Positions 1 through 64,000 of a stretch of DNA of 64,000 nucleotides are shown one piece after another. Under the pieces are notes generated by a model that was not told the origin of the DNA, ran no database searches, and saw only the letters and a program-made list of their open reading frames with translations. Location of the stretch: NCBI GenBank assembly GCA_026708965.1, contig JAPOTY010000034.1:15323-79322 (forward strand), given 5' to 3'. Origin of the DNA: Gammaproteobacteria bacterium (GTDB taxonomy: Bacteria; Pseudomonadota; Gammaproteobacteria; Steroidobacterales; Foliamicaceae). The translations under genes and the position numbers were made by a program. How positions within the stretch are numbered: position 1 is the stretch's first letter; each line of letters begins with the position of its first letter.

Positions 1-1354
1 TCTCGGCGCCCGACGGGCCGATATTGACGTTGGCGATCCCGCAATCGGAGCCCGTGGACGACAGGAACCGCTCCGCTTCGCGGATATCCTGCGTGAAGAC
101 GCACGAGGATAATCCCTGGGGCACGTCGTTATGCAGGGCCAGCGCCTCGTCGAAGGTTTCGTAGCGCATCGCATACAGAATGGGGGCGAAGGTCTCGGCC
201 CGCGCCGTTGCCGTCTGCCGCGGCATATCGACGATAGCGGGGCTGACATAACAGCCGCCCGAGGGCACGCCTTCGCTGATATCCCGGCCTCCGGCAACGG
301 CGCCGCCCTCGCCGCGCGCCCGATCCAGGGCCTGCATCATGGCGTCCCGCGCCGCCTGATCGATCAGCGGCCCCACCAGCACGCCTTCCTCGCGCGGGTC
401 GCCGATGGTCAGCCCGGAATAGACTGCGGCCAGCTTCCCAAGCAATGCGTCCTTGATCGACCGGTGCGCGATCAGGCGGCGCAACGAGGTGCAGCGCTGC
501 CCGGCGGTGCCCACGGCGGAGAAAACGATAGCCCGCGCGGCGAGGTCGAGATCCGCCGACGGCGCCACGATCATCGCGTTATTGCCGCCCAGCTCCAGAA
601 TGGACCGCCCGAACCGCGCCGCCACCTTGGGGCCGACAATCGACCCCATGCGGGTGGAGCCGGTGGCGGAAATCATCGGAACGCTTGGGGAGCATGCCAG
701 CGCGTCGCCCACATCGGCGCCGCCAACGGCTAATTGCACCAAGCCCTCCGGCGCGTCGCCGCCGAACCGCTTTAGCGCGCGCTGCATGATCTTCATCGTG
801 GCCAAGGCTGTGAGCGGGGTTTTCTCCGACGGCTTCCAGACCACCGGATTGCCGCACACCAGCGCCAGCGCCGCGTTCCACGACCACACGGCCACCGGAA
901 AATTGAACGCGGTGATCACGCCGCAAGGCCCCAGCGGATGCCAGGTCTCGCTCATCCGGTGCCCCGGGCGCTCTGAGGCGATGGTCTTGCCGTAAAGCTG
1001 GCGCGAAAGGCCCACGGCGAAATCGCAGATATCGATCATTTCCTGCACTTCGCCCTGCCCTTCGGAAACGATCTTGCCCGCCTCCAGCGTCACCACCGCG
1101 CCCAGCGCCTCCTTGCCGGCGCGCAGCTCCTCGCCGAGCAATCGCGCTAGCTCGCCCCGGCGCGGCGGCGGCACTTGGCGCCATGCCCGGAACGCCGCCT
1201 GCGACTTCGCCGCGATATCCGGCATTTCCGCCGCCGCAGTCTTGCGGACGCGCGCCACCTCGGCGCCGTCGATAGGCGAATGCGCCGCAAGCGTTCCGCC
1301 TTCCAGTTCGCGCGCCGTTAATCCGGCGGCCTTAAGAACCTGCGCGTGCGACAC
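1..1354 (-). CDS. Aldehyde dehydrogenase, ALDH7 / piperideine-6-carboxylate (aminoadipate-semialdehyde) dehydrogenase-like; 3' end runs off the window
   Basis: Own translation of the minus strand from GTG at 1354 (GGAGGG 7 nt upstream): VSHAQVLKAAGL...EGQGEVQEMIDICDFAVGLSRQLYG...FNFPVAVWSWNAALALVCGNPVVWKPSEKTPL. Absent from the ORF track because there is no stop in the window. Confidence 0.8.
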   Translation of the reverse strand, partial: MSHAQVLKAAGLTARELEGGTLAAHSPIDGAEVARVRKTAAAEMPDIAAKSQAAFRAWRQVPPPRRGELARLLGEELRAGKEALGAVVTLEAGKIVSEGQGEVQEMIDICDFAVGLSRQLYGKTIASERPGHRMSETWHPLGPCGVITAFNFPVAVWSWNAALALVCGNPVVWKPSEKTPLTALATMKIMQRALKRFGGDAPEGLVQLAVGGADVGDALACSPSVPMISATGSTRMGSIVGPKVAARFGRSILELGGNNAMIVAPSADLDLAARAIVFSAVGTAGQRCTSLRRLIAHRSIKDALLGKLAAVYSGLTIGDPREEGVLVGPLIDQAARDAMMQALDRARGEGGAVAGGRDISEGVPSGGCYVSPAIVDMPRQTATARAETFAPILYAMRYETFDEALALHNDVPQGLSSCVFTQDIREAERFLSSTGSDCGIANVNIGPSGAE

Positions 1355-1458
1355 CGATCTTCCCTCCGTTTAGCCGATTCGATCCCAAACCCGCCCCCAA
1401 TGCGCTCGGGGCACGGCCGCCGCCACTGTAACCCGCTCCGCGGCCCGTGAATATGCCT

Positions 1459-2379
1459 TTATACCGGATCGGCGAAGCGGCGGTGGAAACGGCGGCGAGG
1501 GGCGGGCAAGGAGCCTTCGGCATTCTTCAGATTGCGGCAGATGTAATCGGCCGACGGCGCAGCCAGCGCCTTGTAGGCGCGCTTGATAAGTTCGCGCGAA
1601 GCGGAACCGGACCAGCCGGCCGGCAGAATCTCGTCGGGGAAGCCAGGATCGCGGAGCAGAATGCGGCGATAGTCGTGAACCATGAGGGTGCGCAGCCAGA
1701 AGCTCTCCTCGGGGGCCGGCTCGCCGGGGCGCCGCTCGCGCGCCAGCGGCCGGTAGAAACTAAGAAACTCGTCGTAATGGCCCTTGAGCGCGTCGAGGTT
1801 CCATTTTCTGCGGGCCAGATCCCGAACCGCGGATTGCGAATGGGGTTCCCCGGCGGATGCCTTGAACACCGTCACCTGTCCGGCGAGGCCCAGCCCGGCA
1901 ATGGTGTCGTCGAGCTCCTCGCGCTCGGCGGAGGGGCGCGCGTGCAAGCCGCTGGCCAGCGAACTGAAGCCTTGCCAGGAAAGGCTCTTGATCAAAGCGT
2001 CGCGCTTGCCCTCCGGCAGGGCGGGAATCAGCACCAAGGTCCAGAGGCCGTCCCATTCCGGGCGGGCAGGCGAGTAGATGCGCCGCGCCGCCCGTTCGTA
2101 ATGCCCCCGGGCCTGTTCGGTGAAGCAGAAATAGCTGCGCCGCCCCACCCTTTCGGCCTTGAGCCAGTCCTGCCGCGCCAGCCGGTTCGCCGCCGTGCGC
2201 AGGCGGCGCTCGCCGAATCCGAACGGCGCCAGCGCCTCGATCAGGCTGCCCAGCCAGATCCAGCCGCCGTGCTGGGACACGGCATCGCCGAACACGGTGA
2301 CGATCATCGAGGCGGCGCTGATGGAGCGGGCGGCCACCCGGTCGGCCAGGATGCGCGAAGTAACGGGGCGCGGCTTCAT
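1459..2379 (-). CDS. paaX: Phenylacetic acid degradation operon repressor PaaX
   Basis: 306-aa ORF, full-length PaaX-like (FGDAV..GGWIWLGSLIEAL..RRLRTAANRLARQDWL). ATGA overlap with the paaE stop. Confidence 0.85.
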   Translation of the reverse strand: MKPRPVTSRILADRVAARSISAASMIVTVFGDAVSQHGGWIWLGSLIEALAPFGFGERRLRTAANRLARQDWLKAERVGRRSYFCFTEQARGHYERAARRIYSPARPEWDGLWTLVLIPALPEGKRDALIKSLSWQGFSSLASGLHARPSAEREELDDTIAGLGLAGQVTVFKASAGEPHSQSAVRDLARRKWNLDALKGHYDEFLSFYRPLARERRPGEPAPEESFWLRTLMVHDYRRILLRDPGFPDEILPAGWSGSASRELIKRAYKALAAPSADYICRNLKNAEGSLPAPRRRFHRRFADPV

Positions 2380-3473
2380 AGCTGGTCGAAATCAACCGCC
2401 ACGCGATCGCTGACGGGATGGGCTTGGCAGGTCAGAATCAAGCCTTCGGCCAATTCCTGCGCGCTCAGCGCATGGTTGATATCCAGTTCCACTTGGCCTT
2501 CAAGCAAGCGCGCCCGGCAGGTGGCGCACACGCCGCCTTTGCAGGAGAAGGGAAGGTCGGCGCCGTTGCGCAGCGCGCCGTCCAAGATGCTTTCGCCGTC
2601 GCTGGAAAGCTCGAACCGCGCGGAGCGGCCCGCCGCGGTCACGGTCACGTCGCTGACCCGACCGGCGTGCTGCCGGGCGCGGGCCAGATGCTTCTCGACC
2701 GCGGCGCGGGCATCCTCGGCCGAAGACGAGAACAGCTCGTAATGGATGCGCGCCTCGTCCACGCCGGCGCCGCGCAGCCCGCGCGAGACCTCCGAAATCA
2801 TCGATTGCGGCCCGCACAGGAAAAATTCGTCGGTTGCGGCGATATCGATCAGGCGCTTGCGCTGCAACTCGGCGCCCTTGCGGTTATCGAGGCGGCCGTG
2901 GAGCACCTCGGCATCCTGCTCCTCTCGGCTTAGGATATTGATCCAGTTGAACCGCGCCAGGTAGCGGTTCTTAACAAAGCCCAGCTCGCTTTTGAACATC
3001 ACCGTGGCCGAGTTGCGGTTGCCGTAAAGGAGCGTCACGCGGCTTCGCGGCTCGCGCTTGAGGACGGTTTTGACGATCGAGAGAATGGGCGTGATGCCGC
3101 TGCCGATGCAGATGCACAGGTAGCGCTTGTCGTGATCCGCCGACAGCGGCGTGAAGAAATTGCCTTGCGGCGGCAGCGCGCGGATTTCGTCGCCGGCCCG
3201 CAAGCGCTCGTTGGCGTAGGTGGAGAACGCGCCGCCTTCGATCCGCTTGATGCCCACCTTCAGGCAGCCGTCGTCCACGCCCGAGCAGATCGAATACGAG
3301 CGGCCCACCTCCTCGCCGCCGATCTCGGTGCCGAGGGTCAGGTATTGCCCTTGGATGAAGCGGAACGCCTCGCGCAGGCCGCGGGGCACGTGGAAGGCAA
3401 CGCATACCGCGCCGCCGGCCTCGGGGCGCACTTCCGCCACCCGCAACGAATGCCAGCCGGACGAGCCTACCAC
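2376..3473 (-). CDS. paaE: 1,2-phenylacetyl-CoA epoxidase reductase subunit PaaE (FNR-like plus 2Fe-2S ferredoxin)
   Basis: WHSLRVAEV..., RSYSICS, GSGITPILSI and C-terminal CxxxxCxxC (SCKGGVCATCRARL). The track ORF (to 3797) has an Arg/Ala-rich non-homologous extension. GTG at 3473 gives the usual ~365 aa. Confidence 0.85.
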   Translation of the reverse strand: MVGSSGWHSLRVAEVRPEAGGAVCVAFHVPRGLREAFRFIQGQYLTLGTEIGGEEVGRSYSICSGVDDGCLKVGIKRIEGGAFSTYANERLRAGDEIRALPPQGNFFTPLSADHDKRYLCICIGSGITPILSIVKTVLKREPRSRVTLLYGNRNSATVMFKSELGFVKNRYLARFNWINILSREEQDAEVLHGRLDNRKGAELQRKRLIDIAATDEFFLCGPQSMISEVSRGLRGAGVDEARIHYELFSSSAEDARAAVEKHLARARQHAGRVSDVTVTAAGRSARFELSSDGESILDGALRNGADLPFSCKGGVCATCRARLLEGQVELDINHALSAQELAEGLILTCQAHPVSDRVAVDFDQL

Positions 3474-4228
3474 CGAAGCCCCGGATAAGCGCGCTGCATG
3501 GATTGCATCTCGGCGAGCAGATAGCCGTGATGCTCGGTATGCACGCCTTCCCTGCCGCCGGCAACGGACCATTCCTGCCCGGGCGCGTCGAGCGCGGCCT
3601 CCGCAAGGAGTGTTTCCATCAAGGCCCGCCAGCGGGGCTTGAGCGCGGAGCGGTCCGCCGACACGCCGCTTTCGAGCAGCGCCGCCTCGTGGCGGTCCAT
3701 CGCGAATAATTCCGGCCCGTAGCCCCATAGGCGGTCGAAAGCGCGTTGAATCCTGGCGCGGCTTTCGGCGGTGCCGCCGCCGAGCCGCAACACCCACTCG
3801 CGGCTGCGCTTGAGATGGAAGCGGCTCTCCTTGGCCGCCTCGGCGGCGAGCGCGGCGATGCGGGCATCGCTGGAGCGGGCGAGGCGCTTGAAATACTCCA
3901 GATGGAAGGCATCGACCATCGCTTGCCGCGCCATGGTATGGGCGAAATCGCCGATCGGCAGCTCGAAGATCAGCAGGTTGCGGTAGGCCCGGCTGTGCCG
4001 CAGGAAGGCGATTTGGTCAACGCTGCGGCGCCCTTGCTCGAGTTCCGACAGGTAGCGGTAGCACTTTTCGGCCCGGCCGAGGTAATCCAGCGCCACGTTG
4101 GCGATGGCGATATCCTCTTCCAGCAACGGCGCCTTGCCGCACCATTCCGACAGGCGCTGGCCCAGAATCAGCGAGTCGTCGCCCAGCGCCAGCAGGAAAT
4201 GGCCCAGCGCGCCTTGGGGGAGGCTCAC
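3467..4228 (-). CDS. paaC: 1,2-phenylacetyl-CoA epoxidase subunit PaaC
   Basis: Homologous part starts [34 protein letters not shown] at 4228 overlaps the paaB stop (GTGA). The track ORF upstream extension was rejected. Confidence 0.8.
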   Translation of the reverse strand: MSLPQGALGHFLLALGDDSLILGQRLSEWCGKAPLLEEDIAIANVALDYLGRAEKCYRYLSELEQGRRSVDQIAFLRHSRAYRNLLIFELPIGDFAHTMARQAMVDAFHLEYFKRLARSSDARIAALAAEAAKESRFHLKRSREWVLRLGGGTAESRARIQRAFDRLWGYGPELFAMDRHEAALLESGVSADRSALKPRWRALMETLLAEAALDAPGQEWSVAGGREGVHTEHHGYLLAEMQSMQRAYPGLRW

Positions 4229-4539
4229 AGGTTCTTCACCTCGGGCGGCAGGCGGTAGAAAGTGGCATGGCGGTAGGGCTTGTCGTTGGACGGATCGAAG
4301 AAGCTGGCGGCATCCTCCTCCTGCGAGGCCACGATATCGCTGGATTTCACCACCCAGATGCTCACGCCCTCGCCGCGGCGGGTATAGCAATCGCGCGCGA
4401 ATTTCAGCGCCTGGGGGCCGTCCTCGGCATGCAGGCTGCCCACGTGCTTGTGGTCCAAGCCGCGCCTGGAGCGCACGAACACTTCGTACAAGGGCAATTC
4501 CATGCCTTCCGCCATCGGCCCGGCTCGCTGCCTGCTCAT
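4225..4539 (-). CDS. paaB: 1,2-phenylacetyl-CoA epoxidase subunit PaaB
   Basis: 104 aa: ...[45 protein letters not shown] overlap with the paaA stop. Confidence 0.85.
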
Positions 4540-5531
4540 GCGATGCGAAGCCGCTCCGCTGAAGGCGGGACGGCCTCTTCGCCCGGTCCGGCGGCGCTTT
4601 TCCTCTCCTCGTAGGCGCGCAGGGCCTCGCGCACCCACTCGCCTTCGCGGTGCGCCTTGCTGTGCGCCGCCAAGCGCTCGCGGTTGCACGGGCCGTTGCC
4701 GGCAATCACCGCCTGGAACTCGTCCCAGTCGATGGCGCCGAAATCGTAATGGCCGCGCTCCGCGTTCCATTTCAGGTCCGGGTCCGGAACCGCCAAGCCC
4801 AGATGCTCCGCCTGCGGAACGGCCTGATCGACGAAATCCTGGCGCATCTCGTCGTTGCTCCGGCGCTTGATCTTCCACTGCATCGATTGGGCGCTATGCA
4901 CCGACTCGGCATCGTGCGGGCCGAACATCATCAGCGTGGGCCACCACCAGCGGTTCATCGCGTCCTGGGCCATCGCCTTCTGCTCCGGGCTGCCCGATGC
5001 CAGCGGCATCAGCATTTCAAAGCCTTGGCGCTGATGGAAGCTCTCCTCCTTGCAAATGCGGATCATCGCCCGCGAATAAGGGCCGTAGGAGGTGCGTTGC
5101 AGCGAAATCTGGTTAACGATGGCGGCGCTATCGACCAGCCAGCCGATCACTCCCACATCGGCCCAGGTGAGCGTGGGATAGTTGAAGATCGAGGCGTACT
5201 TGGCGCGCCCCTCGTGCAGCGCCTCGATCATTTCCTCGCGGGCAACGCCCAGCGTTTCCGCGGCGCTGTACAGGTAGAGGCCGTGCCCGGCCTCGTCCTG
5301 CACCTTGGCCAGCAGGATCATCTTGCGCTTCAGCGTGGGCGCGCGGGTAATCCAGTTGCCCTCCGGCTGCATGCCGATCACCTCCGAGTGCGCATGCTGC
5401 GAGATCTGGCGGACCAGGCTGCGGCGGTAGGCCGTCGGCATCCAGTCCTTGGGCTCGATCTTGCGCTCCTCATCGACGCGCTGCTGGAAGGCCGCCGCCA
5501 GCTCCGCATCGCTTAAGCGGTATTCGCTCAT
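4536..5531 (-). CDS. paaA: 1,2-phenylacetyl-CoA epoxidase catalytic subunit PaaA
   Basis: 331 aa, diiron-oxygenase-like ([11 protein letters not shown]..., [12 protein letters not shown]). Confidence 0.9.
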
Positions 5532-7570
5532 GCCAGCCTCCTCTCCACCAGCGTCAGCACGTCGTAGAGCGCCACCGCCTTATCCTCCTGGTTGACGATC
5601 TCCACGTCCCACACCACCACGCCAACGGCGCGGTCCTCGTCCGGGCGCTTTTCCTTGGCGATCTTCCTCTTGGCCGTCAGCCGCGCCTGGATGGTGTCGC
5701 CGATGCCCACCGGCTCGATGAAGCGCAGATTCTCCAGCCCGTAATTGGCCAGCACCGGCCCCGGCGCCGGATCGACGAACAGGCCGGCCGCCGCCGATAC
5801 CACGAAGTAGCCGTGCGCCACCCGCTTGCCGAACAGCGAATCCTTGGCCGCCTCCTCGTCGAAATGGGCGTAGAAATGATCGCCCGAAACGCAGCCGAAA
5901 TTCACGATATCGGCCTCGGTCACGGTGCGCCGGTGGGTGGTGAGGCGGTCGCCCACCTCGAGATCCTCGAAATGCTTGCGAAACGGATGGATGTCCGTTT
6001 CCCGGACCCGGGCGCCGGCCTGGTACTCGCGGGTAATGGCCGCCAGCGAGCGGGGCGAGCCTTGCACCGAGGTGCGCTGCATATAGTGCTTGACCGCCCG
6101 CGCTCCGCCCAGTTCCTCGCCGCCGCCGGCCCGGCCCGGCCCGCCGTGAACCAGCAGCGGCAGCGGCGAGCCGTGGCCGGTGGATTCCTTCGCGCAATCG
6201 CGGTTGAGCACCAGCATGCGGCCGTGCCAGGCCGCGGCGCCGAGCACGATCCGCGCCGCCTCGCCGTCGTCGCTGGTCACCACCGAGCCCACCAGGCTGC
6301 CGCGGCCCTTGGCGGCCAGATCAATCGCCTCGTCCGTGCCGCGGTACGGCATCAGCGTGGCCACCGGCCCGAAGGCTTCGGTCGAATGCGGCGCCTCCGT
6401 TGCGAGCGGGTCGGCGCAATAAAGCAGCGTGGGCGGATAGAAGGCATCGCGCACGGCGCGCTCGCCGACCAGCTCGAAATCGCCGCCGCCCAGCAGGATT
6501 TCGCAACTGCCGGCCAGCGCTTCCACGCTGGCCTGCACCTCGGCCTTCTGCGCGGCGCCCAGCAGCGGCCCCATGCGCACGCCCTCCGCCGCCGGATCGC
6601 CAACCGCCATTTTCGACAGCCGCGCCTTAAGGGCATCGGCCACCGGCTGCAGCTGCTGCTCCGGCACCAAGATGCGGCGGATCGCGGTGCATTTCTGCCC
6701 CGCTTTGGAGGTCATCTCGCGGACCACCTCCTTTATAAACAAGCCGAATTCCGGATCGTCCGCCTTCACTGATTCGCCCAGAACGCAGCAGTTCAGCGAG
6801 TCCGCTTCCTGATTGAACGGAATGCTGCGGGCGATGATGCCGGGGTGCGCCTTGAGCTTGCGGCCGGTTTCGGCCGAGCCGGTGAACGTGACCACATCCT
6901 GCTCGCGGAGATGGTCGAGGAGATTGCCGGCGCGGCCGCAAATGAGTTGCAGCGCGCCTTCCGGCAGCAGCCCGGAGGCGATGATTTGGCGCGCCATCGC
7001 CTCGGCCAGGTAGGCCGAGCCGGTGGCGGGCTTGACCACTGCCGGCACGCCCGCGATCAGGCTGGGGGCGATCTTCTCCAGCATTCCCCAGCAGGGGAAG
7101 TTGAACGCGTTGATATGCACCGACACGCCGCGCTTCGGGGTGAGGATATGGCGGGCCGAAAAGGTATTGCCGGCCGATAGCCGCTCGGGGCCGCCTTCCA
7201 CGATGAACGGCTCGTTCGGAAACTCGCGCCGGGCGATGCTGGAAAAACTGAAAAGGGTGCCGATTCCGCCCTCGATATCCACCCAGCTATCGGCCCGGGT
7301 GGCGCCCGTGCAGGCCGAGATCCGGTAGAGCTCGTCCTTGCGCTCAAGCAGGTGCTTGGCCAGCGCCTTGAGCGCCAAGGCGCGCTCGTGGAGGGTTAGG
7401 GCGCGCAGCGCGGGGCCGCCTTCGGAGCGCCCGTAATCCAGCGCCCGCGGCAAATCCACGCCCTCGCTGCTCGTGGAAGTGATACGTTCTCCGGTTACAG
7501 AATGGAAAATATGAGTTGTTTCTTCCGACCCCGGAATCCAATGGCCATAGACATAACTTTTTGTTTTCAT
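5528..7570 (-). CDS. paaZ: Bifunctional oxepin-CoA hydrolase / 3-oxo-5,6-dehydrosuberyl-CoA semialdehyde dehydrogenase PaaZ
   Basis: 680 aa. N-terminal ALDH domain ([27 protein letters not shown]) plus a C-terminal MaoC/hot-dog hydratase domain. Confidence 0.9.
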
Positions 7571-7780
7571 TTATTTATATATTTATTTAATTGGTCTCTT
7601 AGAGATAAGAGGAATAATTATAACTCATTTTTCTAAAATTTTTCTTTATAGATGTATCATATTGAAAGCAGGGAATGGTATGCTGCGCTTCTTGCCGAAC
7701 AGGGGCTTTCCGCCCTTGCCGAGGGCAGGATCCCCCCGTTCCTTGGCGGGAGGCAGCGGGTCATCAGGAGGCGCGGCGGA
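7571..7780. promoter_or_regulatory. Divergent paaZ / paaK control region with an extremely AT-rich core (7571-7651)
   Basis: About 80 bp of nearly pure A/T in a GC-rich genome, lying between divergent start codons. It contains an 11-bp palindrome TCTCT-T-AGAGA (7595-7605). Confidence 0.6.
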
Positions 7781-9085
7781 TTGAACTCCCAAAAGGGCTA
7801 CGAGGCGATCGAGAACGCCGGGATCGACGAGATCCGGGCGTTGCAGGCGGAGCGCCTAGGCCAGACGCTGCGGCACGCCTATCGGAATTCGCCCGTTTAC
7901 CGGCGGAAATTCGATGCGGCGGGCGTCAAGCCGGAGGATTTCCGCTCGCTCGGCGATCTGGCCCGCTTCCCGTTCACCACCAAGGCCGATCTTCGCGACG
8001 CCTACCCGTTCGGGCTCTGCTGCGTGCCGATGGAGCGGGTGGCGCGCATCCATGCCTCGAGCGGCACCACCGGCCAGCCCACGGTGGTGTGCTATTCGGC
8101 GGCGGATATCGACAGATGGGCCGGCTTGTGCGCGCGCTCGATCCACGCCGCCGGAGGCCGCCCCGGCGACAAGGTGCATGTGGCCTACGGCTACGGCCTT
8201 TTCACCGGCGGGCTCGGGGCCCACTACGGCGCTGAGCGCTTAGGCTGCGCGGTGATCCCCATGTCCGGCGGCCAAACCGCAAGGCAGGCGCAGCTGATCC
8301 GCGATTTCGACCCGGATATCATCATGGTCACGCCTTCGTATCTGCTGAATATCAGCGACGAGATGGCCCGCCAAGGCATCGACCCGGAAAGGCTGGCGCT
8401 GCGCTTGGGAATACTGGGCGCGGAACCCTGGAGCGAAGCGATGGGCGCGGAAATCGAAGCGCGGATGAAGCTGGACGCGGTGGATATCTATGGCCTGTCC
8501 GAAGTGATGGGCCCGGGCGTGGCCCAGGAGTGCGTGGAGAGCAAGGACGGCGCCACGATCTGGGAGGACCATTTCTATCCCGAAATCATCGATCCCGGCA
8601 CGGGCGCGGCGCTGCCCGACGGCGAACAGGGCGAACTGGTGTTCACGACGCTCACCAAGGAGGCCATGCCGGTGATCCGCTACCGCACCCGCGACCTCAC
8701 GCGGCTGCTGCCCGGCACAGCGCGCAGCATGCGCCGGATGGCCAGGATCGCCGGACGCAGCGACGATATGCTGATTATCCGCGGCGTGAACGTGTTTCCC
8801 AGCGCTATCGAGGAACAGGTCCTCAGCGTGGCCGGGCTTGCCCCGCACTACCTGATCGAAGTCGATCGGCGCGGCCGCCTCGACCAAGTGACGGTTGCGG
8901 CCGAGCGGCGGAACGAGGCGGCGGCGGAACCGGAGGCGCTGCGCGCCGAGCTGGCGCGCCGGATCAAGGATATTCTGGGCCTTTCCGCGCAGGTGGAAAT
9001 CGCCGCCCCCGGCAAACTGCCCCGCTCGCAAGGCAAAGCGGCGCGCATCATCGAAAAGAGCAGAACGCACAGCGAAACAGAATAA
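7781..9085 (+). CDS. paaK: Phenylacetate-CoA ligase PaaK
   Basis: SSGTTGQPTV motif. The N-terminus LNSQKGYEAIENAGIDEIRALQAERL aligns with the start of known PaaK proteins. TTG at 7781 is preceded by AGGAGG 9 nt upstream. The track ORF begins at ATG 7652 (a 43-aa non-homologous extension), so the start is uncertain. Confidence 0.85.
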   Translation: MNSQKGYEAIENAGIDEIRALQAERLGQTLRHAYRNSPVYRRKFDAAGVKPEDFRSLGDLARFPFTTKADLRDAYPFGLCCVPMERVARIHASSGTTGQPTVVCYSAADIDRWAGLCARSIHAAGGRPGDKVHVAYGYGLFTGGLGAHYGAERLGCAVIPMSGGQTARQAQLIRDFDPDIIMVTPSYLLNISDEMARQGIDPERLALRLGILGAEPWSEAMGAEIEARMKLDAVDIYGLSEVMGPGVAQECVESKDGATIWEDHFYPEIIDPGTGAALPDGEQGELVFTTLTKEAMPVIRYRTRDLTRLLPGTARSMRRMARIAGRSDDMLIIRGVNVFPSAIEEQVLSVAGLAPHYLIEVDRRGRLDQVTVAAERRNEAAAEPEALRAELARRIKDILGLSAQVEIAAPGKLPRSQGKAARIIEKSRTHSETE

Positions 9086-9371
9086 TGCCGTCGTGACATG
9101 CTTTTGGGATGATTTAGGGCTCTCTGTCACGGTCGCTCAGACGCTTATAATCTCACTGCACGAACTTGCTCGCAGGTAGGATTGAGCGTTTGGGGAAAAA
9201 CAGAGAAGCCCAATATCTAAAGGGTGTTCGCCAGTGAGTAAGCATTACCTGCGACAAGAGCGCAAACAGGCGGTTAGCAACCCGAAAGCACCGCAAGCGC
9301 GTCGAGGTGCCGCATCGGGCGAGAATCAGCGTTGGCAACGGAACCAGCGGCATCGACCGGGGAATCGCTGG

Positions 9372-12300
9372 TCAGAACGACTGGCGGTAGCTCGCATAGA
9401 GGACGCGGCCGTCGAGGCTGTAGAGGTTGTACGCCTGCGGCAGCGGAGTTCGGAACGAGCCGAGCTCTGGATCTTCGTCGGTGAGGTTCCTCAGGCCCGC
9501 CGTGATGCGACCGTTCCAAGGCGCGGACCATTGATAGAATAGATCGAACTCGGTGTGCGCCGATATTGAGAACTCAACTTCCGGCAGGCCGAATCCGCCC
9601 ACATAGTGGGCATGGCCGGAAACGGTGTGATCGCCGTAGCGCCAGATGATTGCCGCCGAACTGCGCTCCGAGGGCCGGGCGCCGGCGGCCGCGGCAGCTC
9701 CGGAAACAGCGCCAAGGCCCGAACTCCATTGCGAGGCCGTGCGGGAGCGGGTCCGAAGCCGGAGGATGGTCCCGGCATGGAGCCGAAACTGGAAGTCGCC
9801 CAGCGCCGCGGTCGGCAGATCGTAGATCAGTTGCAGGTCAACGCCGCGGAACTGCGCGCGGTAGGTGTTGTCCCAGAACACATCGGCCTCCAGCAAAGCT
9901 CCGGTGGCCGGGTGGCGCTTGAGAAGGCTGCCGCTGCCGCAACGGATCATCGTTGCGGCGGTCGCCGAGTAGCGGGTGTTCTCGATCCGCCCGGTGCCGA
10001 GGCATTGCCCCTCGAACTCCAAGCCGATCAGCCCCTGCAGGGGCGGCAGTCCGATGCCGTTCTCAAGATCCACGTTCCAGAAATCCGCCCGGGCCGTCAG
10101 CGAGTCCCAAGCCGCCACCACGCCGAGGTTGTAGCTTTCGGACAGTTCCGGCCTGAGCGCCGGGTTGCCGCCGGTATAGGTGGGAACTTCCTCTTCGATG
10201 CAGTCCGTCGGGGCGATGCCGTCGCGGCGGCATTTGACCAGGTCGAAGCCCGTCTGCAGCCAAAGCGAGGTGCCGTCATAGAGGTTATTCATGCTGCCGG
10301 CGCGGAAACCCTCGCCCCAGGAAGCGCGCAGCAGCAGCCATCCGGCAGGCTGGTAGCGCGCCGAGAAGTAGGAACTCAGCTCGCTTCCGGCCGAATCGTC
10401 GTACTGGTCCCAGCGCAGCGCCGCGCTCAGTTGCAGATTGGGCAGCAGCGGCGCAAGCGCTTCGCCGAACAGCGCCCGGATGACCCGCTCGCCGGCGCCG
10501 CTCACGCCGAAGCGCCCGAGCAGGCCGCCGCCTGAGCTCAGCGGATCGTAGCGATCACGGTACTTCTCGTCGAAGTAATCAAACCCGAAGGCCCAGCTCA
10601 CCGGGCCGCCGCGCGTCCGCAAGAAATCGAAGCCCACATTGCCGCTATAGGAGCGGAGGTCCGCGCGGGAATCGCGGGTGGATTTCGCGGCAATCGCTTG
10701 CAGAGCGGCGGCGTTGCCGGGATGCAAGGGATCGAACGGGTTGTACAGGCCTTGCGAAACTTGCGCCTGGGTGGCGAATGCCCTGGGAAAGCAGCAACTG
10801 TTTTCGCGGCCAGCGTAGCGGGTATGCCTGGCTTCGAGCTGGTAGTGGAAGATGCCGGCGCCGCCATGCGCGAGAAGCGCATTCTCATGCAGGGTCAGCA
10901 GCGCCTCGAAATTGCGGCCGCCCAGGCCCGCAAAGCGGTGCCGCAGCGTGTAGGGGAGCAACTCGGGATAAGGAACGCCGAAATCAAATCCGCGCTCCAG
11001 CCCGGCGGCGGCGGCTTCGGTCAGCAGGATATCGCCGGGCGGCGGCGCCAGCCGCCCATGCACGTTCTGCGCGCTGAACAGCGATTGCAGGCGCAGCGCA
11101 TGGCTGGAAGAAAGCTCGTATTCCGCGTGCAGAAAAGCGCTGGCCCGCTGCAAGTCGGTGGTTTCCCAAGCCGCAACGGCGTAATGGAATCCGCAATGCT
11201 CCTCGCCGGAGGCGGAGACGTAAGGCCCGGCCAACAGCCGCCGCCCGGTTGCCGGATCAAGGACTTGCTCGCAATTGGGCGCGGCCTTGCGGTGCGGCCA
11301 GATGGTATTGCCCCAGGAACTCACGTTGTCGGCGTTCTCCCAAGCGCGCCAGGCAGCGGTAAACGGCGCCTGCGGATAGGCGGCGGGGGGAGATTCGTGG
11401 CCTGTGGTTCCGAGCGTGTAGAACCGGTCTGCCGAAGCAATATGCTCCTTGTTGCGGAAATCGGCGCTGAACAGAAAGCGTCCGCGCTCGCTGGCGCCGC
11501 CTAGCGTCAGCATACCGGATTCCGTATCCGCGCCTTCGCGGCTGGGCCGGGCCAGCGAGGTTGCCGCTTCGATGCCTTCATAGCGCTTGCGCAAAATGAT
11601 ATTGACCACGCCGCCAATGGCGTCCGAGCCATAAATGGCCGAAGCGCTGTCGGTCAGAATCTCGATGCGTTCCACGGCCGCCAGCGGAATAATGTTGAGA
11701 TCGACCGCCTGATTGGCCGTGATCGGCGACCGCGGCGCCCGGCGGCCATCCAGCAGCACCAGCGTGCGATTCGCGCCAATGCCGTGCAGGCTGAAGGCGG
11801 CCTGCCCGATCCAAGCGTGGCCTGATTGCTCGCGCGACGAGCCGAGACTGTTGACCGGGCTGTTCCTGAGCACGTCGGCCACCGATTCCCGGCCGCTCAA
11901 CTCGATATCCTCGCGCGTTATCACCACCATGGGGCGCGCCTCCTCCATATCGATCCGCCGAATCCGCGAGCCGGTAACCACCTGCCGCCCGAGCGCCGCA
12001 AACTCCCTGCCTGCGGCCGCGCCAGCGGTCTGCGAATCGTCGCCGGCGCGCTCGAAATCGAAGCTGAACAATATTTCCGGCTCATCGCCGCCGCGATCGG
12101 CGAGCAAGCCGCACTGGTAGGGAAACACATGCCGCCGCCGGTATTCCCGCGCCAGCTGCTGTGCTTGCACGAGCCGCTCGGGGCCCAGTATCCTGGCGGC
12201 ACGGTCATTGAATTCCTCGATCATCGCGCCGGATTCGCCCATGCCCAGGTCCATCAGTTGCGCCAGCGCCGATATTTCCCTTGCATGGGCTTGCTCCATT

Positions 12301-13847
12301 GCTGCCCGGAACCAGCCGTAAGCCTGCACCAGGTCCTTGGAAACGGCTTCGCCCGTGTAATGCATATAGCCCAGAAGGAGTTGCGCCATTGCAATCCCCT
12401 GTTCGGCAGCCTTTTGCAGCCACTCGGCAGAGGCGGCCGGATCCCGCTTCATTCCCTCCATGCCCAGAAACTGCGCGAAACCCAGCATGGCCTGGGCCCA
12501 GGAATGGTTTTGCTCAGCAGCGCGGCGCATCGAGGCTATCGCCAAGTCCATGTCTTCGGACATCGCGGCAACGCTGATCGACAATTGCGCCCGCGGCGAT
12601 CCCTGCTCAGCCAGCTCCCCAAGATGTCGGCGCGCAGGACGGTTGCCGTTACCAGCGAGCAGAATCAGCTCCCCCAGAGCCGGAGCGTTTCCGGAGCTGG
12701 CGGCCAAGAATAGCCATTCGACCGCCTGGCTCCCGTCTTGCGCCACAGCTCGACCTTGGGCATGCATGCGGCCAAGCTCAAGCTGCGCGCGCCCGTTTCC
12801 CTGCGCCGCCAGCCCCTGAATCCAGTCGAGCGCGGGAGTGTGCCCCTTCTCCGCCAGATCGCCAAATCCAATGATCGCAGCGTCTGGATGCCGCTTTTCC
12901 AAGCGTCGATACCACTGAAAAGCGGCAGCCAGATTCCGGTCCGCATCCTGCCCCTGCGCAGACATGCGCGCCATGCTGCGCTGCGCCTGCGGCCTGCCCC
13001 GCTCCGCCTCCCTGCGGATCAGCTCGGCGGCAGGCGCAAAGCCCATCCCTGCCAGACCCGCCAATCCGTCGAAAGCATCGGAAACAGGGCCCCGCAACTG
13101 CGCGGAGCCGCGGCCGCCCCCTGAATCAAGGACCTTGAGGTACCACCCGTACGCCTGCTCAAGGTCCGGCGCCACTCCATTGCCTTCGGCGAATTTATCC
13201 CCCAGCCGCGCCTGCGCTTCGGCCAATCCCCGGCGGGCAGCCTTGTGGAACCACTCGATGGCGATGCCGCTGTCCGCAGTCAAACCGTGCTTGCCTTCAT
13301 CGTACGCGGCGCCCAGCCTGAACTGCGCCCGGGCATTGCCTTGCTCCGCCGCCATTCGGTACCAGCCAAGAGGATTTCTTGCTGCCGGGCCTTCCGCCGG
13401 CATCAGGCTTTCCGAGTCATCCTCGTATGCCTCGCCCAAAGCAAACTGCGCTTCCGCAAGGCCCTGGTCAGCCGCTTTGCGATACCACAGCGCGGCGATC
13501 ATCTTGCTGCCGCGCCTGCCGCCCGCGCTGCATATCTCGCCCAGCGAGTGCTGCGCTTGGGCCTCGCCTTGCTCGCCCGCTTCCAGGCACCAGCGCAAAG
13601 CCGCCGCCTTGTCCTGGGGAACGCCGCGGCCAAGGCGGTAGACATTGCACAACGCGTTCTGCGCCTTTGCGTCGCCCCCGTTTGCCGCTCGCTCAACAAC
13701 GAAAAGGGCTTGGCCCTGATCGCCCTTGCCTGCCTCAACCGCGCTTATCGCTTCCTTAAGCGGCCCTGCGGCTTGATCCGGCTCCTGTTTCGCAACGGCG
13801 GAAATTGATGCCAGCAACACAAGCATCAATGCGGGGCGCATCTGCAT
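9372..13847 (-). CDS. TonB-dependent outer-membrane receptor with a ~600-aa N-terminal Sel1-repeat (TPR-like) extension
   Basis: Single continuous ORF. Signal peptide MQMRPALMLVLLASISAVA from ATG 13847. It has more than 10 Sel1-like units (A.A...LG..Y..G.GV..D...A..W). A plug follows (VVITREDIELSG, FSLHGIGANRTLVLLDGRR, IERIEILTDSASAIYGSDAIGGVVNI), then a beta-barrel ending in the terminal ...YASYRQSF. Confidence 0.8.
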   Translation of the reverse strand: MQMRPALMLVLLASISAVAKQEPDQAAGPLKEAISAVEAGKGDQGQALFVVERAANGGDAKAQNALCNVYRLGRGVPQDKAAALRWCLEAGEQGEAQAQHSLGEICSAGGRRGSKMIAALWYRKAADQGLAEAQFALGEAYEDDSESLMPAEGPAARNPLGWYRMAAEQGNARAQFRLGAAYDEGKHGLTADSGIAIEWFHKAARRGLAEAQARLGDKFAEGNGVAPDLEQAYGWYLKVLDSGGGRGSAQLRGPVSDAFDGLAGLAGMGFAPAAELIRREAERGRPQAQRSMARMSAQGQDADRNLAAAFQWYRRLEKRHPDAAIIGFGDLAEKGHTPALDWIQGLAAQGNGRAQLELGRMHAQGRAVAQDGSQAVEWLFLAASSGNAPALGELILLAGNGNRPARRHLGELAEQGSPRAQLSISVAAMSEDMDLAIASMRRAAEQNHSWAQAMLGFAQFLGMEGMKRDPAASAEWLQKAAEQGIAMAQLLLGYMHYTGEAVSKDLVQAYGWFRAAMEQAHAREISALAQLMDLGMGESGAMIEEFNDRAARILGPERLVQAQQLAREYRRRHVFPYQCGLLADRGGDEPEILFSFDFERAGDDSQTAGAAAGREFAALGRQVVTGSRIRRIDMEEARPMVVITREDIELSGRESVADVLRNSPVNSLGSSREQSGHAWIGQAAFSLHGIGANRTLVLLDGRRAPRSPITANQAVDLNIIPLAAVERIEILTDSASAIYGSDAIGGVVNIILRKRYEGIEAATSLARPSREGADTESGMLTLGGASERGRFLFSADFRNKEHIASADRFYTLGTTGHESPPAAYPQAPFTAAWRAWENADNVSSWGNTIWPHRKAAPNCEQVLDPATGRRLLAGPYVSASGEEHCGFHYAVAAWETTDLQRASAFLHAEYELSSSHALRLQSLFSAQNVHGRLAPPPGDILLTEAAAAGLERGFDFGVPYPELLPYTLRHRFAGLGGRNFEALLTLHENALLAHGGAGIFHYQLEARHTRYAGRENSCCFPRAFATQAQVSQGLYNPFDPLHPGNAAALQAIAAKSTRDSRADLRSYSGNVGFDFLRTRGGPVSWAFGFDYFDEKYRDRYDPLSSGGGLLGRFGVSGAGERVIRALFGEALAPLLPNLQLSAALRWDQYDDSAGSELSSYFSARYQPAGWLLLRASWGEGFRAGSMNNLYDGTSLWLQTGFDLVKCRRDGIAPTDCIEEEVPTYTGGNPALRPELSESYNLGVVAAWDSLTARADFWNVDLENGIGLPPLQGLIGLEFEGQCLGTGRIENTRYSATAATMIRCGSGSLLKRHPATGALLEADVFWDNTYRAQFRGVDLQLIYDLPTAALGDFQFRLHAGTILRLRTRSRTASQWSSGLGAVSGAAAAAGARPSERSSAAIIWRYGDHTVSGHAHYVGGFGLPEVEFSISAHTEFDLFYQWSAPWNGRITAGLRNLTDEDPELGSFRTPLPQAYNLYSLDGRVLYASYRQSF

Positions 13848-13906
13848 GAGAAGACTTGGGGGTTCCCTGGATCGATGGATGGCGCGCCGCATCGCCGAAA
13901 GCGGGG

Positions 13907-15274
13907 TTAGCGGCGCGGCGGCATCGGCTCCTGGTCGCGGCGGGTTTGGGCGCGGCCCAGCCCAACGGACAACGCGCACCACACAGCGGCGAAGGGCACG
14001 GTGGCGCCCACCATGAGCGCGAGGCTGCCCAAGGCGCTGAGCACCACCTGCAGGCCGGTGCCGGCCAAGTCGCCGAAGCGGTACAGGAACACATCCACCA
14101 CGGGCTTGGCCTTGTAGCGTTCGGCAGGAGGGACGACGCTGAACAGGGTTTCGCGGGCCGGACGCGAAATCGCGTAGCGGGTGGCGCGATGAACGGCCTG
14201 GAACACGGCCATCACGCCAAAGACCGGCCAGATGGCCAGCACCGCGAATCCGGCCAGCGTCACCAGCGGCAGTATGGCCAGCGTCCAGCCCACGCCCAGC
14301 TTGCGGATCAGGCGGGTCGTGATAAAGATCTGGGTGATTAGCGTTGCGGTTTGCGTCAGCGCGTCCATCAGCGCATACGAGCTGACAAGCTGGCTGAAGT
14401 TATCGCTGCGATTCAGGATGATGTTCGCTTGCGTGAAGTAGATCAGCGTATTGGAAATAGCCATGAACATGATCCACAGCGCAATGCCCAGCAGGTAGGG
14501 CGAGCGCGCCACGGCGGCGGCGCCGTCCCAGAAATTGCCGCCCATGCCGGATGGCGCGTTAGGCGCGGCGGGCGAATCGCCGGATGCCGCCGCCGGATTC
14601 CCCAGCCGGGAGTGGCCGGAGCGCGCGGCCCGGCGGTCCAGCGTGAGCATCAGGATGATCGCCACCACGAAGAACCCCGCCCCGATGGCCATCAGCCCCA
14701 CCGGAAGATAGACAGACTCCGTTGCGGACGCGATCCGGTTGGTGGCCCAGCCGCCGGCCAGCGCCCCGATGGTGCCGCCAATGCCGATAAAGGCGAATAT
14801 CCGCTTGCCCTGCTCCACGCTGAAAAGATCCACCATGAAGGCCCAGAAAATGCTGTTGATGAACAGGTTGATGGCGCTCAGCCACACGTAGAACGTGTAG
14901 CCCACGCCGCGCGCCAGAGCGGTCTCGGAGCCGGAGCCGATCAATCCGCCCCCGGCCCGGGCATCCACAACGAGCAGGCCGGCAAACAAGAACAGGCAAG
15001 CCACCACGAAGCCGTAAGCCACCGGAATGAAGCGCCGGCGATCCATGCGGGCCACCACGCCGCCGAACAGCAGCACCAGAACCAGGGACGACACCACGGT
15101 GACGCCGAACAGCCAGTAGAGTTCGCCCATGCCGCGGGCCACGCCCATGGCGTCGCGCACCGGGCGCACGAAAAAATACCCGCAAAGCACGCAGAAGTAG
15201 AAAGCGGCGGCCAGCGCCGCCAGCGGGAATTCCGCCCGCCGGATATTGAAAATCCGCGCCGCCCAATCGGTCAT
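13907..15274 (-). CDS. MFS-type membrane carrier of the TLC (ATP/ADP translocase, Npt)-like family
   Basis: 455 aa, polytopic. FFVRPVRDAMGV, VDLFSVEQGKRIFAFIGIGGTIGALAGG and RETLFSVVPPAERYKAKPVVDVFLYRFGD resemble TLC-family signatures. Confidence 0.65.
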   Translation of the reverse strand: MTDWAARIFNIRRAEFPLAALAAAFYFCVLCGYFFVRPVRDAMGVARGMGELYWLFGVTVVSSLVLVLLFGGVVARMDRRRFIPVAYGFVVACLFLFAGLLVVDARAGGGLIGSGSETALARGVGYTFYVWLSAINLFINSIFWAFMVDLFSVEQGKRIFAFIGIGGTIGALAGGWATNRIASATESVYLPVGLMAIGAGFFVVAIILMLTLDRRAARSGHSRLGNPAAASGDSPAAPNAPSGMGGNFWDGAAAVARSPYLLGIALWIMFMAISNTLIYFTQANIILNRSDNFSQLVSSYALMDALTQTATLITQIFITTRLIRKLGVGWTLAILPLVTLAGFAVLAIWPVFGVMAVFQAVHRATRYAISRPARETLFSVVPPAERYKAKPVVDVFLYRFGDLAGTGLQVVLSALGSLALMVGATVPFAAVWCALSVGLGRAQTRRDQEPMPPRR

Positions 15275-15456
15275 AGGCTCTCTCCTGAATCCGCCGATGC
15301 GGAAAACCGCCCGTTCAGCATATCGCCGCCTAGGCCGAATCTCCGCACGGCAGCCCGGAAAACGATATTGTCATGGCCCGCAGGCGACCACCAAAGCCAA
15401 GGATATTAACAGCGCGGGCGCTTTGGATGGCATCTTGCCCATCAACCGCAACCGGA

Positions 15457-16971
15457 TCAGTTGCGCAATTGCGGGAACAGCAGCACATCGCGGATTGCAG
15501 GCTGGTCGGCAAGGAGCATCACCAGGCGGTCCACCCCCAAGCCCAAGCCCGCGGTGGGCGGCAGGCCGTATTCCAGCGCGGCCACGAAATCCTCGTCGTA
15601 CAGCATTGCTTCGTCATCCCCGCTCTCGCGCAGGCGAGCCTGCTCGCGGAAGCGGCGGGCCTGATCTTCGGCATCATTCAGTTCCGAGAAGCCGTTCACC
15701 AATTCCCGCCCCGCGATATACAGTTCATAGCGGTCGGTGATCTCGGGATCGTCGTTGCTGGCGCGTGAAAGCGGCGAGACCTCGGCCGGATGGCCGGTAA
15801 TGAATACGGGCCCGTCAAGCCGGTCCTCCACCGTGCGGTCGAAAAGCTCAGCCAGAAGCTTGCCCCAGCCGGCGTTCGCCGGCGGATCGCTCTCGATCCC
15901 TAAGCGTTTGCGGCATTCGAGAAGGTAGCCCGCATCGCGCAATCGCGCCGCGTCCAGCCCCGGATTATGCTCCAGCACGGCCTGCTCCATGCTCAGGCGC
16001 GGCCATTCGCCGCCCAGCTCATACGTCTTGCCCTGATAGCCCACCTGCGCGCCGCCCAGCACCGCTTCCGCCGCGGCGCGGATCATTTCCTCGGTCATCC
16101 GCATGAAATCCTCATAATCCGCATAGGCTTGGTAAGCCTCCAGCATGGTGAACTCGGGATTGTGCTGGGTGGAAAGGCCTTCATTGCGGAAGCAGCGGTT
16201 GATCTCGAATACGCGCTCCATGCCGCCCACCACCAGCCGTTTGAGATGCAACTCCAGGGCCACGCGCAGGTAAAGCTCGCGATCAAGCGCATGGTGGTGC
16301 GTGGCGAAGGGTCGGGCGGCGGCGCCGCCCGCGATGGGCTGCATGATCGGCGTTTCCACTTCCATGAATCCGCGCCCGCCAAGAAATTCGCGCAGCGCCG
16401 AGACCACGCGGGCCCGGCGTTCGAATACTTCGCGGGACTCGCGGTTCACGATCAGATCCAGGTAGCGCCGGCGATACCTCTGCTCGCGATCGCTCAAGCC
16501 GTGGAATTTCTCCGGCAGCGGGCGCAGCGACTTGGTGAGCAGCGCCAGTTCACTCACTTGAACGCTCAATTCGCCGGTGCGCGTTCGCATCAGCACGCCA
16601 TTCGCCCCAACGATATCGCCCAGATCCAGCGCCCCGGTGTTGGCGTAAGCCTCCTCGCCCATCCCGGCGCGCGTCAGCATAAGCTGCAATCGTCCGGCGC
16701 CATCCTGGATTTCGGCGAAGCTCAAGCGCCCCATGCGGCGCTGCGACATCAGCCGCCCCGCCACGCGCACTTCCCGGCCCAGTTCCGCAAGCGCCTCGGC
16801 ATCCATATCGGCACAGTCCGCATGCAGCCCGGCCGAGTTGGCATTGGGCCGGAAGCGGTTCGGAAATGCCCAGCCGCTCTCCCGCAAGGCTGCGAGCTTA
16901 CGGCGGCGCTCCGCTATCAGGCGGTGTTCGGGCGCGGAATCCGGGGAACCTGTATCTGGGGGCGCGGGCAT
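15457..16971 (-). CDS. lysS: Lysine-tRNA ligase (class II)
   Basis: 504 aa. FMEVETPIMQPIAGGAAARPF, RVALELHLKRLVVGGMERVFEINRCFRNEG and GLGLGVDRLVMLL. Confidence 0.95.
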   Translation of the reverse strand: MPAPPDTGSPDSAPEHRLIAERRRKLAALRESGWAFPNRFRPNANSAGLHADCADMDAEALAELGREVRVAGRLMSQRRMGRLSFAEIQDGAGRLQLMLTRAGMGEEAYANTGALDLGDIVGANGVLMRTRTGELSVQVSELALLTKSLRPLPEKFHGLSDREQRYRRRYLDLIVNRESREVFERRARVVSALREFLGGRGFMEVETPIMQPIAGGAAARPFATHHHALDRELYLRVALELHLKRLVVGGMERVFEINRCFRNEGLSTQHNPEFTMLEAYQAYADYEDFMRMTEEMIRAAAEAVLGGAQVGYQGKTYELGGEWPRLSMEQAVLEHNPGLDAARLRDAGYLLECRKRLGIESDPPANAGWGKLLAELFDRTVEDRLDGPVFITGHPAEVSPLSRASNDDPEITDRYELYIAGRELVNGFSELNDAEDQARRFREQARLRESGDDEAMLYDEDFVAALEYGLPPTAGLGLGVDRLVMLLADQPAIRDVLLFPQLRN

Positions 16972-17049
16972 CCGCGGAATTGTACGGCGTGGCTTGCGTG
17001 ACGACTGAACCGGGCCTTGCGCGCGCCGCTTGCGCCATAATCGGAATCA

Positions 17050-17670
17050 ATGGAGCGGACGGGAGCGGCTTTGATGAAGAACATGGCATGCTTGGTTTTG
17101 GCGGCAGCCGCCAGCCTAGGCGGCGCGGCGGCGGCGGACAGCCTGCGCGACGACCTGATGCGCTGCGCGCAACTGAATAATTCCCAGGTGCGCCTGGCCT
17201 GCTACGACGCGCTGGCCTCGGCAAGCGGCGCCGGAAACGCGGCGGTCAACGACGATAGCGTTCCGGCTTCCGGCATCGGCGACGCGGCGGTCAACGACGA
17301 TAGCTTTTCGGCTTCCGGCGCCGGCGACGCGGCGGCCGCCAACGATAGCGTTCCGGCTTCCAGCAACGCCAGCGGCGCTTCATCGCAGCCGGAATCCAGG
17401 CCGTCCCTCGCGGAACGCGCTTTCGGAATGCTCCCCGGCGGCGGCGAAACGAACCGCATCAGATCGCGCGTTGTGGGCAAGGTGAACGGGCTGCGCCACG
17501 GCATGCGCTTCACCCTGGAGAACGGCCAGGTTTGGCAGCAAACCGAGAAATCCAACCGCAACTACCGCGCCAGCAACCCCGAGGTGGAAATACGCCAAGG
17601 ATTCATGAACAGCTACCGGATGCGCCTAGAGGGCATCAACGGCCGCATCCGCGTCCGCCGCGTCAAGTAG
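17050..17670 (+). CDS. Secreted hypothetical protein with an internal 15-aa tandem repeat
   Basis: Signal-peptide-like MKNMACLVLAAAASLGGAAAA (alternative start 17074). No family recognised. Confidence 0.5.
   Translation: MERTGAALMKNMACLVLAAAASLGGAAAADSLRDDLMRCAQLNNSQVRLACYDALASASGAGNAAVNDDSVPASGIGDAAVNDDSFSASGAGDAAAANDSVPASSNASGASSQPESRPSLAERAFGMLPGGGETNRIRSRVVGKVNGLRHGMRFTLENGQVWQQTEKSNRNYRASNPEVEIRQGFMNSYRMRLEGINGRIRVRRVK
17233..17364 (+). repeat. Three tandem copies of a 45-bp (15-codon) unit inside the 17050-17670 CDS
   Basis: GNAAVNDDSVPASGI / GDAAVNDDSFSASGA / GDAAAANDSVPASS, read directly from the sequence. The third unit is 42 bp. Confidence 0.85.
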
Positions 17671-18055
17671 CGAGGCGCCCATCACCGATCACCACAGCCC
17701 TTAAGGTTGATCCTAAAAGCTTGACGCGCCGCTAGCTTCCATTAACGGCCGGACCCGCCATATCCATCTTGCTGGCCAGTTCATGCACAGCGGCGGTTTC
17801 GACAGCTCTGGCGATCGCTCGGGCCATGTCGCTTAGGTCTCCGTTGGCCTCCCTCAAATCCTCCTGAAGAGTGATAGCGTCCAAATGCATAGCAAAGCCT
17901 TCAATGCTCTCAAGTTCCGATTATAAGCACCGCCGTCACAAGCTACTGTTATCGCGTCATATTTAGCGGGGCGCACCGCAAGATCAACGGAAAGACGCAG
18001 AGCTAGCAGCGCGGTAAGATGGCCGCCAGCTCCTAAGGCGCATGAAGGAGAGTTT

Positions 18056-20158
18056 ATGCAAGCAAGCAACGAACCATTCGCAAAAATAATCGACGGCCCT
18101 AAACAATTCGTCATTCCTGTTTTCCAGCGGGACTTTTGCTGGACCTTTGAGCAGTGCGAGCAATTGTGGCGGGACGTAAAGCGTGCCGCCGAGAGAACAA
18201 TAGACAGCGGACACTTCATGGGATCGATTGTCTATATCCAGGGCGAAGGGCGCGCTTCTTGCCCCATCTATTTGCTGATTGATGGCCAACAGCGACTGAC
18301 GACGTTAACTGTGCTCATGGTCGCGTTGCGCGACCACATTCAAGCGACGAACTGGTCTGGAAGCGATGATGGACCCACCACCGAAAAGTTGAATACTTGC
18401 TACTTGAAGAACACCGCCGAGAGCGGCCAGAAGCGCTACAAACTCGTGCTCCGCCGCAGAGACAAAGCCACGCTCCAAGCGCTCATTGATGAAAAGAACC
18501 CATCCGAACTCGAAGCCGAATCATCAGAGTTGCTAGTTGAAGCGTACAAGTTCTTCCGATCCGCCCTACAGGCATCGGATTCTGACCCGGAGAAGGTGTA
18601 TCAAGGCGTTGCCCGTTTGAATATTGTTGACGTAACGCTCTCCCGAAATGTCGATAACCCTCAGCTCGTTTTTGAGAGCATGAATTCCACCGGAATCGAT
18701 CTGCGACAAAGCGACCTGGTTCGGAATTACCTTCTCATGGGGCTCAGGGAATCGGAGCAAACTCGTCTTTACAACGAGTATTGGAGCAAGATCGAGTCGT
18801 TTTTCCGTGCGTCCGGGAGCGCATTCGACGGATTCCTACGTGATTACATGGCGCTGGAACAGGGCCTGACGCAACAGATTCGCGGAGATCGCACCTACGA
18901 CGAATTCAAGTCTTTCTGGAATAGCGAAGCGGAGAAGCCGCTGGAGGACCTGCTCTCCGACATGGTCCGTGTTGGACGAACCTACGCGTCGTTTCTTGGG
19001 ATAGCAACGATGCAGCGGCCATGGCTTGCTGATGCCATGAGCCATATGCGGTCATTGAACACAACCCAAGCCTTGCTGGTCATGCGGCTCTACGATTCCC
19101 ATGAAAAGGATCGACTCTCCCGGGAGGAATTCATTCAAGCCGTGACATTGATCGAGAGCTACCTATTGCGCCGCGCCGTGCTGGGTTTGCAGACGCGAGG
19201 CTATTGGTCTGTCTTCGCACGAATTGCGCACGATCTCAATCCCGATTCAGTTTTTGAGTCGTTGAAGGCCGCGTTTGCGCGACTTGGCGGCAACTACCGG
19301 TTCCCAAGTGACCAAGAATTCAGCAGGGAGTTACAAGAACGCGACCTGTACGATCTGCGCGTGTGCAAGCATGTGCTCGACCGGCTGGAAAACTTCGAAC
19401 ACTCAGCAGAGCCTAGCCCCGTCGCTAACTACTCAATCGAGCACGTCATGCCGCAAGAGATCACACCGGAATGGGAGAAGATGATTGGCGAAAATGCTGC
19501 CGAGCAGCATGCGGCTTGGGTACATCGATTAGGAAACTTGACGCTGACGGCGTACAACAGCAAATACTCGAATCGACCGTTCGGGGAAAAGAAGGACATA
19601 AAGGGCGGATTCCAAGATAGCGCTGTACGGCTGAACAGGGACATCAAAGATGCTGAGCGGTGGACACCTAAGGAAATCGATGCGCGCGGAAAACGCTTGG
19701 CGGCGCAAGCGCTTCAGATTTGGCCACACCATAAAGCTGATGCGACTAGCATACAAGAAGCGGAAAGACGCGATCTCATAAAACGCGCGTCCAAACACAA
19801 TCCCAGCGAACTCAAGATGGACAAAGCTGCCCGGCAAGTGCTCGACCGAATTCTTGCATCCGTCCGTAGGCTGGGCGATGTCATAGAGGTGATCGAGCAA
19901 AAGTCCGTTTGCTGTTACTACGGAACTAGCTTCTTCGCCGAAATCCTGCCGATGAGCGGTTACGTCAGAGTGATGCTCCCACTGGATTTCAATGAGGTCG
20001 CAATACCCGAGGGGTTAAATGTATCCGATTCATCCTCATGGAAATTCGTTCCAAACCGAGTGCATACCAACAGCAACTTGATAGTGGATGTTGGAGGCGA
20101 AACTAAGGTCGCCGCATTGATACCAATGATACGGCAGGCCTTGGATCAGTCACGGTAA
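18056..20158 (+). CDS. GmrSD-like DUF262 / DUF1524 protein (type IV restriction-like) with an extra C-terminal domain
   Basis: 700 aa. The DUF262 motifs are FVIPVFQRDFCW and LLIDGQQRLTTL. The DUF1524 His-Me finger-like motifs are YSIEHVMPQ and HRLGNLTLTAYNSKYSNRPF. About 140 further C-terminal residues follow. GAAGGAG RBS. The DNA is visibly AT-richer than the flanks. Confidence 0.8.
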   Translation: MQASNEPFAKIIDGPKQFVIPVFQRDFCWTFEQCEQLWRDVKRAAERTIDSGHFMGSIVYIQGEGRASCPIYLLIDGQQRLTTLTVLMVALRDHIQATNWSGSDDGPTTEKLNTCYLKNTAESGQKRYKLVLRRRDKATLQALIDEKNPSELEAESSELLVEAYKFFRSALQASDSDPEKVYQGVARLNIVDVTLSRNVDNPQLVFESMNSTGIDLRQSDLVRNYLLMGLRESEQTRLYNEYWSKIESFFRASGSAFDGFLRDYMALEQGLTQQIRGDRTYDEFKSFWNSEAEKPLEDLLSDMVRVGRTYASFLGIATMQRPWLADAMSHMRSLNTTQALLVMRLYDSHEKDRLSREEFIQAVTLIESYLLRRAVLGLQTRGYWSVFARIAHDLNPDSVFESLKAAFARLGGNYRFPSDQEFSRELQERDLYDLRVCKHVLDRLENFEHSAEPSPVANYSIEHVMPQEITPEWEKMIGENAAEQHAAWVHRLGNLTLTAYNSKYSNRPFGEKKDIKGGFQDSAVRLNRDIKDAERWTPKEIDARGKRLAAQALQIWPHHKADATSIQEAERRDLIKRASKHNPSELKMDKAARQVLDRILASVRRLGDVIEVIEQKSVCCYYGTSFFAEILPMSGYVRVMLPLDFNEVAIPEGLNVSDSSSWKFVPNRVHTNSNLIVDVGGETKVAALIPMIRQALDQSR

Positions 20159-20329
20159 TTGTTATTATCGAGTGGTGACGCGCACGGGCTCTTCAAAGAA
20201 AGCTCCCATGAATTCCCCGTACTTGGCCTATCATAGGAATATGCATCCGGAGCGCTTTGGTGCGGGCGGCGGCCTTGCCAACCGCCCTGTTGACGGTCGT
20301 TGCGGCCGATAGGGGGAAAACAGATCGCC

Positions 20330-20890
20330 ATGACCGCAAAAACCCGTGTTGTGCCGCTGGTGGAAGCGACGCCCGAGGCGCTGGCCTCCTGCGGAGAGTT
20401 GCTTGGCCGCCACTCCGCGGCCAAGCCCTTGCCGATCCAGTTCTACGAAGGCTCGGTGCAGACCTACCGCACGGTGGACTTCCGCTCCGACGAGCAAACC
20501 GAGTTGAGCCTCGCGCATGTGCGGCGGCGGCCCTTCGAGGTGCATTGGATCGAACGCCATTTCAAGCATACTCAAACCTTCATCCCATTGGGCGGCGCGC
20601 CGTTTATTGCTGTGATGGCGCCGCCCACTGAAGGCGACCTGCCGGACTTGGATCAGTTGCGCGCCTACCGCTTCGACGGCTCGGCCGGTTTCACGATGAA
20701 GCTGGGCACCTGGCACGAATTCCCGTTCGCGGTGGAAGACGAGGCCGATATCGTGGTGATCCTCAGGCGCGAGGCCACCCAAAGCCTGATCGATACCGAC
20801 CCCGCCACCGGCGAGGTGCGCGGCCCCGATATCCAAAAGCAAGACCTCGTCAAACAGCACGGCGTGCGCCTGCGCTTCGATATCGAGTGA
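20330..20890 (+). CDS. Ureidoglycolate lyase (AllA)-family cupin protein
   Basis: IERHFKHTQTFIPLGG...PDLDQLRAYRFDG..G......WHEFPF matches the AllA-family pattern. The start was taken at ATG 20330 (MTAKTRVVPL); the track ORF starts at 20300. Confidence 0.6.
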   Translation: MTAKTRVVPLVEATPEALASCGELLGRHSAAKPLPIQFYEGSVQTYRTVDFRSDEQTELSLAHVRRRPFEVHWIERHFKHTQTFIPLGGAPFIAVMAPPTEGDLPDLDQLRAYRFDGSAGFTMKLGTWHEFPFAVEDEADIVVILRREATQSLIDTDPATGEVRGPDIQKQDLVKQHGVRLRFDIE

Positions 20891-20956
20891 CCGGGGCACA
20901 GGCCTGAAGCAACCCCGGCTCATCAGGCGGGATCATCAAGAAATTTAACAACTAAC

Positions 20957-20983
20957 TTGGGAATATTCTCGTATAATTCCCAA
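20957..20983. promoter_or_regulatory. Inverted repeat TTGGGAAT-N11-ATTCCCAA containing TATAAT, ending 1 nt before the ATG of the AAA+ gene
   Basis: Read from the sequence. TATAAT lies at 20972-20977 and GAATATTC forms a sub-palindrome at 20961-20968. No Shine-Dalgarno is visible. Confidence 0.4.
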
Positions 20984-20984
20984 C

Positions 20985-22133
20985 ATGTATGAAAGATTTC
21001 TTGCCACGCCCAACAGTTCGGTATTCCTGTTCGGTCCCCGGGGTGTCGGCAAGACCACCCTTTTAAGGCAAAGGTTTCCATCCGCCGCCACCTACGACCT
21101 GCTCGATTCCCGCGAGGCGGTGCGGCTTGAGCAGGCGCCGCAACAACTTTATGACGAATGCAGCGCGCTCGACAGAGGTTCGTGGGTGGTCATCGACGAG
21201 GTGCAGCGGATCCCCGCGCTGCTGAACGAAGTCCATCGGCTCATCGAACAGCGCGGACTGCGCTTCGTCCTTACCGGATCAAGCGCCAGAAAGCTCCGTC
21301 GCGGCGGAGTGAATCTCTTGGCGGGAAGGGCGCTCACCAAAAACCTGTTTCCGCTGGTTTCGGCGGAACTCGCCCGCAACTTCGACGTGAGCCAGACTCT
21401 GCGATTCGGATCCCTGCCGAGCGTGATTGTCAATCACGAGCAGGTCGATTACCTGCAAAGCTACACATCCACCTATCTTCTACAGGAAATCCAGCAGGAA
21501 GCTTTTACCCGCAACCTGGGCGGTTTCGCGAGGTTCCTGGAGATCGCCGCCCGGCAGAACGGCCAGCGGACCAACATGCTCAATATCTCCCGGGATGCCG
21601 GGGTGAAGCGCGGCACCGTCGGCAACTATTTCGAGATCCTAGTGGACACCCTGATCGGCTTCTGGCTGCCGGCTTGGGAGTTGAAGCCGAAGACGCGGCA
21701 GGTAAAAAGCAGCAAATTCTATTTCTTCGACTGCGGTGTATGCCGGGCGCTGACCCGGCGCTTGCCCTTCCCGCCGTCGCAGGAAGAATTAGGGCCGCTG
21801 CTGGAGACTTTCGTCATCAACGAGCTGCGGGCGTATCTGTCCTACAGGAATCTTTACTACCCGTTGCGCTACTGGTCTTCGTACAACGGCGTGGAGGCGG
21901 ATATCGTTCTGGAAACGGCTCGGGGCTTCGTGGTGATCGAAATCAAAGCAGCGAACCGGTGGGAGAAAAAATTCCAGCGCGGACTCAAAATAGCCGCCGA
22001 ACGCCTGGGCGAGAGGAAAACCCGGCGCTACGGCGTTTACCTAGGCGCTAGAACCCTGCTGCTGGATAACGTGCGAGTCTATCCGGTACGGGATTTTCTG
22101 GCGGAACTGTGGGACGGCGACCTCGTCCGGTAA
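20985..22133 (+). CDS. AAA+ ATPase with DUF4143 / nuclease-like C-terminal region
   Basis: Walker A is FLFGPRGVGKTTL and Walker B is WVVIDEVQRIP. The C-terminal EADIVLE...VVIEIK looks like a PD-(D/E)xK motif. Confidence 0.75.
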   Translation: MYERFLATPNSSVFLFGPRGVGKTTLLRQRFPSAATYDLLDSREAVRLEQAPQQLYDECSALDRGSWVVIDEVQRIPALLNEVHRLIEQRGLRFVLTGSSARKLRRGGVNLLAGRALTKNLFPLVSAELARNFDVSQTLRFGSLPSVIVNHEQVDYLQSYTSTYLLQEIQQEAFTRNLGGFARFLEIAARQNGQRTNMLNISRDAGVKRGTVGNYFEILVDTLIGFWLPAWELKPKTRQVKSSKFYFFDCGVCRALTRRLPFPPSQEELGPLLETFVINELRAYLSYRNLYYPLRYWSSYNGVEADIVLETARGFVVIEIKAANRWEKKFQRGLKIAAERLGERKTRRYGVYLGARTLLLDNVRVYPVRDFLAELWDGDLVR

Positions 22134-22151
22134 GCCTAGGCCGGGGAATAC

Positions 22152-23247
22152 TTAAACCCCCTGCTTGAGGCCGGCCTCGATAAACGGGCCTAGGGCGCCG
22201 TTCAGCACCGCCGTCGGGTTGCTGGATTCCACGCCGGTGCGCAGGTCCTTGACCCGCGACTGGTCGAGCACGTACGAGCGGATCTGGTTGCCCCAGCCGA
22301 TATCCGCCTTGCTGTCCTCCAGCGCCTGCTGCTCGGCCCGGCGCTCGCGCTCGGCCAGCTCGAACAGCTTGGCGCGAAGCTGCTTCATGGCGGTGGCGCG
22401 GTTCTTGTGCTGGGAGCGCTCGTTCTGGCATTGCACCACGATGCTGGTGGGCAGGTGGGTGATGCGAACGGCGGACTCGGTGCGGTTCACGTGCTGGCCG
22501 CCGGCGCCGCTGGCCCGGTACACATCGATCCGCAGATCGCCGGGATCGATCTCCACCTCGCCCTCCTCCTCGATTTCCGGCGACACGAACACGCTGGCGA
22601 ACGACGTATGGCGGCGCGCGCCCGAATCGAACGGCGATTTCCGCACTAGGCGGTGCACTCCGGTTTCGGTGCGCAGCCAGCCATAGGCGTAATCGCCGCG
22701 CACGTGAACGGCGGCGCTCTTGATGCCAGCCACTTCGCCGTCGGAAGCCTCGATCAGTTCGGCATCGAAGCCATTCTGCTCGCAGAATTTGAGATACATG
22801 CGAAGCAGCATCTCGGCGAAATCCTGGGCATCGTGGCCGCCGGAACCGGCTGTGACTTCGAGAAATGCGTTCGACGCATCCATCGCGCCGCCGAACATGC
22901 GCCGGAACTCGAGCTGCTCCACCTCCGCAGCCAAAGCTTCCACGCCCTGCCCCACATCGGCAAGGGTGGCATCGTCCTGCTCGGCAAGCGCCAAATCCAG
23001 CAGCTCGCTCAGATCGGCGGCTTCGGCGGCTAAGCGATCGAACACCTCAACGACCGATTTCAGGGCGGCACGCTCGCGCCCCAAGGCGCCCGCGCGCTGG
23101 GCATCGGCCCAAATAGAGGAATCGGCGAGCTCGGTTTCGACCTCGGCTAAGCGCCGACGCTTTCCGGCGTAATCAAAGATACCCCCGTAGGGCTTCCAGG
23201 CGCACGGCCAAGTCGGCAAGCGCAGGCTTGAATTGAGACGTTTCCAT
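22152..23247 (-). CDS. prfB: Peptide chain release factor 2, requiring a programmed +1 frameshift: join(23247..23176, 23174..22152)
   Basis: Frame 0 reads [24 protein letters not shown], then TGA. The site CGGGGGTATCTTTGAT matches the canonical SD-like plus CUU UGA slippery motif. After skipping T23175 the frame continues [13 protein letters not shown]...[19 protein letters not shown]. Confidence 0.95.
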
Positions 23248-23333
23248 AGCCACGAAATCGTACGGCAAGCGCCCTTCCGAAAGCAATACTGTGCGGGTTC
23301 AGGACATGTGGGACCGTTCGGTTTCGACTGTCC

Positions 23334-23573
23334 TTATGTTTGCGCGAATTTAGGGGATATGCCCTCAGGTTGCGGTGTCGTGCCGAAGTACCGCGCCAAC
23401 CGCAGCGCCGTGTCCGCGCTCACGCCCCGCTGGCCGTTCAGGATCATCGTCATCCGGTTCGCCGACACGCCCAGCGCCTTCGACAGCGCATTGGCCGACA
23501 GTCCCGCTTCATTGAGCTCGTCCCGCAAGACTTCGCCGGGATGCACCGGCCTCATTCCGTTCCTGGCACTCAT
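23334..23573 (-). CDS. higA: HigA-family HTH antitoxin, aberrant C-terminus (possibly decayed)
   Basis: MRPVHPGEVLRDELNEAGLSANALSKALGVSANRMTMILNGQRGVSADTALRLARYFGTTPQ, then a non-homologous tail. The expected FWLNLQ..YDL is partly visible only in another frame (LRAYPL). Confidence 0.6.
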   Translation of the reverse strand: MSARNGMRPVHPGEVLRDELNEAGLSANALSKALGVSANRMTMILNGQRGVSADTALRLARYFGTTPQPEGISPKFAQT

Positions 23574-23586
23574 TCCAAAATCTCCG

Positions 23587-23706
23587 TCAGTGATAATCCA
23601 CGATCTCTACATCGCACGGCCCTTCGTCCGTCCAACGAAAGCAGACACGCCATATTTTACGCTTTCCGTAAAGTATGAATGCTGGCGCCCAACTCTTGCC
23701 CTCGCT
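23587..23706 (-). pseudogene. higB: 3' remnant of a higB (RelE/ParE-fold) toxin gene
   Basis: Own translation gives ...SYFTESVKIWRVCFRWDEGPCDVEIVDYH*, with the stop 13 nt before higA. There is no start codon, and the N-terminal ~55 codons have no room because the neighbouring gene ends at 23719. Confidence 0.65.
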
Positions 23707-23718
23707 CCTCCAGCGTAG

Positions 23719-24084
23719 TTAGCGGATGCGCAGCGCGGCGGCGACGGCGCGGCCCTCGGAGAGCAGCACGTTGTAGGTGCGGCAGGCGGCGCCGGTGTCC
23801 ATCACCTCTAGGCCGATGCCCCGGTTCAGGAGGCCCATGCCGAGCTCGTGCGGCGGAAAGCTCTGGCGTTCGCCCGTGCCCAATAGGATGACATCCGGCT
23901 GCTCCGCGATGAGCGGCGCGAGGTGGTCCAGCGTGATGGCTTCGTCATCCCCCAAGGCCCAAGGGAGCACTTCGCGGGCGTTCAGCAGCACCGGCTGCCG
24001 CCAGACTGCCTGGCCGATCCGCAGCTCCCCGGGGTGCCAGGAACGCACGCGGAGCGCGCCGGAAGGCTCGAGTTCCAGCTTCAA
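23719..24084 (-). CDS. Mth938-like / DUF498 domain protein
   Basis: 121 aa. ...PDVILLGTGERQSFPPHELGMGLLNRGIGLEVMDTGAACRTYNVLLSEGR. Confidence 0.6.
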   Translation of the reverse strand: MKLELEPSGALRVRSWHPGELRIGQAVWRQPVLLNAREVLPWALGDDEAITLDHLAPLIAEQPDVILLGTGERQSFPPHELGMGLLNRGIGLEVMDTGAACRTYNVLLSEGRAVAAALRIR

Positions 24085-24102
24085 GACAAAGCCGCCGCCA
24101 CG

Positions 24103-25713
24103 CTACGCGATGAACTGCTCGCGCAGCTTGAGCTTGCTGACCTTGCCGGTGGCCGTGTGCGGCAACTCGTTGGCGAAGCGCACGGCATCCGGTATCCACC
24201 ACTTGGCCACCTTGCCCTCGAACCAGGCGATGAGCTCGTCGGCATCCGCAGCAGCCCCGTCCTTCAGGCGCACGATCAAGAGGGGCCTTTCGGCCCACTT
24301 CTCGTGCGGCATGGCGATCACCGCGGCTTCGCCCACCGCCGGATGCGACATCGCTACATCCTCCAGTTCGATGGAGCTGATCCATTCTCCGCCCGACTTG
24401 ATGAGATCCTTGGTTCGGTCGGTGATATTCATAAACCCGTTGCTATCGATGCTGGCCACATCGCCGGTATCGAACCAGCCGTTATCCAGCGCGGATTCCT
24501 CCGCCCGGTAGTAACGGCTGGCGACCCACGGACCGCGCACCTGCAACCGCCCCACAGCCTTGCCGTCCCGCGGCAAAGCTTCGCCGTTATCGTCAACCAG
24601 GCGCATTTCCACGCCGTAGGGCGCGCGCCCCTGGGTCAGGCGCTGCGCCAGCAGCGCGCCGGCATCCAGGTCCGCAGACCCGGCCGTGGGCGCGTTCACG
24701 CTGCCCAGCGGGCTCATTTCGGTCATGCCCCAGGCATGGCACACCTCAATGCCGTGCCGGGTTTCGAAATCCTCCATCATCGAACGCGGGCAGGCGGCGC
24801 CGCCCACCACCAGCTTGCTGACGGTTTCCAGTCGCTGGCCGGAGGCGTCCAAGTAGCTCAGCAGCCCCATCCAGACCGTGGGCACGCCCAGCGCGGTATT
24901 CACGCGCTCGGCGTTCATCATCGCCACCAGCGCTTCGGGATCGCCGGCCTTGGGGCCGGGCAGAACCAGTTTGCTGCCCACCATGGGCGCGCAGTACACC
25001 ACCCCCCAGGCGTTGGCGTGGAACATGGGAACCACCGGCAGCACGATATCCGTGCTCTTAAGCCCGATAATGTCGGAAAGGCCGCTGGCGTACGTGTGCA
25101 GAACGGTCGAGCGGTGCGAATACAGCACCCCCTTGGGGTTGCCGGTGGTTCCGGAGGTGTAGCACATCGAGCTGGCCGTGTTCTCATCAAGTTCCGGCCA
25201 GTCATAGTTATCATCCTCTCCCTCAATCAGCTCCTCGTAGCTGATCAGGCTGGGCACGGACGATTCCGGCAGCGCGCCCTTGCCGCAAAGCAGCACGTAG
25301 CGCTCCACGGCGGGAAAGGCAGGATGCAGTTTTTCCAGCAGCGGCAGGAGCAGAGGGTCGGCGAAAAGGTAGCGGTCCCCGGCGTGGTTAATGATGTATC
25401 GCAGTTGCTCCGGGAAAAGCCGGGGGTTGACCGTATGCAGAACGCCGCCCATGCACGAAACCCCGTAATAAAGCTCCATATGGCGGTAGTCGTTCCACGC
25501 CAGCGTCGCCACCCTGTCCCCCGGCTTGAGGCCGAGGCGCCTGAGCGCGTTGGCGAGTTGCGCGCAGCGCCGGAATATTTCCGCATAGCGGGTGCGATGG
25601 GCCGGATTCTCGACGGTCAGCGAATAAACCTCCGAGGCGCCATGCTGCGCGTTCACATGGCGCATGAGGCTGGTCACGGTCAGCGGATAGTCCATCATCA
25701 AGCCGTTCATCAA
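24103..25713 (-). CDS. Fatty-acid/acyl-CoA ligase (AMP-binding family)
   Basis: 536 aa. The AMP-binding motif is MCYTSGTTGNPKGV; also WFDTGD and a C-terminal ...PHTATGKVSKLKLRE. Confidence 0.85.
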   Translation of the reverse strand: MMNGLMMDYPLTVTSLMRHVNAQHGASEVYSLTVENPAHRTRYAEIFRRCAQLANALRRLGLKPGDRVATLAWNDYRHMELYYGVSCMGGVLHTVNPRLFPEQLRYIINHAGDRYLFADPLLLPLLEKLHPAFPAVERYVLLCGKGALPESSVPSLISYEELIEGEDDNYDWPELDENTASSMCYTSGTTGNPKGVLYSHRSTVLHTYASGLSDIIGLKSTDIVLPVVPMFHANAWGVVYCAPMVGSKLVLPGPKAGDPEALVAMMNAERVNTALGVPTVWMGLLSYLDASGQRLETVSKLVVGGAACPRSMMEDFETRHGIEVCHAWGMTEMSPLGSVNAPTAGSADLDAGALLAQRLTQGRAPYGVEMRLVDDNGEALPRDGKAVGRLQVRGPWVASRYYRAEESALDNGWFDTGDVASIDSNGFMNITDRTKDLIKSGGEWISSIELEDVAMSHPAVGEAAVIAMPHEKWAERPLLIVRLKDGAAADADELIAWFEGKVAKWWIPDAVRFANELPHTATGKVSKLKLREQFIA

Positions 25714-25745
25714 TCTCGGACCTCAAGCCATGCTTTCCGGGCGCC

Positions 25746-26666
25746 TCAGTTGCGCGTCGGCAACAAAGCGATGGGTTCGACCGGCTTGCCGCCCCGGCGG
25801 ATCTCGAAATGCAGCATCGCTGCATTGCCCGGCCCCACGCCCATGGTGGCGATAGGCTGGCCGGCGCGCACTTCCTGGCCTTCCTTAACCAGTATCTTCT
25901 CGTTGTGGCCGTAGGCGCTGAGCCATTCCGGGCTGTGCTGGACGATCACCAGGAGGCCGTAGGCCTTCAGTCCGTCACCGGCATACATCACCGTGCCGCC
26001 ATCCGCCGCATGCACGTTCTGGCCGCGCCGCCCTATGATCCTTACTCCGTAGTCGCCGGCGCGCGCCCGCGCGCTCTTGGCGTCAACGCGGCCTTGAGCG
26101 GGCCATCTCCAGCCGCTCCTGGCCGGCGCGCCTTGGGCGGCGGAGGCCTTGGGCGCAGAACGGGATGCCGAGCCCGAAGCGGATCGGCCAGCGGCGGCGT
26201 TCCCGGCGCTGGCGCCCGAAGCGGCCGCAGGGCGGCTTGCCGCGCTCGGACGGGCAGGCGCAGGCGCAGCCGCCGCAGCGGAAGTGGCAGGCGCAGCGGA
26301 GCCGCCTTCCTGGCCCGGCGGAGGCGTGAGCCTCAAACGTTGACCCACCAATATCAGGCTGCCGTCACCCAATCGGTTCCAAGCGGCCAGATCGCTCACT
26401 TTGAGACGAAACCGCCAAGCGATGGAGAATAGCGTGTCGCCGGCCACCACCGAATAGGCCTGGGGCGCCGGAGCGGCGGGGGATGCTGTGCCGTCGGCCG
26501 CCGGACTGGCCGCAGGCGTTGGCGCGCCCGTCGATGCCGGCTCCGGAAGCGCCGGCTCCTCGGGGATCCAGCCCCAGCATCCGGCGAGCAGCAGCGCGCT
26601 GGCAAGCGGGGCGCCTAGCGCACGAGCGCGACGGCAGGAAAGCAGGCGTTTCACAGGCACCACCAT
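25746..26666 (-). CDS. nlpD: LysM / M23 peptidase lipoprotein NlpD
   Basis: The lipobox is LLLAGC and the LysM domain is YSVVAGDTLFSIAWRF. An Ala/Pro-rich linker precedes the M23 domain (GVRIIGRRGQNVHAADGGTVMYAG..YGLLVIVQH...YGHN). The start is uncertain (ATG 26666 or GTG 26654). Confidence 0.85.
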   Translation of the reverse strand: MVVPVKRLLSCRRARALGAPLASALLLAGCWGWIPEEPALPEPASTGAPTPAASPAADGTASPAAPAPQAYSVVAGDTLFSIAWRFRLKVSDLAAWNRLGDGSLILVGQRLRLTPPPGQEGGSAAPATSAAAAAPAPARPSAASRPAAASGASAGNAAAGRSASGSASRSAPKASAAQGAPARSGWRWPAQGRVDAKSARARAGDYGVRIIGRRGQNVHAADGGTVMYAGDGLKAYGLLVIVQHSPEWLSAYGHNEKILVKEGQEVRAGQPIATMGVGPGNAAMLHFEIRRGGKPVEPIALLPTRN

Positions 26667-27250
26667 AACGCAAACACGGCCAGCGTGAGGCCGGCAAGCG
26701 CCCAGACCAGCTTGTCCGAATAGCGAATGCTCCGCAGCACCTTGGGGCCGAGCCAGGCGGCCAGCCCGCCAACCAGAAAAAAGCGCAGGCCGCGCCCGAC
26801 CAGCGAAGCGGCCAGAAACGCGCCTATTTCCATGCCTAGGCCGCCGGCGGAAATGGCGAAAACCTTGTAAGGGAGCGGCGTGAAGGCAGCCAGCACCAGC
26901 GCCCAGTAGCCCCATTGCTGATACCAGCTTTCCACTTCCGCGTATTCGTCTTCCCAGCCCAGGCTCTCGATCCAAGGCATCAAGGCATCGATCGCCAGAT
27001 AGCCGAGCATCAATCCGGCCAAGCCGCCAAGCATCGAAAAGGCGGTGGTGAGCGCAGCCAGCCGCGCCATTCTCCTAGGGGCGGCGGCGCACATCGGGAC
27101 CAGCATCACATCGACGGCGATCGGAAAGAAGATCGATTCGGCGAAGCTCACGGCGCACAACAAGGCGGGCGCTTGCGGCAACCGCGCCCAGGCTATCAAA
27201 CGGTCGGCGAAACGGGCCAGACCGCGCCCGGCGGGATTTCCGGAATTCAT
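26651..27250 (-). CDS. YqaA / DedA-like inner-membrane protein
   Basis: SFAESIFFPIAVDVMLVPM and FTPLPYKVFAISAGGL. ATG 27250 overlaps the pcm stop (ATGA). Confidence 0.7.
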   Translation of the reverse strand: MNSGNPAGRGLARFADRLIAWARLPQAPALLCAVSFAESIFFPIAVDVMLVPMCAAAPRRMARLAALTTAFSMLGGLAGLMLGYLAIDALMPWIESLGWEDEYAEVESWYQQWGYWALVLAAFTPLPYKVFAISAGGLGMEIGAFLAASLVGRGLRFFLVGGLAAWLGPKVLRSIRYSDKLVWALAGLTLAVFALWWCL

Positions 27251-27939
27251 TCCTGGCCCGGCAGGAGCGGAACAAACGCCACCGGCGCCAGGTTTTCGCG
27301 AACCTCGCCGTCTTCGGAGCGCTCGACGCATAGCAACTTCTGACGGTCGCGGCCGCCCACCGGCATGACCAGCCTGCCGCCGGGAGCAAGCTGCTCCAGC
27401 AGCGCCTCGGGCACGCTGGCGGCACCGGCAGCCACCAGGATGCCGTCGAAGGGCGCCTGTCCCGGCCAGCCCTCCTTCCCGTCACCGTGGCGAAAGCGCA
27501 CGTTTCCGCAGCCCAGCTCGCGCAACAGGGGACGGGACGAGTCGAGCAGCGACCGGATCCGCTCGATGGCGAAAAGCTGACGAACCAGCGGAGCCAGAAT
27601 GGCGGTTTGGTAGCCGGAACCGCTCCCCACCTCCAGCACCTTGCCGGGGCGCCGCATTCGACCGTCGTCGTCCATCAGCAGCGCCTGCGTCATCAGCGCC
27701 ACCACGTACGGCTGCGAGATGGTCTGGCCCGCGCCGATGGGCAGCGCATTATCCTGATAGGCATAGCGCTCCAAGGCTTCGTCAATGAACAGGTGGCGCG
27801 GCGCGCGCCGAATCTGCTCGAGCACTTCCTGGCTGCGGATTCCGCGCTGCTCAAGCTGTTCGGCCAGCCGGTCGCGCGCCCGCGCCGAGGTCAGGCCGAT
27901 TCCGCTGCGCCGGCGCAAGCCCGATTGCGCGCTGCTCAT
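27247..27939 (-). CDS. pcm: Protein-L-isoaspartate O-methyltransferase
   Basis: GQTISQPYVVALM and VLEVGSGSGYQTAILA. ATGA overlap with the surE stop. Confidence 0.9.
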   Translation of the reverse strand: MSSAQSGLRRRSGIGLTSARARDRLAEQLEQRGIRSQEVLEQIRRAPRHLFIDEALERYAYQDNALPIGAGQTISQPYVVALMTQALLMDDDGRMRRPGKVLEVGSGSGYQTAILAPLVRQLFAIERIRSLLDSSRPLLRELGCGNVRFRHGDGKEGWPGQAPFDGILVAAGAASVPEALLEQLAPGGRLVMPVGGRDRQKLLCVERSEDGEVRENLAPVAFVPLLPGQE

Positions 27940-28679
27940 CGCCGCAACCAGTCGCCCGCGGCTTCAAGCCGCTGATGGTCGGTCAGATCGCACTGCAGCG
28001 GCGTGACCGAAATCCAGCCGTCGCCCAAGGCGTGAAAGTCGGTGTCGGGGCCGGCGTCCAGGCCATGCCCGGGAAGCCCCATCCAGTACAGCTTGCCGCC
28101 GTACGGGTCGTCGGAAACCCTCACCCGCGCGGCCTTGTGCCGGTGCCCGAGGCGCGTCAGCTTAAAACCGCGAATCTCCTTCCAAGGCAGGTCGGGCACA
28201 TTCACGTTCAAGAGCATGTTTCCGGGCGGCTTGCTGCGGCTTAAGCGCTCGAACAACTCGCTCACCGCGCGCGAGGCCGATTCAAAGTTCCGCGGGGGAT
28301 AGCCCGCCACCGAAACCGCCACCGCCGGAATATCGAGCACCCGCGCCTCCATCGCAGCAGCCACAGTGCCGGAGTAAAGCACATCGTCGCCGAGATTGGG
28401 GCCGTGGTTGATTCCGGAAAATACCATGTGGGGGTCGACCGGCAACAGCCCGGTAATCGCGATATGCACGCAGTCCGTGGGAGTGCCGGAGCAATACCAG
28501 CGGTTCTTCCCCAGTTGCGTGATCCGCAGCGGCTCAAACAGCGTGAGCGAATTGCTGGCGCCGCTGTGGTTGCGCTCCGGCGCAACGATCATGATCTCGG
28601 CCTGGCCCAGCAGCGCCCGCTCCAAGGCCTGCAAACCCTCGGCCCGGTAGCCGTCGTCGTTGGAAAGCAGAACGCGCAC
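27936..28679 (-). CDS. surE: 5'/3'-nucleotidase SurE
   Basis: GTG 28679 gives VRVLLSNDDGYRAEGL, the canonical SurE N-terminus. The track ORF extends to 28775. Confidence 0.85.
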   Translation of the reverse strand: MRVLLSNDDGYRAEGLQALERALLGQAEIMIVAPERNHSGASNSLTLFEPLRITQLGKNRWYCSGTPTDCVHIAITGLLPVDPHMVFSGINHGPNLGDDVLYSGTVAAAMEARVLDIPAVAVSVAGYPPRNFESASRAVSELFERLSRSKPPGNMLLNVNVPDLPWKEIRGFKLTRLGHRHKAARVRVSDDPYGGKLYWMGLPGHGLDAGPDTDFHALGDGWISVTPLQCDLTDHQRLEAAGDWLRR

Positions 28680-28710
28680 GGACAACCCTGGTTTCGCCAG
28701 CGTCAGGCTG

Positions 28711-29046
28711 CTAATCCCGCGAATCAGCGGGCGTTTCGGGACCCGAGCGGGCCTGGTTGTCCGATTCCTCTTCAACTAGGAGGTACATCTTCTCGCCCGG
28801 ACCCACCATGCCCAATTCGGAGCGGGCCAAACGTTCAATTTCCTCATCGCCTTCCCTCAGATCCTCAACCTCCGCCGCCAGCCTTCGGTTGCGCTCGCGC
28901 AGCGCGGCGTTGTCCTGCTCCTGGGCAGCCACCTCCCGCTGCACCCGGACAAGGCCCAGCAGCCCGTCATCGGCAAACCACAGCGGGTACTGCAGCCCGG
29001 CCAGAGCCAACCCCCCCAGCAGGATCCCGGACCATTTAGCCCGCAT
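28711..29046 (-). CDS. ftsB: Cell division protein FtsB
   Basis: From ATG 29046: MRAKWSGILLGGLALAGLQYPLWFADDGLLGLVRVQREVAAQEQDNAALRERNRRLAAEVEDL. This is one TM helix followed by a coiled coil. Confidence 0.8.
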   Translation of the reverse strand: MRAKWSGILLGGLALAGLQYPLWFADDGLLGLVRVQREVAAQEQDNAALRERNRRLAAEVEDLREGDEEIERLARSELGMVGPGEKMYLLVEEESDNQARSGPETPADSRD

Positions 29047-29104
29047 TGTCAAACGCGGCGACGTTTGTCGCCCTGCCCCGCTGCCGCTGGGAGGCACAAC
29101 CCAA

Positions 29105-29202
29105 GCCTTTCCTTGCTCCCGCCTTCCGGGAGTGTTGAAGCCACTGCGCGCCAATGGCTTGGCGCGCACAGCGCCTCCCGGAAGGCGGGAGCGAGGAAAG
29201 GC
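29105..29202. repeat. 98-bp hairpin element: 28-bp arms (27 Watson-Crick pairs plus 1 G-T) around a 42-nt loop that holds a second hairpin
   Basis: The left arm is gcctttccttgctcccgccttccgggag (29105-29132). The right arm is ctcccggaaggcgggagcgaggaaaggc (29175-29202). The inner hairpin is gcgcgccaa-tggc-ttggcgcgc. The element lies between eno and ftsB. Confidence 0.8.
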
Positions 29203-29244
29203 GGAATCAACGCCCATTGCTGAAAATCGCGGGGTTTGTCGCTC

Positions 29245-30543
29245 CTAAGCCGCATGGTGGGCGCTCACGTGGGCAGGAAAGGCGCGCAAGCCGGCGTATG
29301 CGGCATCGGCGCCGAGGGCTTCGGAGATTCTGAGAAGACGGTTGTATTTCTCCGTGCGGTCGGAGCGGCAGGGCGCCCCGGTCTTGATCTGAGTGGCCGC
29401 CGAACCCACCGCCAAATCGGCGATGAAGGTATCGGCCGTTTCCCCCGAGCGATGCGAGATCACCGCCGCGTATCCGGCCGCCACGGCCGCGTCCACCGCT
29501 TGCAGCGTTTCCGTCAGCGTGCCCACCTGGTTGGGCTTGATCAGGATAGCGTTGCCGACCTGCCGCTCGATGCCCTCAGCGAGAATAGCCGTTTGCGTAA
29601 CGAACAGGTCATCCCCAACCAGCTGAACCGTGGCGCCCAAAGCACGGGACAGGGCCTCCCATCCGCGCCAGTCGTCCTCGGCCATGCCATCCTCGATGCT
29701 GACTAGGGGGTAAGCGTCGGCCAGCTCCTTGAGCCATCCGGCAAAATCGCCGGCATCGAACCTGCGGCCTTCGGATTCAAGAACGTACAGGCCATCCCGA
29801 TATAACTCGCTGGCAGCCACGTCCAGCCCCAAAAGGAAATCGCCGGGCACCGAAAATCCCGCCCGCTGGATTGCTTCGATCAGCACTTCCAGAGCCGCCT
29901 TGCTCGACGGCAGGTCCGGCGCGAACCCCCCCTCGTCGCCAACCGCGGTGGAACGACCGGAACGGCGCAAAACGCCCTTCAGAACGTGATAGACCTCCAC
30001 CCCCCAGCGCAGCGCTTCGGAGAAATCCGCCGCCCCCACCGGAAGAACCATGAACTCCTGCACATCAAGGCGGTTATCGGCATGCGCGCCGCCGTTCACC
30101 ACGTTCATCATGGGCGTGGGCATCCATCGCGCGCCGTTGCCCAGACGGCGGTATAGCGGAACCCCCGACGACGACGCGGCGGCCCGCGCCGAGGCCAGCG
30201 AAACGGCGAGCATGGCGTTGGCGCCAAGCGCGGACCGGTTGCCGGTGGCATCCAATTCCACCATGCGCGAATCCAGCGCTTGCTGGTTGCCGCCGTCCAT
30301 GCCGAGCAGGGCCTCGTGTATCCGGCCATTCACATGGGCCACGGCCCGGCGGACCCCGCGGCCGCCGAAGCGGGCCTTGTCGCCGTCGCGCAACTCGACC
30401 GCTTCGCGCGCGCCGGTGGAAGCGCCGGAGGGCACGGCCGCGCGCCCAATGGCCCCGCAGCTTAAGCCCACTTCGGCCTCCACCGTTGGATTGCCGCGCG
30501 AATCCAGAATTTCGCGGGCGTGGATCCGGGTTATGCGAGACAT
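29245..30543 (-). CDS. eno: Enolase
   Basis: 432 aa. [25 protein letters not shown]... and [14 protein letters not shown]. Confidence 0.95.
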
Positions 30544-31397
30544 GATTCCTCGGCCAGGGAGCGGGCCTTGACCGTCCGGTCCAACTCAAGAAGCGACTCC
30601 ATCAGTTCGCGCACACGGTGCAAGGGCCAAGCGTTGGGGCCGTCGCTCAAGGCCTCCTCAGGGCGCGGATGGGTTTCCATGAAGAGTCCCGAAATCCCCG
30701 CGCCCACGGCCGCTCGCGCCAGCACCGGCACAAACTCCCGCTGCCCTCCGGACGACTTGCCCCTGGCGCCGGGCAATTGCACCGAGTGGGTGCAGTCGAA
30801 TACCACCGGGCAGCCGGTGGCGCGCAACTGCGCCAGCGAGCGCATATCCACCACGAGATTGTTGTAGCCGAAAGCGAAGCCCCGTTCGCACACCAGGATG
30901 GAGCCATTGCCGGTGGAGCGCGCCTTCTCGACCACGTTGCCCATCTCCGCAGGCGAAAGGAACTGGCCCTTCTTGATATTGAGCGGCTTGCCGGCAGCCG
31001 CGGCGCGAAGTATGAAATCGGTCTGGCGGCACAACAGCGCCGGAGTTTGCAGCATATCCGCAACCGCGGCCACCTCGTCCACGGGGGTGTTCTCATGCAC
31101 ATCGGTGAGCACCGGCACACCGATGCGGGTCTTCACCTCCTCGAGAATCCTCAGGCCGCGTTCCATCCCATGGCCGCGGAAACCCGAAAGCGAAGACCGG
31201 TTGGCCTTATCGAACGATGACTTGTAAACCAGCGGAAATCCGAGCTCCCGGCTCACTTCGGCCAGCCGGCCGGCGGTCTCAAGCGCCGAATCCCGCGATT
31301 CCACCACGCAGGTGCCGGCAATCAGGAAGATCGGCTGGCCAAGTCCGGCCGTGAAGCCGGCTACTTCCACGCTGCCGGCACCGCTCGGCGAGGCCAC
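30531..31397 (-). CDS. kdsA: 3-deoxy-8-phosphooctulonate synthase KdsA
   Basis: [13 protein letters not shown]...[13 protein letters not shown]...VPVLTDVHE. The start is uncertain (GTG 31397 or GTG 31370). The track start at 31487 would overlap pyrG. Confidence 0.85.
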
Positions 31398-31413
31398 TAG
31401 CGCCGCGCCGGAA

Positions 31414-33114
<1,701 letters not shown>

Positions 33115-33228
33115 TTAACACACACGGACGATCGCGAACGCCGGAACGCAAGGGAATTTTCCCGCGCCGGCCTCCTGATTTCGAGGAAAGCCCGGGGCGT
33201 GCCGCAAGCTCCCGCCCCGCTTTCGCCG

Positions 33229-34080
33229 CTACTGGCGGAACATCACATTGTCGATAAGGCGGGCGGCGCCCAGCCGGGCGGCGGCCAGGATCACCCATTC
33301 GCCGGCCGCGCCGGCGGCGGGCGGCCCTAGGTCGCCGGCGCGGCGCACCGCAACGTAATCCGGCGCAAAGCCCTTCTCCCGAAGGCGCGCCGCAGCCTCC
33401 TGCTCCAGCCGGGCGAAGTCGCGCTCGCCCTTGCCCAAACGCCGCGCGCATTCCTGAAGGACCGCGTGCAGCAGCGGCGCGAGCCGCCTTTGCCCGGCGC
33501 TCAGATAACGATTGCGGGAACTCATGGCCAGTCCGTCGTCCTCGCGCATGATCGGCCCCTCGACCACCTCCACGGGAATATGCAGGTCCCCGACCATGCG
33601 GCGCAGGATCACCAATTGCTGATAATCCTTGCGTCCGAAAATCGCGGCATCAGGCAGCATGATGAGAAGCAGCCTCGCAACCACCGATGTCACTCCGGCA
33701 AAGTGAGCGGGGCGGTGCGCTCCGCAGAGATCGGCGGACAGGCCCGGCACTTCCACCCGAGTGGGATCCTCAAGCCCCCTGGGATAGATCTCTTCCGCTC
33801 CGGGGGCGAACAGCAGGTCCGCGCCGCCTTCCCGCAGCATGGCGGCATCCGCCTCCGGATTGCGGGGATAGCGTTCGAAATCCTCACCCGGGGCAAACTG
33901 TGTCGGATTCACGAAAATGCTCACTGCGGCTCGCCCCGAGCGTTTCGCAAGATTCGCCAGATTCAGATGGGCTTCATGCAGCGCGCCCATCGTGGGCACC
34001 AGCGTGACCCTCTCGCCCGCCTCCTGCCAGCGGCGAACCTGCGCCCTTGCCTGCGCCCCCGTCTTAACGACGCGCATCAT
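33229..34080 (-). CDS. panC: Pantoate-beta-alanine ligase
   Basis: LVPTMGALHEAHLNL and VSIFVNPTQF. Confidence 0.9.
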   Translation of the reverse strand: MMRVVKTGAQARAQVRRWQEAGERVTLVPTMGALHEAHLNLANLAKRSGRAAVSIFVNPTQFAPGEDFERYPRNPEADAAMLREGGADLLFAPGAEEIYPRGLEDPTRVEVPGLSADLCGAHRPAHFAGVTSVVARLLLIMLPDAAIFGRKDYQQLVILRRMVGDLHIPVEVVEGPIMREDDGLAMSSRNRYLSAGQRRLAPLLHAVLQECARRLGKGERDFARLEQEAAARLREKGFAPDYVAVRRAGDLGPPAAGAAGEWVILAAARLGAARLIDNVMFRQ

Positions 34081-34179
34081 CCCAAAGGACTGGTCGGGCG
34101 CGAGTTGTCGGCACGGTGGCGCCGCGCCGACAACGGGCCAGCCCGAAAACGCAATGCTGCGCGCGAGGCATGCGAGGCA

Positions 34180-35010
34180 TCAGGAGAAGCAGTGCTCGGG
34201 CGCCGGATATTCCCGCGACTTCACCGCCGCGACATAGGCTTCGCAGGCGGCCAGCGGGCTGCCTGCCTCGTCGATGAAGTTGCGCACGAACTTTGGCACC
34301 GGACCCTGGGTGATGCCCAGCATGTCGTACAGCACCAGGATCTGGCCATCCACATTCGGACCCGCCCCGATCCCGATCACCGGCACCCGGCATTGCCTAG
34401 CCACCGCCTGCCCCAACTCGTTGGGCACGCATTCAAGCAATACCAGGTCGGCGCCCGCATCCTCGAGCCGGCGCGCGCTCTCCACCATTTGCCCGGCCTG
34501 ATCAGGATCGCGGCCATGCACCCTGAAGCCGCCGATTTTATGCACCGACTGCGGCCGCAGCCCAATATGGGCGCAAACCGGGATATCGTGCCGCGCCAGG
34601 TGCTCCACGATCTTCCTCTGGCCCATGCCGCCCTCCAGCTTCACCATCATCGCAGCGCCCTCCTGCATCAGGCGAACGGCGTTATCCAGCGCCTGCTCCG
34701 GCTCGCTGTAGCTCATAAAGGGCATGTCGGCCACGAGAAAGGCATGGGTCAGCGACCGGGCAACGATCTTGCTGTGGTAGATGATGTCATCCACGGTCAC
34801 CGGCACGGTGGTGTCGTGTCCCTGAATCACCATGCCCAGTGAATCGCCCACCAGCACAAGGTCCACTCCCGATTGATCGACCAGCAGCGCAAAGCTGGCG
34901 TCGTAGGCGGTAAGGCAGGCGATCGGCTCGCCCTCCCTCTTCATCCGCGCCAGCGTGCTCACGTTAACCGGCGGTCGGCGCATATCGCGCTGCTTCAGTT
35001 GAACGTACAT
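34180..35010 (-). CDS. panB: 3-methyl-2-oxobutanoate hydroxymethyltransferase
   Basis: CLTAYDASFA, LVGDSLGMVIQGH and MVKLEGG. A downstream start at the second Met is possible. Confidence 0.9.
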   Translation of the reverse strand: MYVQLKQRDMRRPPVNVSTLARMKREGEPIACLTAYDASFALLVDQSGVDLVLVGDSLGMVIQGHDTTVPVTVDDIIYHSKIVARSLTHAFLVADMPFMSYSEPEQALDNAVRLMQEGAAMMVKLEGGMGQRKIVEHLARHDIPVCAHIGLRPQSVHKIGGFRVHGRDPDQAGQMVESARRLEDAGADLVLLECVPNELGQAVARQCRVPVIGIGAGPNVDGQILVLYDMLGITQGPVPKFVRNFIDEAGSPLAACEAYVAAVKSREYPAPEHCFS

Positions 35011-35055
35011 CCAGGGTTCCTCAAACCGGGGGCGGCGGATCGCGGAATACGGCCC

Positions 35056-35712
35056 CTAAACAACCAGACCGCTGGGATCGAAGTAGGTGCGCCCGGCCGT
35101 TACGCTCTTCATCTCATCGAGCAGCAGATCCAGGTGCTCATCGTTATTGGCCAGGTCGATGGACTCGGTGTTCACAATCAGCACCGGCGCCGCGTCGTAG
35201 TCGAGTATGAATCGCGCCATCGCGTCATTCACCTTTTCAAGGTAGTCGGCGGTAATGCGTCTTTCCATAGGAATGCCGCGGTTGGCAATGCGCTTGAGCA
35301 GCGTTCGCACCGATGTTTGCAGAAAAAGGACCAGGTCCGGAACCGGCGGCTCCACCGCCACCGCCTGCCTCACCATGTCGTAAACCTGCAACTCGTCGGC
35401 AGCCAGCGTGCATTCGGCATAGACCCGGTCGCGCTCAAGAAGAAAATCGCTGATCCTCGTAGTCGGGAACAGGTCTTCCTTCTTGATCCATTCGGCCAGT
35501 TGCGTACGGTGCAGCAGGAAATACAGCTGCGCCGGCAAGGCTGCCTGCGATACGCCCCCATAAAACCGCTCCAGGAACGGATTGCCGTGCGGCGCCTCCA
35601 CGATCAGCTCGCCTTTCATCCGGTTCGCCAGCAAATGCGCCAGCGTCGATTTGCCGGCCCCGATGCAGCCCTCCACAGCAATATAGCGGCCGGGGCCGGA
35701 TTGCCCGGTCAT
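35056..35712 (-). CDS. Deoxynucleoside kinase family protein
   Basis: From ATG 35712 (ATGA overlap with the pcnB stop): ...RYIAVEGCIGAGKSTLAHLLA...FLERFY. Confidence 0.75.
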   Translation of the reverse strand: MTGQSGPGRYIAVEGCIGAGKSTLAHLLANRMKGELIVEAPHGNPFLERFYGGVSQAALPAQLYFLLHRTQLAEWIKKEDLFPTTRISDFLLERDRVYAECTLAADELQVYDMVRQAVAVEPPVPDLVLFLQTSVRTLLKRIANRGIPMERRITADYLEKVNDAMARFILDYDAAPVLIVNTESIDLANNDEHLDLLLDEMKSVTAGRTYFDPSGLVV

Positions 35713-37091
35713 CCGCCGCCTTCCTTGCGGGGCCTTTTCGCGGCCCTGCCCGCGTTCGCCTTGCGGCGTTTCGACCAGGAGCGCGAAGGCGCCGTTCCCG
35801 CCCTCTTGCGCCAATAGCGCACCCGTTCCTCATCCACCTCGCCCAAACGCTCGCGCAAGCACAGCAAGCGGTATGCCGGACGAAACAACGGGCTTCCCGA
35901 CACTTGGCGCGCCCGCCGCGGCTGATCCGACTGAAGCGTGGCCTGCCGGGCCAGCACCTCCTCCATATCCGCCTGCATTTTCCGCGTGGGTTTGAGCCCG
36001 AATTCCATCCCGCGCACGACGGCGCGGAACGCCTCGGCAATCTGGCCGTGCCTCGGGGGCTTCCCGCTGCCGTAAGCAATGCCGGGGCTCATCGACACGG
36101 CGCCCCAAAAGAACACGCACATCAGGAACATCAGGCTGGCGTGGCTGCCCTCGTTGAGACGGCGGTCGGTGGTTTCGAGCGCCTCGTGCAGGAACGCTTC
36201 GGCGCGCGGCTGCGCGTCGGCCCATGCCTTGAGAAAAGGAAAAAGCTCGTAGAGCAGGCCGAATTGCTGCAACTGGGCGAAACTAGCCACCGCATGGCCG
36301 CTCAGGAAAAGCTTGCGGACCTCTTCAAGCAGACGGGCGGGAGGCTCCGAGCGGAGCAGCCGCGCCATTTTCGGAATCGGCGCCGCGCAGCGCTTGTCCA
36401 GCGCGCAGTCGAGCTTGGCGGCAAAGCGCGCCGCGCGCAGCATGCGCACCGGATCCTCCTTGTAGCGCAGCTGCGGCTCTCCGATCAAACGCAGCCGGCG
36501 CCGGCGAATATCATCGAGACCGCCCGAGTGATCGATGATGCGACCGTCGGCGTAGTCCCAGTACAGGGCGTTAACCGTGAAATCGCGCCGCATCACGTCC
36601 TCTTCCAGGCTGCCGAAACGGTTGTCGCGCAGGATGCGTCCGTGAGCGCCTTTCACCACCGCGTCCCCGGCATCCGCCCCTTCGGCATCCGCCGGCTCGG
36701 CCCCCGAGCCGCGAAACGTGGCCACCTCGATGTACTCGCGCCCGAACATCACATGCGCCAAGCGGAAGCGCCGCCCGATCAGCAGCACCCTGCGAAAAAG
36801 CTTCTTCACCTCTTCCGGGCGCGCGTCCGTCACCACGTCGAAGTCCTTCGGCCTGAGATTCAGAAGGAGGTCGCGCACGCCGCCGCCCACCACGCAGGCG
36901 CGGTGCCCGGCCCGGTGCAAGCCGCGGAGCACCGTAATGACGTTGGACGGCAATTGCCGCGAATGAATACGCGGTTCGCCCGAGGGAATTTTCAGCGCCG
37001 TTGTTTCGATGGAGGGCGAGACCCCCAGCTTCAAGGATTTGGCGGCGCGCCCTTGCGGCGCGCCCGTTTTCGGCTGCCTATAATATCGCAC
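35709..37091 (-). CDS. pcnB: Poly(A) polymerase I
   Basis: ACVVGGGVRDLLLNLRPKDFDVVTDARPEEV and RLAHVMFGREYIEVATFR. The exact start is uncertain. Confidence 0.9.
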   Translation of the reverse strand: MRYYRQPKTGAPQGRAAKSLKLGVSPSIETTALKIPSGEPRIHSRQLPSNVITVLRGLHRAGHRACVVGGGVRDLLLNLRPKDFDVVTDARPEEVKKLFRRVLLIGRRFRLAHVMFGREYIEVATFRGSGAEPADAEGADAGDAVVKGAHGRILRDNRFGSLEEDVMRRDFTVNALYWDYADGRIIDHSGGLDDIRRRRLRLIGEPQLRYKEDPVRMLRAARFAAKLDCALDKRCAAPIPKMARLLRSEPPARLLEEVRKLFLSGHAVASFAQLQQFGLLYELFPFLKAWADAQPRAEAFLHEALETTDRRLNEGSHASLMFLMCVFFWGAVSMSPGIAYGSGKPPRHGQIAEAFRAVVRGMEFGLKPTRKMQADMEEVLARQATLQSDQPRRARQVSGSPLFRPAYRLLCLRERLGEVDEERVRYWRKRAGTAPSRSWSKRRKANAGRAAKRPRKEGGG

Positions 37092-37124
37092 GGCAGGCGC
37101 GCCCGGGGTCGGCGTGCCTTTCGC

Positions 37125-37199
37125 GCTCCCTTCGTCTAGGGGTCAGGACACCAGACTCTCAATCTGGAAACAGGGGTTCGATTCCCCTAGGGAGCGCCA
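37125..37199 (+). tRNA. tRNA-Glu (anticodon CUC)
   Basis: Hand-folded cloverleaf. Acceptor GCTCCCT/AGGGAGC; D arm GTCT..GGAC. The anticodon stem is CCAGA/TCTGG with loop CT-CTC-AA. T arm AGGGG-TTCGATT-CCCCT; discriminator G plus encoded CCA. Close to the E. coli tRNA-Glu scaffold. Confidence 0.9.
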
Positions 37200-37231
37200 A
37201 CTTCCCCCCTTTTGCGGATCGGAGATATGGT

Positions 37232-37531
37232 TCAGGATGCGCCTTCCAAGACGCAGGGCTCAACCGCAAGGTTTTCCGAGTTTCGTCTGGCGTTCCACAA
37301 ATCGTAGGCGGCTTGGAGGCGAAGCCAGTGATCGGCGGAGGGCTTGCGGAATGCCAGCTCCAGCCGAACCGACATTTCCGGGGTGACAGCGCCGCGAGCG
37401 TTCAGAATCTTCGACAACGTCTTCCGGCTCACGTTCAGATGCCTAGCCGCATCGGTGACGCTCATCCCCATAGGCTCCACGATGAGTTCGCGAAGTATCT
37501 CGCCGGGATGCGCAGGATTGTGCATAGTCAT
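37232..37531 (-). CDS. higA: HigA-family HTH antitoxin (intact)
   Basis: 99 aa. [54 protein letters not shown]...[11 protein letters not shown]. Confidence 0.8.
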
Positions 37532-37810
37532 CAGTGATAATCCTCGTAGTTAACAACTTCGGCATTCTGTCCGGCAAACCTGAAGGTGACGCGCCAATTC
37601 GCACTCGCCACAACCGACCAAACGCCCTTTCGCTTGCCTTTCAAAGCGTGCAGGCGCAAACCCGGAAGATCCATGCCGGCCGGGGCTTCAGCAACTTCAA
37701 GGTTTGAGAGGATAAGTCGTAACCGCTTGGCATGCCGAGCCTGAATTCCCGATATACGCCCCGTCCTAAAAAAACCGCTCGAGTCCCTTGTGGGCGAAGC
37801 TCAGTATCAT
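37531..37810 (-). pseudogene. higB: higB toxin gene disrupted by a 1-nt frameshift in a homopolymer (A7 on the plus strand, 37768-37774)
   Basis: Own translation gives MILSFAHKGLERFF then a stop. The next frame continues [78 protein letters not shown]. Six T instead of seven would restore a full-length HigB. The stop overlaps the higA ATG (TGATG). Confidence 0.8.
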
Positions 37811-37819
37811 ACGCTGATT

Positions 37820-37836
37820 GTAACCTATTAGGTTAC
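37820..37836. promoter_or_regulatory. Perfect 17-bp palindrome GTAACCTA-T-TAGGTTAC upstream of higB, a candidate HigA operator
   Basis: Read from the sequence, 10 nt upstream of the higB ATG (37810). Confidence 0.55.
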
Positions 37837-37900
37837 GAATTTTAGGCGACTCAGCACCGTTTCGTCCTATGTCCGGGCGCGCTGGCTAATGCGCCCCGGA

Positions 37901-38992
37901 TTATCCTCGGGGGCGGCGCCAGCGGAGGCGGTCGGCGCGGAGCAGGAGGGCGGTGGCGGCCGCGCCCAAGGCCAGCGTGGGCATCCAAGCGGCCAGCCAA
38001 GGGGCCGCGCCGTAGAGTTGGCCGGCTTCCGCCACGCCGCGGTTGGCGAGAAACCATACCAGCGCAATGCCCAGGCCGATGGCGGCGCGGGCGCTGCCTC
38101 CAAGTTTTCTGCGATTGGTGAAGACCAGCGGCAGGGCTAGCACGCACATCAGCGCCACCGCTGCCATGGTGGCAAGGCGCGAATGAATTTCCAAGCGGAA
38201 GCGCTGCCCGCTGAGCCGGTTCGCTTCGAGATAGCGCGCGTAGCGCAACAGGCCAGCCATCTTCATCAGCTCCGGGCGTGATTCCACGAGTTCCACGATT
38301 TCCGGACTCAGGCGCGTTTCCATCACCCATTCGTTGCGGGACTGCACGCGGGTCCGCTGCGCCTCGATAGCGGTTTCCTCGTAGCCCCGCAATTCAAGCC
38401 TGCCGTCCTCGTTGATCCTAGCGGTGCGCGCACGGCCCCACGCGCTGATTCCGTCGGCGCCGAGGCGGAACAGAATGGCGCTTGCATAGCCCTCCCGCTG
38501 GCCGCCAGGGCGCAGGTTCAGGATCAGGTCGCCATCGCGCATCCAAACGCTCTCGCCTTGGGCGAGGGCGGGCGCGGGGCTCAGGGCGGCGGCGCGCATG
38601 CGCTTGCCCAGCGCGTGCATCGGCGGCGCCAGCGATTCGCCGAGAAAAAATGCGAGCAGAGCCAGCGCAGCGCCGGCAGTCCAGACCGGCGCTGAAAGCC
38701 GCAGCACCGATACGCCGGAGGCCCTGGCCACCGTGAGCTCATGGTGGGCGGAGAGATTGCCCAGCGCCAGAAAGGACCCGATAATGGCGGCGGCAGGCAG
38801 GGCTTCAAAAGCGAATTGCGGAATGCGCAGCGCGGCATAGGCGAGGCCGTCCAGCAGCGTGTATTGCCCCTGTCCTGCGAACCGCGACTGCTGGGCGAAA
38901 TCCACGAATAGCGAAAGCGAAAGCAGCGCCGCCAGGCAGACCAGCACCACCGGCAGGATGGCGCGCGCGATATAGCGGTCCAGCAGCGTCAT
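37901..38992 (-). CDS. lptG: LPS export ABC transporter permease LptG
   Basis: From ATG 38992 (ATGA overlap with the lptF stop): MTLLDRYIARAILPVVLVCL... Confidence 0.85.
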   Translation of the reverse strand: MTLLDRYIARAILPVVLVCLAALLSLSLFVDFAQQSRFAGQGQYTLLDGLAYAALRIPQFAFEALPAAAIIGSFLALGNLSAHHELTVARASGVSVLRLSAPVWTAGAALALLAFFLGESLAPPMHALGKRMRAAALSPAPALAQGESVWMRDGDLILNLRPGGQREGYASAILFRLGADGISAWGRARTARINEDGRLELRGYEETAIEAQRTRVQSRNEWVMETRLSPEIVELVESRPELMKMAGLLRYARYLEANRLSGQRFRLEIHSRLATMAAVALMCVLALPLVFTNRRKLGGSARAAIGLGIALVWFLANRGVAEAGQLYGAAPWLAAWMPTLALGAAATALLLRADRLRWRRPRG

Positions 38993-40092
38993 GCGGCCGC
39001 CCGGGCGCCTAGGCGGCGCCTCCATCGCCTAAGCCGATGGGCATCGCCCAGGCCGAAGCACGCCGCCGCGGCGCCGGCCAGCAGCAGATGCACCCACCAT
39101 ATGCCCAGCCAGGCTGGCGTAAGCCCCTGCGCGGACCACGAAATCGCCGCAGTCACAAGATTGGTGTAGATCACATACACCAACAGCGCCCACGGCAGCG
39201 ATGCGAAACGGCTCTGCCGTGGAAGCCGGCGGCTCAGCGGCAGCGCCATGACAGCAAGTATCAGCAGAACCAGGGGCGCGGACAGGCGCCGCTGGAACTC
39301 CAGCTGCGATTCCAGACCGCCGCTGGCGAGCAAATCGGCAGTCCGCGCGGCATCCAGGCCGAAACCGCCGCTGCCGGCCTCAGGCATGACTGCCGGAATC
39401 CCATGCTCGGCGAAGCGCACCACGCGCAGTTCGGATTCACCTGGCCAGCCGTCGTACAGCAATCCATCCTCGAAGGTCACCATGCGCACCAGCGGATCGG
39501 TGGTTTCCTTGAGCGCCATGCGGTCGGCCACGATCACCTGCATGCGCCCGTCAACCTGCCGGTGGCCGAACACGCGCTCAAGCCGCCCCTCTTCGTCGGC
39601 CTGCTCGGCATACACCACGCCCTGCCCGCCCAGGCCAACGAAGCGGCCCGGCTCCAAGCGCCGCAGATCGCCCAGGGAAGCGGCCTCCCTTTCAAGCTCA
39701 TCCACTGCGCGGCGGGCATCCGGCGCCAGACCCAGCGTCATCCAGCAGGCCAGAGCCGCCACCGGAACAGCCAGCGACAGCACCGGAAGCAATTGCGAGC
39801 GGATGCCGTAGCCGCAGGCCATGGATGCGGGCAACTCGCTGTCGCGGCACAGCCGGCCCAGCGCCAGCAGCAATCCAAAGAAAAGCGCCGCCGGCATGAT
39901 GACGGGCAGGTACTGCAAGCAGGTGTAGCCGATCATTGGCAGCACCGATTCCCGTGGCAGGCGTTGCGAAGCAGCCGCTGAAATAATGCGCACGCACTGG
40001 TTGGTGGCCAGCAGCAGCAGCAGCACGGCAAGCGCGCCAACGAAGTGCGACAGCGCCTCGCGGAAGAGATAGCGGTCGAGAATGCGCCTCAT
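38989..40092 (-). CDS. lptF: LPS export ABC transporter permease LptF
   Basis: MRRILDRYLFREALSHFVGALAVLLLLL...; 367 aa. Divergent from pepA, as in many proteobacteria. Confidence 0.85.
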   Translation of the reverse strand: MRRILDRYLFREALSHFVGALAVLLLLLATNQCVRIISAAASQRLPRESVLPMIGYTCLQYLPVIMPAALFFGLLLALGRLCRDSELPASMACGYGIRSQLLPVLSLAVPVAALACWMTLGLAPDARRAVDELEREAASLGDLRRLEPGRFVGLGGQGVVYAEQADEEGRLERVFGHRQVDGRMQVIVADRMALKETTDPLVRMVTFEDGLLYDGWPGESELRVVRFAEHGIPAVMPEAGSGGFGLDAARTADLLASGGLESQLEFQRRLSAPLVLLILAVMALPLSRRLPRQSRFASLPWALLVYVIYTNLVTAAISWSAQGLTPAWLGIWWVHLLLAGAAAACFGLGDAHRLRRWRRRLGARAAA

Positions 40093-40239
40093 GCGCTCAT
40101 CGCCGCAGGCGGGATGGCGGGAAGCCGAATAACGGACGCCTGCGCCGCTGCCCGCCGCCGGGCAAACGCAATAGAATGGGCCGCCATCCGCGCCGCTGCC
40201 GTTTCAGTGCCGCAAGTTGATTGATCAAGAGGCGAACAC

Positions 40240-41742
40240 ATGGAATTCCACATCACCACCGACAAGCTCGATAGTTTACAAGCCGACCTGGGCATCCTGC
40301 CGGTTTACCAGGATGGCAAGCCAACAACAGCGGCGGCCGGATTGAGCCGCGGTTTGCGGTCGCGGATCGCGCAGGCCATGGCCTCCGGCGATATCCAAGG
40401 CAAGCCCGGCGAAACCCTGCTGCTCACGGATACCGGCAAGCTCGGCGTGAAGCGGCTGCTGCTGGCCGGACTTGGGCGCAAGGACAAGCTGGACGCCAAG
40501 GCCTGGAACAAGGCGCTTGCGGCGGCGGCCAAACGGAGCGAGCGCTCAGCAGCGGAGCATGTGGTCGAGATGCTCGGATTGGAGCAGGTGCCCGGCCTCG
40601 ATGAAACCCGCAAGGCGCGCAATTTCGCCGAGCAGTGGCACTACGCCTCGTACCGCTACACGGCCACGCGCAAGGCGGCCGAGGACGCCCGCCCGAAAAA
40701 CCGCAAGCTAACCGTAACGGCAAGCGGCGGCGCGGACCTCGCGGCGGTCGAACTGGGGCTGAAGCAGGGGCAGGCCATCGGCCGGGCGCGCAATTTCGCC
40801 CGGGAGCTGGGCAATCTCCCGGCCAATGTCTGCACGCCCGCGCATCTGGCCGCGGAAGCCCGCAAGCTGGCCCGGCGCAGTTCGCGGGTCACGGCCAAAA
40901 TCCTGCTCGAAAAGGAGATGAAGGAACTGGGCATGAACTCGCTGCTGTCCGTTTGCGAAGGCAGCCAGCTCAAGCCGCGTCTGATCGTGCTCCGCTACAA
41001 GGGCGCGCCGTCTAAAACCCCGCCGGTCGCGCTGGTGGGCAAGGGCGTGACCTTCGACACGGGCGGAATTTCGCTGAAACCCGGCAGCGCCATGGACGAA
41101 ATGAAGTTCGACATGAGCGGCGCCGGCTCCGTGCTGGGCGTGATGCAGGCGGTGATCGAGCTTCAGTTGCCGATCAACCTGGTGGTGCTGGCGGCGGCGG
41201 TGGAGAATATGCCTGGCGGTCGCGCCACCAAGCCCGGCGATATCGTCAAGGCGATGTCCGGCGAAACCATCGAGATCCTCAACACCGACGCAGAGGGAAG
41301 GCTGATCCTGGCCGACGCGCTCTACTACGCCCTGCGCTTCAAGCCTTCCAGGATCGTGGACGTGGCCACGCTCACCGGGGCCTGCCTGATGGCGCTCGGC
41401 AGGCACTATAGCGGCCTGTTCTCGAAAAGCGACCCGCTGGCGGAGGAATTGCGCCTGGCCGGCGAAGATTCGGGCGACCCGGTATGGCGGCTTCCGCTGG
41501 GTCCGGAGTACATGCCGGAGCTGAAGAGCAATTTCGCCGACATGGCCAATATCGGCTCGCGCTACGCCGGAGCCACCACGGCGGCCTGCTTCCTGTCGCG
41601 CTTCGTGAAGGACGCGAACTGGGCGCATTTGGATATTGCGGGCACCGCTTGGAAGACGGGCTCTAGCAAGGGCAGCACGGGCCGACCGGTGCCTCTGCTC
41701 GCCGAGTTCCTGCTGGGCTGCGCATCCCGTGATTCCGCTTGA
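40240..41742 (+). CDS. pepA: Leucyl aminopeptidase (M17)
   Basis: 500 aa. VGKGVTFDTGGISLKP and NTDAEGRLILADAL. Confidence 0.9.
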   Translation: MEFHITTDKLDSLQADLGILPVYQDGKPTTAAAGLSRGLRSRIAQAMASGDIQGKPGETLLLTDTGKLGVKRLLLAGLGRKDKLDAKAWNKALAAAAKRSERSAAEHVVEMLGLEQVPGLDETRKARNFAEQWHYASYRYTATRKAAEDARPKNRKLTVTASGGADLAAVELGLKQGQAIGRARNFARELGNLPANVCTPAHLAAEARKLARRSSRVTAKILLEKEMKELGMNSLLSVCEGSQLKPRLIVLRYKGAPSKTPPVALVGKGVTFDTGGISLKPGSAMDEMKFDMSGAGSVLGVMQAVIELQLPINLVVLAAAVENMPGGRATKPGDIVKAMSGETIEILNTDAEGRLILADALYYALRFKPSRIVDVATLTGACLMALGRHYSGLFSKSDPLAEELRLAGEDSGDPVWRLPLGPEYMPELKSNFADMANIGSRYAGATTAACFLSRFVKDANWAHLDIAGTAWKTGSSKGSTGRPVPLLAEFLLGCASRDSA

Positions 41743-41806
41743 AGGCGCGCTGATGCACCTATTGCCGCTCCAGCGTTAGAAAAGCTTCGGAGCGAAGGAA
41801 TCTTCA

Positions 41807-44632
41807 GTGGCGCGTATGACAGAGCAAGCGCTGGCGGATCGCTATAGTCCGACCGATATCGAGGCACGGGCCCACCGGCGGTGGGAGCAGGCTGGCTACT
41901 TCGCGCCGAGCGGCGACGGGGCGCCGTTCTGCATCGTGATTCCCCCGCCCAACGTGACCGGCAGCCTGCATATGGGCCACGCCTTCCAGGACACGGTGAT
42001 GGACGCGCTCACGCGCTACCACCGCATGCGCGGCCGCTGCGCGCTGTGGCAGCCCGGCGTGGACCATGCCGGCATCGCCACGCAGATGGTGGTGGAGCGG
42101 CAGCTTGAGGCCGAGGGCCTGAGCCGGCGCGAACTAGGCCGCGAGGAGTTCGTGCGACGGGTGTGGGCGTGGAAGGAGTCGTCCGGCGGGCGAATCGGCG
42201 GCCAGCTTAGGCGCTTGGGAGCCTCGGCGGATTTCTCGCGGGACTGCTTCACGCTCGATGAGGCGCGCAGCCGGGCGGTGATGGAGGTTTTCGTGCGCCT
42301 CCATGAGGAGGGATTGATCTATCGCGGAAAGCGGCTGGTGAATTGGGATCCCGTTCTGCAAACGGCCCTTTCCGATCTCGAAGTGGCATCCAGCGAGGAG
42401 GACGGGCATCTGTGGCGGCTGCGCTACCCGATGGCGGACGGCAAGGGGACGGTGGAGGTCGATACGACCCGCCCGGAAACCATGCTCGGCGACACCGGCG
42501 TGGCGGTCCATCCCGGCGACGAGCGCTACCGGAAACTGATCGGCCGCATGGTGCGCCTGCCCCTGACGGGACGGCAAATCCCGGTGGTGGCCGACGAGGC
42601 CGTGGACCCGAAATTCGGTACGGGGTGCGTGAAAGTCACCCCGGCGCACGATTTCACCGACTACGAAATCGGCCGGCGCCATGATCTTCCGGCCATCAAT
42701 ATCCTCACTGCGCGGGCCTTTCTGAACGATAGCGTCCCGCAGGCGTTCGCCGGGCTGGAGCGTTTTGCCGCCCGCAAGGCCGTGGTGCAGGCGCTCACCG
42801 ACGAGGGCGTGCTGGCGGGCGTGCGCAAGCACCGCCATGTCGTGCCTAGGGGCGACCGCTCGCAGGCGGTGCTTGAGCCGTTCCTCACCGATCAGTGGTT
42901 CGTGCGCGCCGCGCCGCTGGCCGAACCGGCCATCAAGGCAGTGGAGGACGGGCGGGTGCGCTTCGTGCCCGAAAACTGGGCGGCGACCTATTTCGAGTGG
43001 ATGCGCAATATCGAGGACTGGTGCATCAGCCGCCAGCTGTGGTGGGGGCATCGGATTCCGGCATGGCACGGCGATGACGGCGCGGTGTTCGTGGGCCGCA
43101 GCGAGGAAGAGCTGCGGCGCCAGCACGGCTTGCCGGATGATTTGGTCCTGCGGCGCGACGACGATGTGCTGGACACTTGGTTCTCATCGGCACTGTGGCC
43201 TTTCTCCACCCTGGGATGGCCGGAGAAAACGCCGGAGCTTGAGCGCTTCTATCCGGGCACGGTGCTGGTGACCGGCTTCGATATCCTGTTCTTCTGGGTG
43301 GCCCGCATGGTGATGATGGGCCTTAAGTTCATGGGCGATGTGCCGTTCAGGGAGGTGTACGTGCATGGCCTGATCCGCGATCACGAAGGCAACAAGATGT
43401 CGAAATCGCGGGGCAATGTGATCGATCCGCTGGACTTGATCGACGGCGTGGACCCGGACGCGCTGGTGGCCAAGCGCACCGCCGGGCTGATGCAGCCGCA
43501 AAGCGCGCCCGGCATCGAGCGCGCCACGCGCGAGCAGTTCCCCAAAGGCATCCCCGCCTTCGGCGCCGATGCCGTGCGCTTCAGTTTCGCCGCCATGGCC
43601 AGCACCGGCCAGGACATCCGCTACGACCTGGAGCGCACCGCCGGCTACCGCAATTTCTGCACCAAGCTCTGGAATGCCGCGCGTTTCGTGCTCATGCAGC
43701 ACACGGCCGGAAGCGAAGATGCCGCGCGCTCCGGGAAAGCGGCGGGGAGCGGCGCGGCCAGCAACGGAGACAGCGCGGCAGCCATCGTGAACCGCTGGAT
43801 CATTTCCCGCCTAGGCGCGGCCCTGCGCGCCACCAGCGACGCGATCGACGGCTACCGCCTGGATCTGGCAAGCAGCGCGATGTACGACTTCGTGTGGCGT
43901 GAATACTGCGACTGGCACTTGGAACTGGCCAAGCACATCCTGAGCGCCGGCAAGGCCGAGGAGGCCGCCGCGACACGAACCACGCTCGTGCAGGTTCTGG
44001 AGGTGATCCTGCGCGCCCTCCATCCCATCATGCCGTTCATCACCGAGGCGCTCTGGCAACGCATCGCTCCCCTTGCCGGCGCATCGGGCGACAGCATCAT
44101 GATTGCTTCCTGGCCGCAGGCAGACGAATTCCCCGAAGACGCGGACGCCGAGGCCGAAATCAAATGGCTGCAAGGCTTCGTGCTCGGCATTCGGCAAATT
44201 CGCGGCGAGCTGAATCTGCCTCCGGGCCGCAGGCTGGATATGCTGGCGCAGGGCGCCACCGATAAGGACCGGGCGCGGATGAGCTCTCTTTCCGGTCTGC
44301 TCCACCCCATGGCCGGCATCAACGAACTCTTGGAACTGGCGCCGGATGCCGAACCGCCGCCCGCCGCCTCGGCCCTGCACGGCGGGCTGCGCCTGCTCAC
44401 GCCGCTGGCCGGCATCATTGACCCGGCCGCCGAGCGGACAAGGCTTGAGAAACTTCGCGCCCAAGCCGAAAAAGCCTTGCAGGCGACCGAAAAGAAGCTG
44501 GCCAATCCGCAGTTCCTTGCCAAGGCGCCGCCCGAAGTGGTGCAAACCGCGCAAGACCGCCGCGCCGCCTTGGCCCGCGATCTCGAAAGCCTCGCCGAAC
44601 AGATTAAACGGCTCGACAACATGCAAAATTAG
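41807..44632 (+). CDS. valS: Valine-tRNA ligase
   Basis: 941 aa. [15 protein letters not shown], the KMSKS motif and a C-terminal coiled coil. The start is GTG 41807 or ATG 41816. Confidence 0.95.
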
Positions 44633-44744
44633 CGCCTGTTGGCTCCAGCCGGCGCGCCTGTCCGCCTTTGCTCCGTCCTCTTTTCCGAGGGAGACGCATG
44701 AACCCATCCATGGGGCTTGGCGGCGGCCAAGAGGCAGGCTTTCA

Positions 44745-45038
44745 TTAGCCTGCACTCGTGCTTGTCTTGGCTAGTATCTGGTCCAGAATCTCTTCTGACT
44801 TCATCGGATTTGGTTGCATTGCCTCGGCCCAAGGGCGACCTGGATGAATCGTGTCCCATGGTGATCGAGCCTGATTGTAGCGATTCTTTCCCGGATCGTT
44901 GTTGCCGAACCCCTCTACCACTTTATTCCAAATGGGAGAAAACCGATCAATGAGCAAAGATTCCCCAAGTGGTATCCAGATATCGTCCACTACAAGAAAT
45001 CGGCACCAAAAATCTTCCAATTTCAAGTTCTTGGCCAC
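44745..45038 (-). pseudogene. C-terminal half of an Eco29kI-like (GIY-YIG class) restriction endonuclease; N-terminal catalytic half missing
   Basis: LEDFWCRFLVVDDIWIPLGESLLIDRFSPIWNKVVEGFGNNDPGKNRYNQARSPWDTIHPGRPWA matches my recollection of the Eco29kI-family C-terminal region. An in-frame TAG lies ~19 codons upstream and the dcm stop is only 23 bp away. There is therefore no room for the ~100-aa GIY-YIG part. Confidence 0.5.
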
Positions 45039-45061
45039 CTCTATTGAGGAGGCATGCTTTT

Positions 45062-46258
45062 TCAGATTTCGAGGCTTGAGAGCGCATATTCTATGCAGCT
45101 ATTGAGGGCCTCCCCAAGCACATGCGCCAGTGTCACTGGCACGGCATTGCCGATTTGGCGCATGGTTTCAGTCCATGAGCCAGGGAATAGATAGTCATCG
45201 GGGAATGTTTGCAGGCGAGCAGCCTCCCGAACACTAAAATAACGAAACGTGCCGTCGGTGCGAGCGAGCATGTTCTCGCCTCCCGGAACGCCGTGGTCTC
45301 CGGCCTTTAGCACTTTCGCAGGTTCATCATAGCCGCTGCCAGTATGGCCAGGATAAGGTCGAGCGCCCGGCTGATACCGGTGATTTGGTATTGATTCGCA
45401 GTCTGTCGGGGAGTGCTCGGGATCGGCCAGCCCAACTAATGCGTCCCGTACGGTTTGCCAAGGCTGCAAGGGTGGCGGGAAATCAAAGCCGCGACAGCGT
45501 TCAACGCGCCGGTGCGCCCCGCTCGGCATAGGCGGTCGATTGCGTTTGGCAATGCGATGGCGGTCCCAATAAGCACCTGTCACCCATTGTTCCCAGAGAA
45601 GGGAATCTAACGAGTGTGTGGGCTTCGGGAACTTCCACTCAACATTCAGGTCGGACCGTAATCCAACCATGATCATCCGATGCCTTTTCTGCGGAACGCC
45701 AAAGTCGGCAGCATTGAGGACACCGATATCCACTCGGTAAGAGAGACCCGCGAATCTGGCGCTAGAAGCGTGGTGCTGGGCCAGTCTTGCCGCATGGTCA
45801 ATCCAGCTTTTACCTTCCTTTGCTATCAGCCCAGGAAATGTCAATTGATCTCGAATGTACTCCAGGTAGCGTGAGAAGGTGGGGCGCCGCAGGCCTTGCA
45901 CATTCTCGAAAATGAAAGCTTTCGGGGCTAGTTCGCGGATTGCGCGGATTGCCTCCGGGAACATATCGCGTTCGTCCAAGTGGCCATGATGTTTACCACC
46001 TAGAGAAAATGGCTGGCAGGGAGGCCCGCCGGAAACCAGATCCATTCCAGCCCCAAGGGGCTCATAGTTCACCTCTCTCACATCGCATTCACGGATTGGC
46101 CAGCCTTCAACGGCTGAGTGGCTCAAAGCTTGGTTCATCCGAAGCGTTTCACAAGCGTGGATGTCTCTATCGGTTACGAGTTCGTGACGGAATCCCGCAC
46201 GCGCAAGACCCATGCCAAGACCGCCGGCACCGGCGAAAAGCTCAACCGACCTAAGCAT
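45062..46258 (-). CDS. dcm: DNA (cytosine-5)-methyltransferase
   Basis: All hallmark motifs are present: ELFAGAGG (I), GGPPCQPFS (IV), ENV (VI), QKRHR (VIII) and GNAVPV (X). The start was taken at ATG 46258 (MLRSVELFAGAGG). The region is AT-richer. Confidence 0.9.
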   Translation of the reverse strand: MLRSVELFAGAGGLGMGLARAGFRHELVTDRDIHACETLRMNQALSHSAVEGWPIRECDVREVNYEPLGAGMDLVSGGPPCQPFSLGGKHHGHLDERDMFPEAIRAIRELAPKAFIFENVQGLRRPTFSRYLEYIRDQLTFPGLIAKEGKSWIDHAARLAQHHASSARFAGLSYRVDIGVLNAADFGVPQKRHRMIMVGLRSDLNVEWKFPKPTHSLDSLLWEQWVTGAYWDRHRIAKRNRPPMPSGAHRRVERCRGFDFPPPLQPWQTVRDALVGLADPEHSPTDCESIPNHRYQPGARPYPGHTGSGYDEPAKVLKAGDHGVPGGENMLARTDGTFRYFSVREAARLQTFPDDYLFPGSWTETMRQIGNAVPVTLAHVLGEALNSCIEYALSSLEI

Positions 46259-46685
46259 GATGGCTATCCAGGGAATCTTTAACGGGCTTTGGTTCGGGTT
46301 GATTGAGCTTGTCCCGCTGCCGCTTGCCTTGCAGCTTCGGCAGCCAGAATTCAAGCCGGGATCTCAGTAGCCGAACCATGCTACAGCTTTCGTGGCGATG
46401 CTAGAAATACCAAGATACGGGACATCCGCACACTACGCCGCAATTGTGTGAGGGTATCAGCCACCGATGGAAGGTCGTGTCAATTGCATACCCCGCAGCG
46501 CGGCGGATAGCATCCTGAGTTGATAGGGGAATATACCATCGCGATGGCCGTAAACCTTAACGGGCAACAAGATTCGTGCTTCGGTTTTTCGGGGCGCTAG
46601 CGTTCCTCAAGACGGCGGGGGCCGCTTCGCTGCTTGCGGGTAGTACACTTGAGGCGGTTTAGCGGGTGGCTCGCGGGAGCAGGCT

Positions 46686-48815
46686 GTGGCCGAACGATCG
46701 TTCGCGAAGGAAGTCGAATTGTTGCGCTTGGGGGCGGGCGAGGAATTCCGCGGCGAAGGCATTCTCGCGGTCACTAAAGCGCTGCTCCAGTCCGGCGTGG
46801 CCTATGTGGCCGGCTACCAAGGCGCCCCCGTCTCGCACTTGATGGACGTGCTCGCGGACGCAGGCGATATTCTCGACGAATTGGGCGTGCGCTTCGAGTC
46901 GAGCGCCAGCGAAGCCACCGCCGCCGCCACTCTGGCGGCTTCGATCAACTACCCGCTGCGGGGCGCGGTCACTTGGAAATCGACGGTGGGCACCAACGTG
47001 GCCAGCGACGCGCTGGGCAACCTCGCCTCGGCAGGCGTCCAGGGCGGCGCGCTCATCATTCTCGGCGAGGATTACGGCGAAGGCTCCAGCATCATGCAGG
47101 AGCGCACCCACGCCTTCGCGATGAAGTCGCAGCTGTGGCTGCTCGACCCCAAGCCGCGGCTCGACTGCATCGTCAACGCGGTCCAGCAGGGCTTCGAACT
47201 GTCCGAGGCCAGCAATACGCCGGTGATGCTGATGCTGCGCATCCGCGCCTGCCACCTCTACGGCCGCTTCATTGCCAGCGATAACCGGCGGCCGCCGTTC
47301 ACCGCAAGCGACGCGCTGAACGCGCCAAGGCGCGATGCTTCGCGCATCATCCTGCCGCCCCATACCTACGCGCAGGAACAGGAAAAGACGCAGCGGCGCT
47401 GGCCGGCCGCGGTGCGCTTCATCCGGGAGCGCAAACTGAATGAGTTCATCGACGGCCCCGAGAGCGGGCTGGGGATCGTGCTGCAAGGCGGCCTCCACAA
47501 CGGCGTGTTTCGAGCCTTGGAGCGGCTCGGATTGGCCAACAGCTTCGGCGTCTCGCGGCTGCCCCTGTACGTGCTGAACGCGACCTACCCGCTGGTGGAA
47601 GAGGAATTCGTGCGCTTTGCCGCCGGGAAGCGCGCCCTGCTGATCGTCGAGGAAGGCCAGCCCGAGCATATCGAACAAGCCGCGAACCAATTTCTGCGCC
47701 GCGCCGACCTCAATACCCGGGTGCTGGGCAAGGGCCCTCTGCCCATGGCCGGCGAATACACCGGCGCGGTGCTCCAGGAAGGCATCAGGGCCTTCGTGGA
47801 GGAGCATGCCCCCCGCCTCCTCAGCCCGGCGCCTGAACAGCCGCTGCTGCCGGCCTCGCAATTGCGCGCGGCAGTGCCCGAGCGGCCTTCGGGGCTATGC
47901 ACCGGCTGCCCGGAGCGGCCCCTTTTCTCGTCGCTGAAACTGCTGCAAAAGGAGATCGGGCCGGTGCATGTGAGCGCCGATATCGGCTGCCACTCCTTCG
48001 CCAGCCTGGCGCCGTTCAACCTCGGCGCCAGCATCTTGGGCTACGGCTTGGGCAGCGCCGCGGTCTCCGCGCTGCATGGCGGCGGCGAGGGCAAGCGCCC
48101 CATCTCGATCATGGGCGACGGCGGCTTCTGGCACAACGGGCTAACCAGCGGCATCAGCAACGCCGTGTTCAACGAGCACGACGGCGTGACCATCATCGTC
48201 GATAACGGCTATGCCGCCGCCACTGGCGGGCAGTGGGTGCCCTCGTCGGAAGCGGACGCGCCGCGCCGCAAGGCCCGCCTGCCGATCGCCGACGCGGTGC
48301 GCGGCGTGGGGGTGCGCTGGGTGCGCAGCCTCAATACGTACGACATGAAAGGCACCCTGAAGGTTCTGCGCGAAGCCATGGCCGCCCGCGAAAAAGGCCC
48401 CAAGGTGATCGTGGCCCAGGGCGAGTGCCAGCTCAACCGCCAGCGGCGCATCCGCCCCCTGCTCAATCGCCGGCGCAAGGCCGGCAAGCGCGTGGCCCGC
48501 AAACACTATGGCGTGGATGCCGACACCTGCACGGGCGACCATTCCTGCATCCGGCTGTCCGGCTGCCCTTCGCTCACCGTCAGGCCCAATCCCGATCCGC
48601 TCAGGAGCGCGCCCGTGGCGGCGGTGAACCATGACTGCGTGGGATGCGGAGTATGCGGCGAAGTGGCGCATGCCGCCGTCCTTTGCCCCTCGTTCTACCA
48701 TGCCGAACTGGTCGATAACCCGGGCCGGCTGGAACAATTCATGCAGCGCCTGCGCCATAGTCTGATCGGCTTGCTGCAAAGGCGCAATCAGCGCAAGCGG
48801 GCGCTGGCTTGGTAA
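46686..48815 (+). CDS. iorA: Indolepyruvate/arylpyruvate:ferredoxin oxidoreductase alpha subunit (IorA family)
   Basis: 709 aa. GVAYVAGYQGAPVSHLMD, TPP-binding GDGGFWHNG and Cys clusters CTGCPERP / CVGCGVCGE. Confidence 0.85.
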   Translation: MAERSFAKEVELLRLGAGEEFRGEGILAVTKALLQSGVAYVAGYQGAPVSHLMDVLADAGDILDELGVRFESSASEATAAATLAASINYPLRGAVTWKSTVGTNVASDALGNLASAGVQGGALIILGEDYGEGSSIMQERTHAFAMKSQLWLLDPKPRLDCIVNAVQQGFELSEASNTPVMLMLRIRACHLYGRFIASDNRRPPFTASDALNAPRRDASRIILPPHTYAQEQEKTQRRWPAAVRFIRERKLNEFIDGPESGLGIVLQGGLHNGVFRALERLGLANSFGVSRLPLYVLNATYPLVEEEFVRFAAGKRALLIVEEGQPEHIEQAANQFLRRADLNTRVLGKGPLPMAGEYTGAVLQEGIRAFVEEHAPRLLSPAPEQPLLPASQLRAAVPERPSGLCTGCPERPLFSSLKLLQKEIGPVHVSADIGCHSFASLAPFNLGASILGYGLGSAAVSALHGGGEGKRPISIMGDGGFWHNGLTSGISNAVFNEHDGVTIIVDNGYAAATGGQWVPSSEADAPRRKARLPIADAVRGVGVRWVRSLNTYDMKGTLKVLREAMAAREKGPKVIVAQGECQLNRQRRIRPLLNRRRKAGKRVARKHYGVDADTCTGDHSCIRLSGCPSLTVRPNPDPLRSAPVAAVNHDCVGCGVCGEVAHAAVLCPSFYHAELVDNPGRLEQFMQRLRHSLIGLLQRRNQRKRALAW

Positions 48816-48818
48816 CCT

Positions 48819-50447
48819 TTGGGACAGCACGCTAGCAACCCCGCAGTCTTCAAGCTGGCGATCGCCGCGCTCGGCGGCCAGGGAGGCGGCGTGCTCACCC
48901 AGTGGCTGCTGCGGGCGGCCGAGTCCAGCGGCTTCATCGCCCAATCCACCTCGGTGCCAGGCGTGGCCCAGCGCACCGGCGCCACCCTCTACTACCTGGA
49001 GTTCTTCCCGCGCGCCGCCGCGCAAGCCGCCGCCGCCGAGCCGGTGCTGGCGCTGATGCCCAATCCCGGCGATGTGGACCTGGTGGTGGCCTCGGAACTG
49101 ATGGAGGCCGGCCGCGCCATTCAGCGCGGGCTGGTGACCCGCGACCGCACCACGCTGGTCGTTTCCACCCACCGCGTTTATACGATCGGAGAAAAATCCG
49201 CGCTGGGCGACGGCCTAGCCGATAGCGAAACGGTCATGCAGGTGGCGCGGGCCACGGCCAAGCAGCTGGTGGCGCTGGATATGGAGGCGCTGGCGCAAGC
49301 GCACAACAGCGTGATCAGTTCGGTCGTGCTGGGCGCCTTGGCGGGTTCCGGCGCCCTGCCCTTTTCGGCGCAATCCTGCGAAGAGGCCATTCGGGCCAGC
49401 GGCCGGGCCGTCACGAGAAACCTGGCCGCCTTCGAGGCCGGCAAGGCGCGGGCGGCGGCGGAAGCAGGCGCAAACGGCGCGGCGCAACGCGGCGGCGCGG
49501 TTCCGCCGGAAGCGAACGCAAGCGCCGATACGCAGCGCAGCAGCGGCAATCACAGCGCGGTTCGCCCCGATGCCGGCGCAGCCTTGCTCGACCCGCCTCC
49601 CGCTCCCGCCAATCCCCGCGCCAAGGCCTTGATGGAGCGGATCGCGACCGAATTTCCGGACGGCTGCGGCAACCTGCTCGGCATTGGCGCGCATCGCCTG
49701 GTCGATTACCACAACCACGCCTACGCCGCACTCTACCTCGACCGGCTGCGGCCCATCCTGAGACAGGACAGCGAGGCGCGAGGCTACGCCTTGCTTGCCG
49801 AAACCGCCCGCGGCCTGGCGCTGTGGATGAGCTACGAGGACACCGCCCGGGTGGCCGACTTGAAGACCCGCGCGGCGCGCTTTGCTCGGGTGGGCGCGGA
49901 GATGCGGCCGCAGCAGGGCCAAGTGATGCGGATCGTCGATTACCTGGCCCCGCGCGCCGAGGAAATAGGCGGCAGCCTGCCGGCATGGCTGGGCGCTCCG
50001 CTGCTGAGGTGGAAATGCACCCGCAAGCTGCTGAGCGCTTTCACCGGGGGAAAACGGATCGCCACCGACCGTGTCCGGGGCTATCTTCTCATGCGCGCCA
50101 TGGCCCGCACCCGGGCATGGCGGCTAAGCACGCTGCGCCACCGCGAGGAGGACGAGCGGATCCGGAACTGGCTGGCGACGCTGGCCGAGCTGGCCCCCGG
50201 CAATTACGATCTGGCCGTGGAGTTCGCCGCCTGCCAGACGCTGGTGAAGGGTTACGGCGAAACATTCGAGCGCGGCTTGAGCCGCTACCAAGCGGTGAAG
50301 GATGCGCTGCCCGCGCTGCAAAATCGACCGGAGCCCGCCGCAGCCGTTCGCGAGCTTCGCGCGGCGGCGCTGGCCGACGAGCCGGGTGAAGCCTTCAATG
50401 CGGCGCTGGCCCGCCTGTGCGAAAATCGACCGGGCAATGTTTCCTAA
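48819..50447 (+). CDS. iorB: Indolepyruvate oxidoreductase beta subunit family protein with a long C-terminal extension
   Basis: IAALGGQGGGVLTQWLLRAAESSGFIAQSTSVPGVAQRTGAT. It lies immediately downstream of iorA. The TTG start is uncertain. Confidence 0.8.
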   Translation: MGQHASNPAVFKLAIAALGGQGGGVLTQWLLRAAESSGFIAQSTSVPGVAQRTGATLYYLEFFPRAAAQAAAAEPVLALMPNPGDVDLVVASELMEAGRAIQRGLVTRDRTTLVVSTHRVYTIGEKSALGDGLADSETVMQVARATAKQLVALDMEALAQAHNSVISSVVLGALAGSGALPFSAQSCEEAIRASGRAVTRNLAAFEAGKARAAAEAGANGAAQRGGAVPPEANASADTQRSSGNHSAVRPDAGAALLDPPPAPANPRAKALMERIATEFPDGCGNLLGIGAHRLVDYHNHAYAALYLDRLRPILRQDSEARGYALLAETARGLALWMSYEDTARVADLKTRAARFARVGAEMRPQQGQVMRIVDYLAPRAEEIGGSLPAWLGAPLLRWKCTRKLLSAFTGGKRIATDRVRGYLLMRAMARTRAWRLSTLRHREEDERIRNWLATLAELAPGNYDLAVEFAACQTLVKGYGETFERGLSRYQAVKDALPALQNRPEPAAAVRELRAAALADEPGEAFNAALARLCENRPGNVS

Positions 50448-50567
50448 AACGCAAATTGAACGCCTTGGAATGGAGGACATCCCTCCTTTCGAGAAGGCGA
50501 AGCACCTTCCCTCCCTGAACCGCCACTCGCACACAGGGCGCAAACTGCCAGCCGCAGGAGCCGCGCA

Positions 50568-51101
50568 ATGAAGCCATTGATCGCCAAACTGCTCAACGCC
50601 GGTTCCCGGCCCCTGAACCTGCTGGGCGCGGCGGCCTGCTCGCTCCTGTTCGGCTACGCGCTGTTCGCCGAGCATGTCCAAGGCTACGAGCCCTGCCCGC
50701 TGTGCATCCTGCAACGCGTTGCGGTGATCGGGCTGGGCTTGGCCTTTCTGCTCGCCGCACTGCACCACCCCGCAGGCCGCTTCCGGCACACCTACTCCGC
50801 GCTGTGCGGCGCCATCGGCCTTGCGGGCGGCGGCGTGGCGGCGCGCCACCTGTGGATACAAGCGCAACCTGAAGGCAGCGTGCCGCCCTGCGGCGCCAGC
50901 TTCGATTTCATTCTAGACAACTTCGGCATCGTCACCGCCGTCCGCGAAGCGCTCACCGCCTCCGGCGAATGCGCCGAAGTCGATTGGTCGCTATTCGGCC
51001 TAGCCATGCCCGCCTGGGTGCTGCTGGCGTTCCTAGCGCTCACCGCCTGGGCCGTCTGGACCAACTCCTTCGCCCGCCAGCGACCCGCGCCTCTAGCCTA
51101 G
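50568..51101 (+). CDS. dsbB: Disulfide bond formation protein B
   Basis: 177 aa and four TM segments. The first Cys pair is CPLCILQR and the second periplasmic Cys pair is PPCGAS...SGEC. Confidence 0.85.
   Translation: MKPLIAKLLNAGSRPLNLLGAAACSLLFGYALFAEHVQGYEPCPLCILQRVAVIGLGLAFLLAALHHPAGRFRHTYSALCGAIGLAGGGVAARHLWIQAQPEGSVPPCGASFDFILDNFGIVTAVREALTASGECAEVDWSLFGLAMPAWVLLAFLALTAWAVWTNSFARQRPAPLA
50888..51083 (+). repeat. Direct repeat copy 1 (3' end of intact dsbB)
   Basis: 196 nt with no indels. I counted 11 mismatches by hand against 52689-52884 (about 94% identity). Weaker similarity continues to about 51135 / 52925. Confidence 0.9.
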
Positions 51102-51119
51102 CCCCTCAGGACCGCAACC

Positions 51120-51615
51120 TTGACCAGCGAACAGTTCTTCAAAAGCCCCATCCTCAATTCGCCCTACGAATGCCCCAGCCGTCACTGGGAACTGGACGCG
51201 GACGGCCAACCGACCGGCCTCGTTGCCGAAAAGCGCCGGCAGGCGGATTTCATCTCCGCAGTGCCCCAGCCGCAACAGCTAGTGTGCGGCGAACATGCAG
51301 GGCCGACTGCGCATGGACGATGATGTCGGCGTTTCCACTTCTCAACAGAGTTACGCCCGCACGGCGGCGATAATCAATCGGGTTCGCCAAGAAGTGGATA
51401 CCTCGCGCGGCCCGGAGGATCCTCTGAGCTTGATTTTGGAAATCAAGGGCTTGCGGCAAGAGGACGCGCGGGCGAAAAAGGATGCCATGGAAACCTGCTG
51501 GATACCCGGCGTGAACAACAACGGCCAATACGGCCGCTGGGCCCTCGCCGAATTCACCGATGCCAGCACCATGCAATCCGACTTCAACCGCCTGATCCAG
51601 CAAAGCCAAGCGTAG
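51120..51615 (+). pseudogene. Internal-deletion remnant of a large restriction/helicase (res-type) subunit: N-terminal ~53 aa joined, out of frame, to the C-terminal ~90 aa
   Basis: The N-terminal part is MTSEQFFKSPILNSPYECPSRHWELDADGQPTGLVAEKRRQADFISAVPQP. The C-terminal part is PLSLILEIKGLRQEDARAKKDAMETCWIPGVNNNGQYGRWALAEFTD. These are the characteristic termini of ~900-1000-aa res-type proteins as I recall them. The two frames differ. Confidence 0.6.
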
Positions 51616-51651
51616 AATTACCTTTTCGATACTCAAGCAGGGCGAGAACGA

Positions 51652-51804
51652 ATGGAGCGCACAGCAATCATTGAGCAGAGCGGAGACCGGCGGATCGGCT
51701 GGATCAAGGAATTTTCCCGCGCCAATTGCCCGGAGCACAGCCTTGAAGAGCTGTGCGTGAGTCTCACCGAAGCCCTTCAGGACATACTGGAGTTCCACGG
51801 CTAA
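51652..51804 (+). CDS. Small HicB-like (UPF0150) antitoxin-type protein, orphan
   Basis: Own translation, 50 aa and below the track cutoff: MERTAIIEQSGDRRIGWIKEFSRANCPEHSLEELCVSLTEALQDILEFHG. Confidence 0.45.
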   Translation: MERTAIIEQSGDRRIGWIKEFSRANCPEHSLEELCVSLTEALQDILEFHG

Positions 51805-51828
51805 AAACAACTTGAAGGAGATACGAAC

Positions 51829-52047
51829 ATGACCGTATCACTGCCATTACAGAAAATGACGCTTGAAGAAAAGCTACAGGTTATGGAAGCCATTTGGGAT
51901 GATCTGTCCAAGCACGCGACAGAAGCCAATCCCCCCGCCTGGCATGGAGAACTGCTCATAGAACGTGAGGCGGCCATAGCCCGCGGAGAGGATAAATTCG
52001 AGGATTGGGAAGCCGCCAGAAAGAGGATAGAAGAGGAAATCGGGTGA
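51829..52047 (+). CDS. Addiction-module antitoxin (Unstab_antitox / TIGR02574-like)
   Basis: 72 aa. MTLEEKLQVMEAIWDDL....PAWHGELLIEREAAIARGEDKFEDWEAARKRI. Confidence 0.65.
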   Translation: MTVSLPLQKMTLEEKLQVMEAIWDDLSKHATEANPPAWHGELLIEREAAIARGEDKFEDWEAARKRIEEEIG

Positions 52048-52347
52048 GACGGATCCGAATTCTCGAATCTGCGCGTAGAGACCTAGCGGCTGGGTTACCG
52101 GTTCTATGAGGCGCAAGCCAACGGAATTGGGCGTTATTTTCTGGACAGCCTGTACTCGGATATCGAATCGTTGCGAATCAGCGCGGGCATCCATGTGATT
52201 CGCTTTGGTCACTTCCATCGGCTTTTGTCACGGCGTTTCCCGTGGGCGGTGTACTACAAGATCAAAGACGGTGAAATTCGCATACACGCTATACTCGACA
52301 CTCGCCAACACCCGAACCGGGCGAATGACCGCCTAGGCCGCTCATAA
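52044..52347 (+). pseudogene. ParE/RelE-type toxin gene with a +1 frameshift (extra T near 52095)
   Basis: GTG 52044 (GTGA overlap with the antitoxin stop) gives VRRIRILESARRDLAAG, then a stop at 52107. The other frame continues YRFYEAQANGIGRYFLDSLYSDIESLRISAGIHVIRFGHFHRLLSRRFPWAVYYKIKDGEIRIHAILDTRQHP. Confidence 0.7.
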
Positions 52348-52382
52348 GCCACTTTGTTGAGCGCGACGAAGAGAATCATTCA

Positions 52383-52680
52383 GTGACGCGATCACGAGGC
52401 AATCGAAAACAAATCGAAGCGCTGCGGCACAGCGAGGCATCGCGCAAGAATATTCCCACGGCGGAATAGGAATCCGTGATGGGCAGAAAGCAGCGCTCGC
52501 CCTTGCAGGTGGCGTGCGAGCGCCGCAACCCTGATCTTGACCCGCAGCTGGTGTGGCGCGGCAAGGATATGCAGGACCGATCCGAACTCACGGTGGAGGC
52601 GCCGCCTTTGTTCATACAGGAGAAGGTGCATCCGAAGGCGCTGATCGACGACCTAGCGAGGCGCAGCCGCCGGACAGCGT
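52383..52680 (+). pseudogene. N-terminal stub of the partner DNA methyltransferase (mod-type), with an in-frame TAG at 52467 and truncated at the dsbB repeat
   Basis: VTRSRGNRKQIEALRHSEASRKNIPTAE*ESVMGRKQRSPLQVACERRNPDLDPQLVWRGKDMQDRSELTVEAPPLFIQEKVHPKALIDDL. This is the N-terminal pattern of methyltransferases that accompany the res-type family above. Confidence 0.55.
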
Positions 52681-52688
52681 ACCCCCCC

Positions 52689-52884
52689 CTGCGGCGCCAG
52701 CTTCGACTTCATCCTCGACAACTTCAGCTTCGTCACCGCCGTTCGCGAAGCGCTCACCGCCTCCGGCGAATGCGCCGAAATCGATTGGTCGCTATTCGGC
52801 CTGGCCATGCCCGCCTGGGTGCTGCTGGCGCTCCTAGCGCTCACTGCCTAGGCCGTCTGGACCAACTCCTTCGCCCGCCAGCGA
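52689..52884 (+). repeat. Direct repeat copy 2: displaced, non-functional copy of the dsbB 3' end
   Basis: In the dsbB frame it encodes ...CGASFDFILDNFSFVTAVREALTASGECAEIDWSLFGLAMPAWVLLALLALTA*. A TGG-to-TAG change truncates it, and there is no 5' part of dsbB. Confidence 0.9.
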
Positions 52885-53002
52885 ACATCGCCGCCTCGAC
52901 CAACCACTTGACCAAGCAGGGGCATCGGTCCTATTCTCGCTGTCGGCCCGATATCTGAAGCATTGCAGCTTGAGATTCCGATCGGCCAAGGAGCGCTGGA
53001 AC

Positions 53003-53245
53003 ATGACGCGGCATATAAAAATCGGCGAGGCAAAGACGCACCTCTCTGCGCTATTGGCTAAGGTTGAAGCCGGCGAAGATCTGATTATTTGCCGAGGCGA
53101 AACGCCGGTTGCTCATGTCACACGGATCGACAAGGCGCGCGAGCATGCCGAGCTTTGCGAAACGTTGCGCCGGGAGCGGGCGAAACAGCGAGCCGTCACC
53201 ACCTGCGAAATCTTGTCCTGGAGACACGAGGGACACTCTCGCTGA
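53003..53245 (+). CDS. vapB: Phd/YefM-type (VapB) antitoxin
   Basis: AAGGAG RBS 9 nt upstream of ATG 53003. MTRHIKIGEAKTHLSALLAKVEAGEDLIICRGETPVAHV. Confidence 0.75.
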   Translation: MTRHIKIGEAKTHLSALLAKVEAGEDLIICRGETPVAHVTRIDKAREHAELCETLRRERAKQRAVTTCEILSWRHEGHSR

Positions 53246-53652
53246 TGCCGTTCGTGCCCGACGCGTCAATCGCCGCCGCTTGGGTATTGCCCGACGAAGA
53301 AGCGGAGGCAGCCGAATCCGCACTGGATCGCCTAGCCGCCGAAACCGCAATAGTCCCTGCCATGTTCTGGGACGAGTTGCGGAACCTCTTGTTGTCGGCC
53401 GAACGCCGCGGCCGCATCGAGGCCGGCCACGCCGAAAGCTCTCTGGCGCGGCTGCGCCGCCTTCCCATTCGCTGCCCGGGGGATGCCCACGACCATTCCA
53501 TCCTGGAGTTGGCCCGCCGTCACCGATTAACCGCCTACGACTCCAGCTATCTGGCGCTCGCGGTTCGTGAAGGCTGCGCGTTGGCAAGCCTCGATCAGCG
53601 CCTGAACGAGGCGGCTGCCGCGGAAGGCGTGGCATTGACGATGCATCAATAG
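53245..53652 (+). CDS. vapC: PIN-domain toxin VapC (apparently intact)
   Basis: The ATG overlaps the vapB stop (TGATG). MPFVPDASIAAAWVL...LTAYDSSYLALAVREGCALASLDQRL shows the acidic PIN residues. Confidence 0.75.
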   Translation: MPFVPDASIAAAWVLPDEEAEAAESALDRLAAETAIVPAMFWDELRNLLLSAERRGRIEAGHAESSLARLRRLPIRCPGDAHDHSILELARRHRLTAYDSSYLALAVREGCALASLDQRLNEAAAAEGVALTMHQ

Positions 53653-53728
53653 CAGCCCAAGCCGCAAGCTCTTAGTTGCCTATGCAAACTTCGCAGAACC
53701 CAGAGATCACTGGCAGGTTCAATTGACG

Positions 53729-56725
53729 ATGGCCCAACACGGCCGAAGCGGCGAGGAGGCGTTTAATCAAGCCTTGGGGAAGGCGCTCCGTACAACGACA
53801 GCGCGCTGGCAGGCCATGCCGGGAGCCATTAAGATCGAGCAAACAGGAACGCTTGCTGGCGCGGCAGGCAAACGCCCCGACATCCTGATTCTAGATAGTT
53901 CGTCGCCGCCGGTTGTCATTGAGTCTTCGTTCAGCCAGACGGATGCGGACAAGGACGCGCTTGCGAGGTTGGGCGAAAAGATCGCCAGCACCGGACAAGG
54001 TATTACGATGGCGGCCTCCGTTGCAATTGCGGCGGAATGGCGCACGTTCGACTTGGAGGAAATGACTAAAAGGCTCACAGAAAGCGCGCCGCTCGACTAT
54101 GCGCTTCATCAACAGCCCCAGAATAACCCGGATTCCCACCGACGCTGGCCTTGCAAGGGATTCATCACTGGAACCGTTTACGATTTCGCCCAATTTATCT
54201 CGGCAGCGTTGCCCAAAGAGGATATCGCGCATGTCGGTGAGTCGGTGGCCTTGCAAGTGGATCAAGCCGCAGAGCGGCTTGATCAGCATCTTTCGGTAGA
54301 GCAGCAGCAGCGCATCGCGGAGCTTTCGCAGCAGCGAACAGCTTTCAAAGGTTTGCGCACCACGATGGTCCTTTGGCTGAACGCATTGCTTACCCAGCAG
54401 CGGCTTCATACGCAAGGCGTCGGGGGCATACCGCCTTTGGATTTCACGAGTAATGCGCCGCCTGTGCCTAGCGATCAAGCAAAAATCTGGCGCAGTATCC
54501 TTAAACTGAATTGGCACATGATTTTCGCGCCGGCGGTGACGGTTCTGGAAGAAGCCGGCAATTTCAGTCCCGCCGCCACAGCATCAGCGTTACAGCTGCT
54601 TATCCGTGCTTCAGAGCAAATTGAAATCGCACAGCTCGGAACGCAAATCAACATCGGCGCTGAATTGTTCCCCAAGCTCAGTGAAGACCGAAAGGAGGCC
54701 GCTGCGTTTTATACGCAGCCTTCCACTGCGGAACTGCTGGCTGCCTTGGCGATTCGCCCCGATGATGCGGATGACTGGGCAAGCAAGGACTTTTTCACCC
54801 GGCATAAACTCGCTGATCTGGCATGCGGAACAGGCACTTTGCTTCGCGCTGGCTACCGGAGGATTTGCGCGTTTCACGAACGGGGCGGAGGAACGCTAGA
54901 GACGCTCCAAAAACTGCACTCAGACGCGATGGAGCAAGGACTAATCGGCACCGACATCAGCCCTGTCGCTGCTCATCTCACCGCCTCTTCGCTTGCAGCT
55001 ATCGGTTCCGGCAAACCCTACGGAGAAACGGAAATCGGCTGGCTGAGAGTTGGAGGGGGCTGGGGAAACACCGGCGCATTGGAGTACTTGGCGAGCTCGT
55101 CACAGACTGATTTGCTGGCGGATATGGCCGGACGCTCCCATGGGCGCCAAGAAAGAGGAAACTCGGTGAAAATCATTGATTGGTCCGCCGATTGGGTGTT
55201 GATGAACCCTCCCTACTCCCGAACTCGCGGCGGCCAGAGCGCATTCGACGTTGCAGGCCTGCAAGAGGCGGAACGCAAAGCTTGCCAAAAGCGCTGGGGA
55301 GCGCTGATCTCCGGCGCCGAAGCCAATAAGACCGCTGGCATGGCAGCTTCCTTTCTAGCCTTGGCGGAGCGCAAGGTAAAGCGGGGAGGACGCATCGGTT
55401 TCGTGTTGCCCCTTACAGCGGCGCTGGCGGACTCTTGGACTGTCAGCCGACAGATGGTCGAGCGATGGTTCACGGACATTACCGCAGTAGCAGTAGCAGC
55501 AGGTCAGGCCTTGGGAGACGAGGCGCTTTCAGCCGATACCGGCATGGAGGAAATGCTGCTCACGGCCCAGCGGCGCAATGACTCGGAAATGCTGGAAAAG
55601 CCCGCCCCGATCCGTTGCGTGGTGCTTCACCGAGCACCTATGCGGGTAGGAGAAGCCGGAGAAATCGCGAGAGCCATCGATGAGGCATCGGCAGGTTTGG
55701 CAACCGAAGGACTCAGCCGCCCGATACGCGTCGGCGATGATGAAATTGGTCAAGTGGCTCTGTTCCGAACGAATGGCAAAGGCCGTCCATGGGCGCCTCT
55801 TGGGGTGGTTCACACGGATCTGGCCTTGGCTGCGGATAAGCTGGCTCAGGGCCTGCTGGGACATCTGTGCCAGGATGCTCCTCTTGGCCCGAAGATGACG
55901 ACGATAGGAAAGCTGTTTGACGTAGGGCCTACGCATCACCTCATCGGGCATCTGAAAGGCAAAAAGGCAATAGGCGCGTTTGAATTGCATCCCGTAAAAG
56001 ACGCGAACGATGCAATAGGCCGCAGCAGGTTTCTGTGGGCGGCCGATGCCAAAAACCAGCAAAGTCTAATGACACGGCCCACACACAAAGGCATCGACCT
56101 TCCAACATCGGATAACCAAAAAGACATGCGGGCCAAAAGCAGCACGCTTTTTTATGCGCGCAATATGCGCTGGACATCGCAGAAGCTGCTCGCGGCCACA
56201 ACCGAACACGATGCGATGGGCGGGAGAGCTTGGGCAGCGCTCCGGCACGACAACAGCAATATCCGCAAGTCGTTCGCTTTGTGGGCCAACTCGACCCTAG
56301 GCATGATTGTCCACTGGACGCAGGGGCAACGCACCCATGCGGGACGATCCACAACGCAAATGGGCGCTATCAGAAAAATCCCATGTCCGGATTTCCCCGC
56401 CCTCGAAGATTCTGTTATAGCTCTGGCTGCGAAGCGGTTCGATGAATTGGCCGGCGAGACGCTGCGGCCTGCCTGCCAAGCGCATGCCGACTCAGTGCGC
56501 ATCCGCATTGATCAGGCAGTGCTGGAAATGTTTGCATTCGCGCGGAACATCGGCTCCTCTGTGGAAGACAGCCGCTCGGATTACAACAGCGATAGAACCA
56601 AGCAGTCGACAACCGAACACGAGCAAGTCATCGCTATGTTGCGGCAGTTATGGTGCGCCGAACCATCGGTGCATGGCTCGAACCAAGCTGCGCTGATGCT
56701 CCTGCAAAGCCACGATAGCTCATGA
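53729..56725 (+). CDS. Single-chain nuclease-like / gamma-class N6-adenine DNA methyltransferase / specificity-domain protein (Type IIG/IIL-like R-M enzyme candidate)
   Basis: The N-terminus has KRPDILILDSSSPPVVIESSF (D53...E67-x-S, PD-(D/E)xK-like). MTase motifs are AFYTQPSTAELLA (X-like), DLACGTGTLL (motif I, aa ~365), IGTDISP, LMNPPYSR (motif IV, aa ~495) and GGRIGFVLP. The ~400-aa C-terminal region has LWANSTLGMIVHW, like TaqI/Eco57I-type specificity domains. The start is ATG 53729 or TTG 53723. Confidence 0.7.
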   Translation: MAQHGRSGEEAFNQALGKALRTTTARWQAMPGAIKIEQTGTLAGAAGKRPDILILDSSSPPVVIESSFSQTDADKDALARLGEKIASTGQGITMAASVAIAAEWRTFDLEEMTKRLTESAPLDYALHQQPQNNPDSHRRWPCKGFITGTVYDFAQFISAALPKEDIAHVGESVALQVDQAAERLDQHLSVEQQQRIAELSQQRTAFKGLRTTMVLWLNALLTQQRLHTQGVGGIPPLDFTSNAPPVPSDQAKIWRSILKLNWHMIFAPAVTVLEEAGNFSPAATASALQLLIRASEQIEIAQLGTQINIGAELFPKLSEDRKEAAAFYTQPSTAELLAALAIRPDDADDWASKDFFTRHKLADLACGTGTLLRAGYRRICAFHERGGGTLETLQKLHSDAMEQGLIGTDISPVAAHLTASSLAAIGSGKPYGETEIGWLRVGGGWGNTGALEYLASSSQTDLLADMAGRSHGRQERGNSVKIIDWSADWVLMNPPYSRTRGGQSAFDVAGLQEAERKACQKRWGALISGAEANKTAGMAASFLALAERKVKRGGRIGFVLPLTAALADSWTVSRQMVERWFTDITAVAVAAGQALGDEALSADTGMEEMLLTAQRRNDSEMLEKPAPIRCVVLHRAPMRVGEAGEIARAIDEASAGLATEGLSRPIRVGDDEIGQVALFRTNGKGRPWAPLGVVHTDLALAADKLAQGLLGHLCQDAPLGPKMTTIGKLFDVGPTHHLIGHLKGKKAIGAFELHPVKDANDAIGRSRFLWAADAKNQQSLMTRPTHKGIDLPTSDNQKDMRAKSSTLFYARNMRWTSQKLLAATTEHDAMGGRAWAALRHDNSNIRKSFALWANSTLGMIVHWTQGQRTHAGRSTTQMGAIRKIPCPDFPALEDSVIALAAKRFDELAGETLRPACQAHADSVRIRIDQAVLEMFAFARNIGSSVEDSRSDYNSDRTKQSTTEHEQVIAMLRQLWCAEPSVHGSNQAALMLLQSHDSS

Positions 56726-56756
56726 TGCGCACGCATCAACCCAAACACATAATCCC

Positions 56757-56830
56757 CAGAAAGAAATTGGGTGGGATGGATTCAAATTCTCCAGTCCGTG
56801 CGTAGAGATTCGGCAATTGGGCGCAAATAA
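56757..56830 (+). pseudogene. Short remnant paralogous to the antitoxin-3'-end / ParE-like-toxin-5'-end junction at 52030-52100
   Basis: By-eye alignment gives about 70% identity over ~65 nt. ...QKEIGW (stop changed to TGG) overlaps VGWIQILQSVRRDSAIGRK*, compared with VRRIRILESARRDLAAG in the other copy. Confidence 0.35.
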
Positions 56831-56914
56831 TCCCTGCAAGTGTGAGGGTTCAGACACATATGGGACTGTAGAGTGTCCGCTCACGGCGTATGCTGCGGTC
56901 GGTTGTGGTAAGCA

Positions 56915-57118
56915 ATGAAACTGAAGGTCGTCATCCATGATGCCGAGGAAGGCGGGTACTGGGCGGAAGTGCCTTCCATCCCAAGCTGCGCCACCGAAGG
57001 CGACAGTTTCGAGGAATTGCTAGCCAATCTCTACGAAGCAGTCGAAGCCTGCCTGTCCGTGGAAGTCAGTGAAATTTCTTCCAAGCCGCAGGCCAAGGTC
57101 ATTGAAATTGCCGTATGA
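56915..57118 (+). CDS. hicB: HicB-family antitoxin
   Basis: 67 aa. MKLKVVIHDAEEGGYWAEVPSIPSCATEGDSFEELLANLYEAVEACL. Confidence 0.75.
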   Translation: MKLKVVIHDAEEGGYWAEVPSIPSCATEGDSFEELLANLYEAVEACLSVEVSEISSKPQAKVIEIAV

Positions 57119-57285
57119 AGGCCATCAGCGGCAAGCGGTTGTGAAAACTGCTTGAATCGCGGGGCTGGCAGTTAATGCGCATCAGGCGCGTTGCGAATCC
57201 GGGCGGGAATCACAATCCGCCATGCCTTGCTCCTAAAATGACCGGTCATGCATGCTGGCCAGATGGAAACGATTACAGCATCTGA
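57115..57285 (+). pseudogene. hicA: hicA toxin gene with a premature TGA at codon 10 (57142) and a degenerate distal part
   Basis: The ATGA overlap with the hicB stop gives MKAISGKRL*KLLESRGWQLMRI.... The canonical sequence is ISGKELxKLLEKxGW..vRxxGSH, and the GSH(H) motif is not recognisable. Confidence 0.6.
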
Positions 57286-57373
57286 TTTGAAGGCCCGCTG
57301 CCTTGCCATCCTGGACCGTGTTCAGCGAACGGGCGGACGCAAATTCACCCGGAACGAAATGAATGAGCGCTGA
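57263..57373 (+). pseudogene. Fragment of a Phd/VapB-type antitoxin, followed (57363 to ~57440) by the first ~20 codons of a PIN toxin that run into the phrB start
   Basis: Own translation gives METITASDLKARCLAILDRVQRTGGRKF...*, then MSADFLGTNIFICLFDETDDRK... in a frame different from phrB. Confidence 0.4.
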
Positions 57374-57408
57374 TTTCCTCGGCACCAATATCTTCATTTG
57401 CCTGTTTG

Positions 57409-58893
57409 ATGAAACCGACGACCGCAAGAGAGGCATTGCCCGGCAGCGCCGCGCCGATTCTGGTTTGGTTTCGCCAGGATCTGCGGCTTGACGACAACCC
57501 GGCCTTCGCGGCGGCCGCGGCCACCGGACGGCCGATCATTCCCGTTTATATCCTCGACGACCGGATGCCCGGGCAATGGCGCCTCGGCGGCGCATCGCGC
57601 TGGTGGCTGCATCACAGCCTGTCTGCGCTGGGCGAAACGCTTGCCAAGCATGCCTTGGCGCTTGTGCTGCGCGCCGGAGAGGCGGCTGCGGTTTTGCCGG
57701 CGCTGGCGGAGGAAACAGGCGCCGGCGGCGTGTACTGGAACCGCTGCTACGAGCCGTACGCGGTGCGGCGCGATGCCGCTCTCAAATCCGCGCTGCTCGC
57801 CGCCGGCGTAGAAGCGCGCTCCTTCAACGCGGCACTGCTCGCGGAGCCGTGGGAAGCAAGCACGGTTTCCGGCGGCCCTTTCCGGGTGTACACGCCATTC
57901 CAAAAAGCGCTGCGCGCCCGGCTCGGAAATGATCCCCCCAAACCCTCCCACGCGCCCGCCAGCGCGGTAGCGCCGGAACGCTGGCCCGCAAGCGACAGGC
58001 TGGCGGATTGGAAGCTCCTGCCGGATAAGCCGGACTGGGCGGGCGGATTGAGGGCAACGTGGCAACCGGGCAGCAGCGCGGCTTCGTCCCGTCTCGCCGA
58101 ATTTCTCGACGGGCCGCTCCCGGATTATGCGGCCGACCGCGACCGCTGCGACCTCGCCGCCACTTCGGCGCTGTCCGCCCACCTGCACTGGGGCGAAATC
58201 GGCCCGCGCCGGATATGGCAGGCCGCGCATGAGCGCATGGCGCAGGACGGGGCAACAGAGCGGGGCGCGGATAAATTCCTCTCGGAACTGGTCTGGCGCG
58301 AGTTCGCGCATCACTTGCTGTTCCACTACCCCGATCTGCCGGAGGCCAACTGGCGCGCCCGCTTCGACGGCTTCCCATGGCGCAGCGACCCTGCGGGGCT
58401 CGCCGCGTGGCAGCGCGGGCTGACCGGCTATCCGATGGTTGACGCGGGCATGCGCCAGCTCTGGGAAACCGGCTGGATGCATAACCGGGCCCGGATGATC
58501 GCCGCCTCCTTCCTGGCCAAGCACCTGCTCATCCACTGGAGGCAAGGCGAAGCGTGGTTCTGGGACACCTTGGTGGATGCCGACCTCGCCAACAACGCGG
58601 CCGGCTGGCAATGGGTGGCCGGGTCAGGCGCCGACGCCGCGCCCTATTTCCGCATCTTCAACCCGGTGATCCAAGGCCGCAAGCACGATCCGGAGGGCGC
58701 CTATGCGCGCCGGTTCGTGCCGGAGCTGGCCAAGCTGCCGACGCGTTGGATCCATGCCCCCTGGGAAGCGCCCAAGGCAGTGCTGGCCGAATCCGGCGTG
58801 GCGCTGGGACGCACTTATCCGCATCCTATCGTTGACCACGCCATGGCGCGCGAGCGAGCGCTGGCCGCCTACAAGTCGATGCCGCAAGATTAG
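57409..58893 (+). CDS. phrB: Deoxyribodipyrimidine photolyase (CPD class I)
   Basis: ILVWFRQDLRLDDNPA and TGYPMVDAGMRQLWETGWMHNRARMIAASFL...WQWVAGSGADAAPYFRIFNP. Confidence 0.9.
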   Translation: MKPTTAREALPGSAAPILVWFRQDLRLDDNPAFAAAAATGRPIIPVYILDDRMPGQWRLGGASRWWLHHSLSALGETLAKHALALVLRAGEAAAVLPALAEETGAGGVYWNRCYEPYAVRRDAALKSALLAAGVEARSFNAALLAEPWEASTVSGGPFRVYTPFQKALRARLGNDPPKPSHAPASAVAPERWPASDRLADWKLLPDKPDWAGGLRATWQPGSSAASSRLAEFLDGPLPDYAADRDRCDLAATSALSAHLHWGEIGPRRIWQAAHERMAQDGATERGADKFLSELVWREFAHHLLFHYPDLPEANWRARFDGFPWRSDPAGLAAWQRGLTGYPMVDAGMRQLWETGWMHNRARMIAASFLAKHLLIHWRQGEAWFWDTLVDADLANNAAGWQWVAGSGADAAPYFRIFNPVIQGRKHDPEGAYARRFVPELAKLPTRWIHAPWEAPKAVLAESGVALGRTYPHPIVDHAMARERALAAYKSMPQD

Positions 58894-59022
58894 CGACAGC
58901 AGCGGCGGCAGCGGCGGCAGGCGGATCCTGCTCGGCCAAGCCGGAATTCGTCTTGATTCGGGCGCGGCTTCCGGGCATCGTGACGGGCCTGTCAATGTCA
59001 TGCCAATCGCGGAGGGAAGCAC

Positions 59023-60015
59023 TTGAGCGAAACCATCAATGCCATCGTGGCGCGGGACCGGGATGGAAAAGTGGCCGCCCGGCTGGAGCGGATCAACACG
59101 GCGGACTTGCCGGACGAGGATGTGCTGGTTGAAATCAGCCATTCCACGCTCAACTACAAGGACGGACTGGCGGTAAGCGGGCGCGGGCGGATCTGCCGCC
59201 GCCTGCCGATGGTGTGCGGCATCGACCTGGCCGGAGAAGTGCTGGAATCGCGCGACGAACGCTTCAAACCCGGCGACCGCGTATTGGCGAACGGCTATGA
59301 ACTCTCCGAAAAATACTGGGGCGGCTATGCGCAACGGCAGCGCCTGAACGGCGACTGGCTGGTGCCCGTGCCCAACGCCTTCTCAGCTGAGCAAGCCATG
59401 GCGCTGGGAACAGCCGGCTACACCGCCATGCTGGCCGTTCACGCGATTCAGGATGCCGGGATCACGCCCGAGCACGGCCCGGCGCTGGTGACCGGCGCCA
59501 CCGGGGGCGTGGGCACTGTTTCGATCATGCTGCTTGCCCGCCTGGGCTACCGCGTCACCGGCGCCACAGGCAACCCCGAAGGCGCAGGATTGCTGGAATC
59601 GCTGGGTGCTGCGGAAACCATCGCGCGCGAGGACCTGGCGCGCGATTCGAGGCCGCTGGAATCCGAAACCTGGGCCGCCGCGGTGGATTCCGTGGGCGGA
59701 ACCACGCTGGCCACCACGCTGGCGCAAACGCGGCGCGGCGGCCTGGTGGCCGCAGTGGGATTGGCCGGCGGATTCAAGCTGCCGGCCACGGTCATGCCGT
59801 TCATTCTGCGCGGCGTGGCCTTGCGCGGCATCGATTCGGTCATGGCGCCGCAGGAACGGCGGCGGCGCGCTTGGAGCGCGCTTGCGGAGCAGGTCGATCC
59901 CGAACAATTGGCCCGCATTTCCCGGGTCGCGCCCATGTCCGAACTGCCATCGCTGGCGAACGATATTCTGGACGGCAAAATTTCCGGCCGCGTGGTCATC
60001 GACGTCAACGCCTAA
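59023..60015 (+). CDS. YhdH/AcuI-type NADPH-dependent oxidoreductase (MDR family)
   Basis: VEISHSTLNYKDGLA...MVCGIDLAGEV...VTGATGGVGTVSIMLLARLGYRV. TTG start. Confidence 0.8.
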   Translation: MSETINAIVARDRDGKVAARLERINTADLPDEDVLVEISHSTLNYKDGLAVSGRGRICRRLPMVCGIDLAGEVLESRDERFKPGDRVLANGYELSEKYWGGYAQRQRLNGDWLVPVPNAFSAEQAMALGTAGYTAMLAVHAIQDAGITPEHGPALVTGATGGVGTVSIMLLARLGYRVTGATGNPEGAGLLESLGAAETIAREDLARDSRPLESETWAAAVDSVGGTTLATTLAQTRRGGLVAAVGLAGGFKLPATVMPFILRGVALRGIDSVMAPQERRRRAWSALAEQVDPEQLARISRVAPMSELPSLANDILDGKISGRVVIDVNA

Positions 60016-60082
60016 CCGCCCCCGCACGCGGCTTCATGCTCGCTGCGCCACAGGCACGACTACGCCTTAAACTCGAGATGAA

Positions 60083-60186
60083 GCCATTCTCCGCCCCCCT
60101 CTTCAGGGAGTATCGGAGGCAGGATGCCGAAGCAAGCCCCATGGACGGGTTCATGCGTCTCCCTGAAGAGGGGGGCGGAGAATGGC
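60083..60186. repeat. 104-bp hairpin element: perfect 28-bp inverted repeat around a 48-nt loop; related to the element at 29105-29202
   Basis: The left arm is gccattctccgcccccctcttcagggag (60083-60110). The right arm (60159-60186) is its exact reverse complement. The arm shares 20 of 28 positions and the same length with the 29105 arm. Confidence 0.85.
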
Positions 60187-60226
60187 GAGGGACAGGCAAA
60201 ACCTGCCTGCTGATAGAATCCGGCCA

Positions 60227-61066
60227 ATGAAAAACTACGATTTGAGCGGCAAGGTGGCGCTCGTCACCGGTGCCGGGCGGCCCAAGGGCCTAGGCGAAGG
60301 AATCGCCTCCAAGCTGGCCCAGTGCGGCGCCAGCGTACTGATTACGGACCTCGGCCAATCCCCGGGCGAGCACATGCCCGACAAGCATATCGGCGCCGCC
60401 GATTCCATGCAGGGCGTGGCGCAGCGGATCCGCGACAATGGCGGAACGGCGCAAGCCTTCCCGCTGGACGTTCGCGACGAATCGCAGGTTCAGGCCGCGG
60501 TGGCGCAAGCGGTGGAACGCTTCGGCCGCCTGGACATCCTGGTGAATAATGCCGGCATCGGCTACCTGATCGCCCCCTGCACCGAATTGCCCCAGGACCA
60601 GTGGGACGCGGTGCTGGACGTGAACCTCAAAGGCCCCTTCCTGTGCACCAAGCACGCCGCCCGCCAAATGATCAGCCAAGGCGAAGGCGGGCGCGTCATC
60701 AATATCGCCAGCCAGGCGGCGAAATCGAGCTTTCCGCACATGTCCGCCTACACAGCGTCCAAGCACGGCTTAGTAGGCCTCACGCGCACCTGCGCCATGG
60801 AGCTAGGGCCGCACGGCATCACCGTCAACGCCGTTTGCCCCAACCACGTCACCACCGGGCTGGGCGCCGCCCAGAACGACTATTTTTCCAATCATCTCGG
60901 CCTGACGCTGGAGCAGTACATCGGCAATATCCGCGCCCGCAATCCGATGCGCCGCGAGGGCAAGGTGGCGGACACCGCCAACGCCGTGGCGTTCCTATGC
61001 TCCGACCAAGCCGTTTACATCAACGGCGACTCGCTGAACGTGACCGGCGGCGAGGAAATGCACTAA
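60227..61066 (+). CDS. Short-chain dehydrogenase/reductase (SDR)
   Basis: From ATG 60227: MKNYDLSGKVALVTGAGRPKGLGEGIA...NNAG...catalytic YTASKHG. Confidence 0.85.
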   Translation: MKNYDLSGKVALVTGAGRPKGLGEGIASKLAQCGASVLITDLGQSPGEHMPDKHIGAADSMQGVAQRIRDNGGTAQAFPLDVRDESQVQAAVAQAVERFGRLDILVNNAGIGYLIAPCTELPQDQWDAVLDVNLKGPFLCTKHAARQMISQGEGGRVINIASQAAKSSFPHMSAYTASKHGLVGLTRTCAMELGPHGITVNAVCPNHVTTGLGAAQNDYFSNHLGLTLEQYIGNIRARNPMRREGKVADTANAVAFLCSDQAVYINGDSLNVTGGEEMH

Positions 61067-61152
61067 TGCCGCCTCAGCGCGCCGCCCTTGGTTCGCATCC
61101 ATGGCGGGCGCCCGGCGAACTTAACGAACACCCTTGAAGGAGAAACCATCCG

Positions 61153-61860
61153 ATGATGCAACAACAAGCGTTTTTCAAAGCTCTTGAGGCCGCCCGCCAA
61201 CCCCGCCACGGCGGCGGCCATCCGTTCAGCCGCCTGTGGGCCCAAGGCGCCCTCTCCCGCGAGCAGCTGGGACGTTACGCGGTTCAGCACTATTACTACA
61301 TCGCTCCCATCCCGCAGCAGTTCGCCGCCCTCTATGCCCGGCTGCCGGACCTCGATGCCCGCCAGCATCTGCTGGAGAACCTGCTGGGCGAGGAAATGCC
61401 GGACACGCCGGAAAAACGCCATCCCGACCTGCTGGTCAAATTCGCCGAGGCCTGCGGCCTGTCCCGCGACGAAGTGGTCAACGCGGACCTGCGCGACGAG
61501 ATACTCCCCACCACGCGGGCCATGCGCGCCTGGATTTGGGAGCTATCGACCATCCGCCACTTGGCGGAATCGTCCGCGGGCATCATGGTTGCGCTGGAAG
61601 GCCAGCTGCCCACGCTCTATCCCGCCTACGTGAAGGCGATGCGCAAAATGGGATTCAGCGAGGACGACATGGAGTTCTTCCACGTGCATATCGAAGGCGA
61701 CGAGGAGCACGCCGAAGTCGGCCTCGAATTAACCGCCCGCTACGCCACCACGGAAGCGCTGCAGCAAAGCGCCATCGCCGCCGTTCGCGCTTCCGCCTCG
61801 CTGCGCTGGAGCATGCTCGACGGCATCCACGCCTCCCTCATAGTCCCGAAAGCCGCCTGA
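61153..61860 (+). CDS. PqqC/CADD-like heme-oxygenase-fold (putative diiron) redox enzyme
   Basis: HPF..LW.G.LSREQLGRYAVQHYYY...LLGEE...RHPDL...ALEG...FHVHIEGDEEHAE shows a Glu/His ligand-like pattern. No other pqq genes are nearby. Confidence 0.6.
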   Translation: MMQQQAFFKALEAARQPRHGGGHPFSRLWAQGALSREQLGRYAVQHYYYIAPIPQQFAALYARLPDLDARQHLLENLLGEEMPDTPEKRHPDLLVKFAEACGLSRDEVVNADLRDEILPTTRAMRAWIWELSTIRHLAESSAGIMVALEGQLPTLYPAYVKAMRKMGFSEDDMEFFHVHIEGDEEHAEVGLELTARYATTEALQQSAIAAVRASASLRWSMLDGIHASLIVPKAA

Positions 61861-61997
61861 TCGGGCAGCAACTTCCTGAGAACAACGGTCTTGATTCTCA
61901 TCTATCCAGGTTCGAGGAGCGACTGATGCCGCCCGTGGAAAAGGGAATCAACTCCAAGGTTGTTGCGGTGGCAGCCTGTGCTTGAGGAGCTTTGTGC

Positions 61998-62420
61998 ATG
62001 GCGATCAATACGGACTTTTTGAACCGCTGCATCGGCACGCTGGCGGCGGCTTTTGAGCATTTGCGGAAAACGGGTGACGACGATCCGCTCTATGACATTT
62101 TCCGAGCCGCCGCCGTCAAGGAATTCGAGATCGTTCTGGAGCAATGCGGAAGCTTGCTTAAAAAGCGGCTTCGGCCCTACTTCGCAAGCCACCGTGAGGC
62201 CGACCGGCTGACATTCAAGGACGCTTTCCGCCGCGCGGCACAGCATGGACTCATTTCAGTGGAGGCCAGCGAGCGCTGGTTCGCCTACCGCGACAACCAC
62301 AACGATACCGCGCATCACTACGGCGAGCGGTTCGCGGAAAGCACCTTGCTGTTGCTGCCGGATTTCATCGAAGACGCTAAGGAGTTGGCCCGCGTCATTT
62401 CCGAGAGCAATGATGGCTGA
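61998..62420 (+). CDS. HEPN-domain protein, HI0074 / nucleotidyltransferase-substrate-binding family (HepT-like toxin)
   Basis: GAGGAG RBS 8 nt upstream of ATG 61998. ...AAVKEFEIVLEQCGSLLKKRL...WFAYRDNHNDTAHHY (R-x-x-x-x-x-x-H HEPN-like motif). Confidence 0.7.
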   Translation: MAINTDFLNRCIGTLAAAFEHLRKTGDDDPLYDIFRAAAVKEFEIVLEQCGSLLKKRLRPYFASHREADRLTFKDAFRRAAQHGLISVEASERWFAYRDNHNDTAHHYGERFAESTLLLLPDFIEDAKELARVISESNDG

Positions 62421-62772
62421 CCGCTTGATGCTGCTGCCGCGCCATCGGCGCATGGTGGAGGAGACGCTGCAGCAGCATGTTCCTGGGGCCGAAGTATGGG
62501 CTTACGGCAGCCGGGTGAATGGCCGCGCCCACGAGGCAAGCGATTTGGATCTGGCGGTGCGAGGTCCCGCGCTTCAGCCTATCGGGGCAAAACTGGCCCG
62601 GCTGGTCGAAGCTTTCAAGGAATCCGATCTCCCCATCATTGTGCAAGTTTGCGATTGGGGGCGGCTGCCGAAAAGCTTTCAACGAGAAATTGAGCGGGAT
62701 TACGTGGTTGTGCAACCGGGCCTGGACGAGCGACCAGCGCAGGAAACGGGGAATGCGTCGGCCAATGGCTGA
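62410..62772 (+). CDS. Minimal nucleotidyltransferase (MNT-type antitoxin partner)
   Basis: VWAYGSRVNGRAHEASDLDLAV (GS-x10-DxD NTase motif). It overlaps the HEPN gene by 11 nt. Confidence 0.7.
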   Translation: MMADRLMLLPRHRRMVEETLQQHVPGAEVWAYGSRVNGRAHEASDLDLAVRGPALQPIGAKLARLVEAFKESDLPIIVQVCDWGRLPKSFQREIERDYVVVQPGLDERPAQETGNASANG

Positions 62773-63475
62773 GGCGGGGTGCGCGCTGGTGACGGGCGCG
62801 GCGGGCGGCATTGGCTCGGCGGTCGCGCGGCGCTTCATTGAGCGGGGCCTGAAAGTGGGCGCCATGATCCTGCCCGGGCAGGAGGCGCCTGCGGGTCTGG
62901 CGCTGCCGGCGGAAGCAACCGACGAAGCGCAGGTGGCGGAGGCCGTCGCGCGGTGCGCTAGCGAATTGGGGCCGCCTCGCTGGGTGGTTCATGCCGTGGG
63001 AATCACGGGCGAGGGGCCGTTCGTGGACGTGGCGCTGGAGGACTGGAACCGGATCATCGATATCAATCTCAATTCGGCATTCCTGCTGGCGCGCGCCGTC
63101 CACCCGCATCTCAAGCAGACGCGCGGCGCCCTAGCGCTGTATGCCTCCACTAATGCGATCAACGGCGGCAACGAGTTGTCCGGCCCCGCCTACACGGCGG
63201 CCAAAGCCGGAATCATCGGCGTGACCCGCTACCTAGCGCGGGAATGGGCGGCGGATGGAGTTCGCGTGAACTGCATCGCGCCCGGCCCTATCGACACGCC
63301 CATGCTCGACCGGCTGGGACCGGAGCGGCGCGCTTTGCTGGCCGAGCGGGCCCCGCTCGGACGCCTCGGCACGGCGGAGGAATGCGCGGCGATGACGGAT
63401 TTTCTGTGCTCGGACGCGGCGGGGCACACCACCGGCACCATCGCCAATATATCCGGCGGCCTGCTGCTGGACTAA
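62753..63475 (+). CDS. Short-chain dehydrogenase/reductase (SDR)
   Basis: ALVTGAAGGIGSAVA...catalytic YTAAKAG...ISGGLLLD. The start is ATG 62753 or 62765, overlapping the MNT gene end. Confidence 0.85.
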   Translation: MRRPMAEAGCALVTGAAGGIGSAVARRFIERGLKVGAMILPGQEAPAGLALPAEATDEAQVAEAVARCASELGPPRWVVHAVGITGEGPFVDVALEDWNRIIDINLNSAFLLARAVHPHLKQTRGALALYASTNAINGGNELSGPAYTAAKAGIIGVTRYLAREWAADGVRVNCIAPGPIDTPMLDRLGPERRALLAERAPLGRLGTAEECAAMTDFLCSDAAGHTTGTIANISGGLLLD

Positions 63476-63672
63476 CCCGCATATTGCGCCGAGCCGCTTG
63501 TTGCCCCCCCTGATTTTGCCGCTTAGTCGGTAGCCTATGCCCGGATTGCCCGCTTTCCGCCTGACCCGGAACGGCGCCGCCGCAGCCCTCCGGGCGGATG
63601 GACAGCCTCTGGCTTGGAGCCGATAATGGCCGGGCAGGCGGGCTTGCAGGCCACTGCAACCGGATTATCGCG

Positions 63673-64000
63673 ATGGACACACTTGCCGTGAACCAAGCCA
63701 TTGCCGCCCTGCGGCAACAAGGCCACCCGCTCGTTGCGGGCGCCGACATGGGCGAGCGCCACAGCGTCGATTTCACCGCCGAGAACGCGCTCAGGCCCGA
63801 GGCGGTCCTGCGCCCCGGCACGGCGCGGGAAGTGTCCGAAATTCTCAAGACTTGCAACGACCTCGGCCAGCCCGTGGTGGTGCAGGGCGGAATGACCGGG
63901 CTGGCCGGCGGCGCCACGCCCCGGGCCGGGGAGCTGGCGCTTTCGATGGAGCGGCTCAACGGCATCGAGGAGCTGGACGAGGCGGCGATGACCATCACCG
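63673..64000 (+). CDS. FAD-linked oxidase (GlcD-like), N-terminal part; runs off the window
   Basis: Own translation from ATG 63673: MDTLAVNQAIAALRQQG...AVLRPGTAREVSEILKTCNDLGQPVVVQGGMTGLAGGATP. Absent from the track because there is no stop in the window. Confidence 0.7.
   Translation, partial: MDTLAVNQAIAALRQQGHPLVAGADMGERHSVDFTAENALRPEAVLRPGTAREVSEILKTCNDLGQPVVVQGGMTGLAGGATPRAGELALSMERLNGIEELDEAAMTIT

Follow-up and report, generated by a model that had tools for sequence, protein, structure and literature searches.

The gene at positions 9372..13847 (minus strand) of the window, by which we mean the whole 64,000-nucleotide stretch of DNA analysed, encodes a genuine and conserved single-polypeptide fusion, in which a long Sel1-like repeat solenoid precedes the plug and β-barrel of a TonB-dependent transporter. 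The solenoid is a discrete optional module and is dispensable. On our reading, which has a somewhat better than even chance of being right, the product is a functional TonB-dependent transporter of the outer membrane, and its solenoid arm would serve as a scaffold for partner proteins.

The gene comprises 1491 codons and a stop codon (9372-9374) within a minus-strand open frame spanning 9372..13982, and the plus strand of 9372-13847 is full of stops. The single 1491-codon reading frame of the preliminary description is thus confirmed, and its strand, which that description left unstated, is the minus strand. The 1491-aa product that starts at the ATG at 13847 is 100% identical to a database protein (P0001). 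A second in-frame ATG at 13892 would give 1506 codons (15 additional residues), and the stop of the upstream gene lies at 13907. The encoded domains are, in order, a signal peptide, the Sel1 solenoid, an acidic tether, a TonB box, a plug and a barrel. GC content is even from the Sel1-coding to the transporter-coding part, and no tandem repeat is present at the DNA level. The signal peptide (MQMRPALMLVLLASISAVAKQ; 13788..13847, minus strand) is of the Sec type without a lipobox, with a cleavage site, read by eye, before KQ; it is kept with either start, and residues 1-25 have pLDDT values below 50 in the AF2 model. In two homologues with truncated gene calls (P0005 and P0006), a signal peptide was present after upstream extension.

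The Sel1-like solenoid (residues ~26-578; 12114..13772, minus strand) is supported by Pfam, AF2, Foldseek and dN/dS. In Pfam, the Sel1 match reached 138.8 bits (cut-off 30.7; E 3e-41), and an AF2 model of residues 1-640 had a mean pLDDT of 80 and a pTM of 0.76. This model contains 30 helices, or ~15 helix hairpins that recur every ~30-37 residues, in agreement with the earlier description (>10 units spaced by ~36 aa), and a 40-residue C-terminal capping helix closes the solenoid. The conserved motif VFPYQCGLL stands at the end of the solenoid, which is ~550-570 residues long, and four cysteines in the Sel1 part (C67, C87, C106, C579) are invariant. The best values against solved Sel1 structures were an E of 8e-54 in a PDB sequence search and 5e-18 with Foldseek, where the Sel1 part matched EsiB (4bwr), Oxalobacter Sel1 (6ok3), SEL1L, LceB, LpnE and HcpC. 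The arm shares its repeat fold with EsiB/c5321 (4bwr), the Oxalobacter formigenes protein (6ok3), LpnE, LceB and HcpC; however, these are effectors or free proteins that are secreted or periplasmic, and none has a membrane barrel attached.

The acidic tether (residues ~579-618; 11994..12113, minus strand) is predicted to be disordered, with pLDDT values below 50 in both AF2 models. This matches the short acidic linker claimed earlier, at ~40 residues in length and with 9 D/E against 3 K/R in a 36-residue stretch (ADRGGDEPEILFSFDFERAGDDSQTAGAAAGREFAA). The tether varies in the alignment of homologues and contains a semi-conserved, strand-like motif, PEILFSFxFER, with alternating hydrophobic residues and a pLDDT below 50. 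Alignments place the TonB-box region (LGRQVVTGSRI, then RRID; LGRQVVTGSRIRRID) at 11961..11993 (minus strand). It is largely invariant among the fused homologues and nearly identical in the unfused ones.

Both transporter domains were detected above their Pfam cut-offs, which bears out the standard plug and β-barrel of the preliminary description. The plug (11607..11942, minus strand) matched PF07715 with 74.5 bits against 23.9 over residues 651-762, and the barrel (9375..11606, minus strand) matched PF00593 with 102.3 bits against 27 over residues 1066-1470; the Pfam residue positions are counted from the 13892 start. In PDB sequence searches the plug matched the plugs of Cir, BtuB and PfeA. 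The barrel was modelled by AF2 with pLDDT values mostly of 85-95 (85 for the second AF2 model), and the target TM-scores in Foldseek were 0.72-0.81 against PirA, PfeA and Cir. The protein ends in YASYRQSF, with the terminal F described earlier. All equivalog models scored far below their cut-offs for the transporter. The transporter part resembles BtuB, Cir, FepA/PfeA, PirA and the TIGR01782-like 'VVTGSRI' type of Xanthomonas/Caulobacter in having a signal peptide, a TonB box, a plugged barrel and a terminal F, and differs from these canonical transporters by ~590 extra residues (solenoid and tether) that follow the signal peptide and precede the TonB box.

If the fusion were an artefact of this window alone, with a Sel1 gene and a normal transporter gene merged by a frameshift, an assembly error or a lost stop, related loci should not share it. 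At least eight further full-length homologues of 60-96% identity, on independent contigs of which several are megabase-scale, read through the junction in a single open frame, and no internal signal peptide precedes the TonB box. P0003-P0006 and P0141 are intact and full-length on independent contigs (several of 2.4-3.5 Mb); the closest relative, P0002 (96% identity), is uninterrupted and carries a 150-residue in-frame deletion inside the barrel; and L093 and L094 each gave one tblastn alignment covering residues 4-1491. One related locus, L011, does have a stop after the Sel1 part, which would favor a merged gene pair. However, this stop precedes an in-frame linker, a TonB box and the start of a plug, followed by a deletion, and L011 is therefore a broken fusion rather than the ancestral two-gene state. 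Thus, the kind of stop that the preliminary description had named as evidence against a fusion does occur, but in a decayed copy from which the transporter body is deleted and not in a two-gene arrangement. The merged gene pair, for which a frameshift check had been proposed, is excluded by the independent intact homologues, and we consider the artefact extremely improbable.

The modular nature of the solenoid is evident from unfused relatives, which share 75-94% identity in the transporter part; these closest relatives of the present protein have the plain canonical architecture. In ~20 protein clusters of ~919 aa, the signal peptide is directly followed by the acidic linker and ELGRQVVTGSRI. 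Some unfused relatives share a collinear locus consisting of lysS, a TLC-like permease, the transporter and the paa operon, and the locus in the window is collinear with unfused L007 save for a ~1.9-kb 5' gene segment that is mostly Sel1-coding. The transporter parts of fused P0006 and unfused P0131/P0132 are 94% identical, with 92% nucleotide identity beginning near the TonB box, the region approximately where DNA homology to the unfused orthologues starts. A free-standing homologue of the whole module, P0240, terminates right after YPYQCGLQTDVD. Given that the module has been repeatedly lost or swapped and that its L011 copy has decayed, any benefit from it would be conditional. Neither the dispensability of the module nor the decay in L011 had been foreseen in the preliminary description.

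Such patchy occurrence among near-identical transporters, together with the decayed copy, could also mean that the arm is a near-neutral appendage, a chance in-frame Sel1 fusion tolerated by virtue of the long tether and now being lost by lineage. The faster protein-level evolution of the Sel1 part relative to the transporter part would agree with this. Nevertheless, dN/dS over six pairs was 0.27-0.38 in the Sel1 part, compared with 0.13-0.19 in the transporter part, and values of ~0.3 across divergences with dS up to 1.3 indicate purifying selection on the Sel1 part. The open frame is kept at full length in at least nine sequences with Sel1-part identity down to 45%, and the four invariant cysteines and the cap motif are conserved. 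A near-neutral appendage of this kind is very unlikely.

The novelty claimed for the architecture was upheld by both the literature and our searches. In a survey of 34,893 transporters, the five N-terminal architectures were none or combinations of CarboxypepD_reg, STN and AMIN (PMC6434023), and the Sel1 arm is absent from them. When 1.84 billion representative proteins were searched exhaustively, no other Sel1-transporter fusion was present among the best 150 matches; in the searches run, the architecture occurs in just one small clade of uncultured bacteria.

The N-terminus and TonB box of TonB-dependent transporters lie on the periplasmic side, so the solenoid should hang in the periplasm on a flexible leash, ahead of the segment gripped by TonB. 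This established topology supports the periplasm-facing array proposed before. The docking platform for partner capture put forward in the preliminary description is plausible. We suggest that the solenoid is a built-in protein-protein scaffold that would keep at least one partner, periplasmic or in the inner membrane, at the channel exit; candidates are a binding protein, an enzyme, the neighboring TLC-like permease or parts of TonB-ExbBD. Hand-off of the imported substrate might thereby become more efficient, while transport itself would not require the arm. The arm may correspond, in fused form, to the stand-alone periplasmic Sel1 proteins of transporter operons. One of these is the Sel1-like periplasmic protein FciB of the Stenotrophomonas maltophilia fciTABC operon, which is needed to acquire ferri-stenobactin (PMC11852561), and a Sel1 protein is among the commonest neighbors of CciT/CciO transporter-oxygenase pairs, yet in <25% of genomes (PMC12004943). 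In each case, a periplasmic Sel1-class protein is linked functionally or genomically to a TonB-dependent transporter, a likeness of FciB that rests on the shared repeat class and operon context. The FciB and CciT/CciO Sel1 proteins are separate polypeptides in iron-uptake operons, whereas the present module is covalently joined and much longer. Unlike the FciB/CciT setting, it shows no signs of iron regulation: no Fur box was found, the TonB box belongs to the VVTGSRI type, and nothing found here points to iron.

The position of the module, ~40 residues upstream of a largely invariant TonB box, would also suit a control of energization, with the solenoid binding the periplasmic domains of TonB/ExbD or masking or presenting its own TonB box. 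An auto-inhibitory or TonB-recruiting arm of this kind would set when and how strongly TonB pulls the plug. The PEILFSFxFER motif could pair by β-augmentation, as TonB boxes do, and Sel1 arrays do combine with Ton-system parts, because P0053 joins a Sel1 array to a TonB C-terminal domain (Pfam PF03544 and PF08238). However, unfused orthologues share this TonB box and function in the absence of the module, the motif is modelled at a pLDDT below 50, and no tonB/exbBD genes were noted beside any locus examined. We regard this alternative as unlikely.

The arm also sits where the STN domain does, N-terminal to the TonB box, and it could relay substrate binding to an inner-membrane regulator in the manner of FecA/FpvA. 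FecA/FpvA (STN) and Oar/SusC-type proteins (CarboxypepD_reg) likewise carry an extra folded periplasmic domain before the TonB box. These extensions are of ~80 residues with a β or α-β fold, unlike the ~550-residue all-α repeat solenoid described here. Regulators are known among periplasmic Sel1 proteins; for one of them, ExoR, NCBIfam gave a weak match (5.9e-6). In contrast, Pfam gave no STN or CarboxypepD_reg match in the protein (STN absent at E ≤ 0.01), no ECF sigma/anti-sigma domains were found in the scanned neighbor ORFs of the window or the listed homologous loci, the neighboring regulators differ by locus (PaaX, GerE, AraC-like), and close orthologues in the same regulon context have no module. 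The signalling role raised in the preliminary description is therefore unsupported, and we find it improbable.

A further reading takes the solenoid, estimated at >10 nm, for a structural tether or spacer that would span the periplasm and fix the barrel to peptidoglycan or to a complex of the inner membrane, perhaps with a role in export. TPR arms of BcsC, PgaA and PelB, and AlgK with AlgE, bridge the envelope as periplasmic scaffolds. The present protein shares their plan, a long periplasmic α-solenoid followed by an outer-membrane β-barrel in a single chain or tight pair, and has weak AlgK matches (NCBIfam 1.2e-8; Foldseek 3e4b at 1e-4). Oar, itself a TonB-dependent transporter, is known to support protein secretion (PMC6434023). 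However, the barrels of these exopolysaccharide exporters are open 16-18-strand porins without plug or TonB box, encoded in synthase operons, whereas the present barrel is a plugged, TonB-gated importer whose TonB box is intact and whose gene has catabolic and housekeeping neighbors. None of the loci showed genes for a polysaccharide synthase or for secretion, and Pfam returned no BcsC-, PgaA- or PelB-type match. We find a spacer or export function improbable.

The conserved neighborhood of the transporter gene concerns phenylacetate and aromatic-compound catabolism. A point against the partner scaffold that we favor is that, across the loci examined, no gene visibly co-varies with presence or absence of the fusion; the barrel deletion in the closest relative, P0002, and the decay in L011 also count against it. 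Immediately upstream lies a gene for a TLC/MFS-like inner-membrane permease (13907..15274, minus strand), with weak Pfam TLC and MFS_1 matches and a TIGR00769 score well under its cut-off. It ends on the same strand, 14 nt ahead of the alternative ATG (13892), and the two genes are possibly co-transcribed. Only three of the six lineages examined have the permease next to the transporter, among them L007 and L010 (in the latter the genes overlap by 4 nt), and the two genes are 3-5 kb apart in L001, L002 and L093.

The fused gene occupies positions 9372-13847, as the preliminary description had proposed for a single 1491-codon ORF; translation from the ATG at 13847 gives 1491 codons and a product identical to P0001, the database entry for this gene. 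The strand, left unstated in that description, is the minus strand, since the plus-strand translation of 9372-13847 contains many stop codons. A plus-strand reading of the interval was rejected on account of these stops. The minus-strand frame is open from 13982 down to the stop codon at 9372-9374, with a second possible start at ATG 13892, and the stop of the upstream gene lies at 13907. A Pfam domain scan (E <= 0.01) returned Sel1 (PF08238; E 3e-41, 138.8 bits against a gathering cut-off of 30.7, with 5 stretches individually above it), Plug (PF07715; E 1e-20, 74.5 bits against 23.9, residues 651-762 in the numbering from the 13892 start), and TonB_dep_Rec_b-barrel (PF00593; E 7e-29, 102.3 bits against 27), and nothing else. 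The protein begins with a Sec-type signal peptide, MQMRPALMLVLLASISAVA, and ends in ...SYRQSF, i.e., with a terminal aromatic F, so that the signal peptide, plug, barrel, and terminal residue described earlier were all recovered from the sequence, Pfam, and the homologue alignment. With its Plug domain, plugged barrel, signal peptide, TonB box, and terminal aromatic residue the protein is a TonB-dependent transporter, and with PF08238 above the gathering score and a tandem hairpin superhelix it is likewise a Sel1-like repeat protein. That the Sel1 part is a recent insertion of foreign DNA was ruled out by the GC content, which is uniform across the gene (0.62-0.67), and by the lack of DNA tandem repeats.

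AlphaFold2 models were obtained for residues 1-640 (9-sequence alignment; mean pLDDT 80, pTM 0.76) and residues 292-1491 (80 sequences; pLDDT 85). In the first model, 30 helices in residues 27-531 form ~15 helix hairpins with a period of ~30-37 residues, in agreement with the more than 10 Sel1/TPR-like units at a spacing of ~36 aa noted earlier, and are followed by a single 40-residue capping helix (539-578), the conserved motif VFPYQCGLL, and a disordered stretch (585-640). In the second model, the solenoid and the plug and barrel are again modelled with confidence and are linked by ~48 residues with pLDDT <50, and the topology from the two models is that of a solenoid, a disordered tether, and then the plug and barrel. 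Foldseek matched the N-terminal part to the Sel1 solenoids EsiB, Oxalobacter 6ok3, SEL1L/Hrd3, LceB, LpnE, and HcpC (probability 1.00 for EsiB, 6ok3, SEL1L, and HcpC) and weakly to AlgK, and the C-terminal part to PirA, PfeA, Cir, FepA, and BtuB (target TM-scores 0.72-0.81); none of the Foldseek matches was a solved chain with both a Sel1 solenoid and a transporter. The tether, ADRGGDEPEILFSFDFERAGDDSQTAGAAAGREFAA, holds 9 acidic and 3 basic residues, which fits the short acidic linker reported earlier. It is directly followed by LGRQVVTGSRIRRID, which is kept in all homologues with minor substitutions only, and the LGRQVVTGSRI motif ahead of the plug is conserved across homologues. We take LGRQVVTGSRIRRID to be the TonB-box region of the 'VVTGSRI' kind by its resemblance to a TIGR01782-like group, the match to the TIGR01782 model being weak. 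In TonB-dependent transporters all parts N-terminal of the plug face the periplasm, and the solenoid is therefore placed in the periplasm, as an arm that is flexibly leashed to the transporter. The acidic tether varies elsewhere but contains, at window positions 12048-12113 (columns ~606-620 of A1, the protein alignment of fused homologues), a semi-conserved alternating hydrophobic motif with the variants PEILFSFDFER, PELLFIFSPDR, and PQMTFVMIFER. This motif is strand-like, resembles a second TonB-box-like element, and is missing both from the free-standing Sel1 homologue P0240 and from the unfused transporters.

The same architecture was sought in other genomes, where uninterrupted fusions were found in six database proteins, P0002-P0006 and P0141, and at two further loci. 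P0002 (96% identity), P0003 (73%), P0004 (70%), and P0005 and P0006 (both 68%) are full-length and carry the same three Pfam families, as does P0141 (~60% identity), which is named 'TonB-dependent receptor domain-containing protein [Candidatus Foliamicus sp.]' at NCBI. Loci L093 (MKWU01000006.1) and L094 (LXNJ01004071.1) each gave one tblastn alignment over residues 4-1491 with 71-72% identity, and several fused homologues sit on contigs of 2.4-3.5 Mb. The apparent lack of a signal peptide in P0005 and P0006 is due only to gene calls that are too short at the 5' end; an in-frame upstream start brings the peptide back. These intact homologues rule out an artefact of frameshift or merged genes. 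The preliminary description had also considered a stop or frameshift that would separate a Sel1 protein from a normal transporter; the homologues are intact, and the stop found at locus L011 lies in a broken fusion. In P0002 (3.18-Mb contig; 1341 aa vs. 1491 aa) an in-frame gap of ~150 residues at A1 columns ~1006-1155 removes part of the barrel, and may reflect a decaying allele or an assembly collapse. At L005/L006:8001-14185 (Ca. Foliamicus sp.) the fused gene is flanked by cdsA and rseP/bamA, within the conserved rpsB-tsf-pyrH-frr-uppS-cdsA cluster and together with HTH/Peptidase_M78 and PIN genes. Unlike the lysS-paa context found elsewhere, this arrangement looks like an insertion, possibly by horizontal transfer.

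The fusion is clear in its anatomy and conserved, and it is also modular. A search with the transporter part only returned ~20 clusters of ~919 residues that are 75-84% identical to it and have no Sel1 domain; their N-termini consist of a signal peptide and ~15 acidic residues, followed by ELGRQVVTGSRI. These unfused transporters share the neighborhood of lysS, the TLC-like permease, the transporter, paaK, and the paa operon. The window and the unfused locus L007 are collinear at the DNA level (lysS 80%, permease 86%, paaK 81%, paaA 90%), with 79% DNA identity in the transporter from TonB box to stop, and the ~1.9-kb 5' gene segment, mostly Sel1-coding, has no detectable counterpart in L007. 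In its transporter part, the fused P0006 is closer to the unfused P0131 and P0132 (94% identity) than to the fused P0005 (86%), and the 92% nucleotide identity between the homologous loci L009 and L010 starts near the TonB box. In a neighbor-joining tree, which carries no bootstrap support values, fused and unfused forms are interspersed, every member of the outgroups and of a more distant set of paralogues (55-62% identity) being unfused. On the basis of this tree, without bootstrap values, and of the pairwise identities, we rejected the fused forms as a monophyletic group. A broken fusion was found at L011:8001-10040, where an in-frame stop closes the Sel1 part and the same frame then continues through the linker and the TonB box into the first residues of the plug, beyond which a deletion extends into a neighboring truncated PLP-decarboxylase gene; an intact unfused transporter of 924 aa (L011:11713-14487) lies 1.8 kb downstream and adjoins paaK. 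P0240 (locus L012) is a free-standing homologue of the whole module, 39-45% identical, that ends directly after YPYQCGLQTDVD, and no transporter remnant was found behind it in L012. Most probably, a single fusion event joined a free periplasmic Sel1 protein to this group of transporters, and the later history of the fused and plain alleles was one of loss, recombinational swapping, or differential inheritance.

The distribution of the fusion was assessed by an exhaustive phmmer search of residues 1-1200 against 1.84 billion representative proteins. Among the best 150 matches, which reach down to ~245 bits, a single representative, P0141, spans both the Sel1 and transporter parts, and no further Sel1-transporter fusion is present; the others either have Sel1 repeats without a transporter or are plain transporters, 850-1020 residues long. 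A profile scan of reference genome contigs with the Sel1 alignment was dominated by generic Sel1 patterns, with 80 unrelated large Sel1 loci (27-37% identity) among the matches listed. No transporter was detected by tblastn in flanks of up to 6 kb on each side of these 80 loci, which therefore serve as a control. In the searches run, the fusion is rare and confined to uncultured Gammaproteobacteria. P0053 (1050 aa), which has many Sel1 repeats and a C-terminal TonB_C domain (PF03544), is a further case in which a Sel1 array is linked to a Ton-system component. A Pfam-31 survey of 34,893 TonB-dependent transporters (PMC6434023) distinguishes five architectures at the N-terminus (none, CarboxypepD_reg, STN, AMIN combinations), none of them with Sel1, and the novelty suggested in the preliminary description, that this is not an already described common family, holds against it. 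The literature searched contained no paper joining TonB-dependent, Sel1, and N-terminal extension, and none mentioning Foliamicus. The fused sequences are public, yet undescribed as far as our searches reach, and represent a real, well-supported, and rare new type of N-terminal extension on a known transporter class.

The N-terminal extensions known from other TonB-dependent transporters are small (STN, CarboxypepD_reg, and AMIN domains); a 60-kDa protein-binding solenoid leashed right before the TonB box, as here, is a different design. It poses the questions of what the arm binds and how TonB pulls on its box under a large upstream load. In contrast to Oar/SusC-type proteins, CarboxypepD_reg (PF13620/PF13715) is absent, and the score with the SusC/RagA model, 20.7 bits, lies below the cut-off of 368. 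The similarity to MerG, a Sel1 protein of phenylmercury resistance (NF033786), is of the generic Sel1 kind (141.7 bits over 5 stretches against a cut-off of 350), and all NCBIfam equivalog models fall far below their cut-offs for the fused protein. Since Sel1 solenoids are protein-binding scaffolds and two links to transporters are documented, we favor a role of the arm as a tethered scaffold, which would gather a partner from the periplasm or the inner membrane at the channel exit and would aid transport without being essential. A helpful, non-essential arm fits the presence-or-absence pattern. The two links are FciB, a stand-alone periplasmic Sel1-like protein of the S. maltophilia fciTABC operon that is needed for ferri-stenobactin acquisition (PMC11852561), and the CciT/CciO pairs, which have a Sel1 protein among their commonest neighbors (PMC12004943); the parallel with FciB is drawn entirely from the literature. 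Among the alternatives, the most probable is that the arm modulates TonB engagement. An STN-like signaling extension is less probable: in contrast to the FecA/FpvA transducers, the STN domain (PF07660) is absent by Pfam (E <= 0.01) and no ECF sigma/anti-sigma (FecI/FecR-like) genes are adjacent, none being present in the scanned neighbor ORFs (paa, TLC-like permease, lysS, GmrSD, and family-less ORFs) or in the Pfam lists of the homologous loci. The third alternative is an envelope-spanning tether of the BcsC/PgaA kind. The BcsC/PgaA/PelB exporters have an open porin barrel with no plug or TonB box and belong to a synthase operon, whereas the barrel here is plugged and the locus has no synthase genes, the likeness being one of body plan only. 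A near-neutral appendage is the least probable; across six pairs, the Sel1 part has dN/dS values of 0.27-0.38 and the transporter part values of 0.13-0.19. Should the arm dock a partner in the periplasm or the inner membrane, it would also hint at the working of the poorly understood stand-alone Sel1 proteins in transporter operons, such as FciB of Stenotrophomonas. Near-identical transporters with and without the arm at the same locus, a free-standing arm, and a decayed fusion provide natural matched controls, and the contribution of the arm is therefore cleanly dissectable.

We consider it rather unlikely that the arm is a built-in periplasmic adaptor physically coupling the TonB-gated channel to an inner-membrane permease or the Ton complex in a tethered trans-envelope import assembly. 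If so, it would be an importer counterpart of the BcsC/PgaA TPR arms, and the fusion a natural 'Rosetta stone' for the widespread FciB-type stand-alone Sel1 proteins of transporter operons, whose mode of action would be to bind their transporter at its periplasmic face or N-terminus.

The genomic neighborhood combines phenylacetate/aromatic catabolism with a TLC-like permease. The permease gene (TLC/MFS-like; 13907-15274, minus strand; weak TLC match, E 1.9e-7) lies directly upstream of the transporter gene. It directly adjoins the transporter gene in three lineages, with a 4-nt overlap of the two genes at L010, and is 3-5 kb off in three others; its product may carry the same uptake route across the inner membrane. 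The phenylacetate cluster (paaK, paaZ, paaA, and a PaaE-like reductase) and an indolepyruvate:ferredoxin-oxidoreductase-like pair, at window positions 2376-9085 and 46686-50447, suggest aromatic amino-acid catabolism around the transporter. In the search for clues to the substrate, Rfam detected no riboswitch in the window, the sole match being a tRNA (37125-37196); no Fur box was found with up to 3 mismatches allowed, and the scans for promoters and terminators did no better than chance. The remaining window is housekeeping in content (eno, pyrG, an lptF/lptG-family permease, pepA, valS). Two plus-strand ORFs of 1000 aa (53723-56725) and 663 aa (23923-25914) had no Pfam match at E <= 1e-5 and may be spurious high-GC ORFs or uncharacterized genes. 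Beside lysS, genes for a GmrSD-type restriction endonuclease (18056-20158, plus strand) and an AAA_14/DUF4143 ATPase (20985-22133, plus strand) form a small defense-like or variable island, and variable DNA at the homologous loci carries recurring AAA_14/DUF4143, PIN/MazE, HipA, AbiE, and MmeI genes.

Follow-up and report, generated by a model that had tools for sequence, protein, structure and literature searches.

A divergent repeat of the dsbB 3′ end around restriction-modification remnants in an integrase-free hotspot of a gammaproteobacterium

How did the 3′ end of dsbB come to stand twice in a bacterial genome, on either side of a wrecked restriction-modification (R-M) system? The window analyzed here, a 64,000-nt stretch of Gammaproteobacteria bacterium DNA (GCA_026708965.1 JAPOTY010000034.1:15323-79322), displays this arrangement at the left end of a region that the original prediction took for an accessory island bearing the classic scar of site-specific integration. 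All features described below lie on the plus strand and are numbered from the first nucleotide of the window.

The repeat, the insert it encloses and their junction

The intact dsbB gene (50568..51101, 177 aa; Pfam DsbB, E = 1.3e-39) contains copy 1 of the repeat in its codons 98-172 (50860..51084; repeat search, base comparison and L017 alignment). The same codons recur as a dsbB 3′ pseudogene fragment, copy 2, at 52659..52885 (base comparison and alignment to the closest relative, L017), with codons 1-97 missing. The repeat search pairs 50883-51091 with 52684-52892 (209 nt, 93%), and base-by-base comparison agrees with the original prediction on its core (50888-51083 against 52689-52884), which has 11 mismatches, including a TGG-to-TAG change (51049/52850), and zero indels, as well as on the loss of the 5′ part of the gene. 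The 196-bp extent given for that core is too short for the whole repeat: against L017, the dsbB homology of copy 2 begins further left, at 52659 (equivalent to 50860), and the full repeat is therefore about 226 nt, its start in copy 2 being masked by a patch of six mutated nucleotides and a run of C residues. The repeat, of 209-226 nt, has a period of 1801 bp. On the other side, the heptamer TTGACCA does occur 3′ of both copies (51120-51126 and 52908-52914), as had been noted, but a 7-mer in common arises in 22% of shuffles and the gapped similarity past the repeat ends is marginal (p = 0.04). The first heptamer includes the TTG start of res and the second the ancestral dsbB stop TGA of copy 2 (52909-52911). 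In a comparison of C-terminal tails, the window dsbB ends in RPAPLA*, and those of L017 and of the conspecific L092 end in R[I/T]SPP..RPTT*.

The repeats enclose a 1.8-kb wreck comprising a Type III-like res gene, a toxin-antitoxin (TA) remnant and mod, and homology searches bear out the res/mod wreckage first suspected here. The res remnant (51120..51615), from a Type III-like restriction enzyme of the BPTD_3080 family, matches NCBIfam NF046055 at positions 1-46 and 914-969 of 970; in blastx against the intact reference copies of L020 and L116 it retains aa 1-53, a frameshift, aa 56-100, a ~2.5-kb deletion and aa ~944-1009. Between res′ and the antitoxin gene lies a 50-aa ORF with no HMM match that is conserved in all strains (51652..51804). 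The antitoxin gene itself, of the Unstab_antitox family, is apparently orphaned (51829..52047, 72 aa; Pfam PF09720, E = 6e-13), and at the position of its partner a frameshifted ORF, a putative toxin delineated by three-frame translation (52044..52347), gave no match in HMM searches once reconstructed. The mod remnant (52392..52667) preserves aa 6-97 of a ~920-aa Type III methyltransferase (blastx, 70% identity to the mod of L020, which scores 1391 bits against PADLOC MTase_III), contains an in-frame TAG at 52467-52469 and is truncated at codon 97. As judged from these remains, the Type III-like R-M system is now dead. A search for the donor lineage of the res-mod insert found none, the best res relatives being at most 64% identical. 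The insert shows core-like diversity between strain groups and is therefore not young.

The homology of mod to L020 ends at 52667 and that of dsbB to L017 begins at 52659, resulting in a 9-10-nt overlap (52659..52668) whose sequence, AGGCGCAGC(C), is common to the mod codons R-R-S and dsbB. The dsbB version of this stretch, CAG GCG CAG CC, is found in L017 and some copy 1 alleles, and the dsbB register is exact at the junction, with 16 nt before CAGCGT in copy 2 and L017 alike. The mod′-′dsbB join is illegitimate and was made at this 9-10-nt microhomology. The left edge of copy 2 is hence a microhomology within a truncated mod and not an att core, and the earlier reading of the duplicated gene end as the classic scar of site-specific integration is not supported. 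Directly 3′ of the microhomology come the mutated patch and then the poly-C tract (52675-52682), which is 7, 8 or 9 C long in different strains.

An integrase-free hotspot between dsbB and ADH

The interval from the dsbB stop to the leader of the downstream zinc-ADH gene (51.1-58.95 kb, phrB included) is an integrase-free hotspot. Some lineages (e.g., L008 and L010, whose sites we used for comparison) have just 72 nt there, an empty site, and others hold different cargo, which across lineages includes R-M, TA, HEC-01 (AAA_21/DUF4276) and metabolic genes. The flanks have a GC content of 0.68-0.70, against 0.52-0.61 across 51.2-57.4 kb. The region is accessory, as proposed, and the dsbB-to-phrB content is not core in relatives; at least three layers are discernible in the window island relative to L017 and the empty sites of L008 and L010, in line with the earlier suggestion of successive insertions and deletions at one hotspot. 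Its right boundary, earlier placed at 57.49 kb, belongs instead at the conserved pre-ADH leader (CTTGATTC...GGCATCGTG...GGGAG; 58952..59022), i.e., at ~58.95 kb, which starts ~5 nt past the dsbB stop in empty sites. The photolyase gene phrB (57406..58893; Pfam, synteny) is itself hotspot cargo: it is found in L017 and is missing between dsbB and ADH in L008, L010, L015 and L016, such that empty sites join dsbB to ADH and not to phrB.

Relatives of Ca. Foliamicus (uncultivated, sponge-type Gammaproteobacteria) exchange and accumulate defense, TA and other cargo at this site. The cargo of L017 matches the TA genes and phrB of the window. A partial dsbB copy occurs in just one further lineage, L009, in which the boundaries differ and the 5′ end of ADH is duplicated: in a mirror-image ADH′|′dsbB junction, the pre-ADH leader plus ADH codons 1-19 run into a dsbB 3′ fragment, and beyond it lie a different pair of MTase and REase genes and intact ADH. 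Identity of these fragments to L009's own genes is 81-84%, and they resemble other lineages more closely; the L009 cassette arrived with flank-gene pieces from a relative's chromosome and duplicated the other flank. Hotspots flanked by core genes and defense islands without mobility genes are a recognized pattern, and the present site is likewise a fixed point between two conserved genes; the dsbB-ADH hotspot of this clade is apparently undescribed, as far as we have seen.

Consistent with the original prediction, gene and HMM searches recovered no integrase, excisionase or transposase genes in 50.9-57.5 kb, and there is no integrase/transposase HMM match across 50.5-59 kb. The sole tRNA of the window is at 37.1 kb. 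Tyrosine/serine recombinases were likewise absent from the hotspot ORFs scanned from L007, L009, L011-L014, L018, L020 and L021 and from the genes called in L116 and L117; the only transposase-like match among the scanned hotspot ORFs was an rve gene in L021. Searches for dsbB relatives on viral contigs and for phage matches found none, and plasmid matches were at the gene-family level only.

The first insertion is polymorphic within the species, and the island is therefore not fixed, contrary to one of the two earlier suggestions. The conspecific L092 has an unoccupied site, which is confirmed by the independent Logan assembly L115: with flanks 98.7-98.9% identical to those of the window, both have a single 180-aa dsbB followed by a Phd-PIN pair, and relative to the occupied allele L092 lacks precisely one repeat unit and the insert. 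Their dsbB is of the copy 1 type (copy 1 differs at 1/201 sites, copy 2 at 12/201), and the dsbB tail of L092 carries private changes. In the window, the Phd-type antitoxin and PIN (VapC-type) toxin form an intact pair at 52970..53652 (Pfam; 93.8% collinearity with L017), which follows dsbB at equal spacing in L017 and L092. The idea that an incoming 3′ end displaced the original fares accordingly: one dsbB copy does stand in the original downstream context, but the empty allele is of the copy 1 type, and an element-borne copy 1 with copy 2 as the displaced original would require L092 to be a secondary deletion.

Origin of the repeat

We favor, with a probability of about 0.62, an origin of the repeat from a fragment of a relative's locus that entered by a homologous exchange within dsbB on one side and an illegitimate join on the other. 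The incoming fragment would have been the relative's version of the same locus, with the dsbB 3′ end, res, the TA module and the start of mod, and the recipient genome would have had dsbB followed by Phd-PIN. One side would have been resolved through homologous recombination inside dsbB and the other closed by the illegitimate join between mod codon 97 and dsbB codon 98 at the 9-10-nt microhomology, a route for which no site-specific recombinase would be needed. The join might have come about through one-ended homologous repair, akin to homology-facilitated illegitimate recombination (HFIR), or through closure of a circularized fragment and its subsequent Campbell-type single-crossover entry. 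A donor arrangement of this shape does exist on chromosomes: in L020 and L116, intact res-mod lies directly 3′ of dsbB, with the res start ~25 nt past the dsbB stop. The anatomy of the locus, its junction, the empty allele, the hotspot and the parallel case of L009 are shown by the sequences themselves; from them we infer the recombination pathway and a xenologous origin of one copy. Either copy could be the native one: copy 1, copy 2 and L017 form a near-trichotomy (site patterns 5/5/4/3), and a database search for a closer lineage found none. The repeats provide for loss or gain of the insert by RecA-type recombination, and one conspecific strain indeed carries just a single copy.

Insertion of R-M genes with long target duplication was reportedly described by Nobusato et al. 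in 2000. The direct repeats of this class measure 46-423 bp, and Type III systems are included (Furuta, Abe & Kobayashi 2010, PMC2853133). The dsbB repeat matches this known class, and the pattern as such is not new: R and M homologs, both degraded remnants here, lie between long direct repeats (209-226 bp) in an insert of less than 20 kb with repeats of more than 30 bp, other mobility-related genes are absent in and beside the insert, and the conspecific empty site (L092, L115) has one copy of the repeat. It departs from the published cases, in which each repeat is almost the same as its partner and as the target, in that its copies are 94.5% identical and only one of them matches the empty allele (1 versus 12 differences), as might be expected either of an old duplication or of a xenologous copy, and in that a truncated mod, joined at a microhomology, borders the distal repeat in a system already degraded. 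HFIR, for its part, is said to have been described by Prudhomme et al. in 2002. It combines a homologous anchor with an illegitimate join at a GC-rich microhomology of 3-10 bp, and its experimental outcomes are insertion-deletions (de Vries & Wackernagel 2002, PMC122324; PMC6382021). The present locus similarly has one join at 9-10 nt (52659-52668), with foreign DNA presumably from a related donor, and its putative anchor would be the 226-nt homologous segment, whose copies differ at the between-species level and either of which could be of donor type. Unlike in HFIR, the join lies upstream of the anchor end and part of the anchor gene is duplicated; as classic HFIR yields insertion-deletions and not duplications, one-ended repair or a circular intermediate must be assumed.

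An assembly artefact (collapsed or duplicated reads), raised at the outset as a possible explanation, has a negligible chance of being correct. The window apparently comes from a metagenome-assembled genome, but no positive support for an artefact was found, and the two-copy structure was recovered by different assemblers from different samples, in at least 12 independent assemblies, in one case on a contig of 2.54 Mb; moreover, the copies can be told apart at 11-12 sites, nowhere match over more than 36 consecutive nucleotides and have polymorphisms private to each. It is improbable, if far less so, that the repeat is a long target duplication made in situ, with break-repair or template switching inserting res-TA-mod′ while copying 226 nt of the resident gene a second time. 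Neither copy would be foreign on this view, their 5.5% divergence having accrued later with copy 2 decaying neutrally, and L092 would have lost the insert via recombination between the repeats. The operational features of Furuta et al. 2010 (PMC2853133) given above as shared agree with this, as do the age of the insert, the two adjacent derived states (50993-50994) shared by both copies versus L017 and most outgroups, and the clear decay of copy 2, which shows a Gly-to-Ser change, poly-C variation and a nonsense change polymorphic among strains (six other strains have TGG in place of the TAG at 52849-52851). Against it, the 5.5% compares with ~1% strain diversity, and the distance between the copies about equals that of each from L017, a different species; third codon positions hold 7/12 of the differences (p = 0.066 versus uniform), and copy 2 shares a derived A at 50979 with L017. 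At 50912 and 50915, copy 2 is ancestral and copy 1 and L092 are derived. Duplication in situ further needs L092 as a deletion derivative, yet the L092 tail has its private changes, and the L009 fragments are clearly xenologous.

Somewhat more doubtful still is a recombinase-bearing integrative element, as in the original prediction, whose attB was the dsbB 3′ end and which supplied a new end in its place, in the manner of e14 and phage 21 in icd, which supply an alternative icd 3′ end and leave an icdC pseudogene (Hill et al. 1989, PMC210168; PMC13626634). A later deletion from mod codon 97 to the distal repeat edge would have removed the recombinase; it also counts against the origin we favor that the deletion which truncated mod could have taken an integrase with it. 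The locus has the geometry of e14/icd/icdC (PMC13626634): of the two 3′ ends of a protein-coding gene, the proximal one restores a full ORF and with it a functional gene, the distal one is a pseudogene, and a chimeric gene results when the insert is lost; one repeat unit separates the occupied from the empty allele, and the GC content is low. However, e14 has its own integrase and excisionase and a short, defined core, whereas scans of this island and of hotspot ORFs from relatives found no recombinase. For an att site, moreover, 226 nt is long and 94% identity divergent. The distal repeat has its start in a microhomology inside the broken mod, making a deletion that ends within the repeat ad hoc. 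The copy 1-type empty allele puts any crossover at the far right of the repeat, which would render 200 nt of element-borne dsbB useless as a replacement. Recurrent use of the same att site by related elements is not seen, the ADH flank being used instead in L009, and the viral contigs yielded no dsbB relatives.

A second insertion and the remaining cargo

Past Phd-PIN, a separate insertion (53670..56845) replaces 8 nt relative to L017 and features a 1000-aa Type IIG-like R-M gene (53723-56725; motifs, AF2 model, PDB match and PADLOC) and a ~80-nt remnant (56755-56830) that resembles the antitoxin-end/toxin-start region at 52036-52081. In 43 homologs of the 1000-aa ORF, D365-x-x-C368-G-T-G-T-L-L and N495-P-P-Y498 are invariant, and its predicted motifs are those of a gamma-class N6-adenine methyltransferase, with motif I before motif IV (NPPY). 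The AF2 model (pLDDT 81.7, pTM 0.85) has BpuSI as its best PDB match (E = 2.8e-17), with DrdV and PglX/BrxX matching too, and predicts an overall fold of nuclease, helical connector, MTase and TRD, as in Type IIG enzymes; the match to PADLOC REase_MTase_IIG has E = 1e-5. In the N-terminal domain, D53, E67 and S69 are invariant and the lysine expected for PD-(D/E)xK is missing; the protein could be methyltransferase-only, like PglX. Further downstream are a HicB-like antitoxin gene (56915..57118, 67 aa; Pfam PF15919, E = 1.8e-6) and, 3′ of it, putative toxin/antitoxin fragments that extend to 57491 and are also present in L017. Of the five TA loci or fragments originally counted in the island, HMM matches back Unstab_antitox, Phd-PIN and HicB, and the others are without such support.

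The duplicated dsbB end and the insert between its copies

We found that the 3' end of dsbB, a gene intact at 50568-51101 (Pfam DsbB), recurs downstream as a pseudogene fragment: as originally predicted, direct comparison of 50888-51083 (copy 1, inside the intact gene) with 52689-52884 (copy 2) gives 11 mismatches, TGG to TAG among them, and no indels, and a repeat search recovers 50883-51091 versus 52684-52892 (209 nt, 93% identity). The GC content of 51.2-57.4 kb is 0.52-0.61, down from 0.68-0.70. At least 12 independent assemblies from this species, including a contig of 2.54 Mb, show the two-copy arrangement, and the copies are divergent and each bears private polymorphisms; as they share at most 36 identical nucleotides in a row, an assembly artefact is excluded.

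Copy 1 is followed directly by an 18-nt dsbB tail (RPAPLA*) that differs from the other dsbB tail, and 3' of this lies a remnant of a restriction (res) gene that aligns with the BPTD_3080 restriction endonuclease model (970 positions) at 1-46 and 914-969. Compared with the intact 1020-aa Res of L020, a related locus with res and mod after dsbB, it runs through residues 1-53, a frameshift and residues 56-100, and then jumps to residues ~944-1009. Next come a 50-aa ORF (orf50), an Unstab_antitox gene (Pfam), a frameshifted ORF in the toxin position without HMM support and, as the last item before copy 2, codons 1-97 of a Type III-like methyltransferase gene (mod) with an in-frame stop; the intact L020 mod scores 1391 bits against PADLOC MTase_III. 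HMM searches gave no support for the ParE-like, HicA-like and VapB'C'-like fragments, orf50 or the mod remnant, and scans for promoters and terminators gave signals no better than chance.

The mod homology extends to 52667 (...D-L-A-R-R-S), and the homology of copy 2 to dsbB of the closest species (L017) begins at 52659 in exact register, with AGGCGCAGCC 16 nt 5' of CAGCGT in both, such that the two homologies overlap by 9-10 nt. As judged from these alignments, the junction is a microhomology join in a broken gene and not an att core. TTGACCA is likewise rejected as an att core: one occurrence is the res start, the other contains the ancestral stop of dsbB, and 22% of shuffles produce a 7-mer in common. 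A simple tandem duplication fails too, because copy 2 is followed by the tail type of L017 and of the empty allele L092 (see below) and by Phd-PIN, with no second res, and because the tails differ.

A mutated 6-nt patch and then a poly-C tract lie 3' of the microhomology, and copy 2 shows decay in the form of a Gly to Ser change, the nonsense change and poly-C variation. The tract (52675-52682) has 7, 8 or 9 C among assemblies and strains, and the TAG at 52849-52851 is TGG in six strains; strains with both 7 C and TGG have a predicted 143-aa fusion ORF of the mod and DsbB fragments that is open to the ancestral dsbB stop. Neutral slippage or sequencing error in the homopolymer could account for this variation.

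Empty alleles and the dsbB-ADH hotspot

Of the two alternatives originally proposed, a fixed island is contradicted by an empty allele within the species, where insertion 1 (one repeat unit plus the res, toxin-antitoxin and mod remnants) is polymorphic. This allele, L092 (JGI 3300009846), shares 98.7-98.9% identity with the window in each flank, encodes an identical PIN and has only one dsbB (180 aa), with Phd-PIN and a 998-aa gene immediately after it; L115 (Logan assembly of SRR10406111) matches it at 100% over 6.3 kb. Its dsbB has the copy 1 state at all 8 discriminating sites in 50885-51002 and a C at 51030, and then a copy 2-type tail. Occupied and empty alleles are thus distinguished by one repeat unit and the insert, and the exchange point falls within the last ~35-55 nt of the repeat.

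L017 (~94% nucleotide identity) has the order dsbB-Phd-PIN-HicB-(fragments)-phrB-ADH, relative to which the window has three extras: insertion 1, insertion 2 (53670-56845), comprising the 1000-aa gene and a small remnant in place of 8 nt of L017, and a 154-nt versus 45-nt difference at 57172-57325. The stretch made up of copy 2, its tail (ancestral stop TGA at 52909-52911) and Phd-PIN aligns collinearly with L017 at 93.8%. In more distant relatives, the zinc-ADH gene lies 72 nt after dsbB (L008, L010) or is separated from it by 0.2-0.4 kb (L015, L016). At the empty sites, a conserved pre-ADH leader begins ~5 nt past the dsbB stop, which makes the hotspot a sharply delimited point. This leader of ~70 nt (CTTGATTC...GGCATCGTG...GGGAG), at 58952-59022 in the window and also in L008, L010, L014, L016-L019 and L021, precedes the ADH start in nearly all lineages irrespective of cargo.

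The window's cargo spans 51.1 to ~58.95 kb, phrB included; that of relatives comprises an amidase, GPP34-like genes, PIN/Phd modules, a cytochrome c/MFS/AMP-ligase block, HEC-01 (AAA_21/DUF4276), a TonB receptor block and R-M systems. Among the ORFs scanned in the window's island and in those of relatives, none encodes a tyrosine or serine recombinase; the L021 island has one rve transposase, and searches for DNA similarity to phages and plasmids found nothing beyond the gene-family level.

Ancestry of the copies and route of entry

Intact res and mod begin ~25 nt past the dsbB stop in L020 and L116, whose proteins reach only 60-72% identity to the remnants in the window; neither is therefore the donor. 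No donor lineage turned up: a search of 5.8 billion proteins and JGI metagenome contigs with the frameshift-corrected res remnant gave nothing closer than ~57-64%. A mirror image of the window's structure is seen in L009, with the order dsbB-GPP34-[pre-ADH leader plus ADH codons 1-19]-'dsbB (115 nt)-MTase-324-aa ORF-leader-intact ADH and the fused fragment at 11250-11506. Its methyltransferase is a PglX-like HTH-methyltransferase different from that of the window, and its cassette duplicated the ADH flank. The dsbB and ADH fragments match L009's own genes at 81-84% identity and resemble those of other lineages more closely; therefore, this R-M cassette came with both flank-gene pieces from a relative's chromosome. 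Two independent events at one hotspot, involving different flank segments, favour homology-driven capture over a dedicated att site.

Among sites that vary between the copies and L017, the copies agree against L017 at 5, copy 1 and L017 against copy 2 at 5, copy 2 and L017 against copy 1 at 4, and all three differ at 3. At 50912 and 50915, copy 2 has the ancestral C and C, and copy 1 and L092 have the derived T and A. Third codon positions account for 7 of 12 copy differences (p = 0.066), a hint that much of the divergence arose while both were functional genes in separate lineages. The protein database yielded no DsbB lineage closer than L017, flank distances and trees disagree on the placement of L092 between the left and right flanks, and a divergence scan against L017 gave no clean step. 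If L092 never had the insert, copy 2 must be foreign, and a fragment closed into a circle at the mod/dsbB microhomology would have entered by a Campbell-type event. If L092 instead lost the insert by deletion, copy 2 may be the native one, the insert having come in by one-ended homologous repair resembling homology-facilitated illegitimate recombination (HFIR), or both copies may be native, as an old target duplication.

Kobayashi's group is said to have proposed a 'virus-like life cycle' of R-M complexes. An integrase-free mobile R-M unit, which would be excised, circularised at a microhomology with a piece of dsbB as its homology arm, and enter a relative's genome through a Campbell-type crossover mediated by host RecA and exit in the same way, is an unlikely reading, to which we give roughly one chance in seven; if true, it would be natural evidence for such a cycle and explain the recombinase-free hopping of defence cassettes among lineages at core-gene-flanked hotspots.

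The original prediction offered, as one alternative, a hotspot of successive insertions, which stands; its reading of a site-specific integration scar at dsbB does not: the counterpart of that scar, e14 at icd/icdC (PMC13626634), fails as a model here on recombinase, att core and recurrent site alike. The anchor-plus-microhomology logic comes from HFIR (de Vries & Wackernagel 2002), in the summary given in PMC6382021. The class 'insertion of RM genes with long target duplication', as delimited by Furuta, Abe and Kobayashi, has R and M homologs in an insert of <20 kb, a repeat of >30 bp aligning to one copy in an empty genome, and no further genes for mobility; they document it among Types I-IV, with repeats of 46-423 bp, and leave its mechanism unsettled (PMC2853133). 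The window displays every one of these operational features; a difference is that its copies diverge by 5.5%. Because this class of mechanism is already known from R-M systems, the window adds an instance and detail but no new principle. With both alleles, occupied and empty, and the precise junction available, it is a clean natural example of integrase-free gain and loss of defence genes at a core-gene-flanked hotspot in uncultivated sponge-type symbionts, and a caution that a duplicated gene end is not always an att scar.

The 1000-aa gene and neighbouring variation

The 1000-aa ORF (53723-56725) has no Pfam or NCBIfam match, yet 615 or more full-length relatives exist at ~50-58% identity, nearly all of them without a name. 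It carries the motifs DxxCGTGTLL and NPPY, which are invariant in 43 homologs. The best matches of its AF2 model (pLDDT 81.7, pTM 0.85) are Type IIG BpuSI (E = 2.8e-17), DrdV and the BREX methyltransferase PglX, and the family probably represents unannotated fused R-M enzymes with a predicted nuclease part. We rejected a conserved module of PIN and the 1000-aa gene, because the PIN genes beside homologs are not orthologous.

Segments 52036-52081 and 56763-56808 are 80% identical copies of an Unstab-type antitoxin end and downstream ORF start, the latter being a stub at the right end of insertion 2; this stub suggests that the 1000-aa gene may once have travelled with the same kind of toxin-antitoxin module.

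The Phd-PIN/1000-aa gene/HicB block (53000-57400) shows 0-3 differences per 500 nt in all strain groups, including a strain without insertion 1; strain flanks have 7-17 differences per kb, and flanking core genes up to 10-27 per 500 nt. This pattern suggests a recent within-species spread or sweep of the block by recombination. At 49800-50590, the 3' half of iorB is 77-87% identical to L017 versus 93-96% in neighbouring genes, which may mark an older tract of recombination or reflect low constraint; the spacer between iorB and dsbB (120 nt versus ~52 nt) does not align to L017 at all.

Upstream of iorA, R-M content varies at a second slot (window ~44440-46260, minus strand, versus L092 150-2953), and L017 has no alignment across the interval; the window and most strains have a C5 DNA methylase (PF00145) and an Eco29kI-like endonuclease, and L092 has an Eco57I-like N6 methyltransferase and a PLD-family protein. 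In L113, an unrelated genome, a homolog of the 1000-aa gene adjoins a partly duplicated antitoxin/PIN pair with direct repeats of 78-83% identity (5251-5384/6244-6383 and 6112-6221/6853-6962), another partial duplication by a defence gene.
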